A stretch of DNA of 64,000 nt from the NCBI GenBank assembly GCA_965226465.1, contig OZ245362.1, forward strand, positions 769,931 to 833,930, written 5' to 3'. Below the pieces are notes generated by a model. The model was not told the origin of the DNA. It did not search any database and saw only the letters and a list, made by a program, of their open reading frames with translations. Both the position numbers and the translations under genes were made by a program. Shown here piece after piece: positions 1-64,000 of this stretch. Positions within the stretch are counted from its first letter, which is position 1, and every line of letters starts with the position of its first letter. The stretch comes from Parvibaculaceae bacterium. GTDB lineage: Bacteria; Pseudomonadota; Alphaproteobacteria; RS24; CBDDDD01.

Positions 1-1
1 C

Positions 2-274
2 CAACCCATATGGGTCAATCTACACCTAGAAGTCCTACAGCCCCCCCGCCCACAAAAACTAAGCGAGGTCGTCTGTTACGAGCAAATAAGCAAAAAGCTG
101 GAGGCGTTGGTAAGCCAAAGACATATTGATTTCCTTGAAACCCTAGCAGATGAAATGGCAAGCCTTTGCCTAGAAGATGAAAGAGTCCTTGCCGTCAAAA
201 TCCGCATAGAAAAGCCCAAAGCCCTCACTTCCGCCACAGCCTGCGGCGTTGAGATTAAGAGGAGGCGTTCTTAA
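2..274 (+). CDS. folB: dihydroneopterin aldolase, C-terminal fragment (5' end outside window)
   Basis: Frame is open from the window edge to TAA at 272-274. Hand translation ...HIDFLETLADEMASLCLEDERVLAVKIRIEKPKALTSATACGVEIKRRRS resembles FolB C-termini. Confidence 0.6.
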   Translation, partial: QPIWVNLHLEVLQPPRPQKLSEVVCYEQISKKLEALVSQRHIDFLETLADEMASLCLEDERVLAVKIRIEKPKALTSATACGVEIKRRRS

Positions 275-280
275 AGGAAA

Positions 281-2122
281 ATGACCACAAAACCCCCCAT
301 AAGCGGCGCCGAGTGTATTGCTGAAAAGAGCAGGAATATAGGCACGGCTTCGGGCGTCTATCGCATGCTGGATAAAAATGGCGATGTTATCTATATCGGC
401 AAAGCCAAAAACCTAAAGAACCGCATAAAAAACTACACCCGATTGGAAGGGCACCCCAAACGCATAGCCCGCATGATATACGCCACCCATGACATGGAGT
501 TCATCACCACCGATGATGAGAATGAGGCGCTATTACTGGAAGCAAGCCTCATTAAAAAACTTCGCCCGCCCTATAATATTTTACTCCGCGACGATAAATC
601 CTTCCCCTATATCCTCATCGCCCACGACCATGAAGCCCCCCAAATCTTAAAACACAGAGGCGCCCAAAAACGAAAAGGAAATTATTTCGGACCCTTCTCC
701 TCAGGGCGCGCCGTCAATGAAACCATGAGCGCATTGGAGCGCGCCTTCTTACTGCGCTCCTGCTCGGATAGCGTCTATGCAAACCGCCAACGCCCCTGCC
801 TCCTCTATCAGATAAAACGCTGCTCCGCCCCCTGCACCGGCGAAATATCGCTCAAGGAATATGGCAAATTAGTGGAGCAAGCCGCCCGCTTTTTAAGCGG
901 CAAAAAAAGAGAATTGCAGCAAAAATTAGGAAAAGAAATGCAAGAAGCCAGCCAAGCCGAACGCTTTGAACAAGCCGCCCGCCTTCGCGATAGAATAACC
1001 GCCCTCACCCAAGTTCAAGCCAGCCAAACCATCCACATAAAGAGCCTCCAAAATGCCGATATTATGGCACTGGCACAAAGGGAGGGCAAAAGCTGTATAC
1101 AGATTTTTTTCTATCGCCATGGTCAAAACCTCGGCAGTCACGCCTATTTCCCCCGCCACGCCCCCCATGCGGGAGCGGAGGAAATATTAACCGCCAGCAT
1201 AAGCCAGTTTTACCAAACCCATAGCCTACCCCGCCATATTATATTGAGCCATTCCTTACCAGAACAAAAATGGCTGGAGCACGCCCTCAACCAAATAGCA
1301 AAACACAAAGTTTCCATAATCACACCCAGAATGGGGGATAAGAAAAGCCTTATCCTGCTTGCACAAAAAAACGCCCATCACCAACTTATCCGCAAGCAAA
1401 ACCAGCAAACCCAACAAAAGACATTACTGGCATTGCTCCAAAAAAAACTGGGGCTGAAAAAACCCATAAAGCGCATAGAGGTTTATGATAACAGCCATTT
1501 GCAGTCTACCAATGCAATAGGAGCGATGATTGTTGCCGGCGAGCAAGGTTTTGAAAAGCGCGCCTATCGCAAATTCACAATAAAAAACCCCGAACATTGC
1601 GGCAATGACACCGCCATGATGGAAGAAGTATTAACAAGACGACTACAAAGAGCAAAAAAAGAAAACACCATATTACCCGACATCATCCTATTGGATGGCG
1701 GCAAGGGACAAGTAGGCATAGCCGAAAAAACCCTAAACACGTTAGGCATAAAAAACATATCACTCCTCGCCATAGCAAAAGGGGAAAACAGAAATGCAGG
1801 CAAAGAAAGATTTTACCTACCAAAAGGAAAAAGCTTTCAATTGGAAGAAAGAGACACCCTGCTTTATTTTCTCCAACGCCTTCGCGATGAGGCGCACCGT
1901 TTTGCGATAAGCACCCATCGGGCAAAGCGCAAAAAAGCCATGCAATCCAATCCGCTGGATGAAATAGAAGGCATAGGCAATAAGCGCAAAAAGGCACTGC
2001 TTCACCATTTCGGCTCTGCCAAAGCAGTATCGCAAGCGAGCATAAAGGATATAGAAAGGGTTGAAGGGATACATAAAACTATGGCAGAAACAATTTATAG
2101 ATATTTTCACGAAAGAGAGTAA
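281..2122 (+). CDS. uvrC: excinuclease ABC subunit C
   Basis: 613 aa. N-terminal GIY-YIG motif (VYRMLDKNGDVIYIGKAKNLKNRIKNY), a UVR-like segment (FEQAARLRDRITAL) and a C-terminal HhH region. Confidence 0.95.
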   Translation: MTTKPPISGAECIAEKSRNIGTASGVYRMLDKNGDVIYIGKAKNLKNRIKNYTRLEGHPKRIARMIYATHDMEFITTDDENEALLLEASLIKKLRPPYNILLRDDKSFPYILIAHDHEAPQILKHRGAQKRKGNYFGPFSSGRAVNETMSALERAFLLRSCSDSVYANRQRPCLLYQIKRCSAPCTGEISLKEYGKLVEQAARFLSGKKRELQQKLGKEMQEASQAERFEQAARLRDRITALTQVQASQTIHIKSLQNADIMALAQREGKSCIQIFFYRHGQNLGSHAYFPRHAPHAGAEEILTASISQFYQTHSLPRHIILSHSLPEQKWLEHALNQIAKHKVSIITPRMGDKKSLILLAQKNAHHQLIRKQNQQTQQKTLLALLQKKLGLKKPIKRIEVYDNSHLQSTNAIGAMIVAGEQGFEKRAYRKFTIKNPEHCGNDTAMMEEVLTRRLQRAKKENTILPDIILLDGGKGQVGIAEKTLNTLGIKNISLLAIAKGENRNAGKERFYLPKGKSFQLEERDTLLYFLQRLRDEAHRFAISTHRAKRKKAMQSNPLDEIEGIGNKRKKALLHHFGSAKAVSQASIKDIERVEGIHKTMAETIYRYFHERE

Positions 2123-2131
2123 AGAATAGCC

Positions 2132-2704
2132 ATGCGTCAAATACCGAACCTGCTTACCCTTTCGCGCATAGCGTTACTTCCTGTGATTTTTGTTTTATTT
2201 TTTGCGCCCATTCCCGGCGCCCGCTGGATGGCATTGGCGATATATTGCCTTGCCAGCATTACGGATTTTTTTGATGGTTTTCTTGCCCGCAAATATAATG
2301 TGCAATCTTCCTTCGGAGCGATGCTGGACCCGATAGCGGATAAGCTCATCATTGCGACCATATTATTGCTTGTTGTGGCAGACGGCACCTTGCCAAGCGT
2401 TCACCTGCCTGCGATTGTAATCATTCTTTGCCGAGAATTACTGGTATCGGGCATGAGGGAATATTTGGCACAATTGCGGATAAGCTTACCGGTGAGTAAA
2501 TTGGCAAAAATAAAAACGGCATTTCAACTTATCGCCATAGGATTTCTGGTATTGGGACCTTCAGGCGACATCATATTCCGCCACACCGTATTTTTCGGAA
2601 GCATATTATTATGGGGAGCCGCCATATTAACCCTAATCACAGGCTATGATTATTGGCGCGTTGCTTGGCGGGAGCAGGAAAAGAGCAAGGGGCAGAAAAA
2701 GTGA
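2132..2704 (+). CDS. pgsA: CDP-diacylglycerol--glycerol-3-phosphate 3-phosphatidyltransferase
   Basis: 190 aa polytopic membrane protein with the CDP-alcohol phosphatidyltransferase motif DFFDGFLARK...GAMLDPIADK. Confidence 0.9.
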   Translation: MRQIPNLLTLSRIALLPVIFVLFFAPIPGARWMALAIYCLASITDFFDGFLARKYNVQSSFGAMLDPIADKLIIATILLLVVADGTLPSVHLPAIVIILCRELLVSGMREYLAQLRISLPVSKLAKIKTAFQLIAIGFLVLGPSGDIIFRHTVFFGSILLWGAAILTLITGYDYWRVAWREQEKSKGQKK

Positions 2705-2952
2705 TTCACCTTATTTATTTTGCCAAGCTTCGCAGTGTCTTAGGCAAGGCGGAGGAAAAGATGGAGCTTCCCAATGAAGTTTCTTCCATAGAGGATTTAC
2801 AAAACTATTTACAAAGCAAAGGCGGCATATATGAGCAAGCCTTTTCCGAGCCTGGACTTGCCGCGGCAATAAATTGCTGCCATGCCGATAAACAAAGCCC
2901 CGTCCATGATTTGGACGAGATAGCCTTTTTCCCCCCCATTATGGGAGGATAG
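2701..2952 (+). CDS. moaD: molybdopterin synthase sulfur-carrier subunit MoaD
   Basis: GTG at 2701 overlaps the pgsA stop (GTGA). The 83-aa product ends in the diagnostic C-terminal GG (FFPPIMGG) and lies directly upstream of moaE. The ATG at 2653 in the track would overlap pgsA. Confidence 0.8.
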   Translation: MIHLIYFAKLRSVLGKAEEKMELPNEVSSIEDLQNYLQSKGGIYEQAFSEPGLAAAINCCHADKQSPVHDLDEIAFFPPIMGG

Positions 2953-2957
2953 CCTCC

Positions 2958-3371
2958 ATGATAAAACTGCAATCAGAGCCTTTTTCCGCCCAAAAGGAAT
3001 TAAACGCTTTTCGCAAATCACATGGCACAATAGGTGCGCTGGCAAGCTTTGAAGGCTTTGTAAGAGGGGAAGATAAAGGCGAGCAAGTCCTTGCTTTGGA
3101 GATAGAGCATTACCCCAAAATGTGCGAGCAGGAATTGGAGCGCATAGGCGAGGCGGCAAAAGATAAATTTGGCTTGCAGGATTATCTCATTATACACCGT
3201 TTCGGGCGCATAGAAAAAGGCGAGCCAATTGTTCTGGTATCAGCCACCGCCCGCCACCGCAAACCAGCAATTGGCGCAGTGGAGATGATGATAGATTACA
3301 TCAAAACCCACGCCCCCTTTTGGAAGCAACAAGAAACAAAAAACGGCAAAAGCTGGCTCAGCCCCGACTAG
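2958..3371 (+). CDS. moaE: molybdopterin synthase catalytic subunit MoaE
   Basis: 137 aa with MoaE-like sequence (GALASFEGFVRG..., HRKPAIGAVEMMIDYIKTHAPFWK), paired with moaD. Confidence 0.9.
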   Translation: MIKLQSEPFSAQKELNAFRKSHGTIGALASFEGFVRGEDKGEQVLALEIEHYPKMCEQELERIGEAAKDKFGLQDYLIIHRFGRIEKGEPIVLVSATARHRKPAIGAVEMMIDYIKTHAPFWKQQETKNGKSWLSPD

Positions 3372-4243
3372 AAGCTCCGCACAAGCGCACTATATTCTTC
3401 CATAAGCTTTTTGGTGATATCACCAATCTGAAAGCGATGCTCCCCAATCTCAGAAACAGGCGTCACCTCAGCAGCCGTTCCGGTGATAAAGCATTGCTCA
3501 AACTTGCCCATTTCATCAGGCATAATAACCCGCTCAGTAACCACAATCCCCGCCGCCCTTGCAAGCTCTATGACCGCCCGCCTGGTAATCCCATCCAAAA
3601 AGCAGTCCGGAATAGGCGTATGGATAACCCCCTCCTCATCAATAAAGAAAATATTCGCCCCCGTTGTTTCAGCAATATAGCCCCGATAATCAAGCATAAG
3701 AGCGTCGGCATAGCCTTCCGCCTCTGCGCGATGTTTTTCAATGGTGCATATCATATAAAGACCGGCAGCCTTTCCATGGCATGGTGCCGTTTCGGGCGAT
3801 GGGCGACGATATTGCGCCATGCTGAGGCGAATGCCTTTCATTTTTTGCTCAGGGTCAAAATAAGAAGGCCACTCCCAAGCGGCAATGGCAACATGGATTT
3901 TATTTTTCTGCGCCGATACCCCCAGCATCTCACTACCCCGCCATATGATGGGGCGAAGATACCCATCATCCAGCTTTTGCGTCTTGATAATCTCCTTACA
4001 CGCCGCCTCCAATTGCTGCGGACTATAGGGGACTTTCATCTGCAATGTTTCCGCCGAAAAAAACAGGCGTTCAATATGCTCGCTTAGCTTAAAGATATGC
4101 CCATTATAGGAGCGTGCGCCCTCAAAGACGGCACTGGCATAATGCAACGCATGGGAAAGCACATGAAGCTTAGCATCACGCCAAGGAATGGTTTCCCCAT
4201 CCATCCAAATATATCCATCACGTTGGTCAAAACTGGATGTCAT
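3368..4243 (-). CDS. ilvE: branched-chain amino acid aminotransferase
   Basis: 291 aa fold-type IV aminotransferase (HALHYASAVFEGARSY..., ETTGANIFF..., ITRRAVIELA). Confidence 0.9.
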   Translation of the reverse strand: MTSSFDQRDGYIWMDGETIPWRDAKLHVLSHALHYASAVFEGARSYNGHIFKLSEHIERLFFSAETLQMKVPYSPQQLEAACKEIIKTQKLDDGYLRPIIWRGSEMLGVSAQKNKIHVAIAAWEWPSYFDPEQKMKGIRLSMAQYRRPSPETAPCHGKAAGLYMICTIEKHRAEAEGYADALMLDYRGYIAETTGANIFFIDEEGVIHTPIPDCFLDGITRRAVIELARAAGIVVTERVIMPDEMGKFEQCFITGTAAEVTPVSEIGEHRFQIGDITKKLMEEYSALVRSF

Positions 4244-4359
4244 TTTTCCCTATCTCCTGCAGTAAAAAGGTTTTTTGGGGTAGCATTTTCTATAAAATAA
4301 GTCAATAAAGCTGACATAAATGCCTGACCATGATAGCATGAGAAGAAGCGGAGGCGATA

Positions 4360-4848
4360 ATGCAGACAAAACAGGAAACCCATTCCCCTTCCAATGTGAA
4401 GACGGCTCCCAATGAGGAGGATTTGACAAGGGCGATAGAGATGCTTTTTTTTGCCTATCGTGATTTTGTGACCCTATCGGACAGCCTGCTAAGCGAATAT
4501 GGTTTTGGCAGGGCGCACCACCGCATATTGCATTTTGTTTTGCGCCATAAAGGGATAAGCGTTGCCAATTTACTGGGCATATTACAGATTACGAAGCAAA
4601 GCTTGGCACGTGTTTTGCGCGAATTAATTGAGAGCGGCTATATTGAGCAGCAAATGGGAGAAAAAGACCGCCGCAAAAGGCTTCTCTTTCTGACCACAAA
4701 AGGGGAGGTGCTGGCAAACAAGCTTTTATCCTTGCAACAGCAGCAATTACGAGAAGCCCTTTCACAGACCGGTCCCCTTCTTTTCACCCATTGGCAAGAT
4801 TTCATGCAAGCCCTATGCAAGGAGGATTACCCATTACCAAGCCGATAG
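4360..4848 (+). CDS. MarR family transcriptional regulator
   Basis: 162 aa with a winged-HTH MarR pattern (ISVANLLGILQITKQSLARVLRELIESGYIEQ...DRRKRLLFLTTKG). Confidence 0.8.
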   Translation: MQTKQETHSPSNVKTAPNEEDLTRAIEMLFFAYRDFVTLSDSLLSEYGFGRAHHRILHFVLRHKGISVANLLGILQITKQSLARVLRELIESGYIEQQMGEKDRRKRLLFLTTKGEVLANKLLSLQQQQLREALSQTGPLLFTHWQDFMQALCKEDYPLPSR

Positions 4849-5537
4849 ATGAGGATACGCCGCATATTTTAATCATTGATGATGATATGCGCATCCGTGA
4901 TTTACTGAAGGAATATTTGCATGCGGAAGGTTTTCGCGTAAGCGGAGCCGCCAATGCAGAGGCTGCGCGCAATCTCATGAAGACCTTGCGTTTTGATTTA
5001 CTGGTTTTGGATGTGATGATGCCGGGCGAGAGCGGCTTGGATTTAACCAAGAGCTTGAGAGAGATATCCAATAATGTGCCAATCATCCTCCTCACCGCAA
5101 AGCGCAGCACCCAAGAGCGCATAGAGGGCTTTGACATGGGCGCCGATGATTATCTCCCCAAGCCCTTTGAGCCAAAAGAGCTCCTCATGCGCATTCAGGC
5201 AATATTGCGCCGAGCGCAGATAGAAACAGGTCGTCCAATTGCCGATAATGTTTATTTTGGCGACTGCACCTATTCAACCAAAGACAGCCTGCTTAGCAAA
5301 AATGACAAAACGGTACAATTAACGACAAGGGAAAGGGCGATATTGCATATATTAGCCCTTCATGGCGGCGAGGTGGTAAGCCGGGCGAGGCTCATTGAAG
5401 AGGATAACACTTCACGCCGCAGCATAGATGTTCACATAACCCGCCTTCGTCGCAAGATTGAAAATAATCCCAAAGAGCCTGTTTTACTTCAAACCATTCG
5501 CCAAAAAGGCTATATATTACATATAAAAGAGAAGTAA
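4815..5537 (+). CDS. OmpR-family two-component response regulator
   Basis: Receiver domain (ILIIDDD...LLVLDVMMPG...ILLTAK) plus a winged-helix output domain (IDVHITRLRRKIE...IQTIRQKGYIL). The start is uncertain. ATG 4815 is used here, but a strong AAGGAGGA at 4819-4826 would better serve the in-frame ATT at 4833. Confidence 0.85.
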   Translation: MQGGLPITKPIDEDTPHILIIDDDMRIRDLLKEYLHAEGFRVSGAANAEAARNLMKTLRFDLLVLDVMMPGESGLDLTKSLREISNNVPIILLTAKRSTQERIEGFDMGADDYLPKPFEPKELLMRIQAILRRAQIETGRPIADNVYFGDCTYSTKDSLLSKNDKTVQLTTRERAILHILALHGGEVVSRARLIEEDNTSRRSIDVHITRLRRKIENNPKEPVLLQTIRQKGYILHIKEK

Positions 5538-5555
5538 GAAACGAGTATCCCCCCC

Positions 5556-6899
5556 ATGCATTTCCCCAATCCATTTTTTTTCCTGAAGCGCTATATGCCA
5601 AAAAAGCTATATGGACGCTCGCTTATGATTGTAGTCGCTCCGATAGTGCTGCTTCAAATCGCCATTGGTTTTGTTTTTATGGAACGCCATTGGACAAGAG
5701 TGACCGAGCGCTTATCCGAAACGGTTGTGCGCGAAACAGGCATGTTAATTGCCTTATATGAGCGCTATCCCGACATTTTCTCTTCACAGCTTGGCAATGA
5801 GATAGAGGAGATGCTGGGCATGCATATCTCCTTCAGCAAGGGGACGAGCTTATTGCCTTCTGCCACGGAGCCGATTATTTCTCTTTTGGACAGGACCTTA
5901 AAAAAGGAATTATCCAGCACCATTACCCGCCCCTTTCGCATAGATACTACGGGACATAAACGCTTTGTTCGTGTGGATATATTGCTGGATGGCAAGATTA
6001 TGCATATCAGCGTTTTGCGAAGCCGTGCCTATGCGACCAATTCGCATATTTTTCTGGTCTGGATGATATTCTCCTCCCTGCTTTTATTGACCGTTTCCAT
6101 ATTATTTCTACGCAATCAAATCCGCCCCATTGAAAAGCTGGCACGTGCCGCCCAAGCATTTGGCATGGGGCGCAAGGGCGGCAATTTTACACCGGGCGGG
6201 GCTACAGAAATACGCCGTGCTGGCTTGGCTTTTCTGCAAATGCGCACCCGCATAGAGCGCCATATACAACAGCGCACCATCATGCTTGCCAGCGTCAGCC
6301 ATGATTTACGAACGCCCCTCACCCGCTTCAAGCTGCAATTGGAAATGATGAAAAAAAACAAGGAGACCGAGCAATATGTCACCTCTCTGCAAAAGGATGT
6401 AGTACAGATGGAAACCATGCTGGAGGATTATCTCTCCTTTTCCCGTGGTGCGCAGATTGAACGCTCGCAAAGCTGTAATATGGAGGAGATATTGAAAGAT
6501 GTTGCCAAAGGGGCAAAGCAGCATTTCGGTATTCATGTCCATGTAGAATCGGTAGGCAATTTAACGGTTTTGGTCAAAGGGGAAGCGATGAAAAGAGCGA
6601 TTACCAATCTCATCCATAATGCCTGCAAATATGGCAAAAAAATAAATGTCCATGCCGAGATAAAGGAGAAGCTTTTATCCATCATTGTAGATGATGACGG
6701 ACCGGGCGTATCCAAAGAGGATTATGAGGCGATATTAAGCCCCTTTGGTCGTGCCGATATTGCCCGCAATCAGGATGCAGGTGGCACCGGTCTTGGGCTA
6801 AGCATAAGTCAGGATATTGCCCGCAATCATGGCGGCGATTTACACCTCTCGCAAAGCCCACTTGGCGGCTTGCGCACCAAAATTACCATTCCCGTATAA
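5556..6899 (+). CDS. EnvZ-like sensor histidine kinase
   Basis: 447 aa with two TM segments, a HAMP-like linker, an H-box (SHDLRTPLTR) and an HATPase_c domain (N, DDDGPG and GTGLGLS boxes). It follows the response regulator. Confidence 0.9.
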   Translation: MHFPNPFFFLKRYMPKKLYGRSLMIVVAPIVLLQIAIGFVFMERHWTRVTERLSETVVRETGMLIALYERYPDIFSSQLGNEIEEMLGMHISFSKGTSLLPSATEPIISLLDRTLKKELSSTITRPFRIDTTGHKRFVRVDILLDGKIMHISVLRSRAYATNSHIFLVWMIFSSLLLLTVSILFLRNQIRPIEKLARAAQAFGMGRKGGNFTPGGATEIRRAGLAFLQMRTRIERHIQQRTIMLASVSHDLRTPLTRFKLQLEMMKKNKETEQYVTSLQKDVVQMETMLEDYLSFSRGAQIERSQSCNMEEILKDVAKGAKQHFGIHVHVESVGNLTVLVKGEAMKRAITNLIHNACKYGKKINVHAEIKEKLLSIIVDDDGPGVSKEDYEAILSPFGRADIARNQDAGGTGLGLSISQDIARNHGGDLHLSQSPLGGLRTKITIPV

Positions 6900-6901
6900 A
6901 C

Positions 6902-7723
6902 CTATTTCCCGCGCAATTCCTGCGAGCGTTTGGCGGCGGCTTTGGTAGCTTTTTCCATAAGCTTTTTCAACCCCTCCCCCTCCATAAAAACCCGCAAAGC
7001 AGCCTCCGTTGTACCCTGTGGCGAGGTAACATTTTCACGAAGCTGGGCGGGCGTTGTAGAAGAAAGGCGCAGCATTTCACCCGCCCCGATAATCGTCTGG
7101 CGAGCATATTGACTTGCCTGCTCAGAAGAAAGCCCCAGCCCCTCACCCGCTTGGGCAAGACACTCAGCGAGATAAAATACATAAGCAGGACCAGAGCCGC
7201 TAATGGCGGTTGCTGCATCCATATCCGCCTCCTCCGCCCAAGATAGCATGCCAACCGCCTCCAATAAAAACTGCAATATTTCCTTTTGAGCGGCGTTCAA
7301 CTCCTGCTTTACCGCCGCCACAGACATAGCCTGCCCGACACTGGCAGGAATATTGGGCATGACCCGCACCCATTGGGCAGGGGTGTACCCCTCCAGCCTA
7401 TCCAAAGATATGCCCGCAAGAATAGAAACAAAAACAGCATTGGACGCCAACGCCTTATATTGGGAAATAATCTCCGCATGCTGAGGCTTAATAGCAAAAA
7501 AGACAAAATCAAAAGAGCTTTTGGAAAGCACCTCCTTTGACGGATTGAGATGACAATTTTTGCCGATACTTTCCCGCAAAGCAGGCGAAGGGTCAGGTTC
7601 ACAAATATATATATTATCACCTGCAAGCCCAGCTTTCAGCCACCCCTCCACAAGGCTCGCCCCCATCATACCGCCCCCCACAAGCAAAAGAGAAGGAGAT
7701 ATAAAGCGTTTAGGCATCACCAT
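6902..7723 (-). CDS. proC: pyrroline-5-carboxylate reductase
   Basis: 273 aa with an N-terminal Rossmann motif (LLLVGGGMMGASL) and the C-terminal ProC signature (VTSPQGTTEAAL). Confidence 0.9.
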   Translation of the reverse strand: MVMPKRFISPSLLLVGGGMMGASLVEGWLKAGLAGDNIYICEPDPSPALRESIGKNCHLNPSKEVLSKSSFDFVFFAIKPQHAEIISQYKALASNAVFVSILAGISLDRLEGYTPAQWVRVMPNIPASVGQAMSVAAVKQELNAAQKEILQFLLEAVGMLSWAEEADMDAATAISGSGPAYVFYLAECLAQAGEGLGLSSEQASQYARQTIIGAGEMLRLSSTTPAQLRENVTSPQGTTEAALRVFMEGEGLKKLMEKATKAAAKRSQELRGK

Positions 7724-8198
7724 GTATTTCCAATATAGAGTTTGCCAATGCGTCTTTTGGCGAAAGCCCGCCCCAAATCACAAACTGAAAAGCAGGATAA
7801 TACCGCTCACAGCAATCAACCGCATGAGCAAGCAGCCCCTCACATTGCGGCTCAGTCAAAGAAGGTCCTCCCACAAGCAAGGTATTTTTGAACAAAATAT
7901 CCCCCTGCTCCGAGCAAAGAGCAAAGCTTCCCAACCAAAGCTGCTCATTAATAAGAGAGAGCAGCTCATGGATAGCGGTTTTTTGTTCTTTGGGTATTTT
8001 TGTTCCCAATATGCAGCCGAGATGAAGCCCCCCCAGATCCGTCCGCCAACTTGCGGAAAGATGAAAATCGGCAATGGCACCGGGAACATAAATATTGGCT
8101 TCATCCTCATTGCCCCGCTCACAAATCCATTCTCGCCTTGCGGCGATATGTTCAACGAGGTCAATAGGATGGTCATGGATGGATGGATGTTGATACAT
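7710..8198 (-). CDS. YbjN domain-containing protein
   Basis: 162 aa, acidic and cytoplasmic. It resembles the YbjN-family proteins commonly found upstream of proC in alphaproteobacteria. Assignment is from memory of the family, not from a search. Confidence 0.6.
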   Translation of the reverse strand: MYQHPSIHDHPIDLVEHIAARREWICERGNEDEANIYVPGAIADFHLSASWRTDLGGLHLGCILGTKIPKEQKTAIHELLSLINEQLWLGSFALCSEQGDILFKNTLLVGGPSLTEPQCEGLLAHAVDCCERYYPAFQFVIWGGLSPKDALANSILEIHGDA

Positions 8199-8312
8199 AT
8201 CTTAGCTTCCCCTGCTTTCAATTAGATATGCACCCATATTGGGCTGAGTCGCCCCCAAGCGGGAATAAAAAATACAATGGATATTTTCTTATCCACAAAT
8301 ATATGAGGGGGC

Positions 8313-8522
8313 TTATTTTTTATCTTTTTTTTCCAATGCCTCCAAGCGCTCCATAAGGGCTTCCAGCTCCTCTCTTCGGACGAGATGCATACGCTCTATG
8401 ATTCGGGCAAGCTGGTGCTCAAGGGCGGTTTCGGCTTCCTCACGCAATCCCTCCCCTGCACTTGCAACACTGCCTGCGAGCTTTGCTAAATCATCTAACA
8501 TACGCTTTGGGCTATCGGACAT
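8313..8522 (-). CDS. ubiK: UbiK/YqiC-family accessory factor (coiled-coil)
   Basis: Start was moved to ATG at 8522, which is preceded by AGGAGA. The 69-aa product MSDSPKRMLDDLAKLAG...MHLVRREELEALMERLEALE matches the YqiC/BMFP pattern. Confidence 0.65.
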   Translation of the reverse strand: MSDSPKRMLDDLAKLAGSVASAGEGLREEAETALEHQLARIIERMHLVRREELEALMERLEALEKKDKK

Positions 8523-8592
8523 GATGTTCTCCTTTATGAATAATGGAAACTCTATATTGCGCTCATAAGGATTTATCGGCAAGCTTAGAGTT

Positions 8593-9396
8593 ATGAGCTG
8601 GCAGGATTTTGCAACGCGGGTAATGAGCGATCCGGTATTTTTTTCTTTAGGCGTTTTTGAAATACGCTGGTATGCGCTTTCCTATATTCTGGGTTTGGTT
8701 TTAGGCTTTCTCTATATTGGCGTTTTGGCGAAGAGGCAAGGCTTTGCGCCCAGCCCTGAGTGGCGCGATAAGCTTCTGCTCTATGTGACGATAGGCATTA
8801 TTATAGGCGGCAGGCTCGGCTATGTTCTGTTTTATCATTTCTCCTTTTACCTCTCGCACCCGCTAGAGGCTTTCATGATATGGCAGGGCGGCATGAGTTT
8901 TCACGGCGGGCTTTTTGGAGCTTCCCTTGGTGTCTTTTTCTGTGCGAGGCGTTTATCCGTGCCCTTTCTCCCCATCATGGATTTTGTCGCCGCCGCCGCC
9001 CCAATAGGCTTGTTTTTCGGGCGCATTGCCAATTTCATCAATGGAGAATTATGGGGTCGGATAAGCGATGCCCCCTGGGCAATTATTTTTCCTATGGCAG
9101 ACGAACACCCCCGCCACCCAAGCCAACTTTACGAAGCAGGCGCCGAAGGCTTACTATTATTCCTCATATTATGGCTGATAATCGCACGAGGCGGACTTGC
9201 CATAAGAGGTCTGATATCAGGTTTATTCCTATGCCTTTATAGCCTGGCACGCTTTGCAATTGAGCTTGTTCGCGAACCCGACAGCCATCTTGGTTTTCTC
9301 TTTGGAGAGGCGACCATGGGCATGGTTTTATGCCTTCCCATGCTGGTGCTTGGTATTTTGGTTTTATGCTATGGGGCAAAGAGGCGCAATGGATAG
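8593..9396 (+). CDS. lgt: prolipoprotein diacylglyceryl transferase
   Basis: 267 aa polytopic protein with Lgt motifs (IRWYALSYILG, GGMSFHGGLFG, GRIANFINGELWGR, HPSQLYE). Confidence 0.95.
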   Translation: MSWQDFATRVMSDPVFFSLGVFEIRWYALSYILGLVLGFLYIGVLAKRQGFAPSPEWRDKLLLYVTIGIIIGGRLGYVLFYHFSFYLSHPLEAFMIWQGGMSFHGGLFGASLGVFFCARRLSVPFLPIMDFVAAAAPIGLFFGRIANFINGELWGRISDAPWAIIFPMADEHPRHPSQLYEAGAEGLLLFLILWLIIARGGLAIRGLISGLFLCLYSLARFAIELVREPDSHLGFLFGEATMGMVLCLPMLVLGILVLCYGAKRRNG

Positions 9397-10456
9397 CTTG
9401 GAAAAAGAGATAGAGCGCGAGGGAAGCATTTCGCTCACACATTTTATGGCGGCAAGCAATGCAGCCTATTATGGCAAAAGCGATGTATTAGGGAAAAAAG
9501 GCGATTTCATAACCGCCCCCGAAATAAGCCAGATATTCGGTGAGCTTATCGGGCTTTGGATAATGGCAAGCTGGCAAGAGCAAAAGGGCGGCAAGCTCAT
9601 CTTGGCGGAAGCAGGCGGCGGCAGAGGCACCCTGCTCGCAGATGCCCTCCGTGCCGCCAAAATTATGCCCGACTTCCTAGCCCAAGCCGAGCTACACTTG
9701 CTGGAGCAAAGCCCAATAATGCGCAACCTACAAAAAGAGCAATTAGCAGGTTTCTCCCCCCATTGGCACAATGACATAGAAGAACTTCTCAAAGCCGCAC
9801 AAAACAAACCCCTTTTTATCATCGCCAATGAGTTCCTAGACGCGCTTCCCATTCAGCAATATATCTATACAAAAAATAACTGGCAGGAGCGCCGCATTGG
9901 CAAAAAAGAGCAAGCCTTTTGCTTTGTACAAGGCAAGAAATGCACCTCACCCCTGCCACCCCATTTTCATAAAAAACCAAAAGAGGGCGATATTTTTGAA
10001 ACCTGCCCACAAGCAAAAGCCCACATAGAAAAACTTTCCCAATATATTACCCAAAATGGCGGCGGCGGACTTTTTATAGATTATGGCAGCAAAAAAACCG
10101 ACTATGGCGACAGCCTGCAAGCCGTACAATCACACCAATATTTTCCTTTGAACGAAAAAGCACAAATAAAAATGGGCGAGGCAGATTTAACCGCCCATAT
10201 AGATTTTGAAACCCTCTCTCATATCGCCAAGCAAAACGGCGCAAAGGTCTATGGTCCCATAGAGCAGGGATATTTTTTGACCGCACTTGGCATAAAAGAG
10301 CGCACCGCAACCCTTTGCACCCATGCCGATAAGGCACAAGCCACCCTCCTCCAAAGCGGCACCAAAAGGCTCATTGGAGAAGCAGAAATGGGCACGATGT
10401 TCAAAGCATTTGCCCTCTTGCCGCCCCATGCCCCAACCCCACAAGGATTTTTCTAA
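9389..10456 (+). CDS. class I SAM-dependent methyltransferase, MidA/NDUFAF7 (DUF185) family
   Basis: Start was moved to ATG 9389, which overlaps the lgt stop. Sequence GDFITAPEISQIFGELIGLW...LAEAGGGRGTLLAD is typical of MidA-like proteins. Confidence 0.8.
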   Translation: MDSLEKEIEREGSISLTHFMAASNAAYYGKSDVLGKKGDFITAPEISQIFGELIGLWIMASWQEQKGGKLILAEAGGGRGTLLADALRAAKIMPDFLAQAELHLLEQSPIMRNLQKEQLAGFSPHWHNDIEELLKAAQNKPLFIIANEFLDALPIQQYIYTKNNWQERRIGKKEQAFCFVQGKKCTSPLPPHFHKKPKEGDIFETCPQAKAHIEKLSQYITQNGGGGLFIDYGSKKTDYGDSLQAVQSHQYFPLNEKAQIKMGEADLTAHIDFETLSHIAKQNGAKVYGPIEQGYFLTALGIKERTATLCTHADKAQATLLQSGTKRLIGEAEMGTMFKAFALLPPHAPTPQGFF

Positions 10457-11221
10457 ATGGCAAACCCTACCCTCCACCCTTTGCTTGCGCCCAATATCAA
10501 AGCAAAACATGGCTTTTTCACCCGCAAAGGAGGCGTAAGCAAAGGGCTATATGAAAGCCTTAATTGCGGACTTGGCTCAAAAGATAAAAAATCCGATGTA
10601 GAAAAAAACCGAAGCCTTGTGCAAACCCATTTAGGAGCGCAAAAGCTCCTCACCTGCCACCAGCACCACAGCAAAGATATCTGGCACATTAAAAATATGG
10701 AGGATATCGGCAACAAACCCAAAAAAGCAGACGGCATGATAACCCAGCTTACAGGGCTTGCCCTTGGGGTCCTAACCGCAGATTGCGCCCCCCTTTTCAT
10801 GCATGATGCCGCCAGCCAAACCATTGCCGCCCTTCACTCAGGATGGCGCGGAAGCCTTGCGGGCATTGGCGAAGAGGGCTTGGATATGATGGAAAAGCTC
10901 GGAGCAAAAAGAGAAAACATCGCCATTGCCATTGGTCCGAGCATAAGCCAAAAAGCCTATGAAACAAGCGAGGAGATAAGGGAGCAATTTCTCAACAAAG
11001 ATAAAGACGCTCATTTCTTTTTTACAAAAAGCAGAAAGGGGCATTATTTCTTTGCCCTCGCCCCCTATATCGCCTCCCGCCTTGAGCGGGCAGGCGCAAC
11101 CACCCCCTATATTGTGCCGGCATGTAGCACGGATGAAGAATGGTTTTTTTCATGGCGGCGTGAAAGCAGCAGAGGTTTTTCAGATTATGGGCGACAAATA
11201 TCTGCGCTTTGTTTGACATAG
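10457..11221 (+). CDS. pgeF: peptidoglycan editing factor PgeF / YfiH (DUF152 laccase-domain) protein
   Basis: 254 aa with HGFFTRKGGVS..., ADGMIT...LGVLTADCAPL, ALHSGWRG and SWRRE motifs. Confidence 0.9.
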   Translation: MANPTLHPLLAPNIKAKHGFFTRKGGVSKGLYESLNCGLGSKDKKSDVEKNRSLVQTHLGAQKLLTCHQHHSKDIWHIKNMEDIGNKPKKADGMITQLTGLALGVLTADCAPLFMHDAASQTIAALHSGWRGSLAGIGEEGLDMMEKLGAKRENIAIAIGPSISQKAYETSEEIREQFLNKDKDAHFFFTKSRKGHYFFALAPYIASRLERAGATTPYIVPACSTDEEWFFSWRRESSRGFSDYGRQISALCLT

Positions 11222-11240
11222 CTTGACATAGTTTGACATA
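11211..11240 (+). repeat. three tandem 10-bp repeats G(T/C)TTGACATA, each containing a TTGACA hexamer
   Basis: gtttgacata gcttgacata gtttgacata read directly. The first copy spans the pgeF stop codon and the array lies about 45 nt upstream of prs. Confidence 0.9.
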
Positions 11241-11289
11241 AACAAGCATGGTTTGCTAGAAGAGAGCAAAGCGAGAGGAAGGCGTGAAT

Positions 11290-12222
11290 ATGAAACTTAT
11301 TGCAGGAAACAGTAATTTACCGCTTGCGGAGGAGATTGCCAAAACGCTCACCCTTAGCTTGACCAAGTCGGTGGTGAAGCGTTTTGCCGATGGCGAGATT
11401 TTTGTAGAAGTCTTAGAAAATGTTCGCGGCGAAGATATGTTTGTTCTCCAGTCTACCTCCTACCCCGCCAATGATTATTTCATGGAATTGCTTATTTTAA
11501 TTGATGCGCTAAAGCGTGCCTCAGCCCGCCGCATCACGGCGGTTTTGCCCTATTTCGGCTATGCCCGCCAAGACAGAAAAGTAGGACCCCGCACGCCCAT
11601 TTCGGCAAAGCTCGTTGCCAATTTAATCCAGCAAGCAGGTGCCGACAGAGTATTAACGATAGATTTGCACGCGGGACAGATTCAGGGATTTTTTGACATT
11701 CCCACCGATAATTTATTTGCCGCCCCCGTATTTGTTGACCATATAGAGAAGAAGTTTGCGGGCAAAAAGCCGATTATTGTCTCCCCCGATATTGGCGGCG
11801 TTGTGCGAGCCCGTAGCTTGGCAAACCGCATAGAGGCGAGCCTTGCCATTATTGATAAGCGCCGTGAAAAGGCAGGCGAGAGCGAGGTCATGAATATTAT
11901 TGGCGATGTATCAAAACGCCCCTGCATCATGATTGACGATATTGTTGATAGTGCGGGCACCCTATGCAATGCGGCAAGTGCGCTTTTGGAAAAGGGCGCA
12001 AGCGAGGTATATGCCTATGTCAGCCATGGCGTGCTATCCAATGGCGCCCATAAGCGCGTAGAGGCATCCGATTTAACTGGCATGGTCATGACCAATTCCA
12101 TATTGGCGAAAAGCGATGTGGCAAAGAGCAAGAAGCTGGAGATTTTGAGCATAGCGCCCCTTTTGGGCGATGCGATATCGCGCATTAGCGATGAGCGTTC
12201 AGTATCCAGCCTGTTTGATTAA
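11290..12222 (+). CDS. prs: ribose-phosphate pyrophosphokinase
   Basis: Sequence begins [17 protein letters not shown]..., carries the PRPP-binding loop ([11 protein letters not shown]) and [13 protein letters not shown] 11290 is preferred over GTG 11284 because of the GAGAGGAAGG spacing. Confidence 0.95.
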
Positions 12223-12291
12223 AAACAAGCCTTGCCGTTTTCGCTTATCTGCTCTATAACCTCGCAAATATTTTAGCTATGGAGGGTTCCT

Positions 12292-13014
12292 ATGGCAGAC
12301 ATATTTAATCTTACGGCAAATGCGCGCTCTCCCATGCGGCAAGGTGCGATGCGCACGCTTAGAGGGCAGGGTTTTGTGCCTGCTATTATTTATGGTGACG
12401 GCAAAGACCCCCTATCCATCACCATAGAAGAAAAGCCAACCATTAAGCTTTACAATACAGGCAAGTTTTTAAGCACGCTCGTTCATTTAGAGCTGGAAGG
12501 CACTGAAGGCGAGCGGGTAATCGCCCGTGATGTTCAGCTTCACCCCATTACGGATAAGATTTTGCATATTGACTTTCTCCGCTTAGGCAAAGGAGCACGG
12601 ATTAATGTTGAAGTTCCCGTCCAGTTCATAAATGAGGAAGAATCACCCGGTCTAAAAGGCGGCTGTGTCATGAATATTGTCCGCCACACCATAGAGCTTT
12701 CCTGCCCGGCAGGAGCGATACCCGACCGGATTGAAATTGACCTTACCGGTCTTGAGGTTGGCGATAGCATCCACATATCGGGCATTACCCTGCCAGAAGG
12801 CACAACGCCCACCATTGCCGATAGAGACTTTACCATTGTTACGATTGTAGCCCCCGCCGCCGTCATCAGCGAGGAAGCCGCCGAGGATGAAGAAGAAGTT
12901 GAAGGCGAAGAAGGAGCCGAAGGCACAGAAGCAAGCACCGAAGCAGAGGGCGACGCCAAGCCTGAAGATAAAGACGGCAAAGGTGATAAAGGTGATAAGG
13001 GCGAAGATAGCTAA
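12292..13014 (+). CDS. rplY: 50S ribosomal protein L25/general stress protein Ctc, with acidic/Lys-rich C-terminal tail
   Basis: 240 aa with an N-terminal L25 domain (GFVPAIIYG...) and a low-complexity tail (EEAAEDEEEVEGEEGAEG...GKGDKGDKGEDS). Confidence 0.9.
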   Translation: MADIFNLTANARSPMRQGAMRTLRGQGFVPAIIYGDGKDPLSITIEEKPTIKLYNTGKFLSTLVHLELEGTEGERVIARDVQLHPITDKILHIDFLRLGKGARINVEVPVQFINEEESPGLKGGCVMNIVRHTIELSCPAGAIPDRIEIDLTGLEVGDSIHISGITLPEGTTPTIADRDFTIVTIVAPAAVISEEAAEDEEEVEGEEGAEGTEASTEAEGDAKPEDKDGKGDKGDKGEDS

Positions 13015-13045
13015 GTTTTTTCTGTTTTCGCAAAGGAGGTCACCC

Positions 13046-13627
13046 TTGCTCCTCATTACTGGTCTTGGAAATCCTGAAAGCGATCATGCTAATAACCGCC
13101 ATAATATAGGCTTTATGGCGATAGACGCCATTGCCAAAAAATATGGCGCCTCCTTTAAAAAAAACTTTGGCGGATTAGCCGCCCAAGCAACGATAGCGGG
13201 CAAAAAATGCCTGCTATTAAAACCCCAAACCTTCATGAACGAGTCAGGAAGAAGCATCATTGAAGCCGTTTCTTTCTATAAAATTCCCCCAGAAAATGTA
13301 ATTATCTTCCATGACGAGCTGGATTTAGCAGCAGGCAAATTACGAATGAAACAAGGCGGCGGACATGCAGGACATAATGGGGTGCGCTCCGCCATAAACC
13401 ATATAGGCGACAATTTCCACCGAGCAAGACTTGGCATTGGACACCCCGGACAAAGCAAGGATGTACATGGATATGTGCTAAGCGATTTCAGCAAAAAAGA
13501 TAAAGACTGGCTTGTACCCTTTTTAGACGCATTGGCAGGGGAGGTGGAAATGCTGGTAGAGGGCAAAAATGCCGCCTATCAAACCCGCATCGCCCATCTC
13601 TGCCCCGTTCAAGAAAGCAAACCATAA
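13046..13627 (+). CDS. pth: aminoacyl-tRNA hydrolase
   Basis: TTG 13046 lies 7 nt after AAGGAGG (13033-13039). The product LLLITGLGNPESDHANNRHNIGFMAID... is a canonical Pth N-terminus. The track's upstream extension runs over the rplY tail. Confidence 0.9.
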   Translation: MLLITGLGNPESDHANNRHNIGFMAIDAIAKKYGASFKKNFGGLAAQATIAGKKCLLLKPQTFMNESGRSIIEAVSFYKIPPENVIIFHDELDLAAGKLRMKQGGGHAGHNGVRSAINHIGDNFHRARLGIGHPGQSKDVHGYVLSDFSKKDKDWLVPFLDALAGEVEMLVEGKNAAYQTRIAHLCPVQESKP

Positions 13628-14721
13628 TGGGATTTCGCTGTGGCATTATCGGTCTTCCCAATATAGGCAAAAGCACGCTTTTCAATGCGCTCACCCGCAC
13701 GGCAAGCGCCCAAGCCGCCAATTACCCCTTTTGCACGATTGAGCCGAATATAGGCGAGGTAGATGTTCCCGACCCTCGCTTATGGGAGATTGCCAAAATT
13801 GCCCAAAGCAAGGAGACCATCCCGACAAGGCTAAGCTTTGTAGATATCGCTGGTCTTGTAAAAGGTGCCAGCAAAGGCGAGGGCTTGGGCAATCAGTTTC
13901 TTGCCCATATTCGCGAGGTTGATGCCCTCGCCCATGTTTTGCGATGCTTTGAGGATGGCGAAGTAAGCCATGTGGAAAACAGAATAGACCCGCTTTCCGA
14001 TGCGGGCATTGTTGAAACCGAGCTTATGCTGGCGGATTTGGAAAGTCTGGAAAAAAGGGTAGAAAATTTACACAAAAAAGCCGCACAAAAAGACAAGCAA
14101 GCAATGGAAGATTTGGAGCTGGTAGAAGCAGCACTGAAAGTATTGCAAGAGGGAAAACCCGCCCGCACAGCAGAGATAGCCGATAATAAAAAAGACAGCT
14201 TCCAAAAACTGGGACTACTTACCGCAAAGCCGCTCCTCTATGTCTGCAATGTAACTGAGGGCGATATAAAAGGCAACGCCCATTGCGAGGCAATCTCCGA
14301 ATATGCCCAAAAGCAAAACTGCAAAAGCATTATCATCTCCGCCCGCATTGAAGAAGAACTATCACAATTAGAGACAGCAGAGTGCAATGAATATTTAGCC
14401 GAACTTGGCATGAAACAATCAGGCTTAGACAGAATGATACATGCAGGCTATGAGCTATTAGACCTCATCACCTTCTTCACCGCCGGTCCCAAAGAAGCAC
14501 GCGCCTGGACAATACGCCGCAACACCCCCGCCCCCAAAGCCGCCGGCGTAATCCACACCGATTTTGAAAAAGGCTTCATCCGCGCCGAAACCATAAGCTA
14601 CCAAGACTACACCACCCACAAAGGCGAAACCCCCGCCAAAGAAGCCGGCAAACTAAGACTAGAAGGCAAAGAATACACCATCCAAAACGGCGACATCCTC
14701 CACTTCAGATTTGCCACCTAA
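13627..14721 (+). CDS. ychF: redox-regulated ATPase YchF
   Basis: 364 aa with the G1 motif GIIGLPNIGKSTLFNALT and the C-terminal TGS-like segment (AWTIRRNTPAPKAAGVIHTDFEKGFIRAE). Confidence 0.95.
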   Translation: MGFRCGIIGLPNIGKSTLFNALTRTASAQAANYPFCTIEPNIGEVDVPDPRLWEIAKIAQSKETIPTRLSFVDIAGLVKGASKGEGLGNQFLAHIREVDALAHVLRCFEDGEVSHVENRIDPLSDAGIVETELMLADLESLEKRVENLHKKAAQKDKQAMEDLELVEAALKVLQEGKPARTAEIADNKKDSFQKLGLLTAKPLLYVCNVTEGDIKGNAHCEAISEYAQKQNCKSIIISARIEEELSQLETAECNEYLAELGMKQSGLDRMIHAGYELLDLITFFTAGPKEARAWTIRRNTPAPKAAGVIHTDFEKGFIRAETISYQDYTTHKGETPAKEAGKLRLEGKEYTIQNGDILHFRFAT

Positions 14722-14778
14722 CCAGCTAACGTATTGATAATAAAGGGTTTAAAAAAGTTATACTCCCTATTTACATTT

Positions 14779-14799
14779 AATGTATCATTATGATACATT
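14779..14799. promoter_or_regulatory. perfect 9-3-9 inverted repeat AATGTATCA-TTA-TGATACATT, a candidate operator
   Basis: Read directly. It lies 35 nt upstream of the DUF4258 gene start, in the only non-coding stretch of the islet. Confidence 0.6.
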
Positions 14800-14833
14800 G
14801 AGGGCAGTAATAATTTCGGTTCAGGCATAAGAA

Positions 14834-15172
14834 ATGAAAAAGCAAAGTGATAAGCAGCCGTGGAATCCTAGAAAAGCAACCGAAGAAATTAGGAAGGTAG
14901 CAAAAAATGAGCGGTTAGATTTATGTTATACAAATCACGCAAGAGACCGTTTAGAAGAAAGAGGAATTGTTACACGTGATATTTTATACTTACTTCAAAA
15001 TGGCTTTATTCATAAGGAAGCAAAAAAGACAACAAGGAGAAACTGTTTTAAATATACAATAGAAGGAAAAACACCAAATTCTAATAATAGAACTCTTGTC
15101 GCAGTTGTGATTCCTAAAAGACGTTCTCCTTTTATTAAAATTATCACCATAATGTGGAAGGATAAAAAATAG
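14834..15172 (+). CDS. DUF4258 domain protein (putative toxin of a type II TA pair)
   Basis: 112 aa. The core YTNHARDRLEERGIVTRDILYLLQNG matches the DUF4258 pattern (H-A-x-x-R-x-x-x-R-G-I). A 9-nt gap separates it from the following HTH gene. Confidence 0.65.
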   Translation: MKKQSDKQPWNPRKATEEIRKVAKNERLDLCYTNHARDRLEERGIVTRDILYLLQNGFIHKEAKKTTRRNCFKYTIEGKTPNSNNRTLVAVVIPKRRSPFIKIITIMWKDKK

Positions 15173-15181
15173 GGTAAAAAA

Positions 15182-15643
15182 ATGAAAAAAGATTTTAAAA
15201 AATATCAATATACAGAATGCGGGCTAGATAATGTATTCCTTCATGGTCTTGATGTTGTCACTGACGATGCGGGTCAAAAAGTTATTACAATTCCTAATAT
15301 ATTGGGATTACATAAAGCCATATCCGAAGTCATTATTCTGCAAAACAAAAGCATATCTGGAAAAGAATTACGGTTTTTGCGTACAGAAATGGGCATGACA
15401 CAGACTGAGTTAGGAGAATTAGTACACCGTGAAAGACTTACCATTGGAAGATGGGAAAGTGGAGAATGCTCTATTGAGAGTGCTGCAGAAGTAGTTATTC
15501 GTAAGCTTGTTGCAGAAAAGCTAAATCTTGACGAGTCTATAGAGACAATAAGCAGATATTGTATAGACCGTGCAGATAGCGAACCCATTCGCATTGATGG
15601 TTCAAATCCTAAGAATTACAAGGCACTACAACCTGCAGCTTAA
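15182..15643 (+). CDS. XRE-family HTH protein, MqsA-like putative antitoxin with degenerate N-terminal zinc-ribbon
   Basis: 153 aa. The HTH region is SGKELRFLRTEMGMTQTELGELVHRERLTIGRWESGE. The N-terminal YTECGLDNVFLHG...IPNILGLHKAI resembles the MqsA/YgiT N-domain but lacks the second Cys pair. Confidence 0.65.
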   Translation: MKKDFKKYQYTECGLDNVFLHGLDVVTDDAGQKVITIPNILGLHKAISEVIILQNKSISGKELRFLRTEMGMTQTELGELVHRERLTIGRWESGECSIESAAEVVIRKLVAEKLNLDESIETISRYCIDRADSEPIRIDGSNPKNYKALQPAA

Positions 15644-16410
15644 TCAGGCTTATTGCGCCACATTCTTTTCATGGAAAGATAAAACAGCCCCGCAAGCAGG
15701 GTCAGATAAATAATGACCATAAAGCCCAGCCGTTTTCGGGCTTCCATTTCAGGCTCTGCCGCCCAGGCAAAAAAGGTGACGACATCAGAAGCCATCTGCT
15801 TGACGCTCGCCTTTGTTCCATCGCCATATTCCACCAGCCCGTCCGAGAGCGGCGGTGTCATGGCGATAGCGTTGCCGGAATAATAGCGGTTATAGCTCAT
15901 GCCCTCATCCATCTCCATAGTTGCGGGCGCCTCAACATAGCCGACCAATAGCGAATAAATATAATCTGCCCCCCCTGCCCTTGCCTTTGTGATGAGGGAG
16001 AGGTCGGGCGGATACGCACCGCCATTGGAGGCACGTGCCGCCTTTTCATTGGGAAAGGGGCTTGGAAATTTATCACGCGGCAAGGCGGTGCGTGTGAACA
16101 TGTCGCCGGCTTCATCGGGACCATCCTCAACCTCAAACTCGGCGGCAATGGCTTTCACTTGTGCGGGCGTAAAATGCGGACCGCCCTCATCACCCAAATT
16201 GCGAAAGGAAATTTGTTTCATCGCATGACAAGCAGCACATACTTCCTTATAAACCTGATAACCCCGCCGCAACGCATTGCGGTCAAATGTCCCAAAAATA
16301 CCCGAAAAAGACCAATGCGGAATATTTTTCGCCATAGCCGCCTTATCACCAGCAGCATTGGCGGCAGAAACAGAAAGCGTCAAAACAAGAACAAGACATA
16401 TATTCCTCAT
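15640..16410 (-). CDS. petC: cytochrome c1
   Basis: 256 aa with a signal peptide, heme motif CAACHAM and a C-terminal TM anchor. It is the last gene of petABC. Confidence 0.9.
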
Positions 16411-17648
16411 GGCTTGGCTTTCTCCCTTTCATTTTTCAACACAGAATCGGAGATACTTTTTGGCAAAGTGAGCGGTGTTTCATATTTGCTGAGCAGAGGC
16501 AGAATGACGAAGAAATGAGCGAAATAATAAACCGTGCAAATGCGCGCAAGCAGAATATAAATGCCCTCAGCAGGCTTTGCCCCCAAATATCCAAGAAACA
16601 GGCAGACGGCAACAAAGATCCAGAAAAACTGCTTATAAAGCGGACGAAAGCGCGCCGAGCGCGTCTTACAACTATCCAACCAAGGCAGCAAAAACATAAC
16701 GAATAAAGCTCCAAACATCGCAATCACCCCGCCAAGCTTATCAGGTATAGCGCGCAGAATTGCGTAAAAGGGGAGCAGATACCACTCAGGAACAATATGA
16801 GCAGGGGTAGATAGAGGATTGGCAGGAATATAATTATCCGAATGCCCAAGCACATTGGGCATAAAAAATACAAAAGCGGCAAAAAGAATAAGAAAGAGAC
16901 AAAGAGCAAAGCCATCCTTCAGCGTATAATAGGGGTGAAAGGGAATAGTATCCTTATTGCTTTTAATATTCACACCGGCAGGATTATTATTTCCGGGCAC
17001 ATGCAACGCCCAAATATGCAGCACCACCACGCCGAAAATAATAAAGGGCAGCAGATAATGGAGGCTGAAAAAGCGCGTCAGCGTCGCCCCACCAACCGCA
17101 TATCCGCCCCACATCCATTGCGTGACCGCCTCGCCGATAAAAGGAATGGCACTGAAAAGATTGGTAATCACCGTCGCCCCCCAAAAGCTCATCTGCCCCC
17201 AAGGCAGCACATATCCCATAAATCCGGTCGCCATCATCAGGATATAAATAATGACCCCCAATATCCATAAGACCTCGCGCGGCTCCTTATAGGAGCCATA
17301 ATACAGCCCACGGAAAATATGAATATAGGTGGCAAGAAAAAACATAGACGCACCATTGGAGTGGATATATCGCATAAGCCACCCATAATTTACATCACGC
17401 ATAATATGCTCAACGCTATCAAAGGCAAGGCGCGTATCGGGGATATAATGCATCGCCAGCACAATGCCGGTAAGGATCTGCGTGATAAGGCAAAAGGTCA
17501 GAATACCGCCAAAGGTCCACCAATAATTGAGATTTTTCGGTGTCGGATATTCAATAAAACTATCATGCGCCATTCTCATAATGGGCAGCCTCACATCCAT
17601 CCATTTTGAGAAGCGGCTTTTGGGTTTATAGGAGCTTATATGTTTCAT
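16407..17648 (-). CDS. petB: cytochrome b
   Basis: 413 aa. Sequence [12 protein letters not shown]..., HSNGASMFF..., [13 protein letters not shown] is a classical cytochrome b. Confidence 0.95.
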
Positions 17649-17650
17649 GA

Positions 17651-18172
17651 TTAACCTATTTTGACACGGGTTTCGTTGAGAAACACATATTCGGGAACAC
17701 TGAGATTTTTGGGAGCGGGACCCTTTCGGATACGCCCAGAAGTATCATAATGCGAGCCATGGCAAGGGCAGAACCATCCGTCATATTCACCCGCCTCCCC
17801 CAAAGGCACACAACCAAGATGAGTACAAATACCAACCATAATGAGCCATTCGGGCTTTTGCACCCTCGCCTCATCACTTTCAGGGTCGGGCAGGTCTGCA
17901 ATGGTTACATTTTCCGCTTCCTGAATTTCTTTAGCGGTACGATGCCTTATGAACACAGGCTTCCCCCTCCATGTAACGGTAATACTTTGCCCCGGCTCAA
18001 TATCCCCAATGGAAACTTCCGTAGAGGCAAGTGCCAAAACCGAAGCGTCAGGATTCATCTGGTCTACCAACGGCCAAAGCACCGAGCCGACACCGATTGC
18101 AGCAACGCTTCCCGTTGCCAGATATAAAAAGTCTCGCCTGGTTGTTTCCTTTTTGGATATTTTACTACTCAT
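17651..18172 (-). CDS. petA: ubiquinol-cytochrome c reductase Rieske iron-sulfur subunit
   Basis: 173 aa with a Tat-like N-terminus (TRRDFLY) and Rieske boxes CTHLGC and CPCHGSHY. Confidence 0.95.
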
Positions 18173-18295
18173 ATATTTTTCTTATCGGTTTCTCTAACTG
18201 ATTCCAGTCTGTGCTTTTTATTTGATAGCAAAATTTTCGCATAGAAACATCAAAAATTTCTATTTTTCTACCAGATTAGAGCTTATAACGAGGCT

Positions 18296-19156
18296 ATGGG
18301 CGATAAAGAAAATTCAAAATATAGTGATTGGCAGGCGGGAAAAGAAAAGGCAAGCCTTTGGTTTCAAGCCTTGCGAGATGAAATATGCGAGGCAATTTCT
18401 GCCTTTGAGGCGGAGGATATCCACTTTTCCCGCAAAAAATGGCAAAGAGAAAAAAATGGCGGCGGCGGCGAAATATCCCTTTTGAACGGCGAAGTTTTTG
18501 AAAAAGCAGGCGTAAATATTTCCACCGTATATGGCGAGCTTTCGGAAGATTTTGCCGCCCACATTCCAGGCACCGAGCAGGATAGAAACTTCTGGGCAAG
18601 CGGAATATCGGTGATTATCCACCCCCGCAACCCCCATATCCCCATTGTACATATGAACACAAGGCTCATCATAACGGGCAAAGCATGGTTTGGGGGCGGT
18701 GCCGATTTAACACCCCATTTGAGCAAAGCAAGAAACCCCGAGCATGAGGATGCCAAAGCCTTTCATAAGGCGATGGAGCGGGCATGTGCCAAATATGACT
18801 TTATTGATTATGAGCATTTGAAAAAATGGTGCGACCGCTATTTTTACCTCCCCCACCGCAATGAGCCAAGGGGCATTGGCGGAATTTTTTACGATAATAT
18901 GGATGATGATTTTGAAGCCTGTTTTGCTTTCAGCAAGGATGTCGGCAAAGCTTTTTTAGAGGTGTATCCACAAATTGTCGCCCGCAGAAAAGACACGCCC
19001 TATGGCGAGGCAGAACGAAACATGCAGCTAAAACAAAGAGGACGCTATATAGAGTTCAACCTTCTCCACGATAGAGGCACCCTATTCGGCTTAAAAACAG
19101 GCGGCAATATAGAGGCGATATTTTCCTCGCTCCCCCCTCTAGCAAGCTGGGAATGA
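18296..19156 (+). CDS. hemF: oxygen-dependent coproporphyrinogen III oxidase
   Basis: 286 aa with HPRNPHIPIVHMNTR, WFGGGADLTP, LPHRNEPRGIGGIFYD and RGRYIEFNLLHDRGT motifs. Confidence 0.95.
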   Translation: MGDKENSKYSDWQAGKEKASLWFQALRDEICEAISAFEAEDIHFSRKKWQREKNGGGGEISLLNGEVFEKAGVNISTVYGELSEDFAAHIPGTEQDRNFWASGISVIIHPRNPHIPIVHMNTRLIITGKAWFGGGADLTPHLSKARNPEHEDAKAFHKAMERACAKYDFIDYEHLKKWCDRYFYLPHRNEPRGIGGIFYDNMDDDFEACFAFSKDVGKAFLEVYPQIVARRKDTPYGEAERNMQLKQRGRYIEFNLLHDRGTLFGLKTGGNIEAIFSSLPPLASWE

Positions 19157-19160
19157 CCCC

Positions 19161-20357
19161 TCATGAGGCGGAGCGAATAGCATATTGCAACCCCTTTTCT
19201 ATCTGCTCCTCAGCAAGGGGAAAGTCCTCCTCCTTCCACCATTGCTCAAACGCCTTTTGAATTTCTCCCATTTTCGGACCCGCTTTGATATTTTCCTCTT
19301 CCAACCTTTTTCCACTAATCGGCATTTGAGGAATATCCCAACTTTCCGCTTCGCTCAAAAGAGCGCCCCACTGCTCCCCATCCACCCGAGCATGGGCAAG
19401 ACACAAGGCATCAATTGCCCCCATTCTGCCCGCTTCATAGACCAGAATATGCAATTGCTTTTTATGGATAGAAGGCTGAAGCCCCTTTGAAAAATGCAAA
19501 GCGGTTTTGAGCCTTTGGCGTGATGCTTTGGAGAGATTGAGCCTTTTGGAAACCGCCTCCACATGCTCCTCCTCCATCAAGCAAGCAAGGCGCACTATAG
19601 GCTCGGCATTGGGATAGATTTGCAAAAGTCGGACAAGGTGTTTTGTTGTGCCCAGCTCCGGCAGAATAATTTTTAGCAATCCAATCTCCGCCATCCTATC
19701 AAATGCCAATGGTGCATTTTCCAAAGCAAGGATTTTTATAATTTCCTCACAAATCCGCTCCGCCGAAAGCCCCTGCAAATGCTCCAAATGGCGGGCGCAC
19801 GCCTCCATGCCTTCGCTATCGGGGGTTTTACCAAAGCGGAAGCTAAAGCGAAAAAACCGCAATATGCGCAAATAATCTTCCTGAATACGTTGCTCAGCAT
19901 TACCGATAAAACGAACCCTGAGCTTTTCCAAATCCGCCTTTGCCTGCCCCAAAGGGTCATGCAAAGTCCCGTCCGCATCCATATATAAGGCATTAATCGT
20001 AAAATCACGGCGCAGCGCATCCACCTCCCATTGGTCAGTAAGAGCAATTTTTGCATGCCGCCCATCAGCGGCAATATCTTGGCGCAGGCTTGTAATTTCA
20101 AAAACGCGCTTATGATAAATAGCCCGTATCGTTCCATGCTCAATGCCAATGGGCAATATGGTAAAATTAGCTTCCTGCAAAAGCGTGCTCACCTCTTGGG
20201 GAGAATAAGTTGTGGCAATATCAATATCGCCGACATGCTCCCCCAGCAAAGCATCCCGCACAGCCCCGCCAACAATACGCGCCCTTGTTTTTTGCCCCTT
20301 ATTAAGCGTCGCCAATAGCTTTTGCACCAATGGGTCACGCAACCATATATCATTCAT
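19161..20357 (-). CDS. cca: CCA tRNA nucleotidyltransferase / poly(A) polymerase family protein
   Basis: 398 aa with the class II nucleotidyltransferase head (IVGGAVRDALLG...DIDIAT, RRDFTINALY) and EDYLRILRFFRF. Confidence 0.85.
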   Translation of the reverse strand: MNDIWLRDPLVQKLLATLNKGQKTRARIVGGAVRDALLGEHVGDIDIATTYSPQEVSTLLQEANFTILPIGIEHGTIRAIYHKRVFEITSLRQDIAADGRHAKIALTDQWEVDALRRDFTINALYMDADGTLHDPLGQAKADLEKLRVRFIGNAEQRIQEDYLRILRFFRFSFRFGKTPDSEGMEACARHLEHLQGLSAERICEEIIKILALENAPLAFDRMAEIGLLKIILPELGTTKHLVRLLQIYPNAEPIVRLACLMEEEHVEAVSKRLNLSKASRQRLKTALHFSKGLQPSIHKKQLHILVYEAGRMGAIDALCLAHARVDGEQWGALLSEAESWDIPQMPISGKRLEEENIKAGPKMGEIQKAFEQWWKEEDFPLAEEQIEKGLQYAIRSAS

Positions 20358-20531
20358 CTAGCTTGCCCCGAATATAAACAGACTTCCAATCATAAGCAGC
20401 ACGCCCACCGCCAAAGCGAGGAGGCTTGCCGAGACATCCAATAATTGCCTCCGATAAAGCCGCCGATGAAGCGCATAGCACAGAAAGGGCAGAAGCAATA
20501 AAAAGATATTCCATATAAATACGCGTATCAT
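20358..20531 (-). CDS. small two-TM membrane protein of unknown function
   Basis: 57 aa from ATG 20531 (MIRVFIWNIFLLLLPFLCYALHRR...). It begins 2 nt after the antiporter stop and abuts cca. The longer track ORF would overlap the upstream gene. Confidence 0.45.
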   Translation of the reverse strand: MIRVFIWNIFLLLLPFLCYALHRRLYRRQLLDVSASLLALAVGVLLMIGSLFIFGAS

Positions 20532-20532
20532 G

Positions 20533-21456
20533 TCAGACCCCCCTATAAGAAAAGATAATATAAGCGATATAGCAGGCAACCATAATAACCCCATGCACCC
20601 GCCGCCATTGCCAGTTCACGCTGAGCAGAAACACAAGGGTTAGACTTATCAATAATTGCAAGGCAACATCAATAAGAACATGCTGCTGCACAGGGATAGG
20701 ACTGATAAGGGCAGACACTCCCAATATCCCCAATATATTGATAATATTACTCCCCAGCACATTACCGATAGCCAAGCTCATCGCCCCCTTGCGTGCGGCA
20801 ACAAAAGAAATGACAAGCTCAGGCAAAGACGTTCCCAATGCGACAATGGTAAGCCCGATAACAATATCGGATATGCCAAGGTGCAAAGCGATGGTACGGG
20901 CATGGGTAACCACAAGCTCCGCCCCGCCCAATACCATGACAAGCCCAAAAATGAGAAAAATGACAAGCAGCCATAAAGGATAATTGCGCGAGTTTTCAAA
21001 AGAAGGAATAGCCTCCTTATCTCTGAGCAAAAAGAAGAAATAGCCAAAAAGCACCAAAAGCATGATGCCCCCCTCCATAAGAGAAATATTTCCAAGCACC
21101 CCAAACCCCAATAAAAACAGGGACGCACCGATAAGGGCAATTTTTTCGCGCCTATTCACCTGGATTTTTTTTGTATAAAAACCGGCACCAACAGCAACCC
21201 CAAAAACCAGCAAAACATTGGTGATATTGCTCCCGACCACATTCCCCAAAACCAGCCCTTCCGCCCCATGCAAAGTGGCACGAATGGAGACAACCAGCTC
21301 AGGAAGAGAAGTGCCAATCGCCAATATAAAAACCCCGACAATGATAGGGGAAATATTAAGCCTTTTGGAAACTCCCGCCGCCCCATTGACCAATGTCTCA
21401 CTACCCACGCCAAGCAGGATAAAGCCGAAAACCAATAATATAAGATTGAGCGTCAT
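20533..21456 (-). CDS. calcium/sodium antiporter (CaCA / YrbG family)
   Basis: 307 aa with two alpha-repeats (GTSLPELVVSI... and GTSLPELVISF..., GNVVGSNITN / GNVLGSNIIN). Confidence 0.9.
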   Translation of the reverse strand: MTLNLILLVFGFILLGVGSETLVNGAAGVSKRLNISPIIVGVFILAIGTSLPELVVSIRATLHGAEGLVLGNVVGSNITNVLLVFGVAVGAGFYTKKIQVNRREKIALIGASLFLLGFGVLGNISLMEGGIMLLVLFGYFFFLLRDKEAIPSFENSRNYPLWLLVIFLIFGLVMVLGGAELVVTHARTIALHLGISDIVIGLTIVALGTSLPELVISFVAARKGAMSLAIGNVLGSNIINILGILGVSALISPIPVQQHVLIDVALQLLISLTLVFLLSVNWQWRRVHGVIMVACYIAYIIFSYRGV

Positions 21457-21528
21457 GTTATCTCTTCCTTTTTTCTATAGGGTGATTCTTAACCTTCCCC
21501 TAACCTGACTATACTACGCTTGCCCCTC

Positions 21529-22011
21529 ATGGAAAAGGACGGGCACGATTATATTGCACGGCGCATTGGTGGAGCGAAGCGAAGCGGTGTGGTGCATGAA
21601 AACAGCGAGATTATAGAGATTTTATCGCTTATTGAGGAGGCGCTAATATGTGCATGTGCCTGCAAGGAAAAGCTTTCTGAGGCAATATCCTTATATGAGA
21701 TGAGGCAAGAGGCAAAAAGTGCCCGCCATGAGCTTTTGTCAGAGCAATATCATAACTGCCTAAGCGAGATGGTAGCGTTTTTTGATACCGCCTCCTCGGA
21801 TGTGCAAAAACTTTTTTCCGGCACCCTTCCCCCCCGCTTCATTGCCCTTGATGCGGCAGACAGGGTGAGGCTGAGCTTCCACATCCAAATCTCTCCCCCC
21901 CTTGCTGAAACCAATGAGCGTGCGCTATTGGATAAAAAATATTCCTATTGGTGCGATATCACCGCCGCTTTGGAAGAAAATATTCTTCTCTTCACCCGCT
22001 ATAATTTCTAG
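21529..22011 (+). CDS. hypothetical protein (no recognisable domain)
   Basis: 160 aa from ATG 21529 (TTG 21520 is also possible). Codon composition is host-like. No motif was recognised. Confidence 0.5.
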
Positions 22012-22070
22012 ACAGCACCGCCAAGCTACTACATACTAGCCCCTGCTGTAGAGAACCGACAGAAGAGCAA

Positions 22071-23306
22071 ATGGCAAAGATAGATTATAATGAGAGTTTT
22101 GAGCGCGCCTTATCCTCACTGCATGAGGAGGGACGCTATCGGATTTTCACCCCTTTGGCACGCTCTGCGGGGAGCTTTCCGGAGGCAAAACAGCTGGAAA
22201 ATATGGAGGAGAATATCCTCGTCTGGTGTTCCAATGATTATCTTGGCATGGGTCAGAACCCTTATGTTTTGGAAGCGATGAAGGATGCGATAAACACGCT
22301 TGGTGCAGGGGCGGGTGGCACAAGAAATATTTCTGGAACCCATAAAGCGATTATAGAGCTTGAAGCCGAGCTTGCCGACTTACATGAAAAAGAAGCAAGC
22401 CTTGTCTTCACCTCAGGCTATGTTTCCAATGAGGCGACGATAAGCACTTTGGCAAAATTACTGGATGATTGCGTGATATTTTCCGATGCCGAAAACCATG
22501 CCTCCATGATAGCGGGCATGCGCCTTTCGGGCAGCAGAAAGCATATTTTCCGCCATAATGACATAGCCCATTTGGAGGAGTTGCTCGCCGCCACCCCCAC
22601 CAATGTTCCCAAGCTAATCACCTTTGAATCCGTCTATTCCATGGATGGCGACATTGCCCCCATAGCGGATATTTGTGCGCTTGCCGAAAAATATAATGCC
22701 CTCACCTATCTTGATGAGGTGCATGCCGTTGGCATGTATGGGGAGAGCGGCGGCGGCATTGCTTCCAGAGATGGCGTGATGGACAGGGTAGATATTATTG
22801 AAGGCACTTTGGCAAAAGCCTTTGGGATAATGGGCGGCTATATTGCGGGGCGTGCCAATATTATTGATGCGATACGCTCCTATGCGCCCGGTTTTATTTT
22901 CACAACCTCGCTCCCCCCCGCCATTGCGGCGGGTGCAAAGGCAAGCATTCGCCATTTGAAGCAATCCTCTGTGGAGCGTGACCGCCTTCACGAGCGCGTC
23001 TCCCGCCTTAAAAAAATGCTTACCAAAGCGGGGCTACCCTTCATGGATAGCGCCAGCCACATTGTACCCCTCATGGTGGGCGACCCCATATTATGCAAAA
23101 AAGCAAGCGATAGATTGCTCACCAAGCACGGCATTTACATCCAGCCCATTAACTATCCAACCGTTAGCAGAGGAGCCGAGCGGCTCCGCATCACCCCCAC
23201 CCCACTGCATAGCGATGAGATGATGGAGCAATTAATAAGCGCCCTTTCCGAAACATGGGAAGCCTTGCAAATATCCTATGAAAAACAGGAAACCAGCCTT
23301 GCCTGA
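22071..23306 (+). CDS. hemA: 5-aminolevulinate synthase
   Basis: 411 aa alpha-oxoamine synthase with [28 protein letters not shown] and TLAKAFG (PLP lysine) motifs. Confidence 0.95.
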
Positions 23307-24321
23307 CATCAGCCCGCTCCCCCCCTCTCACCCCGAAATTGCAACAGGTAAAAAGGGCATATTGCTCATCCAGCTTGGCACCCCCCAAAGCCCAAGCCCC
23401 AACCATATCAGACGCTATCTGGCGCAGTTTCTAAGCGATAAAAGGGTCATAGAGCTTCCCGCCCTTTTCTGGCAGCCCTTATTGCGATGCGTGATATTGC
23501 CCCTTCGCAGCCAAAAGCTTTCCCATAGCTATAAAACGATATGGGATAAAAAACATAATGAAAGCCCGCTAAGACAAATTACCAAACAGCAAGCAGAAAA
23601 AGTAAACGCCAAATTTCCAACCATAGAAATAGAATATGCCATGCGCTATGGCGCACCTTCCATAGAAGAGAAACTGCAAAAATTGCAAAAAATGGGCTGC
23701 GAGCAAATATCCCTTATCGCCCTCTATCCCCAATATAGCGCAACGACAACCGCAAGCAGCTATGATGAGAGCTTTCGCATATTGCAAAAAATGCGCTGGC
23801 AACCCTCCATAAGAACAGCCGCCTCATGGCATGATGACAAAATCTATATTGAAGCATTGGCAGCACATCTGAAAAAAGAGCTAGGCAAGCTTTCATGGAA
23901 ACCAGAAGTAATACTCGCCTCTTTTCATGGACTACCAGAGCATTATCTGCATAAGGGCGACCCCTATCATTGCCATTGTGCCAAGACCGCAAGGCTTTTA
24001 CGCCAAGCCATGAATATGAGCGAAGAAACCCTCCGCCTCTGCTTCCAATCCCGCTTTGGCAGGGCAAAATGGCTAGAGCCTTATACACAAAACACCGTAG
24101 AAACCCTTGCCAAAGAGGGGGTAAAAAAAATAGCCGTGATTACGCCCGGCTTCACAACAGATTGCCTGGAAACATTGGAAGAAATAAACATCATGCTAAA
24201 GAAAAGCTTTTTAGACTATGGCGGAAAAAAGTTTCACGCCCTCCCCTGCCTTAATGACAACCAATATGGTATAAAAATTCTGGAACATATCATAAAAAGA
24301 GAAATAGGAGACTGGCTATAA
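23278..24321 (+). CDS. hemH: ferrochelatase
   Basis: 347 aa with [31 protein letters not shown] and [12 protein letters not shown] motifs. The ATG start overlaps the hemA 3' end by 29 nt. Confidence 0.9.
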
Positions 24322-25076
24322 TGATGAAGGGGGTTTTTTGTTTTATTTTCCTTATACTGTCTATAACGGAACTTAAAGCGGCAGAATATCGCGCAGAATA
24401 TCAAATATCGCTTGGTGGCTTCCGCCTCGCTCTGGCGGATATTCAACTGGATATACAGGAAAACAATTACCGCATAAGTGGCGATATGCGCCCTGACGGT
24501 TTTGTAAAAAAACTGACAAAAGAGCTTTACGCCAAAGGGCGCGCACTTGGCGAGCTTTCAAGAAAGCGCGCACGCCCCGCCCGCTTTGACGCCCAATGGG
24601 GCGAGAAGCAGGATAGAAGGCGGGTAAGGCTCTTATATGATGAGGGCAAGATTACCTCTTTCACCGCCACCCCCCCCTATCCCGATAATGCCGAGATACA
24701 AAAGCGCATCATAGAGGAATATGGCATGGATACGACGGATCTGCTTTCAGGCTTTCTGCAATTTGCCAATGAGACGGGTTGTGATTACAGCTTACGAATT
24801 TTTGACGGACGGCGACGCTTTGAAATGAAAATGGAGCCGCTACCAAAAAACTTTGCCGAAACAGAAAACAAACAAAGCATAAAAGAATGTGCCGCCCGCT
24901 TTTACCCCCAATTTGGCTATAAGAAAAAAAGCTTTCTCTTTGGCGGCAAAGAGCAGATAAAAGCGCGAATCTCCTATAGAAAGATAGGCGATAGCAGCCT
25001 GATAATCCCCGATAAAATCATCATTAATACGAGCCTTGGTGCTTTCGTATTTAGTGCGGTCAATTTTTTCCGCTAA
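24321..25076 (+). CDS. DUF3108 domain-containing secreted protein
   Basis: 251 aa with a signal peptide ([20 protein letters not shown]). The segment AEYRAEYQISLGGFRLA is typical of DUF3108. The start overlaps the hemH stop (TAATG). Confidence 0.7.
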   Translation: MMKGVFCFIFLILSITELKAAEYRAEYQISLGGFRLALADIQLDIQENNYRISGDMRPDGFVKKLTKELYAKGRALGELSRKRARPARFDAQWGEKQDRRRVRLLYDEGKITSFTATPPYPDNAEIQKRIIEEYGMDTTDLLSGFLQFANETGCDYSLRIFDGRRRFEMKMEPLPKNFAETENKQSIKECAARFYPQFGYKKKSFLFGGKEQIKARISYRKIGDSSLIIPDKIIINTSLGAFVFSAVNFFR

Positions 25077-25326
25077 GGCTTTTCAACTTTAACCACAGCA
25101 AAGAGCCGGTCAATAAAACCAATATGGAATTGGAAAGCAATAAGGGCATATCACCCGTCAAAAGACCATAAACCGACCATGCAAAAACACCTAAAGTCAG
25201 CATAAAGATATAAAGCAAAGATAAATCATCCACTTTCTTATTGCGCCATGATTTTATGACCTGTGGCAAGAGGCAGAAGGTCGTGCAAATTCCGGCAAAA
25301 TATCCGATAAGCGTTATCACCGTCAT
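25060..25326 (-). CDS. SemiSWEET (PQ-loop) family transporter
   Basis: 88 aa with three TM helices and the PQ motif (CLLPQVIKSWRNK). The ATG overlaps the stop of the upstream PEPC-like gene (ATGA). Confidence 0.8.
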   Translation of the reverse strand: MTVITLIGYFAGICTTFCLLPQVIKSWRNKKVDDLSLLYIFMLTLGVFAWSVYGLLTGDMPLLLSNSILVLLTGSLLWLKLKSLSGKN

Positions 25327-28124
25327 CCAAATGCCCTAAAATAATGAGCAATCGCCGTAGAGATATTTAAAATCTGCTCATAGCTTTCCTCAATGCGGTC
25401 AATATATTCCTCATTAATATGAGCAAACTCAGAGGCATCGCTTTCCAAATATTGACAAGGCTCCTTCATGGAAAAATCTTCCCTCTCAATGAGATTAACA
25501 GGATATGCCTCCCGCAATTGATGCACGGCTTCGCTGATATTGAGCGAAAGCAGCATGGCGATTACCTCATCACGGCTTAGCTGGTTTCGCTTTGAAAAGG
25601 TCGGCAATGCCGCCCCCAAAAGGAAAATATGCTGCATAAGAGCAAGGCGCAAGCTATGGAGCAGATAAAGCTCATTTCGGCTCTCGCCTGCCCCTTTATG
25701 GCTTTCTTTGGTATCCACATGTTTGAGAATGCGTTGAAATTTAAGCCCATCAACCCGCAAATTGGCGACAAGGTCTTGGAATATGCCAAAGCGGCTATCG
25801 GAGGATAAATGCTCCGCCAGCAATATGGAGCTTTGCTCCAGCTTGGACTCGCTTTCGGCACGCAATGCCCAGAACACGCCATCAAAGACCCTGCCATAGG
25901 CGGCAATGGTTCGGATAGAGGCGATAGAAACGGCATGCGCCGCAAGGGAAATTAATTGCTGTGCCCGCTCAGAGGCTTGATATAGCTCCAAAAATGCCTC
26001 TTCAGCATTTTCCAAGGTGCTCCCCAAGCCTGCGACAACATTTACGGGATATCCCAATTGCTGCAATATCGCATTATGCGGAATAGCCCGCATTCGCCTC
26101 AGACTTCCGCCCTTTGCCTGTATGATATTGGCGCGCTTTATTTGCCGTGAGCCGGTAATGGGCAGCAATGAGGTACCAAAACAATGGATAACCCCCGAAT
26201 ATTCCGGCGCATGGAACAAGTCCGCCTGATAGCGCCGCAAGATATTATAAAAATCAAGCGATATATCCACATGCTTATAAAAGGGATCATGCTCATAAGG
26301 CTTCCTGCCAAGCTCTATCTCCATGATACGGGTGAGCGTGGCAAGGGCAAGCTCTCGGTTTGCAAAAAACACATAGCCATCACCGCCCTGAAAACTCATT
26401 TCTCTATGCAGAGTAATATTACGCTCTTCAAATTGATGGCGCGCCCAAGGGGTCATGACATATTCCATTCTCGCCTTCATGCTGGCGGGGTGTGCCCCCC
26501 TTCCCATGCTCTCCCCATGCGTATTGAAAATAAGAGCGTCAACATCCTCCAGCCCCCGCTCTTTCATAATCTTGGCGAGCCTGCCCTGTAAGCGTTCAAT
26601 ACCAAGGGTCGCAGGAATCTGTCCAAGAAACCGCCCCGCATCAGAAAAGCCAAGCTGTATGGAAAACACGCCTCTTTTCTTAACATATTCAACATATTCC
26701 TTTTGCCCACATAAGGCTTCCAGCAGAACATGCCCCTGCTCAATACCGATATGGGTTTCAAAAAGCGGCGAGATATCCACCTTTTCATGAATCCCAAATA
26801 ATCGCGAAAAATAGAGCGCAACCAGCACGGTAGCAGGCTGCTCACACTCAGCAATAAGCATACGAATAGGCGTATCGGCATCAATATGGTGCAAAATTTG
26901 CCGTATAACCAGAAACTGCCTGACCGCAGAAGTCGTCTCCATTGCAAGGGTAGCAAAATCAACACTAACAGGCTTCACGCCTTTCAGCATTTCGCAAAGG
27001 CGCACCATGGCGGCACGATTGGCAAGATTTACGCTCTCCTCATTTCCAAGCTTCCTGCGAATGGCATTATGAAGCTGAGCGGCATTAATACGGAAATGAA
27101 CCCTACCCACACCCAACCCATTTCGGCGCATAGCAGCCGTGACAAGCATAAGCTTCTCAGCAATATCATCCTCAATAGAGGGGATAATTTTTTCTATTTC
27201 AGCAATGGTTTTCGTAAGGCTGACAATTTTTTCCGTGCGAGGATGAGTAAGCTTATTGGCAATTTCGCTCAACTCCTGAGGGTCATCCAAAGGCTTTGCA
27301 AAAAGTGCCGCCATTTCCTCACTATGTTTTTTTGCCCCCTCCAGCCGTGCGATAATATTTTTCAGCTTATCGCATTTAGCCCCTTGCAGCATTTGGATAT
27401 AATTGCCAAGCCCAATGGCTTTTTCAAGTAGGCGGAAGCGAATAGAAACCGACCAAGAAATATCATCACGCCCATCCATATCATATCCGACCCATGTCCC
27501 AAAGCGGAAGAGATTGGGCTTCAGCCCCTTCCACTCCTTAGGATAATTTTTTCTGGCAAATCCGATAAGCTCCGAAGACATCGCATCACAAGCCTCTGAG
27601 GCATTATGCAGGGCTTCCAATGCCCCCTCATGTTCATATTCCAATGTCCGCTTTGTAGAAAGCGAAACGGCTCGGCTAATGGAAGACTCCTTTTTGACAG
27701 CACCAGCAATATCCGCAAGCTCCCGATAGCTTTCCGAGCCGAGCATAAAAGTAGGGTGAGCCGTAAAAATATAAGAGGTAAGGGGTTTGTGCCATTTTTT
27801 CTGAAACTCTTTAAAGCTTTTCTTTTTCTCGGCACGGAGCAATTTCTTAATGCTCTCTTTATTGCTTTTGGCTTCGGTAGGCTGGCAAAATCTTTTTAAG
27901 CTTTCCGCCCTTCTATGAAACGCCCCCCTTTCCAGCTGCTCAACAAGAGCGGCAATATTTTCGGAAGAAAGCCTATCATCCTCAAGGTCGCGCGAGATTT
28001 CAAAAGCAAGCTCAGATACCGCATTTACCGTTGGGCTTTTGCGATCTCTCTGCCGCAATTCCTTCAAACGGGCAAGGAGATGGGTTTTCAATTTTTTATT
28101 ATTTTCGGAGGATTTCTTACTCAT
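25323..28124 (-). CDS. ppc: phosphoenolpyruvate carboxylase-like protein (motif-divergent)
   Basis: 933 aa from ATG 28124, which is preceded by AGGAG. PEPC-type blocks are present but altered: FTAHPTF (canonical TAHPTE), LGFSDAGRF (GYSDSxKD), FNTHGESMGRGAHP (FHGRGGxxGRGGxP). The C-terminal residue is Gly. Confidence 0.75.
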   Translation of the reverse strand: MSKKSSENNKKLKTHLLARLKELRQRDRKSPTVNAVSELAFEISRDLEDDRLSSENIAALVEQLERGAFHRRAESLKRFCQPTEAKSNKESIKKLLRAEKKKSFKEFQKKWHKPLTSYIFTAHPTFMLGSESYRELADIAGAVKKESSISRAVSLSTKRTLEYEHEGALEALHNASEACDAMSSELIGFARKNYPKEWKGLKPNLFRFGTWVGYDMDGRDDISWSVSIRFRLLEKAIGLGNYIQMLQGAKCDKLKNIIARLEGAKKHSEEMAALFAKPLDDPQELSEIANKLTHPRTEKIVSLTKTIAEIEKIIPSIEDDIAEKLMLVTAAMRRNGLGVGRVHFRINAAQLHNAIRRKLGNEESVNLANRAAMVRLCEMLKGVKPVSVDFATLAMETTSAVRQFLVIRQILHHIDADTPIRMLIAECEQPATVLVALYFSRLFGIHEKVDISPLFETHIGIEQGHVLLEALCGQKEYVEYVKKRGVFSIQLGFSDAGRFLGQIPATLGIERLQGRLAKIMKERGLEDVDALIFNTHGESMGRGAHPASMKARMEYVMTPWARHQFEERNITLHREMSFQGGDGYVFFANRELALATLTRIMEIELGRKPYEHDPFYKHVDISLDFYNILRRYQADLFHAPEYSGVIHCFGTSLLPITGSRQIKRANIIQAKGGSLRRMRAIPHNAILQQLGYPVNVVAGLGSTLENAEEAFLELYQASERAQQLISLAAHAVSIASIRTIAAYGRVFDGVFWALRAESESKLEQSSILLAEHLSSDSRFGIFQDLVANLRVDGLKFQRILKHVDTKESHKGAGESRNELYLLHSLRLALMQHIFLLGAALPTFSKRNQLSRDEVIAMLLSLNISEAVHQLREAYPVNLIEREDFSMKEPCQYLESDASEFAHINEEYIDRIEESYEQILNISTAIAHYFRAFG

Positions 28125-28236
28125 TTTGCTCCTATAATTCCTATTGCTCCAACAACATAAGGCAAAGCCCGCCATAAGGCAAATTATGGGGTGCTTGACC
28201 TATGAGTGCAATATGGGCATATAGGATTACCATTTT

Positions 28237-28313
28237 GGCGGAGTAGCTCAGCTGGTTAGAGCAGCGGAATCATAATCCGCGTGTCGGGGGTTCAAGTCCC
28301 TCCTCCGCTACCA
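28237..28313 (+). tRNA. tRNA-Met (anticodon CAT), elongator-type, CCA-encoded
   Basis: 77 nt. The cloverleaf was folded by hand: acceptor GGCGGAG/CTCCGCT (G1-U72 wobble), D-arm GCTCAGCTGGTTAGAGC, anticodon loop AATCATAAT, T-arm GGGGGTTCAAGTCCCTC, 3' ACCA. It could alternatively be tRNA-Ile2 if C34 is lysidinylated. A TTGACC lies at 28195-28200 upstream. Confidence 0.9.
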
Positions 28314-28348
28314 CTCAATTATTCCTTTACACATACGGTTTCACTTGT

Positions 28349-28363
28349 TAGATATCTAGATAT
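28349..28363. repeat. overlapping palindromes TAGATATCTAGATAT (contains the 12-bp perfect palindrome ATATCTAGATAT)
   Basis: Read directly. It lies 26 nt upstream of the lipoprotein gene start and 36 nt downstream of the tRNA. Confidence 0.8.
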
Positions 28364-28388
28364 TCAATGTTTTATAAATGGGGGAAAA

Positions 28389-29207
28389 ATGACAATAGTA
28401 ACAACAAACATGCCAGCCAGAATATGGCTAATTATATCTATTCCTTTTGCACTTCTGATTGCAGGATGTGTAAATCCAGGAGCTACTAAAAAAGCAGATG
28501 TGTATGACGCCCTCAGCGTTAATGAACGCCAAGAGGTAAAAACTGTCAATATTTTGCTGATAAAGCCTGCCAAAGTTGAGGTTGATAATACGCATAATCA
28601 GTCAATAGCAAAAGGTGTTGGTGCTCTATTCGGAGCGGTTTTGGGTGGACTTGCTGGAGGCAAACAGGGAAATGATTCTTCTGGAATTCTCTTGGGAGGA
28701 GCCGTCGGTGAAAAAGTTGGAGAACTCTCACAGCAAAACAAGACGTTAGTAGATGGTGTGCAAATCATCTATAGAGAAGGCACAAATACATTAAGCTCAG
28801 CACAAGTCGGACAATTATGTGAATATGCACCCGGCATGGCACTGGCTATTGTAACAAAATCTAATGAAACCCGAATACAGCCCAACCATGTCTGCATTAA
28901 AGGTCAGGAAAATATTGTAGGTAAGGTGAGCAATATGCAACATATGGAACACACCTTCAAAGATGTAAAAGCAAATTATCAAGATACCGTTGACAATTTG
29001 AACCGTGAGCAAGTCATAACACAGGGCAAAGCAACCTTACAGGGAACGAGAACAGGTCTTACAAAAGAGATTACCCGAACCAAAAATGCAGAAGAAGCTG
29101 CAAATATAGAACTGGACAGAAGCAAAGCGGGGGTAGAGTTAATACGCGCTGTTAGTGATGGAATAAAAGACAACGCCAAAAATCCAGACACGGTTATCAT
29201 TAGATAA
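28389..29207 (+). CDS. glycine-zipper outer-membrane-type lipoprotein with long C-terminal helical extension
   Basis: ATG 28389. The lipobox is LLIAGC. The glycine zipper is GVGALFGAVLGGLAGGKQGNDSSGILLGGAVG (SlyB/Pcp-like). The C-terminal ~100 aa are rich in K/E/Q/T. The track's upstream extension runs through the tRNA. Confidence 0.7.
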   Translation: MTIVTTNMPARIWLIISIPFALLIAGCVNPGATKKADVYDALSVNERQEVKTVNILLIKPAKVEVDNTHNQSIAKGVGALFGAVLGGLAGGKQGNDSSGILLGGAVGEKVGELSQQNKTLVDGVQIIYREGTNTLSSAQVGQLCEYAPGMALAIVTKSNETRIQPNHVCIKGQENIVGKVSNMQHMEHTFKDVKANYQDTVDNLNREQVITQGKATLQGTRTGLTKEITRTKNAEEAANIELDRSKAGVELIRAVSDGIKDNAKNPDTVIIR

Positions 29208-29215
29208 GGGATAGC

Positions 29216-30367
29216 CTAGCTAATCCAGCCCCCACCCAAAACGCGCCTATGGGGCGGCGTTGCCGAATAAAACACACAAGCCTGCCCCGCTGACACCCCC
29301 TCTTCGGGACTATCCAACTGGATATGAGCACCATTTTTTTCCGAAAGCCAAAGCCTCGCAGGCTGTGGCTCCGTGGTAGAGCGGATACGGGCATGAATAG
29401 GAAGCCCCCCTTTTTGAAAAGCAGGGCTATTTTTTTCACCAAGCCAATTGACCTCCTGCAAGCTAATCTCCCGCTTAGCCAACGCCTCACGAGGACCAAC
29501 AATGACACGGTGCTTATCCGCATCAATCCCAACCACATAAAGTGGCTCACCCGAAGCAATACCAAGCCCCCGCCTCTGCCCGATTGTATAATGAATAATC
29601 CCCTTATGGCTCCCCAGCTTTTCCCCCTCCATAGTGACAATATCGCCGCTTTCCGCCGCATCAGGGCGCAGTTTCTCAATAATATGGGCATAATCCCCAT
29701 TGGGAACAAAACAAATATCCTGACTATCGGGCTTATCCGCAACACAAAGCTCAAGCAGCGAAGCAATATTACGCACCTCGTCTTTGGCAAGATTGGCAAG
29801 CGGAAAGCGCAGAAAAGAAAGCTGCTCTTCTGTAGTAGAAAAAAGAAAATAGCTCTGGTCACGCCTGACATCATGCGGGCGGTGCATTTCCCACCCGCCC
29901 TCTCCCCTATGGCTGGCAATATAATGACCGGTGACAAGAGCCTCAGCATTTAACTCTTTCGCCATTTTCAGAAGATCCTGAAACTTCACTTTTTCATTAC
30001 AGCGAATACAAGGTATCGGCGTTTCCCCCGCCAGATAGGAGGAAGCAAAATCCTCCATAACCTCATTACGAAAACGGCTTTCATAATCAAGAACATAATG
30101 AGCAATATCAAGGCTCGCAGCGACCCTTTTCGCATCATGAATATCCCTGCCGGCACAACATGTTTTTGTTTTTGCCACCATTTCCCCATGGTCATAAAGC
30201 TGCAAAGTAATGCCAATGGTTTCATATCCACACGCCGCCATAAGGGCTGCGGTAACCGAGCTATCAACACCGCCCGACATGGCTACGACAATTCTAGCCT
30301 TTGGCGAGGATACATCCTCAAGCCTGACACGTTGTAAAATATCCTCTGATATTTGGAATCTATTCAT
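29216..30367 (-). CDS. mnmA: tRNA 2-thiouridine(34) synthase MnmA
   Basis: 383 aa with the PP-loop VVAMSGGVDSSV, the catalytic C (CAGRD...) and the IPCIRCN motif. Confidence 0.95.
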   Translation of the reverse strand: MNRFQISEDILQRVRLEDVSSPKARIVVAMSGGVDSSVTAALMAACGYETIGITLQLYDHGEMVAKTKTCCAGRDIHDAKRVAASLDIAHYVLDYESRFRNEVMEDFASSYLAGETPIPCIRCNEKVKFQDLLKMAKELNAEALVTGHYIASHRGEGGWEMHRPHDVRRDQSYFLFSTTEEQLSFLRFPLANLAKDEVRNIASLLELCVADKPDSQDICFVPNGDYAHIIEKLRPDAAESGDIVTMEGEKLGSHKGIIHYTIGQRRGLGIASGEPLYVVGIDADKHRVIVGPREALAKREISLQEVNWLGEKNSPAFQKGGLPIHARIRSTTEPQPARLWLSEKNGAHIQLDSPEEGVSAGQACVFYSATPPHRRVLGGGWIS

Positions 30368-30554
30368 ATTCTTGCCCTAGTTTTTCTTTGCCCATCATAG
30401 CAAGATTACTATATGCGCCAAGTTTTTTACAAAAAAAAGGATTTATTCATATTCTGTCAATAAAAGAGTTTTAACTTTCTTTTGATTTTACTCTTAGGCG
30501 GCTTTATGTGCAGATTGTCTCCTTTGCCTGACTTAACACTAATGAGAGGATGAT

Positions 30555-31250
30555 ATGCGAGTTTTACTAATTGAAGATGACCGGACGATGGCGGAGAGCA
30601 TTGAGCTCATGCTGAAGGATTCGGGTTTTAATGTTTACATTACCGAATATGGCGAGGAGGGCATGGAGCTAGGCAAGCTCTATGATTATGACGTGATTAT
30701 ATTGGATTTATCCTTACCGGATATGGGCGGCTCCGATGTATTGCGCAAATTGCGAACGGCAAAGATAGAGACGCCAGTTCTCATCCTTTCGGGCTATACG
30801 GATATAGAAAATAAGGTGGAAAATTTAAGTTTTGGCGCCGATGATTATATGACCAAGCCCTTTCACCGTGATGAGTTAATCGCTCGCCTTAATGCGGTTA
30901 TTCGCCGCTCTCGTGGTCACTCTGACAGTTTAATTTTGACGGGCAATCTGACCATTAATCTGGACCAGCGTGTTGCCGAGATAGAAAAAAAGCGTGTTGG
31001 CTTGACGGGCAAGGAATATGAGATGATAGAGTTATTGGCTCTACGCAAAGGCTCAACCATCACAAAGGAGATGTTTCTGAACCATTTATATGGCGGCTTG
31101 GATGAGCCTGAGTTAAAGATAATTGATGTTTTCATCTGCAAGATACGCAAAAAAATAGCGGCGATGAATACGGGTGTCCATTATATAGAAACGGTTTGGG
31201 GTCGCGGCTATGCCTTGCGAGAGCCGCTCCCTCAGGAGGAAGCCGTTTAG
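30555..31250 (+). CDS. ctrA: cell-cycle response regulator CtrA
   Basis: 231 aa. Sequence MRVLLIEDD...[18 protein letters not shown]...I.TPVLILSG...[23 protein letters not shown]...[45 protein letters not shown] is a near-canonical CtrA sequence. Confidence 0.9.
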
Positions 31251-31921
31251 GGGCTAATCTTTGCCAGCATTTCAATAATGGCATGACTGTCGGGCATGGC
31301 ATTGCGGAGCTTCATTTTCACGCCCTCAAACGCCATCACATCCTCAATGCGCCGCCTCAAAAAGCCTTCCGTTTCCGCATAGTTTTCACTTTCATCAGAA
31401 AGCCAATGCAGCAGGGTTGAGGCAATCACGCCACTTAATACAAGCCGCTTGGAATAAAAATTACCATCCGTGCTTGTATCGCCAATTGCCCGCCACATCA
31501 TATCCGCCGAGCCATAAACCATCTGAAAAGCGGTAAGTGCCTTGCCCCTTACGCTCAAAAAATAAAGCCCCTTATGGACAAATACCCGATTGCTCTCATA
31601 GCTTCGCAAATATTGCTGAACAGCAAAAATAATTTTTTCCCGAATTTTTTTATCAGAAAGCGTAGCCCCCTCTATTTCTTTACGAATAAGCTTATCCCTC
31701 TGCTTTGAGAAAAACACCAATATCCCCGCAATCCCCTCAGGAAATAACAACCCCGCAAGAGCGGGCGAAAGCTTTGCCTTTTCCGCCGCCCGCTCCAATA
31801 AATCGGGCGCAATCCCACCCTCTCCCCCAACCAAAGCAAGGGCGGCATTGAGGAGCTTTATTTTTTCCTTATCATTTTCATCCTGTTTCATAAGGCTATA
31901 TTGCAAAGCTTTACTGGACAT
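31247..31921 (-). CDS. COQ9 family protein (rpsU-divergently transcribed protein)
   Basis: 224 aa. It shows the conserved divergent arrangement with rpsU and COQ9-like C-terminal blocks ([32 protein letters not shown]). Confidence 0.8.
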
Positions 31922-31973
31922 GGAAAGGTTTTTTTGTTATGAATCTTCGGTTTGATAGAAGGAGAGCAAAGCA

Positions 31974-32195
31974 TTGCAAGTCATTGTACGCGATAATAAT
32001 GTTGACCAAGCCTATAAGGTGCTGAAAAAGAAACTTCAGCGCGAGGGCGTATTTCGTGAAATGAAACTTCGCAGTCATTTTGAAAAGCCCTCCGAAAAGC
32101 GCGCCAGACAAAAAGCGGAAAGCATCCGCAGAACCCGCAAATTAGCACGAAAAGTATTTCACAGCACAAGCGGTGTCGCCTCCCGCAAACGCTAA
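31974..32195 (+). CDS. rpsU: 30S ribosomal protein S21
   Basis: TTG start after GGAGAG. The product [42 protein letters not shown] is canonical S21. Confidence 0.9.
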
Positions 32196-32201
32196 GCTTT
32201 T

Positions 32202-33608
32202 TTAGAGAGCCTTTACGATATCCTCGACCATTTTCTTGGCATCGGAAAACAGCATCATCGTATTATCACGGAAAAACAGTTCATTTTCCACACCCGCATA
32301 TCCCGCCCCCAATGACCGCTTGACGAAAATTACAGTTTTGGCATTTTCAACATCCAGCACCGGCATCCCAAAAATAGGACTTGTGCTATCAGTTTTGGCA
32401 GCAGGGTTCGTAACATCATTGGCACCAATAACAAAAGCGACATCGGCTTGAGGAAACTCGCTATTAATATCCTCCAGCTCAAACACCTCATCATAAGAAA
32501 TATTCGCCTCCGCCAGCAGCACATTCATATGACCCGGCATACGCCCTGCAACAGGGTGAATGGCATAGCTTACCTTCACCCCCTCGCCCTTTAGCGCATC
32601 TGCCATCTCACGAATAGCATGCTGAGCTTGGGCTACCGCCATGCCATAGCCGGGAACAATAATAATACGCGAAGCATTTTTCATAATGAAAGCAGCATCC
32701 TCCGCACTGCCCTGCTTGATATTTTGCGCCATTGGGTTTTTTGCAGAAACCCCCTGCTCAACACCAAAGCCGCCCAATATAACCGAGAGAAAGCTACGGT
32801 TCATGCCCTTGCACATAATATAGGATAAAATCGCCCCCGATGCCCCGACCAAAGCACCGGTAATGATAAGCGCCATATTGCCGAGCGTGAAGCCAATCCC
32901 CGCCGCCGCCCAGCCCGAATAGGAGTTCAGCATAGAAACCACGACAGGCATATCCGCCCCCCCAATAGGCAGAATAATAAGAAAGCCGATAAGAAATGCC
33001 AACACACTCAAGCCAAGAAACCAGCTCACAGATTGCATCGGATAAGAAAGGCACATCATAGCGATAATGGAAACCATGCCGATAAAAATAAGGCTATGCA
33101 GCAAATGGCGCAATGGCAGCAATATCGGTGCGCCCGACATCACGCCTTGCAATTTAGCAAAAGCGATAACCGAGCCCGAAAAAGTAATCGCCCCAATCGC
33201 CAACCCCAGCGACATTTCCAACATGCTAATAGCAGAAATAAACCCCCCATCAGCAATACCAAAATCTTGAGGCGATAAAAAAGCAGCCCATGCAACCCAA
33301 ACAGCAGCCATGCCAACCAGAGAATGAAACCCCGCCACCAATTGCGGCATAGAAGTCATAGGAATACGAACAGCAATAATCGCCCCAATAACCCCACCAA
33401 TACCAAGCCCCACCGCCCCCAAAACCCAAAAAGCAGGGCTAAAGCTTTGCATAAGCAGCAAAGTAGTGACAATAGCAAGCCCCATGCCGAGCATGCCCAT
33501 TTTATTTCCAAAGCGAGCACTTTCGGGCGAGCTTAACCCCCGCAATGCGAGGATAAAAAGCACCCCCGAGAGCAAATAGCTAAGCGCAAGAATTTCAGCG
33601 GGGATCAT
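32202..33608 (-). CDS. pntB: NAD(P) transhydrogenase subunit beta
   Basis: 468 aa with multiple TM helices and a C-terminal dIII NADP(H) domain (IIVPGYGMAVAQAQ..., HPVAGRMPGHMNVLLAEA). Confidence 0.95.
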   Translation of the reverse strand: MIPAEILALSYLLSGVLFILALRGLSSPESARFGNKMGMLGMGLAIVTTLLLMQSFSPAFWVLGAVGLGIGGVIGAIIAVRIPMTSMPQLVAGFHSLVGMAAVWVAWAAFLSPQDFGIADGGFISAISMLEMSLGLAIGAITFSGSVIAFAKLQGVMSGAPILLPLRHLLHSLIFIGMVSIIAMMCLSYPMQSVSWFLGLSVLAFLIGFLIILPIGGADMPVVVSMLNSYSGWAAAGIGFTLGNMALIITGALVGASGAILSYIMCKGMNRSFLSVILGGFGVEQGVSAKNPMAQNIKQGSAEDAAFIMKNASRIIIVPGYGMAVAQAQHAIREMADALKGEGVKVSYAIHPVAGRMPGHMNVLLAEANISYDEVFELEDINSEFPQADVAFVIGANDVTNPAAKTDSTSPIFGMPVLDVENAKTVIFVKRSLGAGYAGVENELFFRDNTMMLFSDAKKMVEDIVKAL

Positions 33609-33892
33609 TTTTCCCTCTTTCTATACATAGCCAGCATGCGCCTTGTCACGAGAAAGCCGCCAACGATATTAATGCCCGCCATAATGGTTGCCCCAAATCC
33701 GAGCCATGTTGAAATATTGGAAAAGCCCCCGCTGGCACTAAGGGCGATAATCGCCCCGACGATAATGACCGAGGATATGGCATTGGTCACCGCCATTAAG
33801 GGGGTATGGAGGGCAGGCGTTACCGACCATATAACATAATAGCCGACAAATATTGCGAGGATAAAAATACTGACAAGATAGATGATATCCAT
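33605..33892 (-). CDS. pntAB: NAD(P) transhydrogenase subunit alpha part 2
   Basis: 95 aa membrane protein with VTPALHTPLMAVTNAISSVIIVGA and GGFLVTRRMLAMY. It overlaps pntB by 4 nt. Confidence 0.9.
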   Translation of the reverse strand: MDIIYLVSIFILAIFVGYYVIWSVTPALHTPLMAVTNAISSVIIVGAIIALSASGGFSNISTWLGFGATIMAGINIVGGFLVTRRMLAMYRKREK

Positions 33893-33907
33893 AGGGAGAG
33901 GCTTCTC

Positions 33908-34636
33908 CTATTGCGCCGCATTACCGGCTTCTGCGCCCGCTCTTTCAAGAATGGCAATAATCTGCTGTCCAATTTCGGGGTCGCTATGTTGGCGGGCAAG
34001 GTCAAGCGGTGTGCTACCCCAAGCATCGCGCACATTCACATATGCCCCATTTTTGATAAGAATATCAGCAATTTCAGGATTTTTTCCAAGCATCGCATTG
34101 GCATGGAGAGGCGTTCTGCCTCCGGCACCCCTCGCCTGAATATCAGCACCTTCTTTTACGAGCATCGCAACCACTTTCGCATTGCTATTATGAGCGGAAG
34201 CGCTATGCAGCGGTGTCCAAGCATGGAGCTTATCCCTAACATTGGTTTTTGCACCGGCACGGATAATAGCTTCTCCGACATCGGGATTTTCATTGAGCGA
34301 AACAGCACGGTGAAGCGGTGTCCAAAACCCATCATCACGGGCAGTAATATCCGCCCTTGCTTTGATAAGAACCTTTACAACCCCAGCATCCTTATTTCGG
34401 AAAGCGGCAAGGTGGAGCGGTGTCAGACCATAATCGCCCCTCTCATTGACATCAGGCTTTGGTCTTTGGCGCAAAAAGCGCGATACCTCTCTTGCCGAGC
34501 CTGTCTCCACCATTTCATATAATGAGGCAGGCTGAGCGGCAGGGCTGGAGGGCGCACTTACGGAAAAGCACAACGCCATGATAAGGGTTAGAAGCGGAAA
34601 TTGATATTTTTGGATTTTGTTCATTATATTTCTCAT
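33908..34636 (-). CDS. secreted/periplasmic ankyrin-repeat protein
   Basis: 242 aa with an N-terminal signal peptide (…FPLLTLIMALCFSVSAPSSPAAQPA) and at least 5 ANK repeats (LTPLHLAA, WTPLHRAV, WTPLHSAS, RTPLHANA, STPLDLAR). The ATG overlaps the pntAA stop (ATGA). Confidence 0.85.
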   Translation of the reverse strand: MRNIMNKIQKYQFPLLTLIMALCFSVSAPSSPAAQPASLYEMVETGSAREVSRFLRQRPKPDVNERGDYGLTPLHLAAFRNKDAGVVKVLIKARADITARDDGFWTPLHRAVSLNENPDVGEAIIRAGAKTNVRDKLHAWTPLHSASAHNSNAKVVAMLVKEGADIQARGAGGRTPLHANAMLGKNPEIADILIKNGAYVNVRDAWGSTPLDLARQHSDPEIGQQIIAILERAGAEAGNAAQ

Positions 34637-35757
34637 TTTAACGCAGGGTGAATAATCTTTCCTTTATAGCAAAGCATGGTTTGGGCGATAATTTCATCCT
34701 GCTCAGGGGTTTTTATGTTTCCGTTTTCATCCAATGCATTTTCCACGAAATGAAACAGATTGCGAGCATAAAGCTGCGTTGCATTAAGGGCAAGGGAATT
34801 ATTATGCTGGCTAAGCCCGATAATTTTGACACCCTTATGCTCAACAATGCTTTCTGGTTTTGAAAGAGCACAATTTCCACCATTTTCAACCGCCATATCA
34901 ATAATAATACTACCCGCTTTCATGGTTTCCACCATTTTCTGACTGATGAGGAGCGGTGCCTTCTTTCCGGGTATGAGAGCGGTGGTGATAATAATATCCT
35001 GCTTTGGAATATGGCTTGCGACAAGCTCCGCCTGTTTTTTCTGATATTGCTTACTCATCTCTTTGGCATATCCCCCCTCACCCTCGCCGCCCTCCTCATC
35101 ACTATCGGGCTTGACCATAATGAACTCGGCAGCAAGGCTTTCCACCTGCTCAGCAGCAATGGGGCGCACATCGGTTGCGCTCACAATAGCACCGAGGCGT
35201 TTTGCCGTAGCAATCGCCTGCAATCCAGCAACCCCCGCCCCCATAATAAACATTCTGGCAGGTGCCAACGTCCCAGCCGCAGTCATCATCATAGGAAAGA
35301 CCGCATGATAATAATATGCCGCCTCAAGAACCGCCCTATAGCCAGCAAGATTGGACTGGGAGGAGAGCACATCCATGCTTTGCGCCCTTGTAATACGCGG
35401 AATAAGCTCCAGCGCAAAAGCACGCACCCCCGCCTCCATACATGTTGTTACCGCTTTCGGGTTTCCATAAGGATTAAGAAGAGCAATGAGAGCGGCAGAA
35501 GGCTTCATATATTTGACAATTTCATAATTGCGCACGGCAAGAACAATATCGGCATTTTTAACCGCCAACTCAGCACTTTTGGCAATTTTTGCCCCCGCCT
35601 TTTGAAACGCCCCATCAGGGATAGAAGCCTTTACCCCCGCCCCTTGCTGGACGGTAATTTCAAATCCGGCTTGGATGAACTTCTTGACCGTTTCTGGATT
35701 GGATGCGCAACGGCTCTCCCCCTTATCCGTCTCGCAGATAATGGCGATGTTAGTCAT
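34633..35757 (-). CDS. pntAA: NAD(P) transhydrogenase subunit alpha part 1
   Basis: 374 aa from ATG 35757 (MTNIAIICETDKGESR...). It has an alanine-dehydrogenase-like dI domain (MGAGVAGLQAIATAKRLGA). Confidence 0.9.
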   Translation of the reverse strand: MTNIAIICETDKGESRCASNPETVKKFIQAGFEITVQQGAGVKASIPDGAFQKAGAKIAKSAELAVKNADIVLAVRNYEIVKYMKPSAALIALLNPYGNPKAVTTCMEAGVRAFALELIPRITRAQSMDVLSSQSNLAGYRAVLEAAYYYHAVFPMMMTAAGTLAPARMFIMGAGVAGLQAIATAKRLGAIVSATDVRPIAAEQVESLAAEFIMVKPDSDEEGGEGEGGYAKEMSKQYQKKQAELVASHIPKQDIIITTALIPGKKAPLLISQKMVETMKAGSIIIDMAVENGGNCALSKPESIVEHKGVKIIGLSQHNNSLALNATQLYARNLFHFVENALDENGNIKTPEQDEIIAQTMLCYKGKIIHPALK

Positions 35758-35863
35758 AAACGAAAACCAAGAGAGCCAATAAGACAATAGCGGTGATGAT
35801 GAGGCTATATTTTCCCAGCGTCAGAAATCTTTGATATGTTTTCAGATGCTCTTTGGCATCCAT
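35750..35863 (-). CDS. 37-aa single-TM protein resembling bacterial aa3-type cytochrome c oxidase subunit IV family
   Basis: This gene is not in the ORF track because it is under 60 aa. Hand translation gives MDAKEHLKTYQRFLTLGKYSLIITAIVLLALLVFVYD*. Its stop and last codons overlap the pntAA start (TATGACTAA). Small COX4-like genes upstream of pntAA are a recurring alphaproteobacterial arrangement, as recalled and not searched. Confidence 0.55.
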   Translation of the reverse strand: MDAKEHLKTYQRFLTLGKYSLIITAIVLLALLVFVYD

Positions 35864-35918
35864 TTCCTTGCCCCATTTTTGTGTATTTTGTGTTTTCTGC
35901 ACTTCGCACCTTATGGGT

Positions 35919-36818
35919 TTATCGGATTAGGAATATTTCAACCCGACGATTTTGCTCATTGGAAACGCCGTCCCTGGTCGGAATAAGCAATTGTTTTTCA
36001 CCACGGCTTCTAACCTGAACTTTTTTGATATTAAACTCTTCAATTTTCTTGGCGACGCTTTTGGCACGGCGCAATCCGAGATGATAATTATAATTATCGG
36101 GACCAACACTATCGGTATGCCCGACAAGCAATATGGTCTGGTCTTTAAGCTGGTTTCTGAGCCTATATAATATATTTAACGCTTTCGGCGTCAGCTCCTG
36201 CGAGTCATGCTGGAAGGTAACCATAACGAGCATTTGCGATTGAGCGGCACGTTTAACCCTAACGGGTCTGCCTTTTTCACAACCCTTAGCCATAGCGTTT
36301 TCAAAGTTTTCTCTGGCAATGGCGACATCTTCCTTTGAAGCAGGACCGCCCGCTCTTCTATAAAAACTTCCGCTATCGCCATAGAGATTATCGGTAGCCT
36401 GCTCCACCCAGCGGTCATAGGCGGCTTGAGCGTTGCCGCAAGCACATTGCTGGGAGAAACTATTGGCACCTTGCAATGCCTGAATGAGCCTTTGGCGGGC
36501 AAAATTAATCTCTTCTATATTTGCATTTGTGGTAGCAAAATCCTGAATATTATAAGGGCTGACCTGTTTATTGCCCTTGGCGGCGATACCCTTCTTAGCA
36601 AGAAAAACCGCCCCTCCCCAGCTTCCATCCTTTTTGACCTCTTCCTTTGCGAAAATCCTATAGCCTTCCGCAAGGCAGGCATTACGACTGCTTGGCGCAA
36701 TCGGCTCGTCCATAAAACGCTGTACATTATTATAATCAGCAGAACAGCCTGCCAATAAAATGACAAAGGCAAACAGGCTGAGTATTCTTGTTTTATAACG
36801 GCTCATCATATTCCTCAT
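35919..36818 (-). CDS. OmpA-family lipoprotein
   Basis: 299 aa with the lipobox ILLAGC and a C-terminal OmpA_C peptidoglycan-binding domain (LVGHTDSVGPDNYNYHLGLRRAKSV...NRRVEIFL). Confidence 0.85.
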   Translation of the reverse strand: MRNMMSRYKTRILSLFAFVILLAGCSADYNNVQRFMDEPIAPSSRNACLAEGYRIFAKEEVKKDGSWGGAVFLAKKGIAAKGNKQVSPYNIQDFATTNANIEEINFARQRLIQALQGANSFSQQCACGNAQAAYDRWVEQATDNLYGDSGSFYRRAGGPASKEDVAIARENFENAMAKGCEKGRPVRVKRAAQSQMLVMVTFQHDSQELTPKALNILYRLRNQLKDQTILLVGHTDSVGPDNYNYHLGLRRAKSVAKKIEEFNIKKVQVRSRGEKQLLIPTRDGVSNEQNRRVEIFLIR

Positions 36819-36869
36819 TATTGCTCCCCCCTTAGCATGAAGCAGGATAGGGTTTTATTCAAGTGTAAA

Positions 36870-36995
36870 TTATCCCTGTCTGGCTTTAAAGCGGCGATTG
36901 ACTTTATTGATAACATATAAGCGTCCTCTACGGCGCACAATCTGATTCGCCTGGTGGCGGGAGCGCAAGGACTTTAAGGAGTTTCTAACCTTCAT
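36870..36995 (-). CDS. rpmJ: 50S ribosomal protein L36
   Basis: This gene is not in the ORF track (41 aa). Hand translation gives [41 protein letters not shown], the zinc-independent (YkgO-type) L36 pattern. Confidence 0.9.
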
Positions 36996-37113
36996 CTCTC
37001 TACCTTTCAAAACCTCATGAAAGGCGAAAAATATGCCAGCAAGAGCGGCTTGTCAATACAGCAAAACTGAATTATATAGTATTCTTGTTTTATGGCAGGG
37101 ATAGGAGAGGGAT

Positions 37114-37980
37114 ATGACGGTGAAATTAGGCATTATTGGCGGCTCTGGCATAGGGGAAATGGCAGGGCTGGAGGGGGCAGAGCATATATCCGCCACCAGC
37201 AGCTATGGCACCCCAAGCTCAGATATTCTGACCGGCACACTTCAAGGCATAGAGATAGCCTTTCTCGCCCGTCACGGCAAAGGGCATATTATCCCGCCCC
37301 ATAAGGTAAATTATCGCGCCAATATAGATGCGCTGAAGAGGATTGGGGTCACCGATATTCTCTCTCTCTCAGCAGTCGGAAGCCTACAGGAGCAATATGC
37401 ACCGGGCAGCTTTGTAATTATTGACCAATATATTGACCGCACCATACAACGCCAAAAGACCTTTTTTGATGAGGGCTGTGTCGGACATGTTGCGATGGGA
37501 ACCCCCATCTGCCTACGCTTAAACGCTTTCCTTGCCAAAGCATGCAAGGCAGTAGGCGTGAAGCTCCACAATGGCGGTACTTATCTGGCAATGGAAGGAC
37601 CACAATTTTCCACCCGCGCCGAAAGCGAGCTATATCGTAGTTGGAATTGCGATATTATCGGCATGACCAATATGCCGGAAGCAAAACTGGCAAGGGAGGC
37701 AGAGATTTGCTATGCGGGCATAGGCATGGTGACCGATTATGATTGCTGGCGGGCAAGGGATGCAGAAGTTGATGTCAGCGCAATCTTAGAAATTTTAGGC
37801 AAAAACGCCGCCCACGCACAACAGCTCGTAAAAGAAATGGCGTCCCTACTTTCCCCAAAGCGCGAGATTTGCGAACAGGGATGCGACAGAGCACTGGAAT
37901 ATGCGATTCTCACCCCACCCGAAGCCCGCAATAAAGAAAGCCTAAAAAGACTGGAAGCCGTCGCAGGACGAGTCCTCTAA
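37114..37980 (+). CDS. mtnP: S-methyl-5'-thioadenosine phosphorylase
   Basis: 288 aa with IIGGSG, FLARHG.GH.IPPH.VNYRANI, GPQFSTRAES and DIIGMTNMPEAKLAREAE motifs. Confidence 0.9.
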   Translation: MTVKLGIIGGSGIGEMAGLEGAEHISATSSYGTPSSDILTGTLQGIEIAFLARHGKGHIIPPHKVNYRANIDALKRIGVTDILSLSAVGSLQEQYAPGSFVIIDQYIDRTIQRQKTFFDEGCVGHVAMGTPICLRLNAFLAKACKAVGVKLHNGGTYLAMEGPQFSTRAESELYRSWNCDIIGMTNMPEAKLAREAEICYAGIGMVTDYDCWRARDAEVDVSAILEILGKNAAHAQQLVKEMASLLSPKREICEQGCDRALEYAILTPPEARNKESLKRLEAVAGRVL

Positions 37981-39323
37981 AAAAAGCTCCGCAAAAACAT
38001 CCATATCAACCCAGCGGGGGCAACAAACCGACAGAAGAAATACCAGGTTTTGAACACCCATTCCTTTTCGCTTGTTGCAAAGCTTGGATGCAATGCCTCT
38101 TTGGGCAGCACCCATACGGCAAAGATGACGGTCAGGAAAGCACAAGTCGGCATTAAAATCGTGGAGGTGAAATAATCCTTCACATCAAATATGGTTTTCC
38201 CCTCGCTAAAGGGGTGAAAGCCCGACCATATATTAAAGGAGAACACGCTTGCCAGCCCGATAATACCGGCGGCAAGGCAGACATAGGCGCTGGCTTTGCG
38301 CCTTGGCATAGAAAAGCTTTCCACACACCAGCGCACCACCACTTCCAGCAAGGCAATGGCGGAGGTAAGTGCCGCAAACACAACCAGCAGGAAAAACAAC
38401 CCGCCGACAAAACTTCCCAAAGGAAGCCCATTAAAAGCCAGCGGCAAGGTCGTAAATAACAGACCCGGACCCGCAGAAGGGTCAAGGTTCTGAGCAAACA
38501 CAATCGCAAAAATACCAATCCCCGCAATCAGCGCAATACAGGTATCCACAATACCGATAATGGCGGAGAACCGCCCCACCCCTCCATATTGGGTCAGATA
38601 GGCACCATAGGTAATCATCATGGCAAGCCCAACGCCCACCGAAAAGAAGCCATGCCCCACGGCGGAGAGAACAACCGAAGGCGTAATTTTAGAAAAATCA
38701 GGCGTGAACATAAACGCCAGCGCCTTGCCCATATCGCCCACAAAACCGCTATATACCGCCAAAGCCAATAACATGAATAAAAGGGTAGGCAGCAAGATGA
38801 TACTAGCCCTCTCAATACCCTGGTGTAGCTGGCGCGACACGATTAAAAAAGTGAGGATAAGAAAAGCAATTTGCCACAAAATAAGCTTGGCAGGGCTTGC
38901 CAGCAGGGAGGAGAACACCGCCCCCACCCCCTCAGCGTCCAGTGCCGAAAAGCCCCCCGAAAAGCTAATAGGCACATAGGCAATGACCCATCCCGCAATA
39001 ACGGCATAAAAGCTCAGAATAAGAAAGCACCCGATAACGCCGAGAAGCCCAACAATCCCCCAATGGGCAGATTTTTTAAACTTACTACATAACGCCCCGA
39101 TAGAGCCTACCGCATCGCTCCCCCCCTGCCGTCCAATAGCAAGCTCGGCGGCACAAATAGGAATAGCAATAGCGAAAATACTGACAAGATAGATAATGAC
39201 AAAAGCCCCTCCCCCTTGCGTTCCTGCCATATAGGGAAATTTCCAGATATTCCCCAGCCCCACAGCAGCACCAATGGCAGCCATAAGAAAAGCGATACGA
39301 GATGACCAACCTGCTTTTTCCAT
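37977..39323 (-). CDS. sodium-dependent transporter, neurotransmitter:sodium symporter (SNF) family
   Basis: 448 aa with about 11-12 TM helices and the N-terminal NSS signature AIGAAVGLGNIWKFPYMAGTQGGGAF. Confidence 0.9.
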   Translation of the reverse strand: MEKAGWSSRIAFLMAAIGAAVGLGNIWKFPYMAGTQGGGAFVIIYLVSIFAIAIPICAAELAIGRQGGSDAVGSIGALCSKFKKSAHWGIVGLLGVIGCFLILSFYAVIAGWVIAYVPISFSGGFSALDAEGVGAVFSSLLASPAKLILWQIAFLILTFLIVSRQLHQGIERASIILLPTLLFMLLALAVYSGFVGDMGKALAFMFTPDFSKITPSVVLSAVGHGFFSVGVGLAMMITYGAYLTQYGGVGRFSAIIGIVDTCIALIAGIGIFAIVFAQNLDPSAGPGLLFTTLPLAFNGLPLGSFVGGLFFLLVVFAALTSAIALLEVVVRWCVESFSMPRRKASAYVCLAAGIIGLASVFSFNIWSGFHPFSEGKTIFDVKDYFTSTILMPTCAFLTVIFAVWVLPKEALHPSFATSEKEWVFKTWYFFCRFVAPAGLIWMFLRSFF

Positions 39324-39413
39324 GATATTTCCTTTTCTATTATTTGATATGATTCGTTTTCTTCCACTATCTATGCTAAATATTCATAGTCTATTAAGCA
39401 AGGGGATAGAAAA

Positions 39414-40904
39414 ATGTTAGCTATGGTTCATGGATTTTTACAATGGTTATCGGTTATGTTTGTGACCGTGATAGGTCTTTTCAGCCTATGGATAGTGATA
39501 CTCTACATCACGGATAGGGTTCAGACCAAGCAGGCAATACGCCGAAACTATCCTGTTATCGGACGCCTACGCTACCAATTTGAAAAATTAGGCGAATATT
39601 TTCGGCAATATTTCTTTGCCATGGATAGGGAAGAGCTACCCTTTAACCGCGCCCAACGCAGCTGGGCATATCGGGCGGCAAAGGGTGTTGATACGACGAT
39701 TGCCTTTGGCTCCACACGGTCGCTTCGGATACCGGGCGAGTTTTATTTTGTGAACTGCCCCTTCCCCACCCTTGATGACCAGATGACAAAAACCGCCGCC
39801 ATCACTTTGGGCGAAGGCACAAAGCACCCCTATAAGACCGCCTCCCTATTTAACATTTCTGGCATGAGTTTCGGAGCGATAAGCAAGCCGGCGATTATAG
39901 CCCTCTCCAATGGCGCACGCATGGCGGGCTGTTGGATGAATACGGGCGAGGGCGGCTTATCCATTTATCATTTGGAGGGCGGCGCCGATATTATCTTTCA
40001 GATAGGCACGGCAAAATATGGCGTTCGCAAAAAAGACGGCTCACTGGATGACAAAAAGCTGAAAAAAATTGCCGAACACAAGCAGGTAAAAATGTTTGAG
40101 GTTAAGCTGAGCCAAGGCGCAAAGCCCGGCAAAGGCGGCATCTTGCCCGGCGGCAAAGTAACCAAAGAGATTGCCGAGACACGAGGCATAGAGATAGGCG
40201 AGGATAGCATAAGCCCCAACCGCCACCCCGAGATTGATAACATTGACGAGATATTGGATTTTGTGAACCATGTCCGCAAAGTCACAGGAAAGCCAACCGG
40301 CTTCAAAGCGGTAATAGGCGCCTATGGCTGGCTGGATAGCCTCTTCACCGAAATAAATAAAAGAGGCGTGGAATCTGCCCCCGACTTCATCACCATTGAC
40401 AGCGCCGATGGCGGCACGGGAGCCGCCCCTGCAGCATTAATGGATTATGTAGGGCTTCCCCTCTCCGAAAGCCTCCCCATGCTGGTAGATAAGGTGCATG
40501 AATATAAACTGCACCCCCGCATAAGAATTATCGCCAGCGGCAAGCTCATAACGCCGGCTGATGTTGCATGGGCATATTCAGCGGGCGCCGATTTTGTGAA
40601 CTCGGCACGAGGCTTCATGTTTGCACTTGGCTGTATTCAGGCATTGCAATGCAATAAAAACACCTGCCCCACAGGAATTACCACCCATGATAAAAGACTA
40701 CAAAGAGGGCTAAATCCCAAAAACAAGGCAGAGCGTGTCCGCAAATATGCCACAAGAATCACAGAGGAAGTAGAAGTAATCGCCCATAGTTGCGGTGCTT
40801 CAGACCCCCGCAAGCTAAGGCGTTACCATGTCCGCATTGTCACCGAAAACACCCGCTCCGTCGCCATGAGCGACATCTGGCCTGAGCTTCGGGCAAAAGG
40901 CTAA
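39414..40904 (+). CDS. FMN-binding glutamate synthase family protein (GltB domain-2-like, N-terminal TM anchor)
   Basis: 496 aa with an N-terminal TM helix and the GltS FMN-domain blocks ([54 protein letters not shown]). Confidence 0.85.
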
Positions 40905-41344
40905 CAGCCCTTTTTACAAATATAATGGTCAAGGGATATTTTCCCCCCACCCCTTGCGGCACAATAGAGCAAAGCGGCTGCCCAAAACAGATGAATATTC
41001 CACGCACCCGGATAAACAAATATTTGTATGGTAGCCGTCATCAAAAGTAGCACCACGGCAGAGAGCCTCGTCGCCAATCCCAAAATAAGCAGTATAGAGA
41101 ATATATGCTCAGCATAAGTCGCCATAAAAGCAGCTAAAGGTGCAGGAATAAGGGGCAGTGCATATTCGTTTTCAAATAAGACATAGGTCGTATCCGTAAT
41201 GGATAAAAACCCCTCAACCTTTGTGCGGGCAGAATAGAAAAACACCAGCGCAACCCCAATGCGCAAACTAAGCGCAATAAACCATTCGGGTATAGACTGT
41301 AATTTGGCTTGCGCCTTACAGGCATATTGTTTGAGCATATCCAT
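40901..41344 (-). CDS. DoxX family membrane protein (BufD-like)
   Basis: 147 aa with 4 TM helices in a DoxX pattern ([15 protein letters not shown]...). It is the last gene of the DUF2282 operon. Confidence 0.75.
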
Positions 41345-41355
41345 AATCTTCTCCT

Positions 41356-42075
41356 TTATGATTCGGCTACAGGGATAAGGCTAGCATTTGCAAGAAGCCC
41401 TTGCAAAATTATCTCTTTCTGCTCGCTTTCCTGCAAATGAGTTTCTGCCTTTTCCAATGGCATATTTTGCGAAAGGGCATGCAGAAAATAATAGCTTTGC
41501 GGGGTAAGAATACGCATCTCCACCTCATCGTTGCTTCGCAATAAGAGGATATATTCATCGCCCTCCCCCAGCTCTATCTCATCAGGCTCCTCCTCCTGCT
41601 GATGGGCAAGCCATACGGAGCTTAGGGCAAATTTCAAATGCAAAAATTGAGCAGAGGGGTGAAAAAGAAAACGGCTACGCGGCGAATATTGCGAAGAGGC
41701 GGACATAATATCATGGTCTTTGGCATGATAACAGGCAAGCCAAGCAAGCTCAAAACGTGCCATATCAGGAAGATAGGGAAGCTGTTTTGCAGGCGGAAAC
41801 CTTTCAAGAAAGCGGTCAAAGCCCTCCCCAAACCCGATAAGGCTCGCCTTGTTAGGAGGGTGCTGGCGAATAAATATGCTCGCCATTGCCGCAAAAAACT
41901 CATCCCCCACCAACGCCTTTACCACCGGTACCGCCTCGCCCAATGCCTCAATCAGACTATGCATAACATTATTGCGATAAACCTTTATCCCCGCCTCACA
42001 AGAAGCAGGGCTTTCTTCCGCAAGCAATATCTCCGCCATTTCCTTTTGCAATTCGGAAAGCTTTTTCCCGCTCAT
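41356..42075 (-). CDS. bufC: DUF2063 domain protein (BufC-like RiPP partner protein)
   Basis: 239 aa. The N-terminus [10 protein letters not shown]...[45 protein letters not shown] is typical of DUF2063. It overlaps the DUF692 gene by 4 nt. Confidence 0.75.
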
Positions 42076-42926
42076 GCCCTCACCCCCCCATTCAGGGTGT
42101 TATCCATAATGGATTGCGCCTTTTCCGCCTCCCCCAATAAAACGCTAAGGGGCGGAAAGTCCTTATCCCACTCAATCAATATCGGCAAAGCCCGCTTTGC
42201 CTGCTGCAGGGCAAAAGCAAAAAGCTGCCAAACCTCCTCACAGATAAGCGCATTATGAGTATCAATTCTAAGCTTCCCATCCACACTATGCCCCGCCAGA
42301 TGAACCTCGCCAACATGCGCCCAATCCAGCTCCTTAATATATGTTTTCGCACAAAGCCCAAGATTTTCAGAGGAGACAAAAATATTATTAACATCCACCA
42401 AAAGCCCACACCCGGTATGGCGGCAAAGCCTATTTAGAAACTCGGCTTCGCTCATCTCGCTCGGCAAAGCAAGATAGGAGGAAGGGTTCTCCACCAAAAT
42501 CTGCCGCCCAAGAAACTCCTGCACCTGGCTAATATGAGCAGAGCAAACCCCAAGCGCTTCCTCCAAAAAAGGCACAGGCAATAAATCATTAAAATACGTA
42601 CCCCCATAAGCACACCAAGCAAGATGGTCAGAAACCAAAGAGGGCTGATATTCGTCAATAAGCTGTTTCAGCGATAGGAGATGCTCCTTGCGCAAAGGCT
42701 CAGCCCCGCCCAAAGAAAGCCCAACACCATGCATGGATATGGGCATAATCTCTCTAATTTTTTTCAAGAATTTATGAGGCGGACCGCCCTCCCCCATATA
42801 ATTTTCAGGATGGATCTCCCCCCATGCGACCCCCATTTCTCCCTGACAGATTTGCGGAATATGAGGCGAGCGCAAACCAATCCCCGCTTTTGGGGGGATT
42901 GGCTCACCGCTTGCGATAACTGGCAA
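42072..42926 (-). CDS. bufB: DUF692 / MNIO (MbnB-like multinuclear non-heme iron oxidase) family protein (BufB-like)
   Basis: 284 aa with GIGLRSPH, WGEIHPENYM, SMHGVGLSLGG, VSDHLAW, NDLLPVPF, ILVENPSSY, GCGLLVDVNNIFVS and EVHLAGH, which is the DUF692 block order. Confidence 0.85.
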   Translation of the reverse strand: MPVIASGEPIPPKAGIGLRSPHIPQICQGEMGVAWGEIHPENYMGEGGPPHKFLKKIREIMPISMHGVGLSLGGAEPLRKEHLLSLKQLIDEYQPSLVSDHLAWCAYGGTYFNDLLPVPFLEEALGVCSAHISQVQEFLGRQILVENPSSYLALPSEMSEAEFLNRLCRHTGCGLLVDVNNIFVSSENLGLCAKTYIKELDWAHVGEVHLAGHSVDGKLRIDTHNALICEEVWQLFAFALQQAKRALPILIEWDKDFPPLSVLLGEAEKAQSIMDNTLNGGVRA

Positions 42927-42931
42927 GGAGA

Positions 42932-43237
42932 TTAAGGACGCTTAACGGGCTTCAGGCTACCCCGTCCATGGGGTGTTTTCATTTTTTTGCATGTTCCCTT
43001 AGGCACATATTTCCAGGCATTGCCTTGATAATCCACTTTGGACGTTCCGGCACAGCTTGTTCCGGGACCTGCGGCGCATTGGTTTTGCCCTTTAAGAGCC
43101 ACGCCATAGCATCTTTCTTTAGCGCCGCTGGATTTTTTCTTCCAGAAAAAGGCATCTGCCGACGAACTACCCATAATGGCATATGCCCCGATTGCGGCGA
43201 CAACAATGCCGGCACTTGTGAGATATGATTTCTTCAT
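42932..43237 (-). CDS. bufA: DUF2282 Cys-rich signal-peptide precursor (bufferin BufA1-like)
   Basis: 101 aa with AGGAGA 8 nt upstream. The signal peptide is [29 protein letters not shown]. The core [43 protein letters not shown] contains 4 Cys. Confidence 0.85.
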
Positions 43238-43330
43238 CCTGTTATTCTCCTTATCATGATTACATTTATACTATTTCCATATAAGAGCATGTTTTTTGGT
43301 TTTATGATAGGCAAAATCGCTTTTTGTTTT

Positions 43331-43347
43331 GGTCAGCAATACTGACC
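43331..43347. promoter_or_regulatory. inverted repeat GGTCAG-N5-CTGACC in the bufA/gltB divergent intergenic region
   Basis: Read directly. It is followed by TTTTT on the plus strand, but no plus-strand gene ends upstream, so an operator is more likely than a terminator. Confidence 0.35.
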
Positions 43348-43432
43348 TTTTTACTTGCAAGCGGGTATATATTCTGTCATCCTATAGCGCGTCCTGATTA
43401 AGGGCGGGGAAGTTTGGAAAAAGGATAAATGG

Positions 43433-46400
43433 GTGCCGGATAAGAGCAAACGCTATGGTTTTCTGCCCAGTGGCGGATTATATGAGCCCTCTCGCGAGCA
43501 TGATAGCTGCGGGATAGGCTTCATCGCCCATATGAAAGGCGAGAAGAGCCATAGCATTATTCAGGACGGCATAGAGATTTTGCGAAGTCTGGAGCATAGG
43601 GGAGCGGTAGGTGCCGACCCCAAAGCGGGCGATGGTGCGGGTTTACTATTACAAATGCCGGACAAGTTTTTGCGTAAGGCTTGCGACAAGCAAGGTTTTT
43701 CTCTTCCCAAAGAGGGTGAATATGGTTGCGGAATATTTTTTCTCCCCCGTGATAAAAAAGCCCTTTATGCGATTAATGAGATTATCACAAAAAGCATAAA
43801 AGATGAGGGGCATAAGCTCATTGGCTGGCGCGATGTGGCGATAGATAATAGCTCTCTTGGCGAAAGCGTCAAAGCAAGCGAGCCCTTTTCCAGCATGATA
43901 TTCATAGAAAACGGCAAAAAGGAGCTAGACCAGAACGGCTTTGAACGCTCCCTTTTTGTCATAAGGCGCGTCATAGAAAACAAGCTCGCACAAGCAGATA
44001 TTCCTTATACAGACAAATTTTTCCATATCAATTCTCTCTCCTCCCGCATCCTCCTCTATAAAGGCATGCTGCTCTCCGCCCAATTGGATAGCTATTTCTT
44101 AGACTTACAAGATAAGGATATGGTCAGTGCGCTCGCTTTGGTGCATCAGCGTTTTTCCACCAATACTTTTCCAAGCTGGAAGCTGGCACAACCCTTCCGC
44201 ATGATTTGCCATAATGGCGAGATAAACACCTTACGGGGCAATATTAACTGGATGGCAGCCCGCCATGCGACCCTAAAATCCCCCCTTTTTGGCGAAGATA
44301 TAGAAAAACTATGGCCCCTCATCCAAGAAGGTCAATCCGATAGCGCCTGCTTTGACAATGCCCTGGAGCTCCTTGTGCAAGGCGGCTATCCGCTAGCCCA
44401 TGCGATGATGTTATTAATCCCAGAGGCATGGGAGGACAACCCGATAATGAGCAAGGAGCTTATCGCTTTTTATGAGCACCATGCCGCATTAATGGAGCCA
44501 TGGGACGGACCAGCAGCCATCGCCTTTACCAATGGCAGGCAGATAGGAGCGACACTGGATAGAAACGGCTTGCGCCCCGCCCGCTACTACATCACCAAAG
44601 AGGATAAGATTATTCTGGCAAGCGAGGCAGGCACCCTTCCCGTCAAGGAGGAAGATGTCATCCATAAATGGCGCCTCCAACCCGGCAAAATGCTATTAAT
44701 TGACCTAGAGCAAGGACGCCTCATTCAGGATAAGGAGATAAAAGCCGAGCTTTCCAAAGCCCGCCCCTATCGCCAATGGCTGGAAAAAGGACAAATACGG
44801 GTGCTAGACCTCCCCGAAGTAGAACACGAACCCCATATTTCCTCCGCCAGCCTATTGGACCGACAGCAAGCCTTTGGCTATAGCGAGGAGGACATTAAAT
44901 TCCTACTAAGCCCCATGGCGGAAAACGGCGAAGAGGCAACCGGCTCAATGGGCACCGACACCCCGCTCCCCGCCCTATCCGATAAGGGAAAACTCTTATA
45001 TTACTATTTCAAACAAAACTTCGCACAAGTAACCAACCCCCCCATAGACCCGATAAGGGAGGAGCTGGTAATGTCGCTAGTATCCCTCATCGGACCCCGC
45101 CCCAATCTGCTGGATAGAGAACACGGACCCGACCTAAAACGCCTTGAGCTAACCCAACCCATCATCACCCCTCGCGGCATTGAAAAAATCCGCAATATCG
45201 GACAACGCAAAGACACCCATTTTGACACCGAAACTCTGGACAGCACATGGGACGCCCAAAGCGGTTTCAAAGGCTTAATAAGCCGCATGGAAGCCCTATA
45301 TCAGCAGTCAGAAAAAGCCATTGCCAATGGCAAGAATATTCTCATCATTTCCGACCGTGCCCTATGCAAAGAGCGCATTGCCATCCCCGCCCTTCTCGCA
45401 ACAGCAGGGCTACACCACCACTTAATCAGAAAGGGGCTGCGCACCTCCGTAGGGCTTGTCGTAGAAACAGGCGAGGCAAGAGAGGTGCACCACATAGCCT
45501 GCCTTGCCGGCTATGGAGCGGAGGGGATTAACCCCTATCTCGCCTTTGAAACCCTGAGCCAATATTACGACCCTTTGGAGTCCGAGAAAAACTATATCAA
45601 AGCCGTCGGCAAGGGCTTGCGCAAAGTCATGTCAAAAATGGGCATCAGCACCTATCAATCCTATTGCGGGGCGCAAATATTTGACGCCGTCGGCTTGAAG
45701 CAAAGCTTTATTGACCAATATTTCACAGGCACCCACAGCAAGATAGAGGGCGTAGGGCTGGAGGAAATTGCCCACGAGACCATAGCCCGCCACAAGCGCG
45801 CCTTTGGCGATGATGAAGTTTTGCGCGAGGCGCTGCCCATTGGCGGCGAATATGCCTATCGGATACGAGGCGAGCAACACGCATGGAATAGCGACACCGT
45901 GCGCAATTTACAGCACAGCGTGAGGAGCAATAGCCAAGAAGATTATGATAATTTTTCAACAGCGATTAATAAACAAGACGAATCCCTATTGACCTTACGC
46001 GGATTATTCCGCCTCAAAAAAGCAAAAAAGCCAATTGACCTCGCAAAAGTTGAAAAAGCAGAGGAGATTGTAAAACGTTTCTCAACAGGTGCCATGAGCT
46101 TTGGCTCCATCAGCAGAGAAGCCCACACAACACTGGCAATAGCGATGAACAGGATAGGCGGGCGCTCCAATACGGGCGAGGGCGGCGAGCAATCCGACCG
46201 CTTCCGCCCCCTTGCCAATGGCGACAGCATGCGCTCTTCCATTAAGCAGATTGCCTCTGGACGCTTTGGGGTAACGGCAGAATATTTAGTCAATTCGGAT
46301 ATGATACAGATTAAAATGGCACAAGGTGCCAAGCCCGGCGAGGGCGGACAATTACCCGGTCACAAAGTAGATGAGACCATCGCCAAAACCCGCCATTCCA

Positions 46401-48019
46401 CACCAGGTGTTGGGCTAATATCCCCGCCCCCCCATCATGATATTTACTCCATTGAGGATTTAGCCCAGCTTATTTTTGACCTTAAAAACGTCCAACCCGA
46501 AGCGGCAATAAGCGTGAAGCTGGTATCGGAAATAGGCGTTGGCACGGTGGCGGCAGGCGTTGCCAAAGCCAGAGCCGACCATGTGACCATTTCGGGCTTT
46601 GAGGGCGGCACGGGAGCAAGCCCGCTCACCTCCATCAAACATGCAGGCTCCCCATGGGAGATAGGGCTTGCCGAAACCCACCAAACTTTGGTGCTAAACA
46701 AGCTCAGAACAAGAATAAGAGTGCAGGTGGACGGCGGCTTACGAACAGGGCGCGATGTCATTATCGGTGCGCTTTTGGGCGCCGATGAGTTTGGTTTTGC
46801 CACCGCCCCCCTCATCGCCACAGGCTGCATCATGATGAGAAAATGCCATTTAAACACCTGCCCTGTCGGCATTGCCACCCAGAACGAGGTTTTACGAAAG
46901 CGTTTCACAGGCACGCCTGAGCATGTGATAAATTATTTCTTTTTTGTCGCCGAAGAAACCCGAAAAATTATGGCGGAGCTTGGCATAGCCCGCTTTGATG
47001 ATTTAATCGGGCAGAGCAATTTGCTGGATACAAAAAAAGCCATAGACCACGCCAAAGCTTCTGGCTTAGATTTCAGCAAGCTTTTTGAAAAAATGGACAG
47101 CAAAGGCGAGCCCTCCCATCAATGCAAAGCACAGGAGCACCCCATTTTTGATATTCTGGATAGGGTGCTTATCAAAGCCGCAAAACCCGCTCTGGAAAAG
47201 AAAAAAGCCGTAACCATAGAGAGTAAAATAAACAATCAAAACCGAAGCACAGGCACCATGCTATCAGGCGAGCTTGCCAAGCGTCACGGTCATGAAGGCT
47301 TGTCGGAGGATATGATAAGCGTGCGCTTTGAAGGAACAGCAGGGCAAAGCTTTGGCGCCTTTCTAGCAAAAGGCATAAGTTTCATGCTGGAGGGCGAGGC
47401 AAATGATTATGTCGGCAAAGGTCTATCGGGGGGAAGAATTTCCGTCACCCCCCCAAAAAACAGCCAGCTCATTCCGGAGGAAAATATCATTATCGGCAAT
47501 ACGGTTTTATATGGGGCGGTATCGGGCGAGTGCTATTTCAGAGGCATTGCGGGCGAGCGTTTTGCGGTCAGAAATTCGGGCGCAATAGCCGTGATAGAGG
47601 GAACAGGCGACCATTGCTGCGAATATATGACAGGCGGCATTATTGCCGTATTGGGGCGCACAGGGCGCAATTTCGCCGCTGGCATGTCGGGCGGCATTGC
47701 CTATGTTTTTGACGAGGATGGCGGTTTTACCAAAAAATGCAATCAAAGCATGGTGCGCCTATTGGAGATAAAGCATGATATGGGCAACCACCTCACCCGC
47801 CTTGATGAGCATATGAACCAATATGATAGCGAGCGCCTATATAAGCTTATTGAGCGACATAATCATTATACGAACTCTGCACGCGGCAAAGCGATTTTGG
47901 AAGATTGGGAAAATAATTTGAAAAAGTTTATCAAAGTCATGCCCAAAGAATATGAGCGCGTTTTGGAGCAGGATATGAAAAAGAAACCCCTCTCCCAAGC
48001 CCAAGAAGCAAGGGGGTAG
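43433..48019 (+). CDS. gltB: glutamate synthase large subunit
   Basis: 1528 aa with a GTG start. It has an N-terminal amidotransferase domain ([10 protein letters not shown]), an FMN domain ([16 protein letters not shown]) and a C-terminal GXGXG domain. Confidence 0.95.
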
Positions 48020-49440
48020 TGATGGGAAAGATAACAGGATTTCTAGAAAAAGACCGCAAGGAAAGAAAATATTTACCCATAGAAAAGCGGGTCAAAAACC
48101 ACAAGGAGTTTATACTCCCCTTGACCGACAAGGACATCAACGCCCAAGCCGCCCGCTGCATGGATTGCGGCATCCCCTATTGCCATAATGGCTGCCCCGT
48201 CAATAACCAGATACCAGATTGGAACGATCTCGTATATAAAAATGACTGGCAAGAAGCCTCCCGCAATTTACACTCCACCAATAATTTCCCCGAATTTACA
48301 GGGCGCATTTGCCCCGCCCCCTGCGAGGCAAGCTGCACCCTAAACCTGATTGACAGCCCCGTCACCATTAAGACCATTGAATGTGCGATTGTAGATAGAG
48401 CCTGGCAGGAAGGCTGGATTACCCCCCAAATCACAAGTAAAAAAACAGGAAAACGCATTGCCATTATCGGTGCCGGTCCCGCAGGTCTTGCCGCCGCCCA
48501 GCAATTAGCGCGTGCTGGTCACGAGGTGCATGTCTATGAAAAAAACGCCAAAGCAGGCGGTCTATTGCGCTATGGCATACCCGATTTCAAAATGGAAAAA
48601 CAGCTCATAGATAAACGCATTGAACAGATGGAGCAGGAAGGCGTTATTTTTCATTATACGCACCATATTGGCGTCAATTGCAAAACAAGCGACATCATAA
48701 AAGACAAACATGCGGTTTTGCTAACAGGCGGGGCGGAGCACCCGCGCGATTTACCGATAAAAGGCAGGGAGCTGGACGGCGTGCATTTTGCGATGGACTT
48801 CCTCACCCAGCAAAACAGGCGCAATAGCAAAGAGGCAGTTGGGACGAGTGCAGAGATTTTGGCAAAAGGAAAACATGTAGTCGTGATAGGCGGCGGCGAC
48901 ACAGGCTCAGACTGCATCGGCACCTCAAACCGGCAAGGAGCAGCCTCCGTCACCCAATTAGAGATTATGCCCATGCCCCCCGAAAAGGAAAACAAGGCGC
49001 TCACCTGGCCCGACTGGCCGCTAAAGCTTCGCACCTCCTCCAGTCAGGAAGAAGGCGCAAAGCGTGATTTTTCGGTAATGACCAAACGCTTTCTTGGCGA
49101 AAACGGAAAACTTACGGGTCTGGAATGCATAAAGCTCAATGAAAAAATGGAGGAGATAGCCAACAGCAATTTCACCATAAAAGCCGAGCTAGCTCTATTG
49201 GCAATGGGCTTCACCCACCCCGTGCATGAAGGGCTATTAAAAGACTTAAAGCTCACCCTCACCGATAGAGGCAATATAGATGCCAATGTCAAAGATTACC
49301 AAAGCTCGCAGAAAAAAATATTTGCGGCGGGCGATATAAGAAGAGGGCAAAGCCTGGTCGTCTGGGCGATAAGGGAAGGCAGACAAGCCGCCCACTCTAT
49401 AGATAAATGGCTCACGGGCAGTAGCAATCTCTCCGCCTAA
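48019..49440 (+). CDS. gltD: glutamate synthase small subunit
   Basis: 473 aa with Fe-S Cys clusters ([19 protein letters not shown]) and the FAD/NAD Rossmann motif ([14 protein letters not shown]). The start overlaps the gltB stop. Confidence 0.95.
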
Positions 49441-50621
49441 CGCCCCCTCAAATGCGCCAATAAAGCTTTATCAATATATCCGTCCGCAATAAGCCCTTTG
49501 GCTTTTTGATATTTTCGCACAGCGGCAAGCGTTGCAGGACCAATACGCCCATCCACACCTTTGGTATCAAACCCCTTTTTGGTAAGCAGGCTTTGCAACT
49601 CCTCCACTTCCTGCAAGCGCAATGTCGCCGCTTCGCTATCTGGCCAATCCGTAGAAAAATGAGGACCGCCCCCCAACACCGAAGCAAGCTGCCCTACCCC
49701 AATGCCATAAGCATGGGAATGATTATAGCGCAAAATGGCACGAAAGTTTTCACCAAGCAAAAACACAGGACCCCTCAACCCGGCAGGCAGATATAAATAT
49801 GCCCGCCCGATATTTTCAAGACTGCCAATAGGAGCAACCCCAAGCCTTTCCCACTCCGCAAGCGGCTTTTTAATAGAGGTTGAAATAAAAGAGAGGTCAA
49901 AATCCTTTGGCAGCACGACCTCACCGCCCCAGCCCTTGCCCGCCTTCCAGCCCGATTTTTTGAGATAATAGGCGGCTGACGCCAACGCATCCGCCTTGCT
50001 TTGCCAAATATTCCGCCGCCCATCGCCATCATAATCCACCCCATACATCAGATAGGTAGTCGGAATAAATTGCGTATGCCCCATAGCACCCGCCCATGAG
50101 CCACGCATATCAGCAAGGCTCACATCGCCGCTCTCAATAATTTTCAAAGCGGCGATAAGCTGCTGCTCGGCAAAGTTCTGCCGCTTCCCCTCAAAAGCAA
50201 GCGTTGCCAGAGAGCGGATAATATTCATATCCCCCAAATAGGTCCCATAATTGGTTTCCAACCCCCAAATTGCGACCAATATATGCTTATCCACGCCATA
50301 TTTTTCCTGAAGCTCAACAAGCAGAGCCTGCTCCTCATCCAAGCGGCTTTTACCATTTTTCACCCGCAAAGGAGAGATAGCCGTTTCAAGATATTTCCAA
50401 ATCGGCTTTACAAATTCGGGCTGAAAAACCGCAAGGCGCAACACCTCTTTATCGGGTATCATATTGGGCGGCAGAGCCTCAGCAAGAATGGCGGGCGACA
50501 CCCCCTCCTCCACAGCACGCTCAACAAACCCGTTTCGCCATTCCGCAAATTGTCGAGCAGGCGAGAGCGCACAAGCCGAAAGCAGCAACATAAGGGACAG
50601 CAAAAGAGCAGTTTTTTTCAT
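49437..50621 (-). CDS. lytic murein transglycosylase (MltB-like) with C-terminal peptidoglycan-binding domain
   Basis: 394 aa with a lipoprotein-like signal (LLLSAC), the SLT_2 catalytic region (IWGLETNYG..., [13 protein letters not shown]) and a C-terminal PG_binding_1 domain ([31 protein letters not shown]). Confidence 0.9.
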
Positions 50622-51649
50622 GAAGATTCCTTAGATGACTGACAATATAGCGTCCATAAATGATAGAGGCTAGAGGCGGGAGCATATTTTGTCAGATTAT
50701 CCCCATGAAGCCCATAGCAATCCTGCCAAAGCCCGACAGTTTCGGTATTGAGATAGAAACGAAAAAAACTTTCCCAAATCATTTCCCTTCCCGCCTTAGG
50801 ATAAAGGCTGAGAGAGCGAAGCATTTCCGTCTGCATCCATAAGCGATGATGCTTCGGGCGCTGGAAGGTTTCCAAAGCAAACCCCCCTTCCGCAATCCTC
50901 CCCTTCTCCCAAGCCCTATCAAATAATTCCTTAGCCGGTGCAGAAGACCCCTCACAAAGCCCCGCATATTCATGCAATAGCCAAACCCACTCAAAAGAAT
51001 GACCAGGCTCCTCCTTGCCACTATCAGGCTCCCAGCCTTGACCAAAAACCTCACACACCATGCCGTCTAGATAAAAATGCTTATGAAAAAGGCTCATCAT
51101 CTTCTCGGCATGAGCAAGAAAAACCTCCTCCCCACTTACCCGATATAACGCCATAAACGCCTCCAATAAATGCATATGCGGATTTTGCAAACGCTGCTGA
51201 GCGGGCACCGACAAGCTTTCCCTATACCCGCCCTCTTCTTCCGCCATATATTGATTGAGAAAGGATAACAACGCTTTGGCATTGGGCAACGCCGTTTCCT
51301 CACCCATTTCATGCATAGCCGAAAACGCAAGCAGACAAAACGCCTGGTCATAAAGCATGATATTATCATCAAGCACCTCCCCCTCAGGCGAAAGCCTGCA
51401 AGGATACCCCCCCTTCAAAGCAAGCGGCAGAAGAGCCGCATATAATTTTTCAGCACTTTCCGTTTTTTTAGCAGCAGCAAATACATAGCATTGCCGAGCA
51501 TGGCTCCGCATCCGCAAATAGCCAAGTCTAGCATTTTCACCATTACGAGAAAGCCCCTCCACCGCCAAGCCCGTCTTCGGACAAATCCCCTTTTCCTGCC
51601 AAAGCGGAAGCGCAGATTTCTCCATCCATTCCAGGAACTTAGTCTTCAT
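50618..51649 (-). CDS. AGE-family epimerase/isomerase (N-acylglucosamine 2-epimerase / mannose-6-phosphate isomerase-like)
   Basis: 343 aa from ATG 51649 with (alpha/alpha)6-barrel-type repeats (LYDQAFCLLAF, NPHMHLLEAF, GHSFEWVWLL). It lies directly downstream of manC. Confidence 0.75.
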   Translation of the reverse strand: MKTKFLEWMEKSALPLWQEKGICPKTGLAVEGLSRNGENARLGYLRMRSHARQCYVFAAAKKTESAEKLYAALLPLALKGGYPCRLSPEGEVLDDNIMLYDQAFCLLAFSAMHEMGEETALPNAKALLSFLNQYMAEEEGGYRESLSVPAQQRLQNPHMHLLEAFMALYRVSGEEVFLAHAEKMMSLFHKHFYLDGMVCEVFGQGWEPDSGKEEPGHSFEWVWLLHEYAGLCEGSSAPAKELFDRAWEKGRIAEGGFALETFQRPKHHRLWMQTEMLRSLSLYPKAGREMIWESFFRFYLNTETVGLWQDCYGLHGDNLTKYAPASSLYHLWTLYCQSSKESS

Positions 51650-52646
51650 TTTTTGACTTTTCCAGAAGTTTCTTAATTTCCTCCACCCTCTGCCTTGTAG
51701 AGAGAATAATCCCCCCCTCACTTTCCACAGCGACAATATCGGAAAGCCCAATTATCCGTAATGGTTTCTGTACGGACAAATAATTATTACAAGAATCAAT
51801 AGCCTCAATATCACCAAGCATCACATTACCCCCCTCATCTTTTTTAGCGACCTGCCATAACGCTTCCCACGAACCAATATCACTCCAACCAATATTGGCT
51901 GGAACCATCACCCCTTTTTTCGTTTTTTCCATAATAGCAATATCAATAGGCACAGCAGGGGCAGATATAAAATCCCCCCCCAATAAGGTTATTTTTCCCT
52001 GCTTTTCCGCCCCCTTCAATGCCCCCTCAGCAGCCGCCAGAATATCAGGCGCATATTTTTTCATCTCCGCAATCATGGTAGCCGCAGAAAAAAGAAACAT
52101 ACCGCTATTCCAGCAATACCCGCCCTCTTTCACCCATTTTTCCGCCTGCACCCTATCGGGCTTTTCACAAAAACGCAAAATCTTGCCCCCACTATCCGCT
52201 TGAATATACCCATATCCCGTCTCCGCCGCAGAAGGAATAATCCCAAAACAAACAATATTCCCCGCCTCCGCCAGCCCCGCCCCCTTTTCAATCAGGCGAT
52301 GAAACTCCCCCTCCTTCTCAATATAATGGTCAGCAGGAAGAATAAGCAGCAGCGTAGAAGGCGCAACACTAAGAGCAGCAACCGCAATGGCAGGGGCAGT
52401 ATTCCTCCCAGCCGGCTCAATAATATGCTCAAAGCTAGGATAATGCTCCCCCAACACCGCCGCCATATTCTGATTGGCAATGAGCACAGGCGGCGCATAA
52501 TTTTTATGCTTCATGCGCTCCACTGTTTTTTGGAGCAATGTTTTATTGTCAATAAGGGGTAGAAAAGGTTTTGGTTTTTGCGGCGTAGATAGAGGCCAAA
52601 GGCGTTTGCCTTCGCCACCACAAAGAATAATTGCTTGTATGGGCAT
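51639..52646 (-). CDS. manC: mannose-1-phosphate guanylyltransferase (nucleotidyltransferase domain only)
   Basis: 335 aa from ATG 52646, which is preceded by GGGAGA. The N-terminus is AIILCGGEGKRLWPLS, with PADHYI and GYGYI motifs. Confidence 0.85.
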   Translation of the reverse strand: MPIQAIILCGGEGKRLWPLSTPQKPKPFLPLIDNKTLLQKTVERMKHKNYAPPVLIANQNMAAVLGEHYPSFEHIIEPAGRNTAPAIAVAALSVAPSTLLLILPADHYIEKEGEFHRLIEKGAGLAEAGNIVCFGIIPSAAETGYGYIQADSGGKILRFCEKPDRVQAEKWVKEGGYCWNSGMFLFSAATMIAEMKKYAPDILAAAEGALKGAEKQGKITLLGGDFISAPAVPIDIAIMEKTKKGVMVPANIGWSDIGSWEALWQVAKKDEGGNVMLGDIEAIDSCNNYLSVQKPLRIIGLSDIVAVESEGGIILSTRQRVEEIKKLLEKSKNED

Positions 52647-52740
52647 TGGGTTCTCCCTTTTCTTTATCATGGCATAACTGGCAAAGAAGGTAAAATCTGC
52701 TATAAAGCATTATGGTTGATTTGAGAAGGAAAGATTTCTG

Positions 52741-54057
52741 ATGCGGCTAGTGATGATAGGTACGGGCTATGTTGGCTTGGTATCCGGAGCGTGTTTTTCG
52801 GATTTTGGGCATGACGTTCTGTGTATTGACAAGGATAAGGAGAAAATATCTTCCTTATCGGCAGGCAAGGTTTCCATTTTTGAGCCTTCCCTTGAGCGCA
52901 TGGTTCAGGAGAATATTGCCAAAAAGCGGCTTCGTTTCTCAAGCAATATATCCGACATTAAAGGCGCAGAAATTATTTTCATAGCCGTAGGCACCCCCGC
53001 AAGGCGGGGCGACGGTCACGCCGATTTAGGCTATGTTTTTGAAGCACTGGAAGAGATGCTCCCCCATTTACAGGACGGCATGACCTTGGTCACCAAATCC
53101 ACCGTTCCCGTCGGCACCGCTTCCAAGATTGAACAATTTCTCGCAGAAAAAGCAAAGGGCATTACCCTCGCCGTCGCCTCCAACCCAGAGTTTATGCGCG
53201 AGGGTGCCGCCATACGCGATTTCAAACTACCCGACAGGATTGTGATAGGCACCAACAGCCCCCACGCCATGAAGCAGCTGGAGCAAGCCTATCGCCCCCT
53301 ATATCTCAATAAATCCCCTCTTTTCTGCACGACACCGGAGACGGCTGAGCTTATCAAATATGCCTCCAACGCCTTTCTTGCCACCAAGATAGGCTTTATC
53401 AATGAGATGTCGGATTTATGCGAGAAGCTTGGCGCCGACATCCAGCAATTGGCGCGCGCCATAGGCATGGATAAGCGCATAGGGGCGAAGTTTCTCCACC
53501 CCGGTCCCGGTTTTGGAGGCTCCTGTTTTCCCAAAGATATTATTGCCCTTGAGCGCATGGGCGAGGAGGCAGGCTCCGCCATGCCGATTGTAAAAAAAGT
53601 ACGGCAAAGAAATGAAGACAGAAAAACCCAAATGGCAGAGCGCATTGACAAAGCATGCAATGGCGTGAAGGGAAAAAAACTTGCCATTTTGGGAGTCACC
53701 TTCAAGCCCAATACGGACGATATGCGCCAAGCCCCAAGCCTGACCATTCTGCCCCTATTGCAGAAAATGGGTGCCGAGATTTCCGTCTATGACCCGCAAG
53801 GAAAAAAGGAAGGAGTTGCCCTATTAAAAGGCGTAACATGGGCAAAAGACGAGAAACACGCCGCAAAAGGCGCAGATGCCCTCATTATTCTAACCGAATG
53901 GGAAGCCTTCCGCGCCCTAAACCTGCAGGAAATAAAAGCCTTACTAACAACCCCCTTTATTATTGATCTACGCAATATTTACACCTTGCAAGAGATGGAG
54001 GAAAATGGTTTTTCCTATCACAGTCTAGGTCGCAAAACTCTAAAAGGAGGCAAGTAA
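52741..54057 (+). CDS. ugd: UDP-glucose 6-dehydrogenase
   Basis: 438 aa with MIGTGYVGLVSGACF, NPEFMREGAAIRDF and GFGGSCFPKD (catalytic Cys). Confidence 0.95.
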   Translation: MRLVMIGTGYVGLVSGACFSDFGHDVLCIDKDKEKISSLSAGKVSIFEPSLERMVQENIAKKRLRFSSNISDIKGAEIIFIAVGTPARRGDGHADLGYVFEALEEMLPHLQDGMTLVTKSTVPVGTASKIEQFLAEKAKGITLAVASNPEFMREGAAIRDFKLPDRIVIGTNSPHAMKQLEQAYRPLYLNKSPLFCTTPETAELIKYASNAFLATKIGFINEMSDLCEKLGADIQQLARAIGMDKRIGAKFLHPGPGFGGSCFPKDIIALERMGEEAGSAMPIVKKVRQRNEDRKTQMAERIDKACNGVKGKKLAILGVTFKPNTDDMRQAPSLTILPLLQKMGAEISVYDPQGKKEGVALLKGVTWAKDEKHAAKGADALIILTEWEAFRALNLQEIKALLTTPFIIDLRNIYTLQEMEENGFSYHSLGRKTLKGGK

Positions 54058-55016
54058 TGTCAAAAAACAGGATATTGGAAAGAGGACGCCTCACCCTTGC
54101 TATGGAGCAAAAGGGCTTGGCGGAATTGGAAAAAACTCTTGGTACTGACTTTGTCAAAGCCGTTGAGCTTATTTTTTCCATGAAGGGGCGCGTTATCATT
54201 TCGGGCATGGGCAAGAGCGGTCATATTGGGCGCAAAATTGCCGCAAGTCTGGCATCCACAGGAACACCCGCACAATTTGTCCACCCTGCCGAAGCAAGTC
54301 ATGGCGATTTGGGCATGATAAGGGAGGAGGATGCCATTATTGCGCTCAGCTGGTCGGGCGAGACCCCTGAGCTTTCCGATATTATTGCCTATGGGCGGCG
54401 TTTTTCCATCCCCCTCATTGCGATTACCTCCCAAAAAGACAGCGCACTTGGCAAGGCGGCAAGTATTATCCTTCCCCTTCCCAAAGCCGAAGAAGCATGC
54501 CCCCACAAAATTGCCCCCACCACCTCAACGACAATGCAGCTTGCCATGGGCGATGCGATAAGCATGGCGCTTATGGAAAAAAGGGGTTTTTCACCGAGCA
54601 ATTTCCGCGCCTTCCACCCGGGCGGCAAGCTGGGCGCCAGCCTTTCCTATGTTTGCGACATCATGCATAAGGGCGAGCATATCCCCCTCATGGACGAGCA
54701 TAATACGATGGATAAAGCCTTGCTGACCATCACCGAAAAAGGCTTTGGCTGTCTTGGCATAACGGACGCAAAAGGCACCCTTTGCGGCATTATCACCGAT
54801 GGCGATTTGCGCCGTGCCATGGGCGAGGGATTGCTGGAGAAACAGGCAAAGGCGGTCATGACCAAAAACCCCAAAACCATCGCCCCCAATGCACTGGCAA
54901 GCTCCGCCCTGCTCACCATGCAGGAAAATGAAATACAAGGTCTTTTCGTAACCGAGAACAAGAAGCCAATAGGCTTTCTGCACATGCTGGATTTATTACG
55001 AATTGGCGTGGCTTAG
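54057..55016 (+). CDS. kpsF: KpsF/GutQ-family arabinose-5-phosphate isomerase
   Basis: 319 aa with a SIS domain (VIISGMGKSGHIGRKIAASLASTG) plus two CBS domains. Confidence 0.9.
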   Translation: MSKNRILERGRLTLAMEQKGLAELEKTLGTDFVKAVELIFSMKGRVIISGMGKSGHIGRKIAASLASTGTPAQFVHPAEASHGDLGMIREEDAIIALSWSGETPELSDIIAYGRRFSIPLIAITSQKDSALGKAASIILPLPKAEEACPHKIAPTTSTTMQLAMGDAISMALMEKRGFSPSNFRAFHPGGKLGASLSYVCDIMHKGEHIPLMDEHNTMDKALLTITEKGFGCLGITDAKGTLCGIITDGDLRRAMGEGLLEKQAKAVMTKNPKTIAPNALASSALLTMQENEIQGLFVTENKKPIGFLHMLDLLRIGVA

Positions 55017-55573
55017 ACAAGCTCACAAGCAATCCCCGTACCGCTCAAGCTACAATACCCATCAGGATTTTTCGCCAAATATTGCTGATGATAGCCCTCA
55101 GCATAATAAAAAACAGGCGCCTTTGTAATCTCCGTAGTAATCCCCCCAAACCCCTTTGCGCTTAGCATATCCTGAACCATATCCTTTGAGGAAAGCGCAA
55201 AAGCCAACTCTTCCTCTTCATAAAGATAAAGCCCAGAGCGATATTGCGAGCCGACATCATTACCCTGCCTCATGCCCTGAGTAGGGTCATGATTTTCCCA
55301 AAACAAAGCAAGCAAAGCAGCAAATGATATTTTCTCAGGATAATACACCACCCGCACCACTTCCGCATGCCCACTACCCCCTGCACAAACCTGCTCATAA
55401 GAAGGGTTCTCCCTTGCACCCCCCGCATATCCAACATGCGTAGAATACACCCCCGCCTCTTTCCAAAACAACCGCTCCACCCCCCAAAAGCACCCCATCG
55501 CACAAACCATCATCTTACACGCTTTAGGAAAAGGCGGCTGAAGCGGCGTATGGAGAACAAAATGCTGGCTCAT
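55013..55573 (-). CDS. msrA: peptide-methionine (S)-S-oxide reductase
   Basis: 186 aa with the GCFWG active site, GHAEVV and YHQQYL. Confidence 0.95.
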   Translation of the reverse strand: MSQHFVLHTPLQPPFPKACKMMVCAMGCFWGVERLFWKEAGVYSTHVGYAGGARENPSYEQVCAGGSGHAEVVRVVYYPEKISFAALLALFWENHDPTQGMRQGNDVGSQYRSGLYLYEEEELAFALSSKDMVQDMLSAKGFGGITTEITKAPVFYYAEGYHQQYLAKNPDGYCSLSGTGIACELV

Positions 55574-56313
55574 ATCGCCTCAATCGGACCCTCTCTTGAG
55601 GCGGAAAGAAGCTGCTGCAAATAGGGATTAGGGTCGCTTTCTGCTTTTTTTGCAGGACCATGCCAGCGCAATATCCCATCATGGAGAACGGCAATCTCAT
55701 CATAAAACTCCGAGAGGCGTGCCATCACCGATGTCACCACCAATATTGCCGCCCCGCTATCACGGGCAAGGCGGGCGATAAGACGATTGACGCGGGTGGT
55801 AGAAACAGGGTCAAGCCCGGCGGTGGGATTATCCAATAAAAGATATTTCGGCTTTGTTGAAATAGCGCGCGCCAACCCAACCCGCTTCTGCATACCGCCC
55901 GAAAGCTCGGCGGGCGAAAGCGAAGCAATACGCTCCTCCAGCCCAACCGCCTCCAAAAGCGAGCAAGCATGCTGGTGCGCCTCCTTATGCCCCATGCCCT
56001 TATAGATCTGGCGAAAAGAAATATTCTGCCAAACAGGCAGGCTATCAAAAAGAGCATTATGCTGAAAAAGCATCCCTATCTCATCTCGGATAGCAACAGG
56101 ACGCTTCAGTGTCACAGGCTGAATAGCACCATCAATAAGAATATCCCCCCTTTGCGGCTTAGTCAGCCCACAAAAACTTTTCAACAATAGCGACTTCCCC
56201 GCCGCTGTCGGACCAATAAGTGCCATAGACCGCCCCTTTTGCAAAGAAATATTGATATTATGAAGAGCCGCAAGCGCACCAAAATTAAGGCTGATATTTC
56301 TGGCTTCCATCAT
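55570..56313 (-). CDS. ABC transporter ATP-binding protein, MlaF-like, no cognate permease adjacent
   Basis: 247 aa with Walker A GPTAAGKS, signature LSGGMQKRVGLARA and Walker B YLLLDNPTAGLD. Confidence 0.8.
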   Translation of the reverse strand: MMEARNISLNFGALAALHNINISLQKGRSMALIGPTAAGKSLLLKSFCGLTKPQRGDILIDGAIQPVTLKRPVAIRDEIGMLFQHNALFDSLPVWQNISFRQIYKGMGHKEAHQHACSLLEAVGLEERIASLSPAELSGGMQKRVGLARAISTKPKYLLLDNPTAGLDPVSTTRVNRLIARLARDSGAAILVVTSVMARLSEFYDEIAVLHDGILRWHGPAKKAESDPNPYLQQLLSASREGPIEAI

Positions 56314-56319
56314 AGCTTT

Positions 56320-57102
56320 TCACCCTTTCCTCTCAAGGCGTTTCCACGGCAACACATATTTTGCGCCCTCATATTGGATATGGCGCACCTCAATGCCATA
56401 GGCGCGCGCCATATTTTCTTTTGATAATACCTTATCGGGCGGACCATAGGCAATAGCCTCGCCCCCATGGAGGAGCAGAACCTTATCGCAAAAGCGTGCC
56501 GCCAGCGAAACATCATGCAAAATAACGATAACGATATTGCCGCCCCCCGCCCGCTTTTTGAGAAGCAGCATGGTTTCCAATTGGCGCGCCGGGTCAAGCG
56601 AAGCACATGGCTCATCGGCAAGAATAATATCCGCCTGCACCGCAAGCATGCGCGCCATCAGCGTTGCCGCTTTTTCACCGGCAGAGATTTTGGAAGCCTG
56701 CCTACCCCATAAATGCGATATAGAAGCCTCCGCCATCGCTTCCCTCACGGCGTGCTCATTTTCATATTGGCGATGGGGCAGCCTTCCCAGAGCAATAAGC
56801 CGCTCCACCCGCATAGGCCAATATATTTCATGCCCCTGCCCAAGCCATGCGATATTTCTGGCACGCTCAAGGCGACCATACTGCGAAAGCGGTTTCTCGT
56901 TCAGCATAATCTCACCGGCACAAGGAGTGATAATACCCGCAAGCGCCCGCAAAAAGGTCGTTTTACCCGCCCCATTAGGACCCAATATGGCAACAAGCTC
57001 TCCAGAGCGAAACTCCGCCGAAAGCCCATTGACAGCGCATTTCTCCCCAAACCGCACCGATAGCTTTTCAACAATAAGCCTATTTCCCTTCACCACTTCC
57101 AC
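56320..57102 (-). CDS. iron-chelate/heme/B12-type ABC transporter ATP-binding protein (FecE/HmuV-like)
   Basis: 260 aa with Walker A GPNGAGKTT, signature ISAGEKAATLMARML and Walker B ILADEPCASLD. Confidence 0.85.
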   Translation of the reverse strand: MEVVKGNRLIVEKLSVRFGEKCAVNGLSAEFRSGELVAILGPNGAGKTTFLRALAGIITPCAGEIMLNEKPLSQYGRLERARNIAWLGQGHEIYWPMRVERLIALGRLPHRQYENEHAVREAMAEASISHLWGRQASKISAGEKAATLMARMLAVQADIILADEPCASLDPARQLETMLLLKKRAGGGNIVIVILHDVSLAARFCDKVLLLHGGEAIAYGPPDKVLSKENMARAYGIEVRHIQYEGAKYVLPWKRLERKG

Positions 57103-58892
57103 TCCAATCCGATATAAATCTCTCTCCCCGCCTGACGAAACCCCTTAGCCGTTTGATAATCCGCATCAAACAGATTTTCCACCCGCGCAAATCCATGCAA
57201 CGCCCCCTTAAGGGGTATACGCATATACGCCGAAAATAAAGCACTATCATCCAGCCTGCCACCACCCAAAGCAGGAATATAATCTCTCGCCCTCAATGTC
57301 AGCCCAAATTGTTTTTCGCTCGCCGTCCTATAGTCCAGCGAAACCCCCGCCCTATGTCTAGCACGGCGGATAAGAGGCTTATGAGTAGCGTCCCGAATAT
57401 CAAGATAGCTATAAAACAGGGAGGCAGAAAAAGCGTCCGATATCTCCCATTCTGCCGATATTTCCGCCCCCTTTGAAACCGTTGTCCCCGCAATTTGCTG
57501 ATACTGCCCCTGAAAGTTTCCTATGGAAACCCACTCTATCAGGCTATCAATCTCTATCCGAAACAACTCTATTGTCACCATGAAAGGCAAAGCAGACGGA
57601 CTGAGGCGCAAAGCAATTTCCACACTATCGCTCTGCTCAGGCTCAAGCTGCACATTACCATATTGGGGATCATAAAGCTCGCTCAAGCTCGGCGAGCGCA
57701 ACCCCGTTGCCAGCGAGCCCCTTATATGAACGCTTTCCTTTATCGGCATATTCCAAGAGGCTTGCCAATTTTGACTGGAAGCAAAGCCCCCTTTTTGGTC
57801 ACCCCGCCAAGCAAGACTTATCCCCCCCTTTTGCCAAAACAGCCATAACGCCTTATTTTCTGCGCTTTTTGCAAAAAAATCATTAGCTGTTTTGGAGGAG
57901 ATTTCTTCCCCCTCCCAACTTGCCCCAAAAAGCAGCTTGCCCTCTCTCGGCGATGCCCTACCCTGATATTCCACCCTTTGACGGCTACCCTCCGTGCGGA
58001 CAGAAAACGCAAATTTTGAAAAATGACTTGCCTCCTCCCTTATATCCATAATACTAAGCTCATGGGAAACATCATTCTGTATAAAGAGCATATTAGCACG
58101 CAAAGCAGAATACTGAACACGGCTAAACTCACCCGCCAAATCAGCAGGCATAAAATCGCTCCCATAGCCATCATAATCCACCCTATTTCTCCCCGCCAAT
58201 ACAACAAGCCCCATTTCAAGTCCAGGTGCCAGCGAGCGTTGCACCCGAGCATTCACATTACCATTATGATATCCGTCCTTTTCCTGAGATGGCACAATAT
58301 CCAAAGCAGAAAACCCCTTTGTCTGATAAAACCCCGCCCCCAAACCATAGGCAATATCACCCCGCTCCCCTTGCAGCGAAAGCCTGCTATTCTGCGTTGC
58401 AAAGCTCCCCCTCTCATGAGAAAACTGCCCGCTCCCCTCCCCCCCAATGGCACTATGAGCATGGATAGCCCCGCCAATGGTTTCGCTACCATACAGCACC
58501 CCCTCCGAGCCTTTGACAATCTCAATATGAGAAAGCCCGCCCGCCGCCAAATGAGAAAAAGCCGCCTGCTGGCTATAAGGATTATTGAGAATAATCCCAT
58601 CATATAAGAGCTTCACATATTTACTCCCCAGCCCCCGCAAATATATATCCGAAAACGTCCCCTTACCGCCGCTTTGATAAAAATCCGCAACCCCCGTCTT
58701 GGTCAAAACATCCTGCAAAAAGCTGACCTGATAGCCCTCCATCTCCTCTTTGGTAATCACAATCGCACCATAAGGATTATCCAAAGCAGGACTTGGCAGC
58801 TTATCGCCCAATACAATAATCTCCTCACGCTCGCCAGCATAAATCGGCTGAGAGATACAAAACAGCAAAGAAAAAATAATGCCCCTCATCAT
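57090..58892 (-). CDS. TonB-dependent receptor, BtuB-like size class
   Basis: 600 aa with a signal peptide, a plug domain (VSFLQDVLTKTGVADFYQSGGKGTFSDIYLRGLGSKYVKLLYDGIILN) and the C-terminal beta-barrel terminus ...IYIGLEWKW. Confidence 0.9.
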   Translation of the reverse strand: MMRGIIFSLLFCISQPIYAGEREEIIVLGDKLPSPALDNPYGAIVITKEEMEGYQVSFLQDVLTKTGVADFYQSGGKGTFSDIYLRGLGSKYVKLLYDGIILNNPYSQQAAFSHLAAGGLSHIEIVKGSEGVLYGSETIGGAIHAHSAIGGEGSGQFSHERGSFATQNSRLSLQGERGDIAYGLGAGFYQTKGFSALDIVPSQEKDGYHNGNVNARVQRSLAPGLEMGLVVLAGRNRVDYDGYGSDFMPADLAGEFSRVQYSALRANMLFIQNDVSHELSIMDIREEASHFSKFAFSVRTEGSRQRVEYQGRASPREGKLLFGASWEGEEISSKTANDFFAKSAENKALWLFWQKGGISLAWRGDQKGGFASSQNWQASWNMPIKESVHIRGSLATGLRSPSLSELYDPQYGNVQLEPEQSDSVEIALRLSPSALPFMVTIELFRIEIDSLIEWVSIGNFQGQYQQIAGTTVSKGAEISAEWEISDAFSASLFYSYLDIRDATHKPLIRRARHRAGVSLDYRTASEKQFGLTLRARDYIPALGGGRLDDSALFSAYMRIPLKGALHGFARVENLFDADYQTAKGFRQAGREIYIGLEWKW

Positions 58893-59893
58893 GAGCGGTG
58901 CATATGAGAGATAAGAAATAAAAACACAGGCACACCCAAAAGAGCGGTCAATACGCCAAGCTTAATCTCACCGCCCGCACTTGGTATGATGCGCACGATA
59001 CTATCCGCCAGCCCCACCAATATTGCGCCCAGCATTGCCGATGGCAAAAGGGTTTTTGAAGGCTCATGGTCAACAAAATGGCGCACCATATGAGGCACGA
59101 TAAGCCCGACAAAGCCAACCACGCCCGAGACAGAAACCGCAGCCCCCACCGCCAAAGCAATCCCCAAAGCAATTTGCAAATATAAGGCTTGTATATTGAC
59201 CCCCATTGAGAGCGCCACTTCATCACCCAGCGCAAGAGCGTCCAATCCCCGCCCACAAAAAAGCAGAATGACACCGCCCGCCATGATTAACGGCAAAGCA
59301 AGCACAACATGCTGCATGGAGCTATCCTCCACCGAGCCAAGCAGCCAAAAAGCAATTTCCAACGCCGCAAAAGGGTTCGGCGCAAGATTGAGCAGCAGCG
59401 ATATGCCCGCCCCCGCAAAAGCACTAATGGCAAAGCCGGCAAGAATTATCCTCAAATTGCTTGCCATGCGCCCCGAAAGAATCAGCAAAAGCCATACCGA
59501 TAAAAACGCCCCCAATGCAGCGATAATCGGCACAATATGCGAAAACTGACTGGCAATGCCAAAATAAATCATCGCCACCGCCCCCAATGCAGCAACATTG
59601 GAAGCCCCCAAAAGAGAAGGCTCCGCCAAGGGATTTCGCAATAATGCCTGTATGGCAGCCCCCGAAATACCAAGCGCCGCCCCAATAGCAAGGGCTAAAA
59701 TGAGGCGCGGCAGGCGAATATCAAAAAAGATAATCTTGGCAAACTCCGACCCCCGCCCCGATAATAAAGCCGACAAATCAAAAAGCCCAAGCCCCGCCTG
59801 CCCAACGCCAATGGAGAGCAAAGCCGTAATGGCGAGCAAAAAGAATAATAGGGCATATAAAATAAAGCGCGGGCGCATATAAGCAGATTGCAT
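58889..59893 (-). CDS. FecCD-family ABC transporter permease
   Basis: 334 aa with about 9-10 TM helices and FecCD blocks (RLPRLILALAIGAALGISGAAIQALLRNPLAEPSLLG, GEIKLGVLTALLGVPVFLFL). Confidence 0.9.
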   Translation of the reverse strand: MQSAYMRPRFILYALLFFLLAITALLSIGVGQAGLGLFDLSALLSGRGSEFAKIIFFDIRLPRLILALAIGAALGISGAAIQALLRNPLAEPSLLGASNVAALGAVAMIYFGIASQFSHIVPIIAALGAFLSVWLLLILSGRMASNLRIILAGFAISAFAGAGISLLLNLAPNPFAALEIAFWLLGSVEDSSMQHVVLALPLIMAGGVILLFCGRGLDALALGDEVALSMGVNIQALYLQIALGIALAVGAAVSVSGVVGFVGLIVPHMVRHFVDHEPSKTLLPSAMLGAILVGLADSIVRIIPSAGGEIKLGVLTALLGVPVFLFLISHMHRS

Positions 59894-59934
59894 TGGGCAA
59901 AAAGTGAATGCAAGATGAAAGATAGGAGGAAGGC

Positions 59935-60741
59935 GTGAAATATTTTTCTTTTATCTATTGCCTATTTTTTCTGCTTTTGGGAACAGAGGCTTCCGGTGAG
60001 CGTCCGAAAATTGTAAGCGCGAGCCTTTGCGGTGACGCCTATCTGCTTGCGCTCAATGCCGATGAGCAGATAATTGCGCTCAGCCATTTATCAAAAAACA
60101 CCGAGCTATCCATGATTGCCGATAGGGCGCAAGGTTTTGCGACCACCAGCGGCTCGGCGGAGCATATCCTATCGCTTGCCCCCGATATTGTGATAGCCCA
60201 CAGCTTCACGCCGCCGCACCGCTTGGAGATATTGCGGCGGGCGGGCATAAAACTGGTCGTGATAGAGGCAAGCCGCAATATGGCGCAGATGGAAGAGGAG
60301 GCAATGGCAATCGGCAACGCCATAGAACGCACCCAAGAGGCAAAGAGCTGGCTCCACACCATGCAAAAGCGGATAAAACAATTGGAGCAGAAAAAAAGAA
60401 ACATCAGCATCATCCATTATCAAAGACGAGGGCTGGCAACGGGAAAGCTCAGCTATCTAAACGACCTCATGGAAAAAGCAGGGCTAACCAATCTCGGCGC
60501 CAAAAATGGCACGATAGAAAGACTTGGACTGGAGGCACTTATCCGCCTCTCCCCCGATTATATTCTCTTCACCAGCGCCCAAACCCCACCACAAGATAGA
60601 GGCGAAGCCCTACTGCACCACCCCGCCATTGAAAAACATTTCTCACAGGAACAAAGGATATATCTGCCAAGCTCCCTTTTTACCTGCGCCGGACCCTTTG
60701 CCGCCGAGGCATTGGAGCGGCTACAACAAGCTATAAAGTAG
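59935..60741 (+). CDS. periplasmic substrate-binding protein (BtuF/HmuT-like, Peripla_BP_2)
   Basis: 268 aa with a GTG start after AGGAGGA and a signal peptide. It is divergent from the permease gene. Confidence 0.8.
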   Translation: MKYFSFIYCLFFLLLGTEASGERPKIVSASLCGDAYLLALNADEQIIALSHLSKNTELSMIADRAQGFATTSGSAEHILSLAPDIVIAHSFTPPHRLEILRRAGIKLVVIEASRNMAQMEEEAMAIGNAIERTQEAKSWLHTMQKRIKQLEQKKRNISIIHYQRRGLATGKLSYLNDLMEKAGLTNLGAKNGTIERLGLEALIRLSPDYILFTSAQTPPQDRGEALLHHPAIEKHFSQEQRIYLPSSLFTCAGPFAAEALERLQQAIK

Positions 60742-60810
60742 TATTTATTATCAAAATAAAGACTTGAAACCCCGATTTTTTCTGATATTCTATAAAAAGT
60801 AGTATTTATT
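60735..60810 (+). repeat. two copies of AAAGTAGTATTTATT (15/15) 61 nt apart, each preceded by CTATA
   Basis: Copy 1 is at 60735-60749 and spans the stop codon of the binding-protein gene. Copy 2 is at 60796-60810, 18 nt upstream of the GntR gene start. Confidence 0.85.
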
Positions 60811-60828
60811 CAGGAAAATATCGCCACC

Positions 60829-61479
60829 ATGCCCAAAACCCGCCATACCAACCGCATAGCCCGCCAAATTGCCTGCGCCATTCTCACGGGAAAATATAAG
60901 CAAGGAGCGATGATAGACACAAGCGGCTTGGAAAAGCAGTTTTCCGCCTCACGAACAATTATTCGCGAAGCATTACGGCTATTAACCGCAAAAGGTCTGC
61001 TGGAAGCCCGCCCGCGCGCGGGAACCTATGTGTGCGAGGCAAAATATTGGAGCAAGCTGGATGCCTCCCTTCTCGGCTGGCGGGCAGAGATAGATAAGAG
61101 CAACACCCTCCTCCACGAGCTTCTGGATTTACGCCTATGCTATGAGCCGAATATTTTGCGCCTAAGCGCAAGGCGTATCAACGACACGCAAAAGACGGCA
61201 CTGAAAGAGAGCTATCAAGCACTGTACACCACCCCCAACGCAAAAAATGAGGCAGCATTTTACCATATCCTCTATGAGGCGGCGCAAAACCCGCTCATCA
61301 GCACGCTTGCCACACCCTGTCGGATAAGTCTGGAAGTGATGGAGCAGCAAGGCAGATATGAGCGCTTTTCGCCCCATTTTCCGGCAAATCTCCTTGAGTG
61401 TTGCGATAAGGGTGATGGCGAAACCGCCTATAAAACCGCCAATGATGCGCTCATCCAAAGCCTGCAAAACCACGCATAA
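60829..61479 (+). CDS. GntR-family (FadR subfamily) transcriptional regulator
   Basis: 216 aa with an N-terminal wHTH (LEKQFSASRTIIREALRLLTAKGLLEARPRAGTYV) and an all-helical FCD-like C-terminal domain. Confidence 0.85.
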   Translation: MPKTRHTNRIARQIACAILTGKYKQGAMIDTSGLEKQFSASRTIIREALRLLTAKGLLEARPRAGTYVCEAKYWSKLDASLLGWRAEIDKSNTLLHELLDLRLCYEPNILRLSARRINDTQKTALKESYQALYTTPNAKNEAAFYHILYEAAQNPLISTLATPCRISLEVMEQQGRYERFSPHFPANLLECCDKGDGETAYKTANDALIQSLQNHA

Positions 61480-61724
61480 GGCATAAAAATTCCCCCCTTA
61501 CAGCAAGGGAAGATAAAGCCGCAAGGGGGGAGAGACCCCACTATAGAAACTGGCGGGGATAGCCAACTCCGATAAGTGATACTGGTTAAACGTAAGGGCG
61601 GGGAAAAATCCGTCGCAAAAAATATATTTTTTTTGAGGCGGGTTTTTCGCACTTCATACGTTTATTTAGGTAAGGAAGATAAAAAATTACACCGCTCGCA
61701 AAAAGAGCAGATAAGATAAGGTAG

Positions 61725-62297
61725 ATGAATGATGAGAAGCAGTTTCACGAACAGGCAAGGCTCAGCGATGCAAGTCTTATGGATAGGATTGGGCGCGGCG
61801 ACAATTCCGCCTGCGAGGAGATTGTTGAACGCCACCTCCCCAATATCCTTGCCCTCGCCCGCTCTCGCATTGGCGACATGCATATGGCGGAGGATATCGC
61901 CCAAGAGGTTTTTCTCACCCTGTGGAAGCAGGCACATAAATGGAAGCCGGACGCACAGCTTTCCACATGGCTATACCGGGTCACAATTAATCGCAGCATT
62001 GACGAGCTCCGCAAAAAAAGACCGCTCCCCCTTGCAGAGGGTTATGACGCCATTGATGAGACGCCCGGCTCCTTTGAGCAAATGGCACATAAACAGCAAT
62101 GCCAAGCCTTACATAAGGCAATTTCAACCTTGCCGGAGCGACAAAGGGAGGTCATTGAGCTATGTTATTTAAGCGAGATGAAGCAGCAGGAAGCCGCAGA
62201 AATATTGGGCATAAGCCTAGAAAGCGTAGAAAGTGCGCTCCGCCGCGCCCGCCTTTCCTTATTGGAAAAAATGGAGAAACCCCATGATAGAGGATAA
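61725..62297 (+). CDS. ECF-type RNA polymerase sigma factor
   Basis: 190 aa with region 2 (AEDIAQEVFLTLWKQAHKW...STWLYRVTINRSIDELRK) and region 4 (LPERQREVIELCYLSEMKQQEAAEILGISLESVESALRRAR). Confidence 0.9.
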   Translation: MNDEKQFHEQARLSDASLMDRIGRGDNSACEEIVERHLPNILALARSRIGDMHMAEDIAQEVFLTLWKQAHKWKPDAQLSTWLYRVTINRSIDELRKKRPLPLAEGYDAIDETPGSFEQMAHKQQCQALHKAISTLPERQREVIELCYLSEMKQQEAAEILGISLESVESALRRARLSLLEKMEKPHDRG

Positions 62298-62595
62298 GCA
62301 CCATAAACAGATAGAAGCTCTGCTACAGCCCTTAAAGCAGAATGTTTCCCAAGAGCTAAAACACGCCATTTTAGCACCACAACAGCGCACCCATTTCGGC
62401 TCCCGCTTTCGCATCAGCATTGTAAGCGCTATGGCGGCATGTCTGGTATTGGGATTTTTCACCCCGGCTTTCTTTACCGAACACTCTTTCTCACCTGTGC
62501 CTTTGGAGCAGGTAGAAAGCCAGACATTGGAAAATGATGTCTGGCAGATAGCAAATAACCAAAATGAACTATGGAAGGAATGGCAAGATGAGTAA
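62284..62595 (+). CDS. putative anti-sigma factor, single-TM
   Basis: 103 aa from ATG 62284, which overlaps the sigma gene by 14 nt. It has one TM helix (ISIVSAMAACLVLGFFTPAFF). No zf-HC2 motif was seen, so the assignment is by position only. Confidence 0.5.
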   Translation: MIEDKHHKQIEALLQPLKQNVSQELKHAILAPQQRTHFGSRFRISIVSAMAACLVLGFFTPAFFTEHSFSPVPLEQVESQTLENDVWQIANNQNELWKEWQDE

Positions 62596-63238
62596 GAAAA
62601 CTATCACAATCGTAATTTCAGCACTGGTACTTTCACTGGGTCTGAATTTATTGTTTATCGGCAATAAAATAGGCAGCAGCCATATGCAGCATAAGAAAAA
62701 ATGGCATGCAAGTCAGGGCTATATGCATAAAAAAGACCATCAAAAAGGGCGTATGGAACATATGCGCGATGGCAAAAGAGGGGCAATGTCCCATAAGCGA
62801 AAAGGCGGCAAAGCCATGCCCCATAAAGGCAAAAAGGGCATGCATGCCGGCAGACAAAGCAATCCCATTGCAAGGCTCGTCCAAAGCCTGGAGCCGGAAA
62901 AGCGTGAGGAGATTAAAAGTGTGATAAAGCCTCAACATGAGCGCATGCGTGAATATAGCCGTAATTATTCGGAAGCACGCACCCGCATATTGGCGCTGTT
63001 AAAGGCAGAAAAGCTGGATATGACCGCTCTGCAAACCGAGCTTGAGGCGTTGAATGATCTGGAGACAAATCTCAGAGGCAATTTCTACATGATGGTTCTG
63101 GAGCTCTCCAACAGCCTTCCCGCCGATGCGCGCGGCAAGATTATCCGCCTATTGGATTTCAAGGCATCCCCCAAAGGGCAAGTCATGAAAGCAAAAAGAC
63201 AGGGTGAGAGAGGCAAAAAGAAGAAGTCTAATAACTAG
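62588..63238 (+). CDS. periplasmic heavy-metal-sensor/Spy-CpxP-like protein with His/Met/Lys-rich N-terminal region
   Basis: 216 aa from ATG 62588, which overlaps the previous gene (ATGAGTAA). It has an N-terminal signal/anchor. The segment HMQHKKKWHASQGYMHKKDHQKGRMEHMRDGKRGAMSHKRKGGKAMPHKGKKGMHAG is followed by a helical region (RILALLKAEKLDMTALQTELEAL) typical of Metal_resist/LTXXQ-type proteins. Confidence 0.65.
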   Translation: MSKKTITIVISALVLSLGLNLLFIGNKIGSSHMQHKKKWHASQGYMHKKDHQKGRMEHMRDGKRGAMSHKRKGGKAMPHKGKKGMHAGRQSNPIARLVQSLEPEKREEIKSVIKPQHERMREYSRNYSEARTRILALLKAEKLDMTALQTELEALNDLETNLRGNFYMMVLELSNSLPADARGKIIRLLDFKASPKGQVMKAKRQGERGKKKKSNN

Positions 63239-63241
63239 CCT

Positions 63242-63988
63242 TTAGCCAAGCATGCGCTTTATGAAGTCCTTATGGCGGTCCCAGAAATAATGTTTCAACA
63301 CGCCGCCAATATGCAAACCGATAAGGGCGAAGAACAGATAAGGAAAAACTTCCTTATGCATAAAGGCAAGCTGCTTGCCCTGCATACGGTCAGGCTCGAC
63401 GAGATGCGGTAGCTGAATAAAGAAGAGCTTTGTGCCATGGTCAAAATAGGAAGACATAAGAAATCCCGATAATGGCCATGCAATGATGATGAGATAAAGC
63501 ATGATATGGACAAAGCGCGAGGCTCTTCTTTCCCGCATAGAAATCTCCGAAAAGGGGTCAGGCGGCGGCGAAAAAAGCAACCATAAAAGCCGAAAGCCCG
63601 CCAGAAACAGCACCGTCATTCCAAGCGATTTATGAGCCATATATAACGCCCCGCTAGGGAAGCTATATCCGTCCCCGCCCATAAAAAAGCCAAGCGGCAC
63701 CAGCAGCAATATCAGAAACGCGATACTCCAATGAAAAAAGCGCGCCACCAATCCATAGGCATGGATATTATTATGCATGGCAACCCGCATGGCATGAGGC
63801 TTCTCCCCAACCGATTCGCGCAATGCCTGAACGCTCACCCAAAACCCGGTGAGCAGAGCGGCAAATGCAAAAATAGCAAGAATGATAATGCGCTCCTGTG
63901 AAAAGCGCACCATCTCATCCATAAAAAAAGCACCCCCCAATAAACCAGAAACCGCCAGTAAAGAAAGCCCAACAATCAGCTTCCCCAA
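63242..63988 (-). CDS. cytochrome b561-type (Ni_hydr_CYTB-like) membrane protein; 5' end may extend beyond the annotated Met
   Basis: At least 248 aa with TM helices carrying conserved His (RFFHWSIAFLILL, MAHKSLG, FVHIMLYLII, GLHIGGVLKH). The frame remains close to the window end. Confidence 0.7.
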   Translation of the reverse strand: MGKLIVGLSLLAVSGLLGGAFFMDEMVRFSQERIIILAIFAFAALLTGFWVSVQALRESVGEKPHAMRVAMHNNIHAYGLVARFFHWSIAFLILLLVPLGFFMGGDGYSFPSGALYMAHKSLGMTVLFLAGFRLLWLLFSPPPDPFSEISMRERRASRFVHIMLYLIIIAWPLSGFLMSSYFDHGTKLFFIQLPHLVEPDRMQGKQLAFMHKEVFPYLFFALIGLHIGGVLKHYFWDRHKDFIKRMLG

Positions 63989-64000
63989 AATACGAAAAAT

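Follow-up and report, generated by a model that had tools for sequence, protein, structure and literature searches.

Does the compact group of four minus-strand genes at 40901-43237 of the window (the whole stretch of 64,000 nucleotides analyzed here, from a Parvibaculaceae bacterium) encode an ordinary copper-buffering bufferin, or does its unusual precursor hint at a peptide that works in another way? We establish here the gene content, gene order, family membership, conserved residues, Cys register, and purifying selection of this locus, which, as far as can be judged from sequence, is very probably a functional Buf1-type bufferin biosynthetic operon, bufABCD. The operon is also named gig, and the product class captophorin.

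Gene content and family membership

The four genes are arranged as follows.

42932..43237, minus strand: bufA, DUF2282 bufferin precursor, 101 aa
42072..42926, minus strand: bufB, MNIO (DUF692) iron-dependent oxidase, 284 aa, TTG start
41356..42075, minus strand: bufC, DUF2063-domain partner protein (PME1/BufC), 239 aa
40901..41344, minus strand: bufD, DoxX-family membrane protein, 147 aa

The original prediction described four tightly packed, co-directional genes, and its coordinates and junctions are exact, with a 5-nt gap between bufA and bufB, a 4-nt ATGA overlap between bufB and bufC, and an 11-nt gap between bufC and bufD, whose stop overlaps that of a convergent gene (39414-40904). Strong Shine-Dalgarno sequences precede bufA, bufC, and bufD, and the TTG start of bufB lies 5 nt after the bufA stop with no such sequence, so that bufB translation is probably coupled to that of bufA.

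Profile searches confirmed the predicted family calls, all four proteins scoring above the gathering thresholds of their Pfam families. BufA matches PF10048 (DUF2282/BufA1) over residues 40-93 with 91.4 bits (cutoff 22.4, E=3.4e-26), BufC matches DUF2063 over residues 8-90 with 75.5 bits (cutoff 27.2, E=4e-21), and BufD matches DoxX with 57 bits (E=3.2e-15) as well as DoxD with 35.7 bits. BufB reaches 329.5 bits against PF05114 (MbnB_TglH_ChrH; E=1.7e-98) and 344.3 against the NCBIfam MNIO_BufB equivalog (cutoff 310), its closest PDB match being 3BWW (E=1.4e-44). The motifs quoted beforehand (GIGLR, HPEN, HGVGLSLGG, VSDHLAW, ENPSSY, DVNN, and HLAGH, together with the four-Cys core) were all found, and BufB keeps each of the 36 positions whose conservation reaches 97% or more in a set of 85 BufB sequences, including H22, E37, H66, H101, E146, D178, H209, D222, H224, E252, and D254. 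For BufC, of which an RRE-like C-terminus was sought, sequence and profile searches returned no PDB relative; the protein aligns with Caulobacter BufC1 over residues 29-204 (32% identity, E=1e-30).

A 95%-identical copy found in a MAG displays identical synteny, with BufC and DoxX neighbours and the same TTG start of bufB, and differs in that its bufD is called two codons shorter. Between the two copies, dN/dS ranges from 0.06 to 0.21 across the buf genes (0.15 for bufA, 0.06 for bufD) and is 0.15 overall, with dS of ~0.12-0.19; by this measure, purifying selection acts on all four genes. The retention of the operon under such selection in an apparently small genome (1.38-Mb contig) fits a view of bufferins as a core stress defence and not an accessory one.

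As a kind, the operon is not novel, since the family is very common, catalogued, and named by public pipelines: BufA has at least 7,999 homologues, about half of the reference genomes of Pseudomonadota contain loci combining an MNIO with a DUF2063 partner, the A-B-C-D gene order recurs in 65 of 81 related loci, and NCBI labels the MAG precursor "BufA1 family periplasmic bufferin-type metallophore" and the MAG BufC "HvfC/BufC family peptide modification chaperone." As a bufferin operon, the locus adds little to thousands of catalogued members, for which work of 2024-2025 established the chemistry and the role, and what modest value it has comes from natural sequence variation.

The precursor, its predicted maturation, and its peculiarities

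The following features are placed on BufA.

43151-43237, minus strand: predicted Sec signal peptide, aa 1-29
42935-43150, minus strand: predicted mature BufA peptide, 72 aa
43133..43150, minus strand: codons of the FFWKKK linker, directly after the predicted signal-peptidase site between ADA and FF
43079..43081, minus strand: codon of Gln53, the residue just before CysII, where the family has Asp

The proposed Sec-type signal peptide does look like one by rule of thumb, with an n-region (MKK), a hydrophobic region at about residues 5-22, and an A-x-A pattern (A-D-A at 27-29). The site between ADA and FF corresponds in position to the one at which cleavage was shown experimentally in Caulobacter, and a second candidate (between AYA and IMG) follows residue 20. 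Lys-rich early mature regions are atypical for Sec substrates of Gram-negative bacteria, and the predicted mature BufA harbors Lys at +4 to +6 and a net charge of +4 over its first 18 residues, which makes both its export efficiency and its cleavage site uncertain.

The four cysteines, CysI to CysIV, are Cys43, Cys54, Cys62, and Cys83, and their spacing (C-x10-C-x7-C-x20-C) is that of Caulobacter Buf1 (mature Cys12, 23, 31, and 52) and of all 121 close homologues compared. An AF2 model of modest confidence (pLDDT 66) places strands at 40-44 and 75-79, which match in position the experimentally confirmed Buf1 sheet. The calculated monoisotopic mass of unmodified mature BufA is 7786.99 Da, to which two thiooxazoles and a disulfide would bring a change of -10.08 Da, for an expected 7776.92 Da.

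The thiooxazole chemistry, export, copper binding, and regulation of the window operon are what we can only infer by analogy, and the steps proposed here follow from homology to the Caulobacter vibrioides system. BufA would be made as a 101-aa precursor, of which Cys54 and Cys62 (Cys25 and Cys33 of the mature peptide) would be oxidized to 5-thiooxazoles, while still in the cytoplasm, by the iron-dependent MNIO BufB and its DUF2063 partner BufC. Sec would export the modified precursor, signal peptidase I would cut it, most likely after Ala29, and a disulfide would join Cys43 and Cys83 in the periplasm, where the folded 72-residue product, with N and S atoms of the thiooxazoles as ligands, would bind a single copper ion and buffer copper stress. 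BufD would be a conserved accessory membrane protein, not required for modification. In Caulobacter, BufB1 and BufC1 are both required and together suffice to form two thiooxazoles, DoxX can be dispensed with, Buf1 carries a functional Sec signal that is cleaved, and Cu is bound 1:1 (PMC11626156).

The real peculiarities of the window BufA are its FFWKKK linker, a Gln in place of a near-invariant Asp, and a mature charge of about +14, all of which recur, under purifying selection, in the MAG relative. The 14 residues preceding CysI, predicted to be disordered in the AF2 model (pLDDT <50), combine three aromatics with a net charge of +4, a strongly positive and aromatic linker that only the window BufA and the MAG relative display among ~300 sampled precursors. 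The lineage-specific Lys-rich stretch of the original prediction therefore stands as regards FFWKKK, unique to this lineage in that sample, but not as regards the subsequent SGAKE(K/R)C, which is common to relatives. The basic C-terminal tail, likewise put forward as lineage-specific, turned out to be shared, as 121/121 of the closest homologues and Caulobacter Buf1 carry TPxGxGSL with K(RP) after it; only the extra Lys/Arg content of the window tail is special.

Asp precedes CysII, where the first 5-thiooxazole is expected to form, in 119 of 121 close homologues, 59 of 60 locus-derived precursors, and 114 of 119 diverse representatives, and in these samples Gln is found there only in the window BufA and its MAG relative. 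The change from Asp53 to Gln, which removes a near-invariant residue adjoining a Cys predicted to be modified, speaks against the reading of the locus as a functional Buf1-type operon. As for charge, the ~+14 of mature BufA (linker +4, core +3, tail +7) compares with a family median of ~+3 and is the most extreme value both of 213 sampled homologues and of the 60 locus-derived precursors. The window proteome is generally basic (median pI 8.6). Proteome bias does not explain the extreme charge of BufA, which is offset from its family median by ~14 per 100 residues, when BufB, BufC, and BufD are offset by ~1-2. A +14 peptide should attract cations more weakly than typical bufferins do. As the most cationic Buf1 peptide among ~270 sampled, and the sole one besides its MAG relative with Gln at this near-invariant Asp, the window BufA constitutes a natural variant in which to study how Asp and charge contribute to recognition by the MNIO, to Sec export, and to affinity for metal; it also bears on a possible membrane-surface action of some bufferins.

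Upstream region and rival readings

The region from which the operon is presumably transcribed holds the following features.

43238..43432, no strand assigned: bufA/gltB divergent intergenic region, presumed site of the buf promoter
43247-43252: bufA Shine-Dalgarno sequence AAGGAG
43331-43347: perfect palindrome GGTCAG-N5-CTGACC, from a hairpin scan

Between this intergenic region and that of the MAG relative, 9 of 203 columns differ, none of them in the palindrome. We found no sigma-70 consensus promoter for bufA in the upstream region and no Rfam family in the intergenic region. The genes flanking the operon are gltB and an FMN-binding Glu-synthase-family gene, so the earlier claim that the operon has no metal-responsive regulator beside it is correct for the flanking genes; it has to be qualified at the scale of the window, which carries an ECF sigma factor and a Metal_resist-domain (heavy-metal-sensor-domain) protein at 61725-63238, 18 kb from the operon. 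A sigF-nrsF pair adjoins the Caulobacter operon, whereas the window contains no SigF/NrsF pair next to its operon or elsewhere, and, with no recognizable promoter either, copper-responsive regulation of the window operon is unsupported. That said, SigF/NrsF lies within 10 kb of only 4 of 80 related loci, which implies that a buf operon with no adjacent regulator is normal and that the pair does not define the family.

If the operon is of Buf1 type, the function of its product may still have shifted, and it is unlikely, though conceivable, that this lineage evolved a polycationic bufferin (+14, FFWKKK, Gln53) that works differently from known bufferins. We give the same low chance to the corresponding rival reading, in which the polycationic peptide is not a soluble periplasmic Cu buffer but is held at a surface, on anionic membrane phospholipids or LPS, or prefers another ligand, be it another metal or an anionic metal complex. 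Such a shift would agree with a charge that is the most extreme of the 213 homologues, extends across linker, core, and tail, and is confined to the precursor, with a Gln53 unique in the samples, and with the conservation of these features in the MAG relative under purifying selection. BufB also has Glu at position 92, where 86% of relatives have Arg, a charge reversal that may accompany the changes in BufA, and the literature foresees bufferins that serve other metals, as well as Buf2 forms anchored to the membrane as lipoproteins (PMC12452194). However, the four Cys, their spacing, the GPGTSCAGT loop, and the conserved BufB residues are all unchanged, and the metal site is therefore probably the same; besides, the proteome as a whole is basic, and the linker is hypervariable family-wide, a few representatives being basic there too.

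It is very improbable that the locus persists in a small genome (1.38 Mb source contig) as a mere remnant, decaying or silent, that has ceased to be expressed or to function. The lack of a recognizable promoter or dedicated regulator adjoining the operon, the TTG start of bufB with no Shine-Dalgarno sequence, and the near-invariant Asp lost from BufA would be in line with decay, but the four ORFs are all intact, the conserved catalytic-type residues are all retained, the overall dN/dS of 0.15 was obtained with a relative at dS of ~0.12-0.19, bufA, bufC, and bufD keep strong Shine-Dalgarno sequences, the TTG start and the synteny are the same in the MAG relative, and few related loci have SigF/NrsF nearby. 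We grant hardly any credence to the last reading, in which the DUF2282 protein would be an uncleaved membrane-anchored protein and not a secreted RiPP precursor. The old Pfam description of DUF2282 was "predicted integral membrane protein," a label that "BufA1" has since replaced. Anchoring would suit the positive charge that precedes (MKK) and follows (KKK) the hydrophobic segment and a cleavage site predicted by rule of thumb only, but at ~17 residues this segment is short, the Ser-rich and A-x-A motifs that come after it are typical of cleavable signals, and the signal of the characterized homologue is functional and cleaved at the equivalent site (PMC11626156). A functional Buf1-type operon is the reading that we retain.

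Comparison with known systems

Among MNIO systems, methanobactin (MbnA/MbnB/MbnC) is alike in that its copper ligand arises from Cys of a ribosomal peptide through an iron enzyme of the MNIO family, but it differs by its oxazolone-thioamide chemistry, its MbnC partner instead of DUF2063, and its product, a secreted copper scavenger. This candidate was rejected for the window, BufB scoring 60.5 against TIGR04159 MbnB (cutoff 325) among DUF2282, DUF2063, and DoxX neighbours. Captophorins (such as fontiphorin, oxazolin, and gonophorin) are PME1-dependent MNIO products, and DUF2282 is one of their three precursor groups (Gadgil et al. 2025, bioRxiv 10.1101/2025.11.18.689057). As proposed for the window operon, an MNIO and a DUF2063/RRE partner convert Cys of a secreted Cu-binding peptide to 5-thiooxazoles in these systems, but the characterized members named here have EGKCG-type Lys-Cys repeats, of which the window BufA has none. 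An oxazolin/Hvf-type captophorin was rejected on the absence of this repeat in the window precursor and on scores for HvfB (232.9 vs 360), HvfC (48.9 vs 142), and HvfX (48.4 vs 80). Buf2 (Buf_6/12Cys) systems share the enzymology, the predicted fold family, and the periplasmic copper-buffering role, but their clusters usually have no DoxX, when the window operon has one; a BufA2 assignment was rejected with a score of 21.5 against NCBIfam Cu_RiPP_BufA2 (cutoff 60) and a precursor with four Cys, not six or twelve.

The gig (gold-induced genes) operon of Cupriavidus metallidurans and its Legionella and Bordetella orthologues, likened here by description, have the same DUF2282/DUF692/DUF2063/DoxX architecture (PMC11626156), and their regulation involves metal stress or BvgAS. 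The buf1ABCD operon of Caulobacter vibrioides (CCNA_03363-03366), which produces the bufferin 1 of Leprevost et al. 2024 (PMC11626156), has the same four genes in the same order as the window, and the architecture originally proposed is borne out by gene order, Cys spacing, family models, and pairwise homology alike. Our reference for this comparison was a Caulobacter vibrioides MAG (locus L064), whose BufA1 matches the published Buf1 numbering (Cys12, Lys24, Ser30, Ala32, Trp44-Lys48, and a 68-aa mature peptide; PMC11626156). Identity to this locus is 59% for mature BufA, 44% for BufB, 32% for BufC, and 68% for BufD, and the suggested comparison of precursor cores agreed, both precursors having DUF2282, the same Cys register, and the TPxGxGSL tail, with a Sec signal that is functional in Caulobacter and predicted in the window. 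The two peptides differ in mature length (72 aa in the window vs 68 aa in Caulobacter, owing to the linker that contains FFWKKK), in the residues that lead up to CysII (NQC vs NDC), and in net charge, which is ~+14 in the window BufA and ~+4 in Caulobacter Buf1.

Family assignment of the operon

Four co-directional minus-strand genes are tightly packed at 40901-43237, with open reading frames at exactly the positions of the original prediction, which had read them as a complete bufferin-type operon:

42932-43237, minus strand: bufA, DUF2282 precursor (101 aa; Pfam DUF2282, 91.4 bits)
42072-42926, minus strand: bufB, MNIO enzyme (284 aa, TTG start; Pfam MbnB_TglH_ChrH/DUF692, 329.5 bits)
41356-42075, minus strand: bufC, DUF2063 partner (239 aa; Pfam DUF2063, 75.5 bits)
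40901-41344, minus strand: bufD, DoxX (147 aa; Pfam DoxX, 57 bits)

In profile-HMM searches, DUF2282, DUF692, DUF2063, and DoxX all score far above the Pfam gathering thresholds, and all the motifs that had been quoted for these proteins are found in the sequence, as are the junctions: 5 nt between the bufA stop and the bufB TTG, an ATGA overlap of bufB with bufC, and 11 nt between bufC and bufD. Good Shine-Dalgarno sequences precede bufA (AAGGAG), bufC (GGTGAGG), and bufD (AAGGAG); bufB has none, and its translation is probably coupled to that of bufA. Antisense open reading frames across the operon match no Pfam family, and each of the four genes, bufferin precursor and MNIO included, is present only once within the window.

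The core bufferin cluster comprises precursor, MNIO, DUF2063, and DoxX genes (PMC12452194). In this regard, BufB scores 344.3 against the NCBIfam equivalog model MNIO_BufB (curated cutoff 310) and falls well under the respective cutoffs of the HvfB, ApyH, MbnB, and ChrH models, which indicates that the enzyme is specifically of the bufferin type. More generally, the Buf1 family features that could be fully examined here are all present, the signal peptide being predicted heuristically and the RRE-like fold of BufC being putative, and the bufferin reading is supported; on sequence evidence, the locus falls outside Buf2, Hvf/oxazolin, and methanobactin. On this basis, the locus belongs to a known, very common type of operon and is itself uncharacterised; automatic annotation already recognises it. 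Indeed, BufA has at least 7,999 homologues in the database, and loci combining an MNIO with a DUF2063-type partner (PME1) number more than 24,000 and occur in about half of the Pseudomonadota reference genomes (bioRxiv 10.1101/2025.11.18.689057). A 1.38-Mb contig in the public databases already carries sequences identical to BufA, BufC, and BufD, and in the "Parvibaculales bacterium" metagenome-assembled genome GCA_051010235.1 (hereafter the MAG), a 95% identical bufA copy bears the NCBI name "BufA1 family periplasmic bufferin-type metallophore," next to an "HvfC/BufC family peptide modification chaperone" and a DoxX protein. Gene calls in the MAG match those of the window, bufB again starting at TTG, and the flanking genes are shared.

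Genomic neighborhood and regulation

The operon is flanked on both sides by genes of glutamate-synthase type:

43433-49440, plus strand: gltB-gltD, glutamate synthase large and small subunits
39414-40904, plus strand: separate 496-aa FMN-binding glutamate-synthase-family protein, whose stop codon overlaps the convergent bufD stop

The same arrangement is present in the MAG (locus L001), a fragmented assembly that is the sole close relative found; in species-representative genomes, no locus is closely related, BufB identity reaching ~50% at best. Together with the 1.38-Mb contig and a basic proteome (median pI 8.6, with 35% above pI 9, among the 46 open reading frames of at least 200 aa in the window), this points to an alphaproteobacterial lineage that is poorly sampled and possibly streamlined or host-associated. 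The GC content of the window is ~48%, and its source contig measures 1.38 Mb.

It had also been noted that no metal-responsive regulator adjoins the operon, which is correct, yet usual: of 80 related loci, only 4 have SigF and NrsF within 10 kb. All open reading frames of the window were searched with the ECF sigma factor and NrsF from beside buf1 in the Caulobacter vibrioides locus (L064), both confirmed with Pfam; no NrsF and a single ECF sigma factor were found, the latter in the following module:

61725-62297, plus strand: ECF sigma factor (190 aa)
about 62284-62595, plus strand: probable anti-sigma open reading frame (small, overlapping the sigma gene, one transmembrane segment, no Pfam match)
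third gene of 61725-63238, plus strand: Metal_resist (PF13801) protein (224 aa, with a His/Met/Lys-rich stretch, HMQHKKKWHASQGYMHKKDHQKGRMEHM...)

The stretch 61725-63238 is a candidate envelope or metal-stress module, located ~18-18.5 kb from the buf operon. Between the regions upstream of the sigma factor gene and of bufA, similarity is confined to low-complexity 7-mers and the Shine-Dalgarno sequence, and no shared promoter motif was found to link the two. In the divergent bufA-gltB intergenic region, a sigma-70 consensus scan gave no convincing bufA promoter, and Rfam returned nothing at gathering threshold or at E<=1 beyond chance eukaryotic matches; folding of the 5′ region is barely better than that of shuffled sequences (z=-2.1). 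The same intergenic region contains a perfect palindrome, GGTCAG-N5-CTGACC (43331-43347), unchanged in the MAG; a T-run follows it on the plus strand and gives it the look of a terminator. The palindrome is located ~85 nt upstream of gltB and may act as an operator or belong to the gltB leader.

Elsewhere in the window, 55570-60741 looks like an uptake cluster of the iron, siderophore, or cobalamin type. A methionine sulfoxide reductase gene (55013-55573) adjoins it, the ECF module and a GntR regulator lie just downstream, and its genes are:

55570-57102: two ABC ATPases
57090-58892: TonB-dependent receptor
58889-59893: FecCD permease
59935-60741: periplasmic binding protein

Charge and residue 53 of the precursor

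Two features of BufA had been proposed as lineage-specific by the original prediction, a Lys-rich stretch after the predicted cleavage site and a basic C-terminal tail. The tail has to be withdrawn from this list, as TPxGxGSL followed by K(RP) is found in all 121 close homologues and in Caulobacter Buf1; this motif defines a large subfamily and occurs in 40 of 119 diverse representatives. The Lys-rich stretch, in the form FFWKKK, is a real peculiarity, shared with the MAG relative. The 14 residues before the first core cysteine (Cys43) carry a net charge of +4 and three aromatics, and among the ~300 precursors sampled, three aromatics within a strongly positive linker occur only in these two proteins. 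Moreover, Gln53 stands where three samples have Asp almost throughout (119/121, 59/60, and 114/119 sequences), and no other lineage was seen to have Gln at this position. The mature peptide as a whole has 16 Lys/Arg versus 2 Asp/Glu, and its net charge is about +13.8, with a pI of 10.1. By comparison, the family as a whole has a median of +3.4, and outside this lineage the highest value is +7.8; BufA of the window is the most cationic of 213 homologues, as is the MAG copy of 60 locus-derived precursors. Of this excess, the linker accounts for +4, the core for +3, and the tail for +7.

This charge could be read as a consequence of the basic proteome of the window. Per 100 residues, BufB, BufC, and BufD depart from their family medians by ~1-2 charges and BufA by ~14, a shift ~7-10 times larger, which indicates that the excess is not a simple proteome effect. 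Electrostatic co-evolution, by which a cationic BufA would be matched by an unusually acidic BufB and BufC, fares no better, since both partners are ordinarily acidic for their families (charges per 100 residues: BufB -4.6, median -6.6; BufC -6.3, median -5.3), save for one position: BufB Glu92 (codon 42651-42653) replaces an Arg found in 86% of 83 relatives, a suggestive charge reversal that is also present in the MAG copy. BufB also departs from the family majority (>=80%) at G36 (F), M61 (Y), L121 (T), D201 (P), and K244 (G), and a connection of these changes, Glu92 included, with the cationic Gln53 substrate is possible. That the precursor is a functionally shifted bufferin, surface-tethered or with an altered ligand preference, appears improbable to us, and the remaining value of the locus lies in the natural variation of its precursor, polycationic and with Gln53.

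Comparison with Caulobacter bufferin 1

A scan of species-representative genomes yielded 80 loci, including L064 of Caulobacter vibrioides, whose BufA1 matches the published numbering of bufferin 1 (Cys12, Lys24, Ser30, Ala32, Trp44-Lys48 strand, 68-aa mature peptide; PMC11626156). The predicted mature BufA of the window is 59% identical to it, with the same cysteine spacing C-x10-C-x7-C-x20-C, and the partners are 44% (BufB), 32% (BufC, residues 29-204), and 68% (BufD) identical. The exact A-B-C-D order recurs in 65 of 81 loci, most of the others being minor variants. BufB retains all 36 positions that are >=97% conserved among 85 BufB sequences, among them the His, Asp, Glu, and Asn residues that an MNIO metal site should have, and dN/dS ratios against the MAG (bufA 0.15, bufB 0.21, bufC 0.18, bufD 0.06) indicate that all four genes are under purifying selection. 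PDB searches gave no match for the BufA precursor, nor for BufC by sequence or by a 29-sequence profile, so that a link of BufC to 3DEE could not be shown by sequence. An AlphaFold2 model of the BufA precursor (114 aligned sequences; pLDDT 66, moderate confidence) has strands at residues 40-44 and 75-79, where NMR has confirmed the sheet of Buf1, and predicted disorder in the linker (22-37) and in the loop that contains cysteines.

What the analysis yields directly is the family membership and the integrity of the operon; its mode of action can be proposed by analogy with PMC11626156. In the cytoplasm, BufB and BufC would install 5-thiooxazoles at the two central cysteines, precursor residues Cys54 and Cys62, a modification for which the DoxX protein BufD would be dispensable. 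The peptide would then leave through Sec, signal peptidase removing ~29 residues, and the outer cysteine pair would form a disulfide. As in Caulobacter bufferin 1, the resulting small folded protein would hold one Cu(I) or Cu(II) at a 2N/2S site and thereby guard the cell against copper excess.
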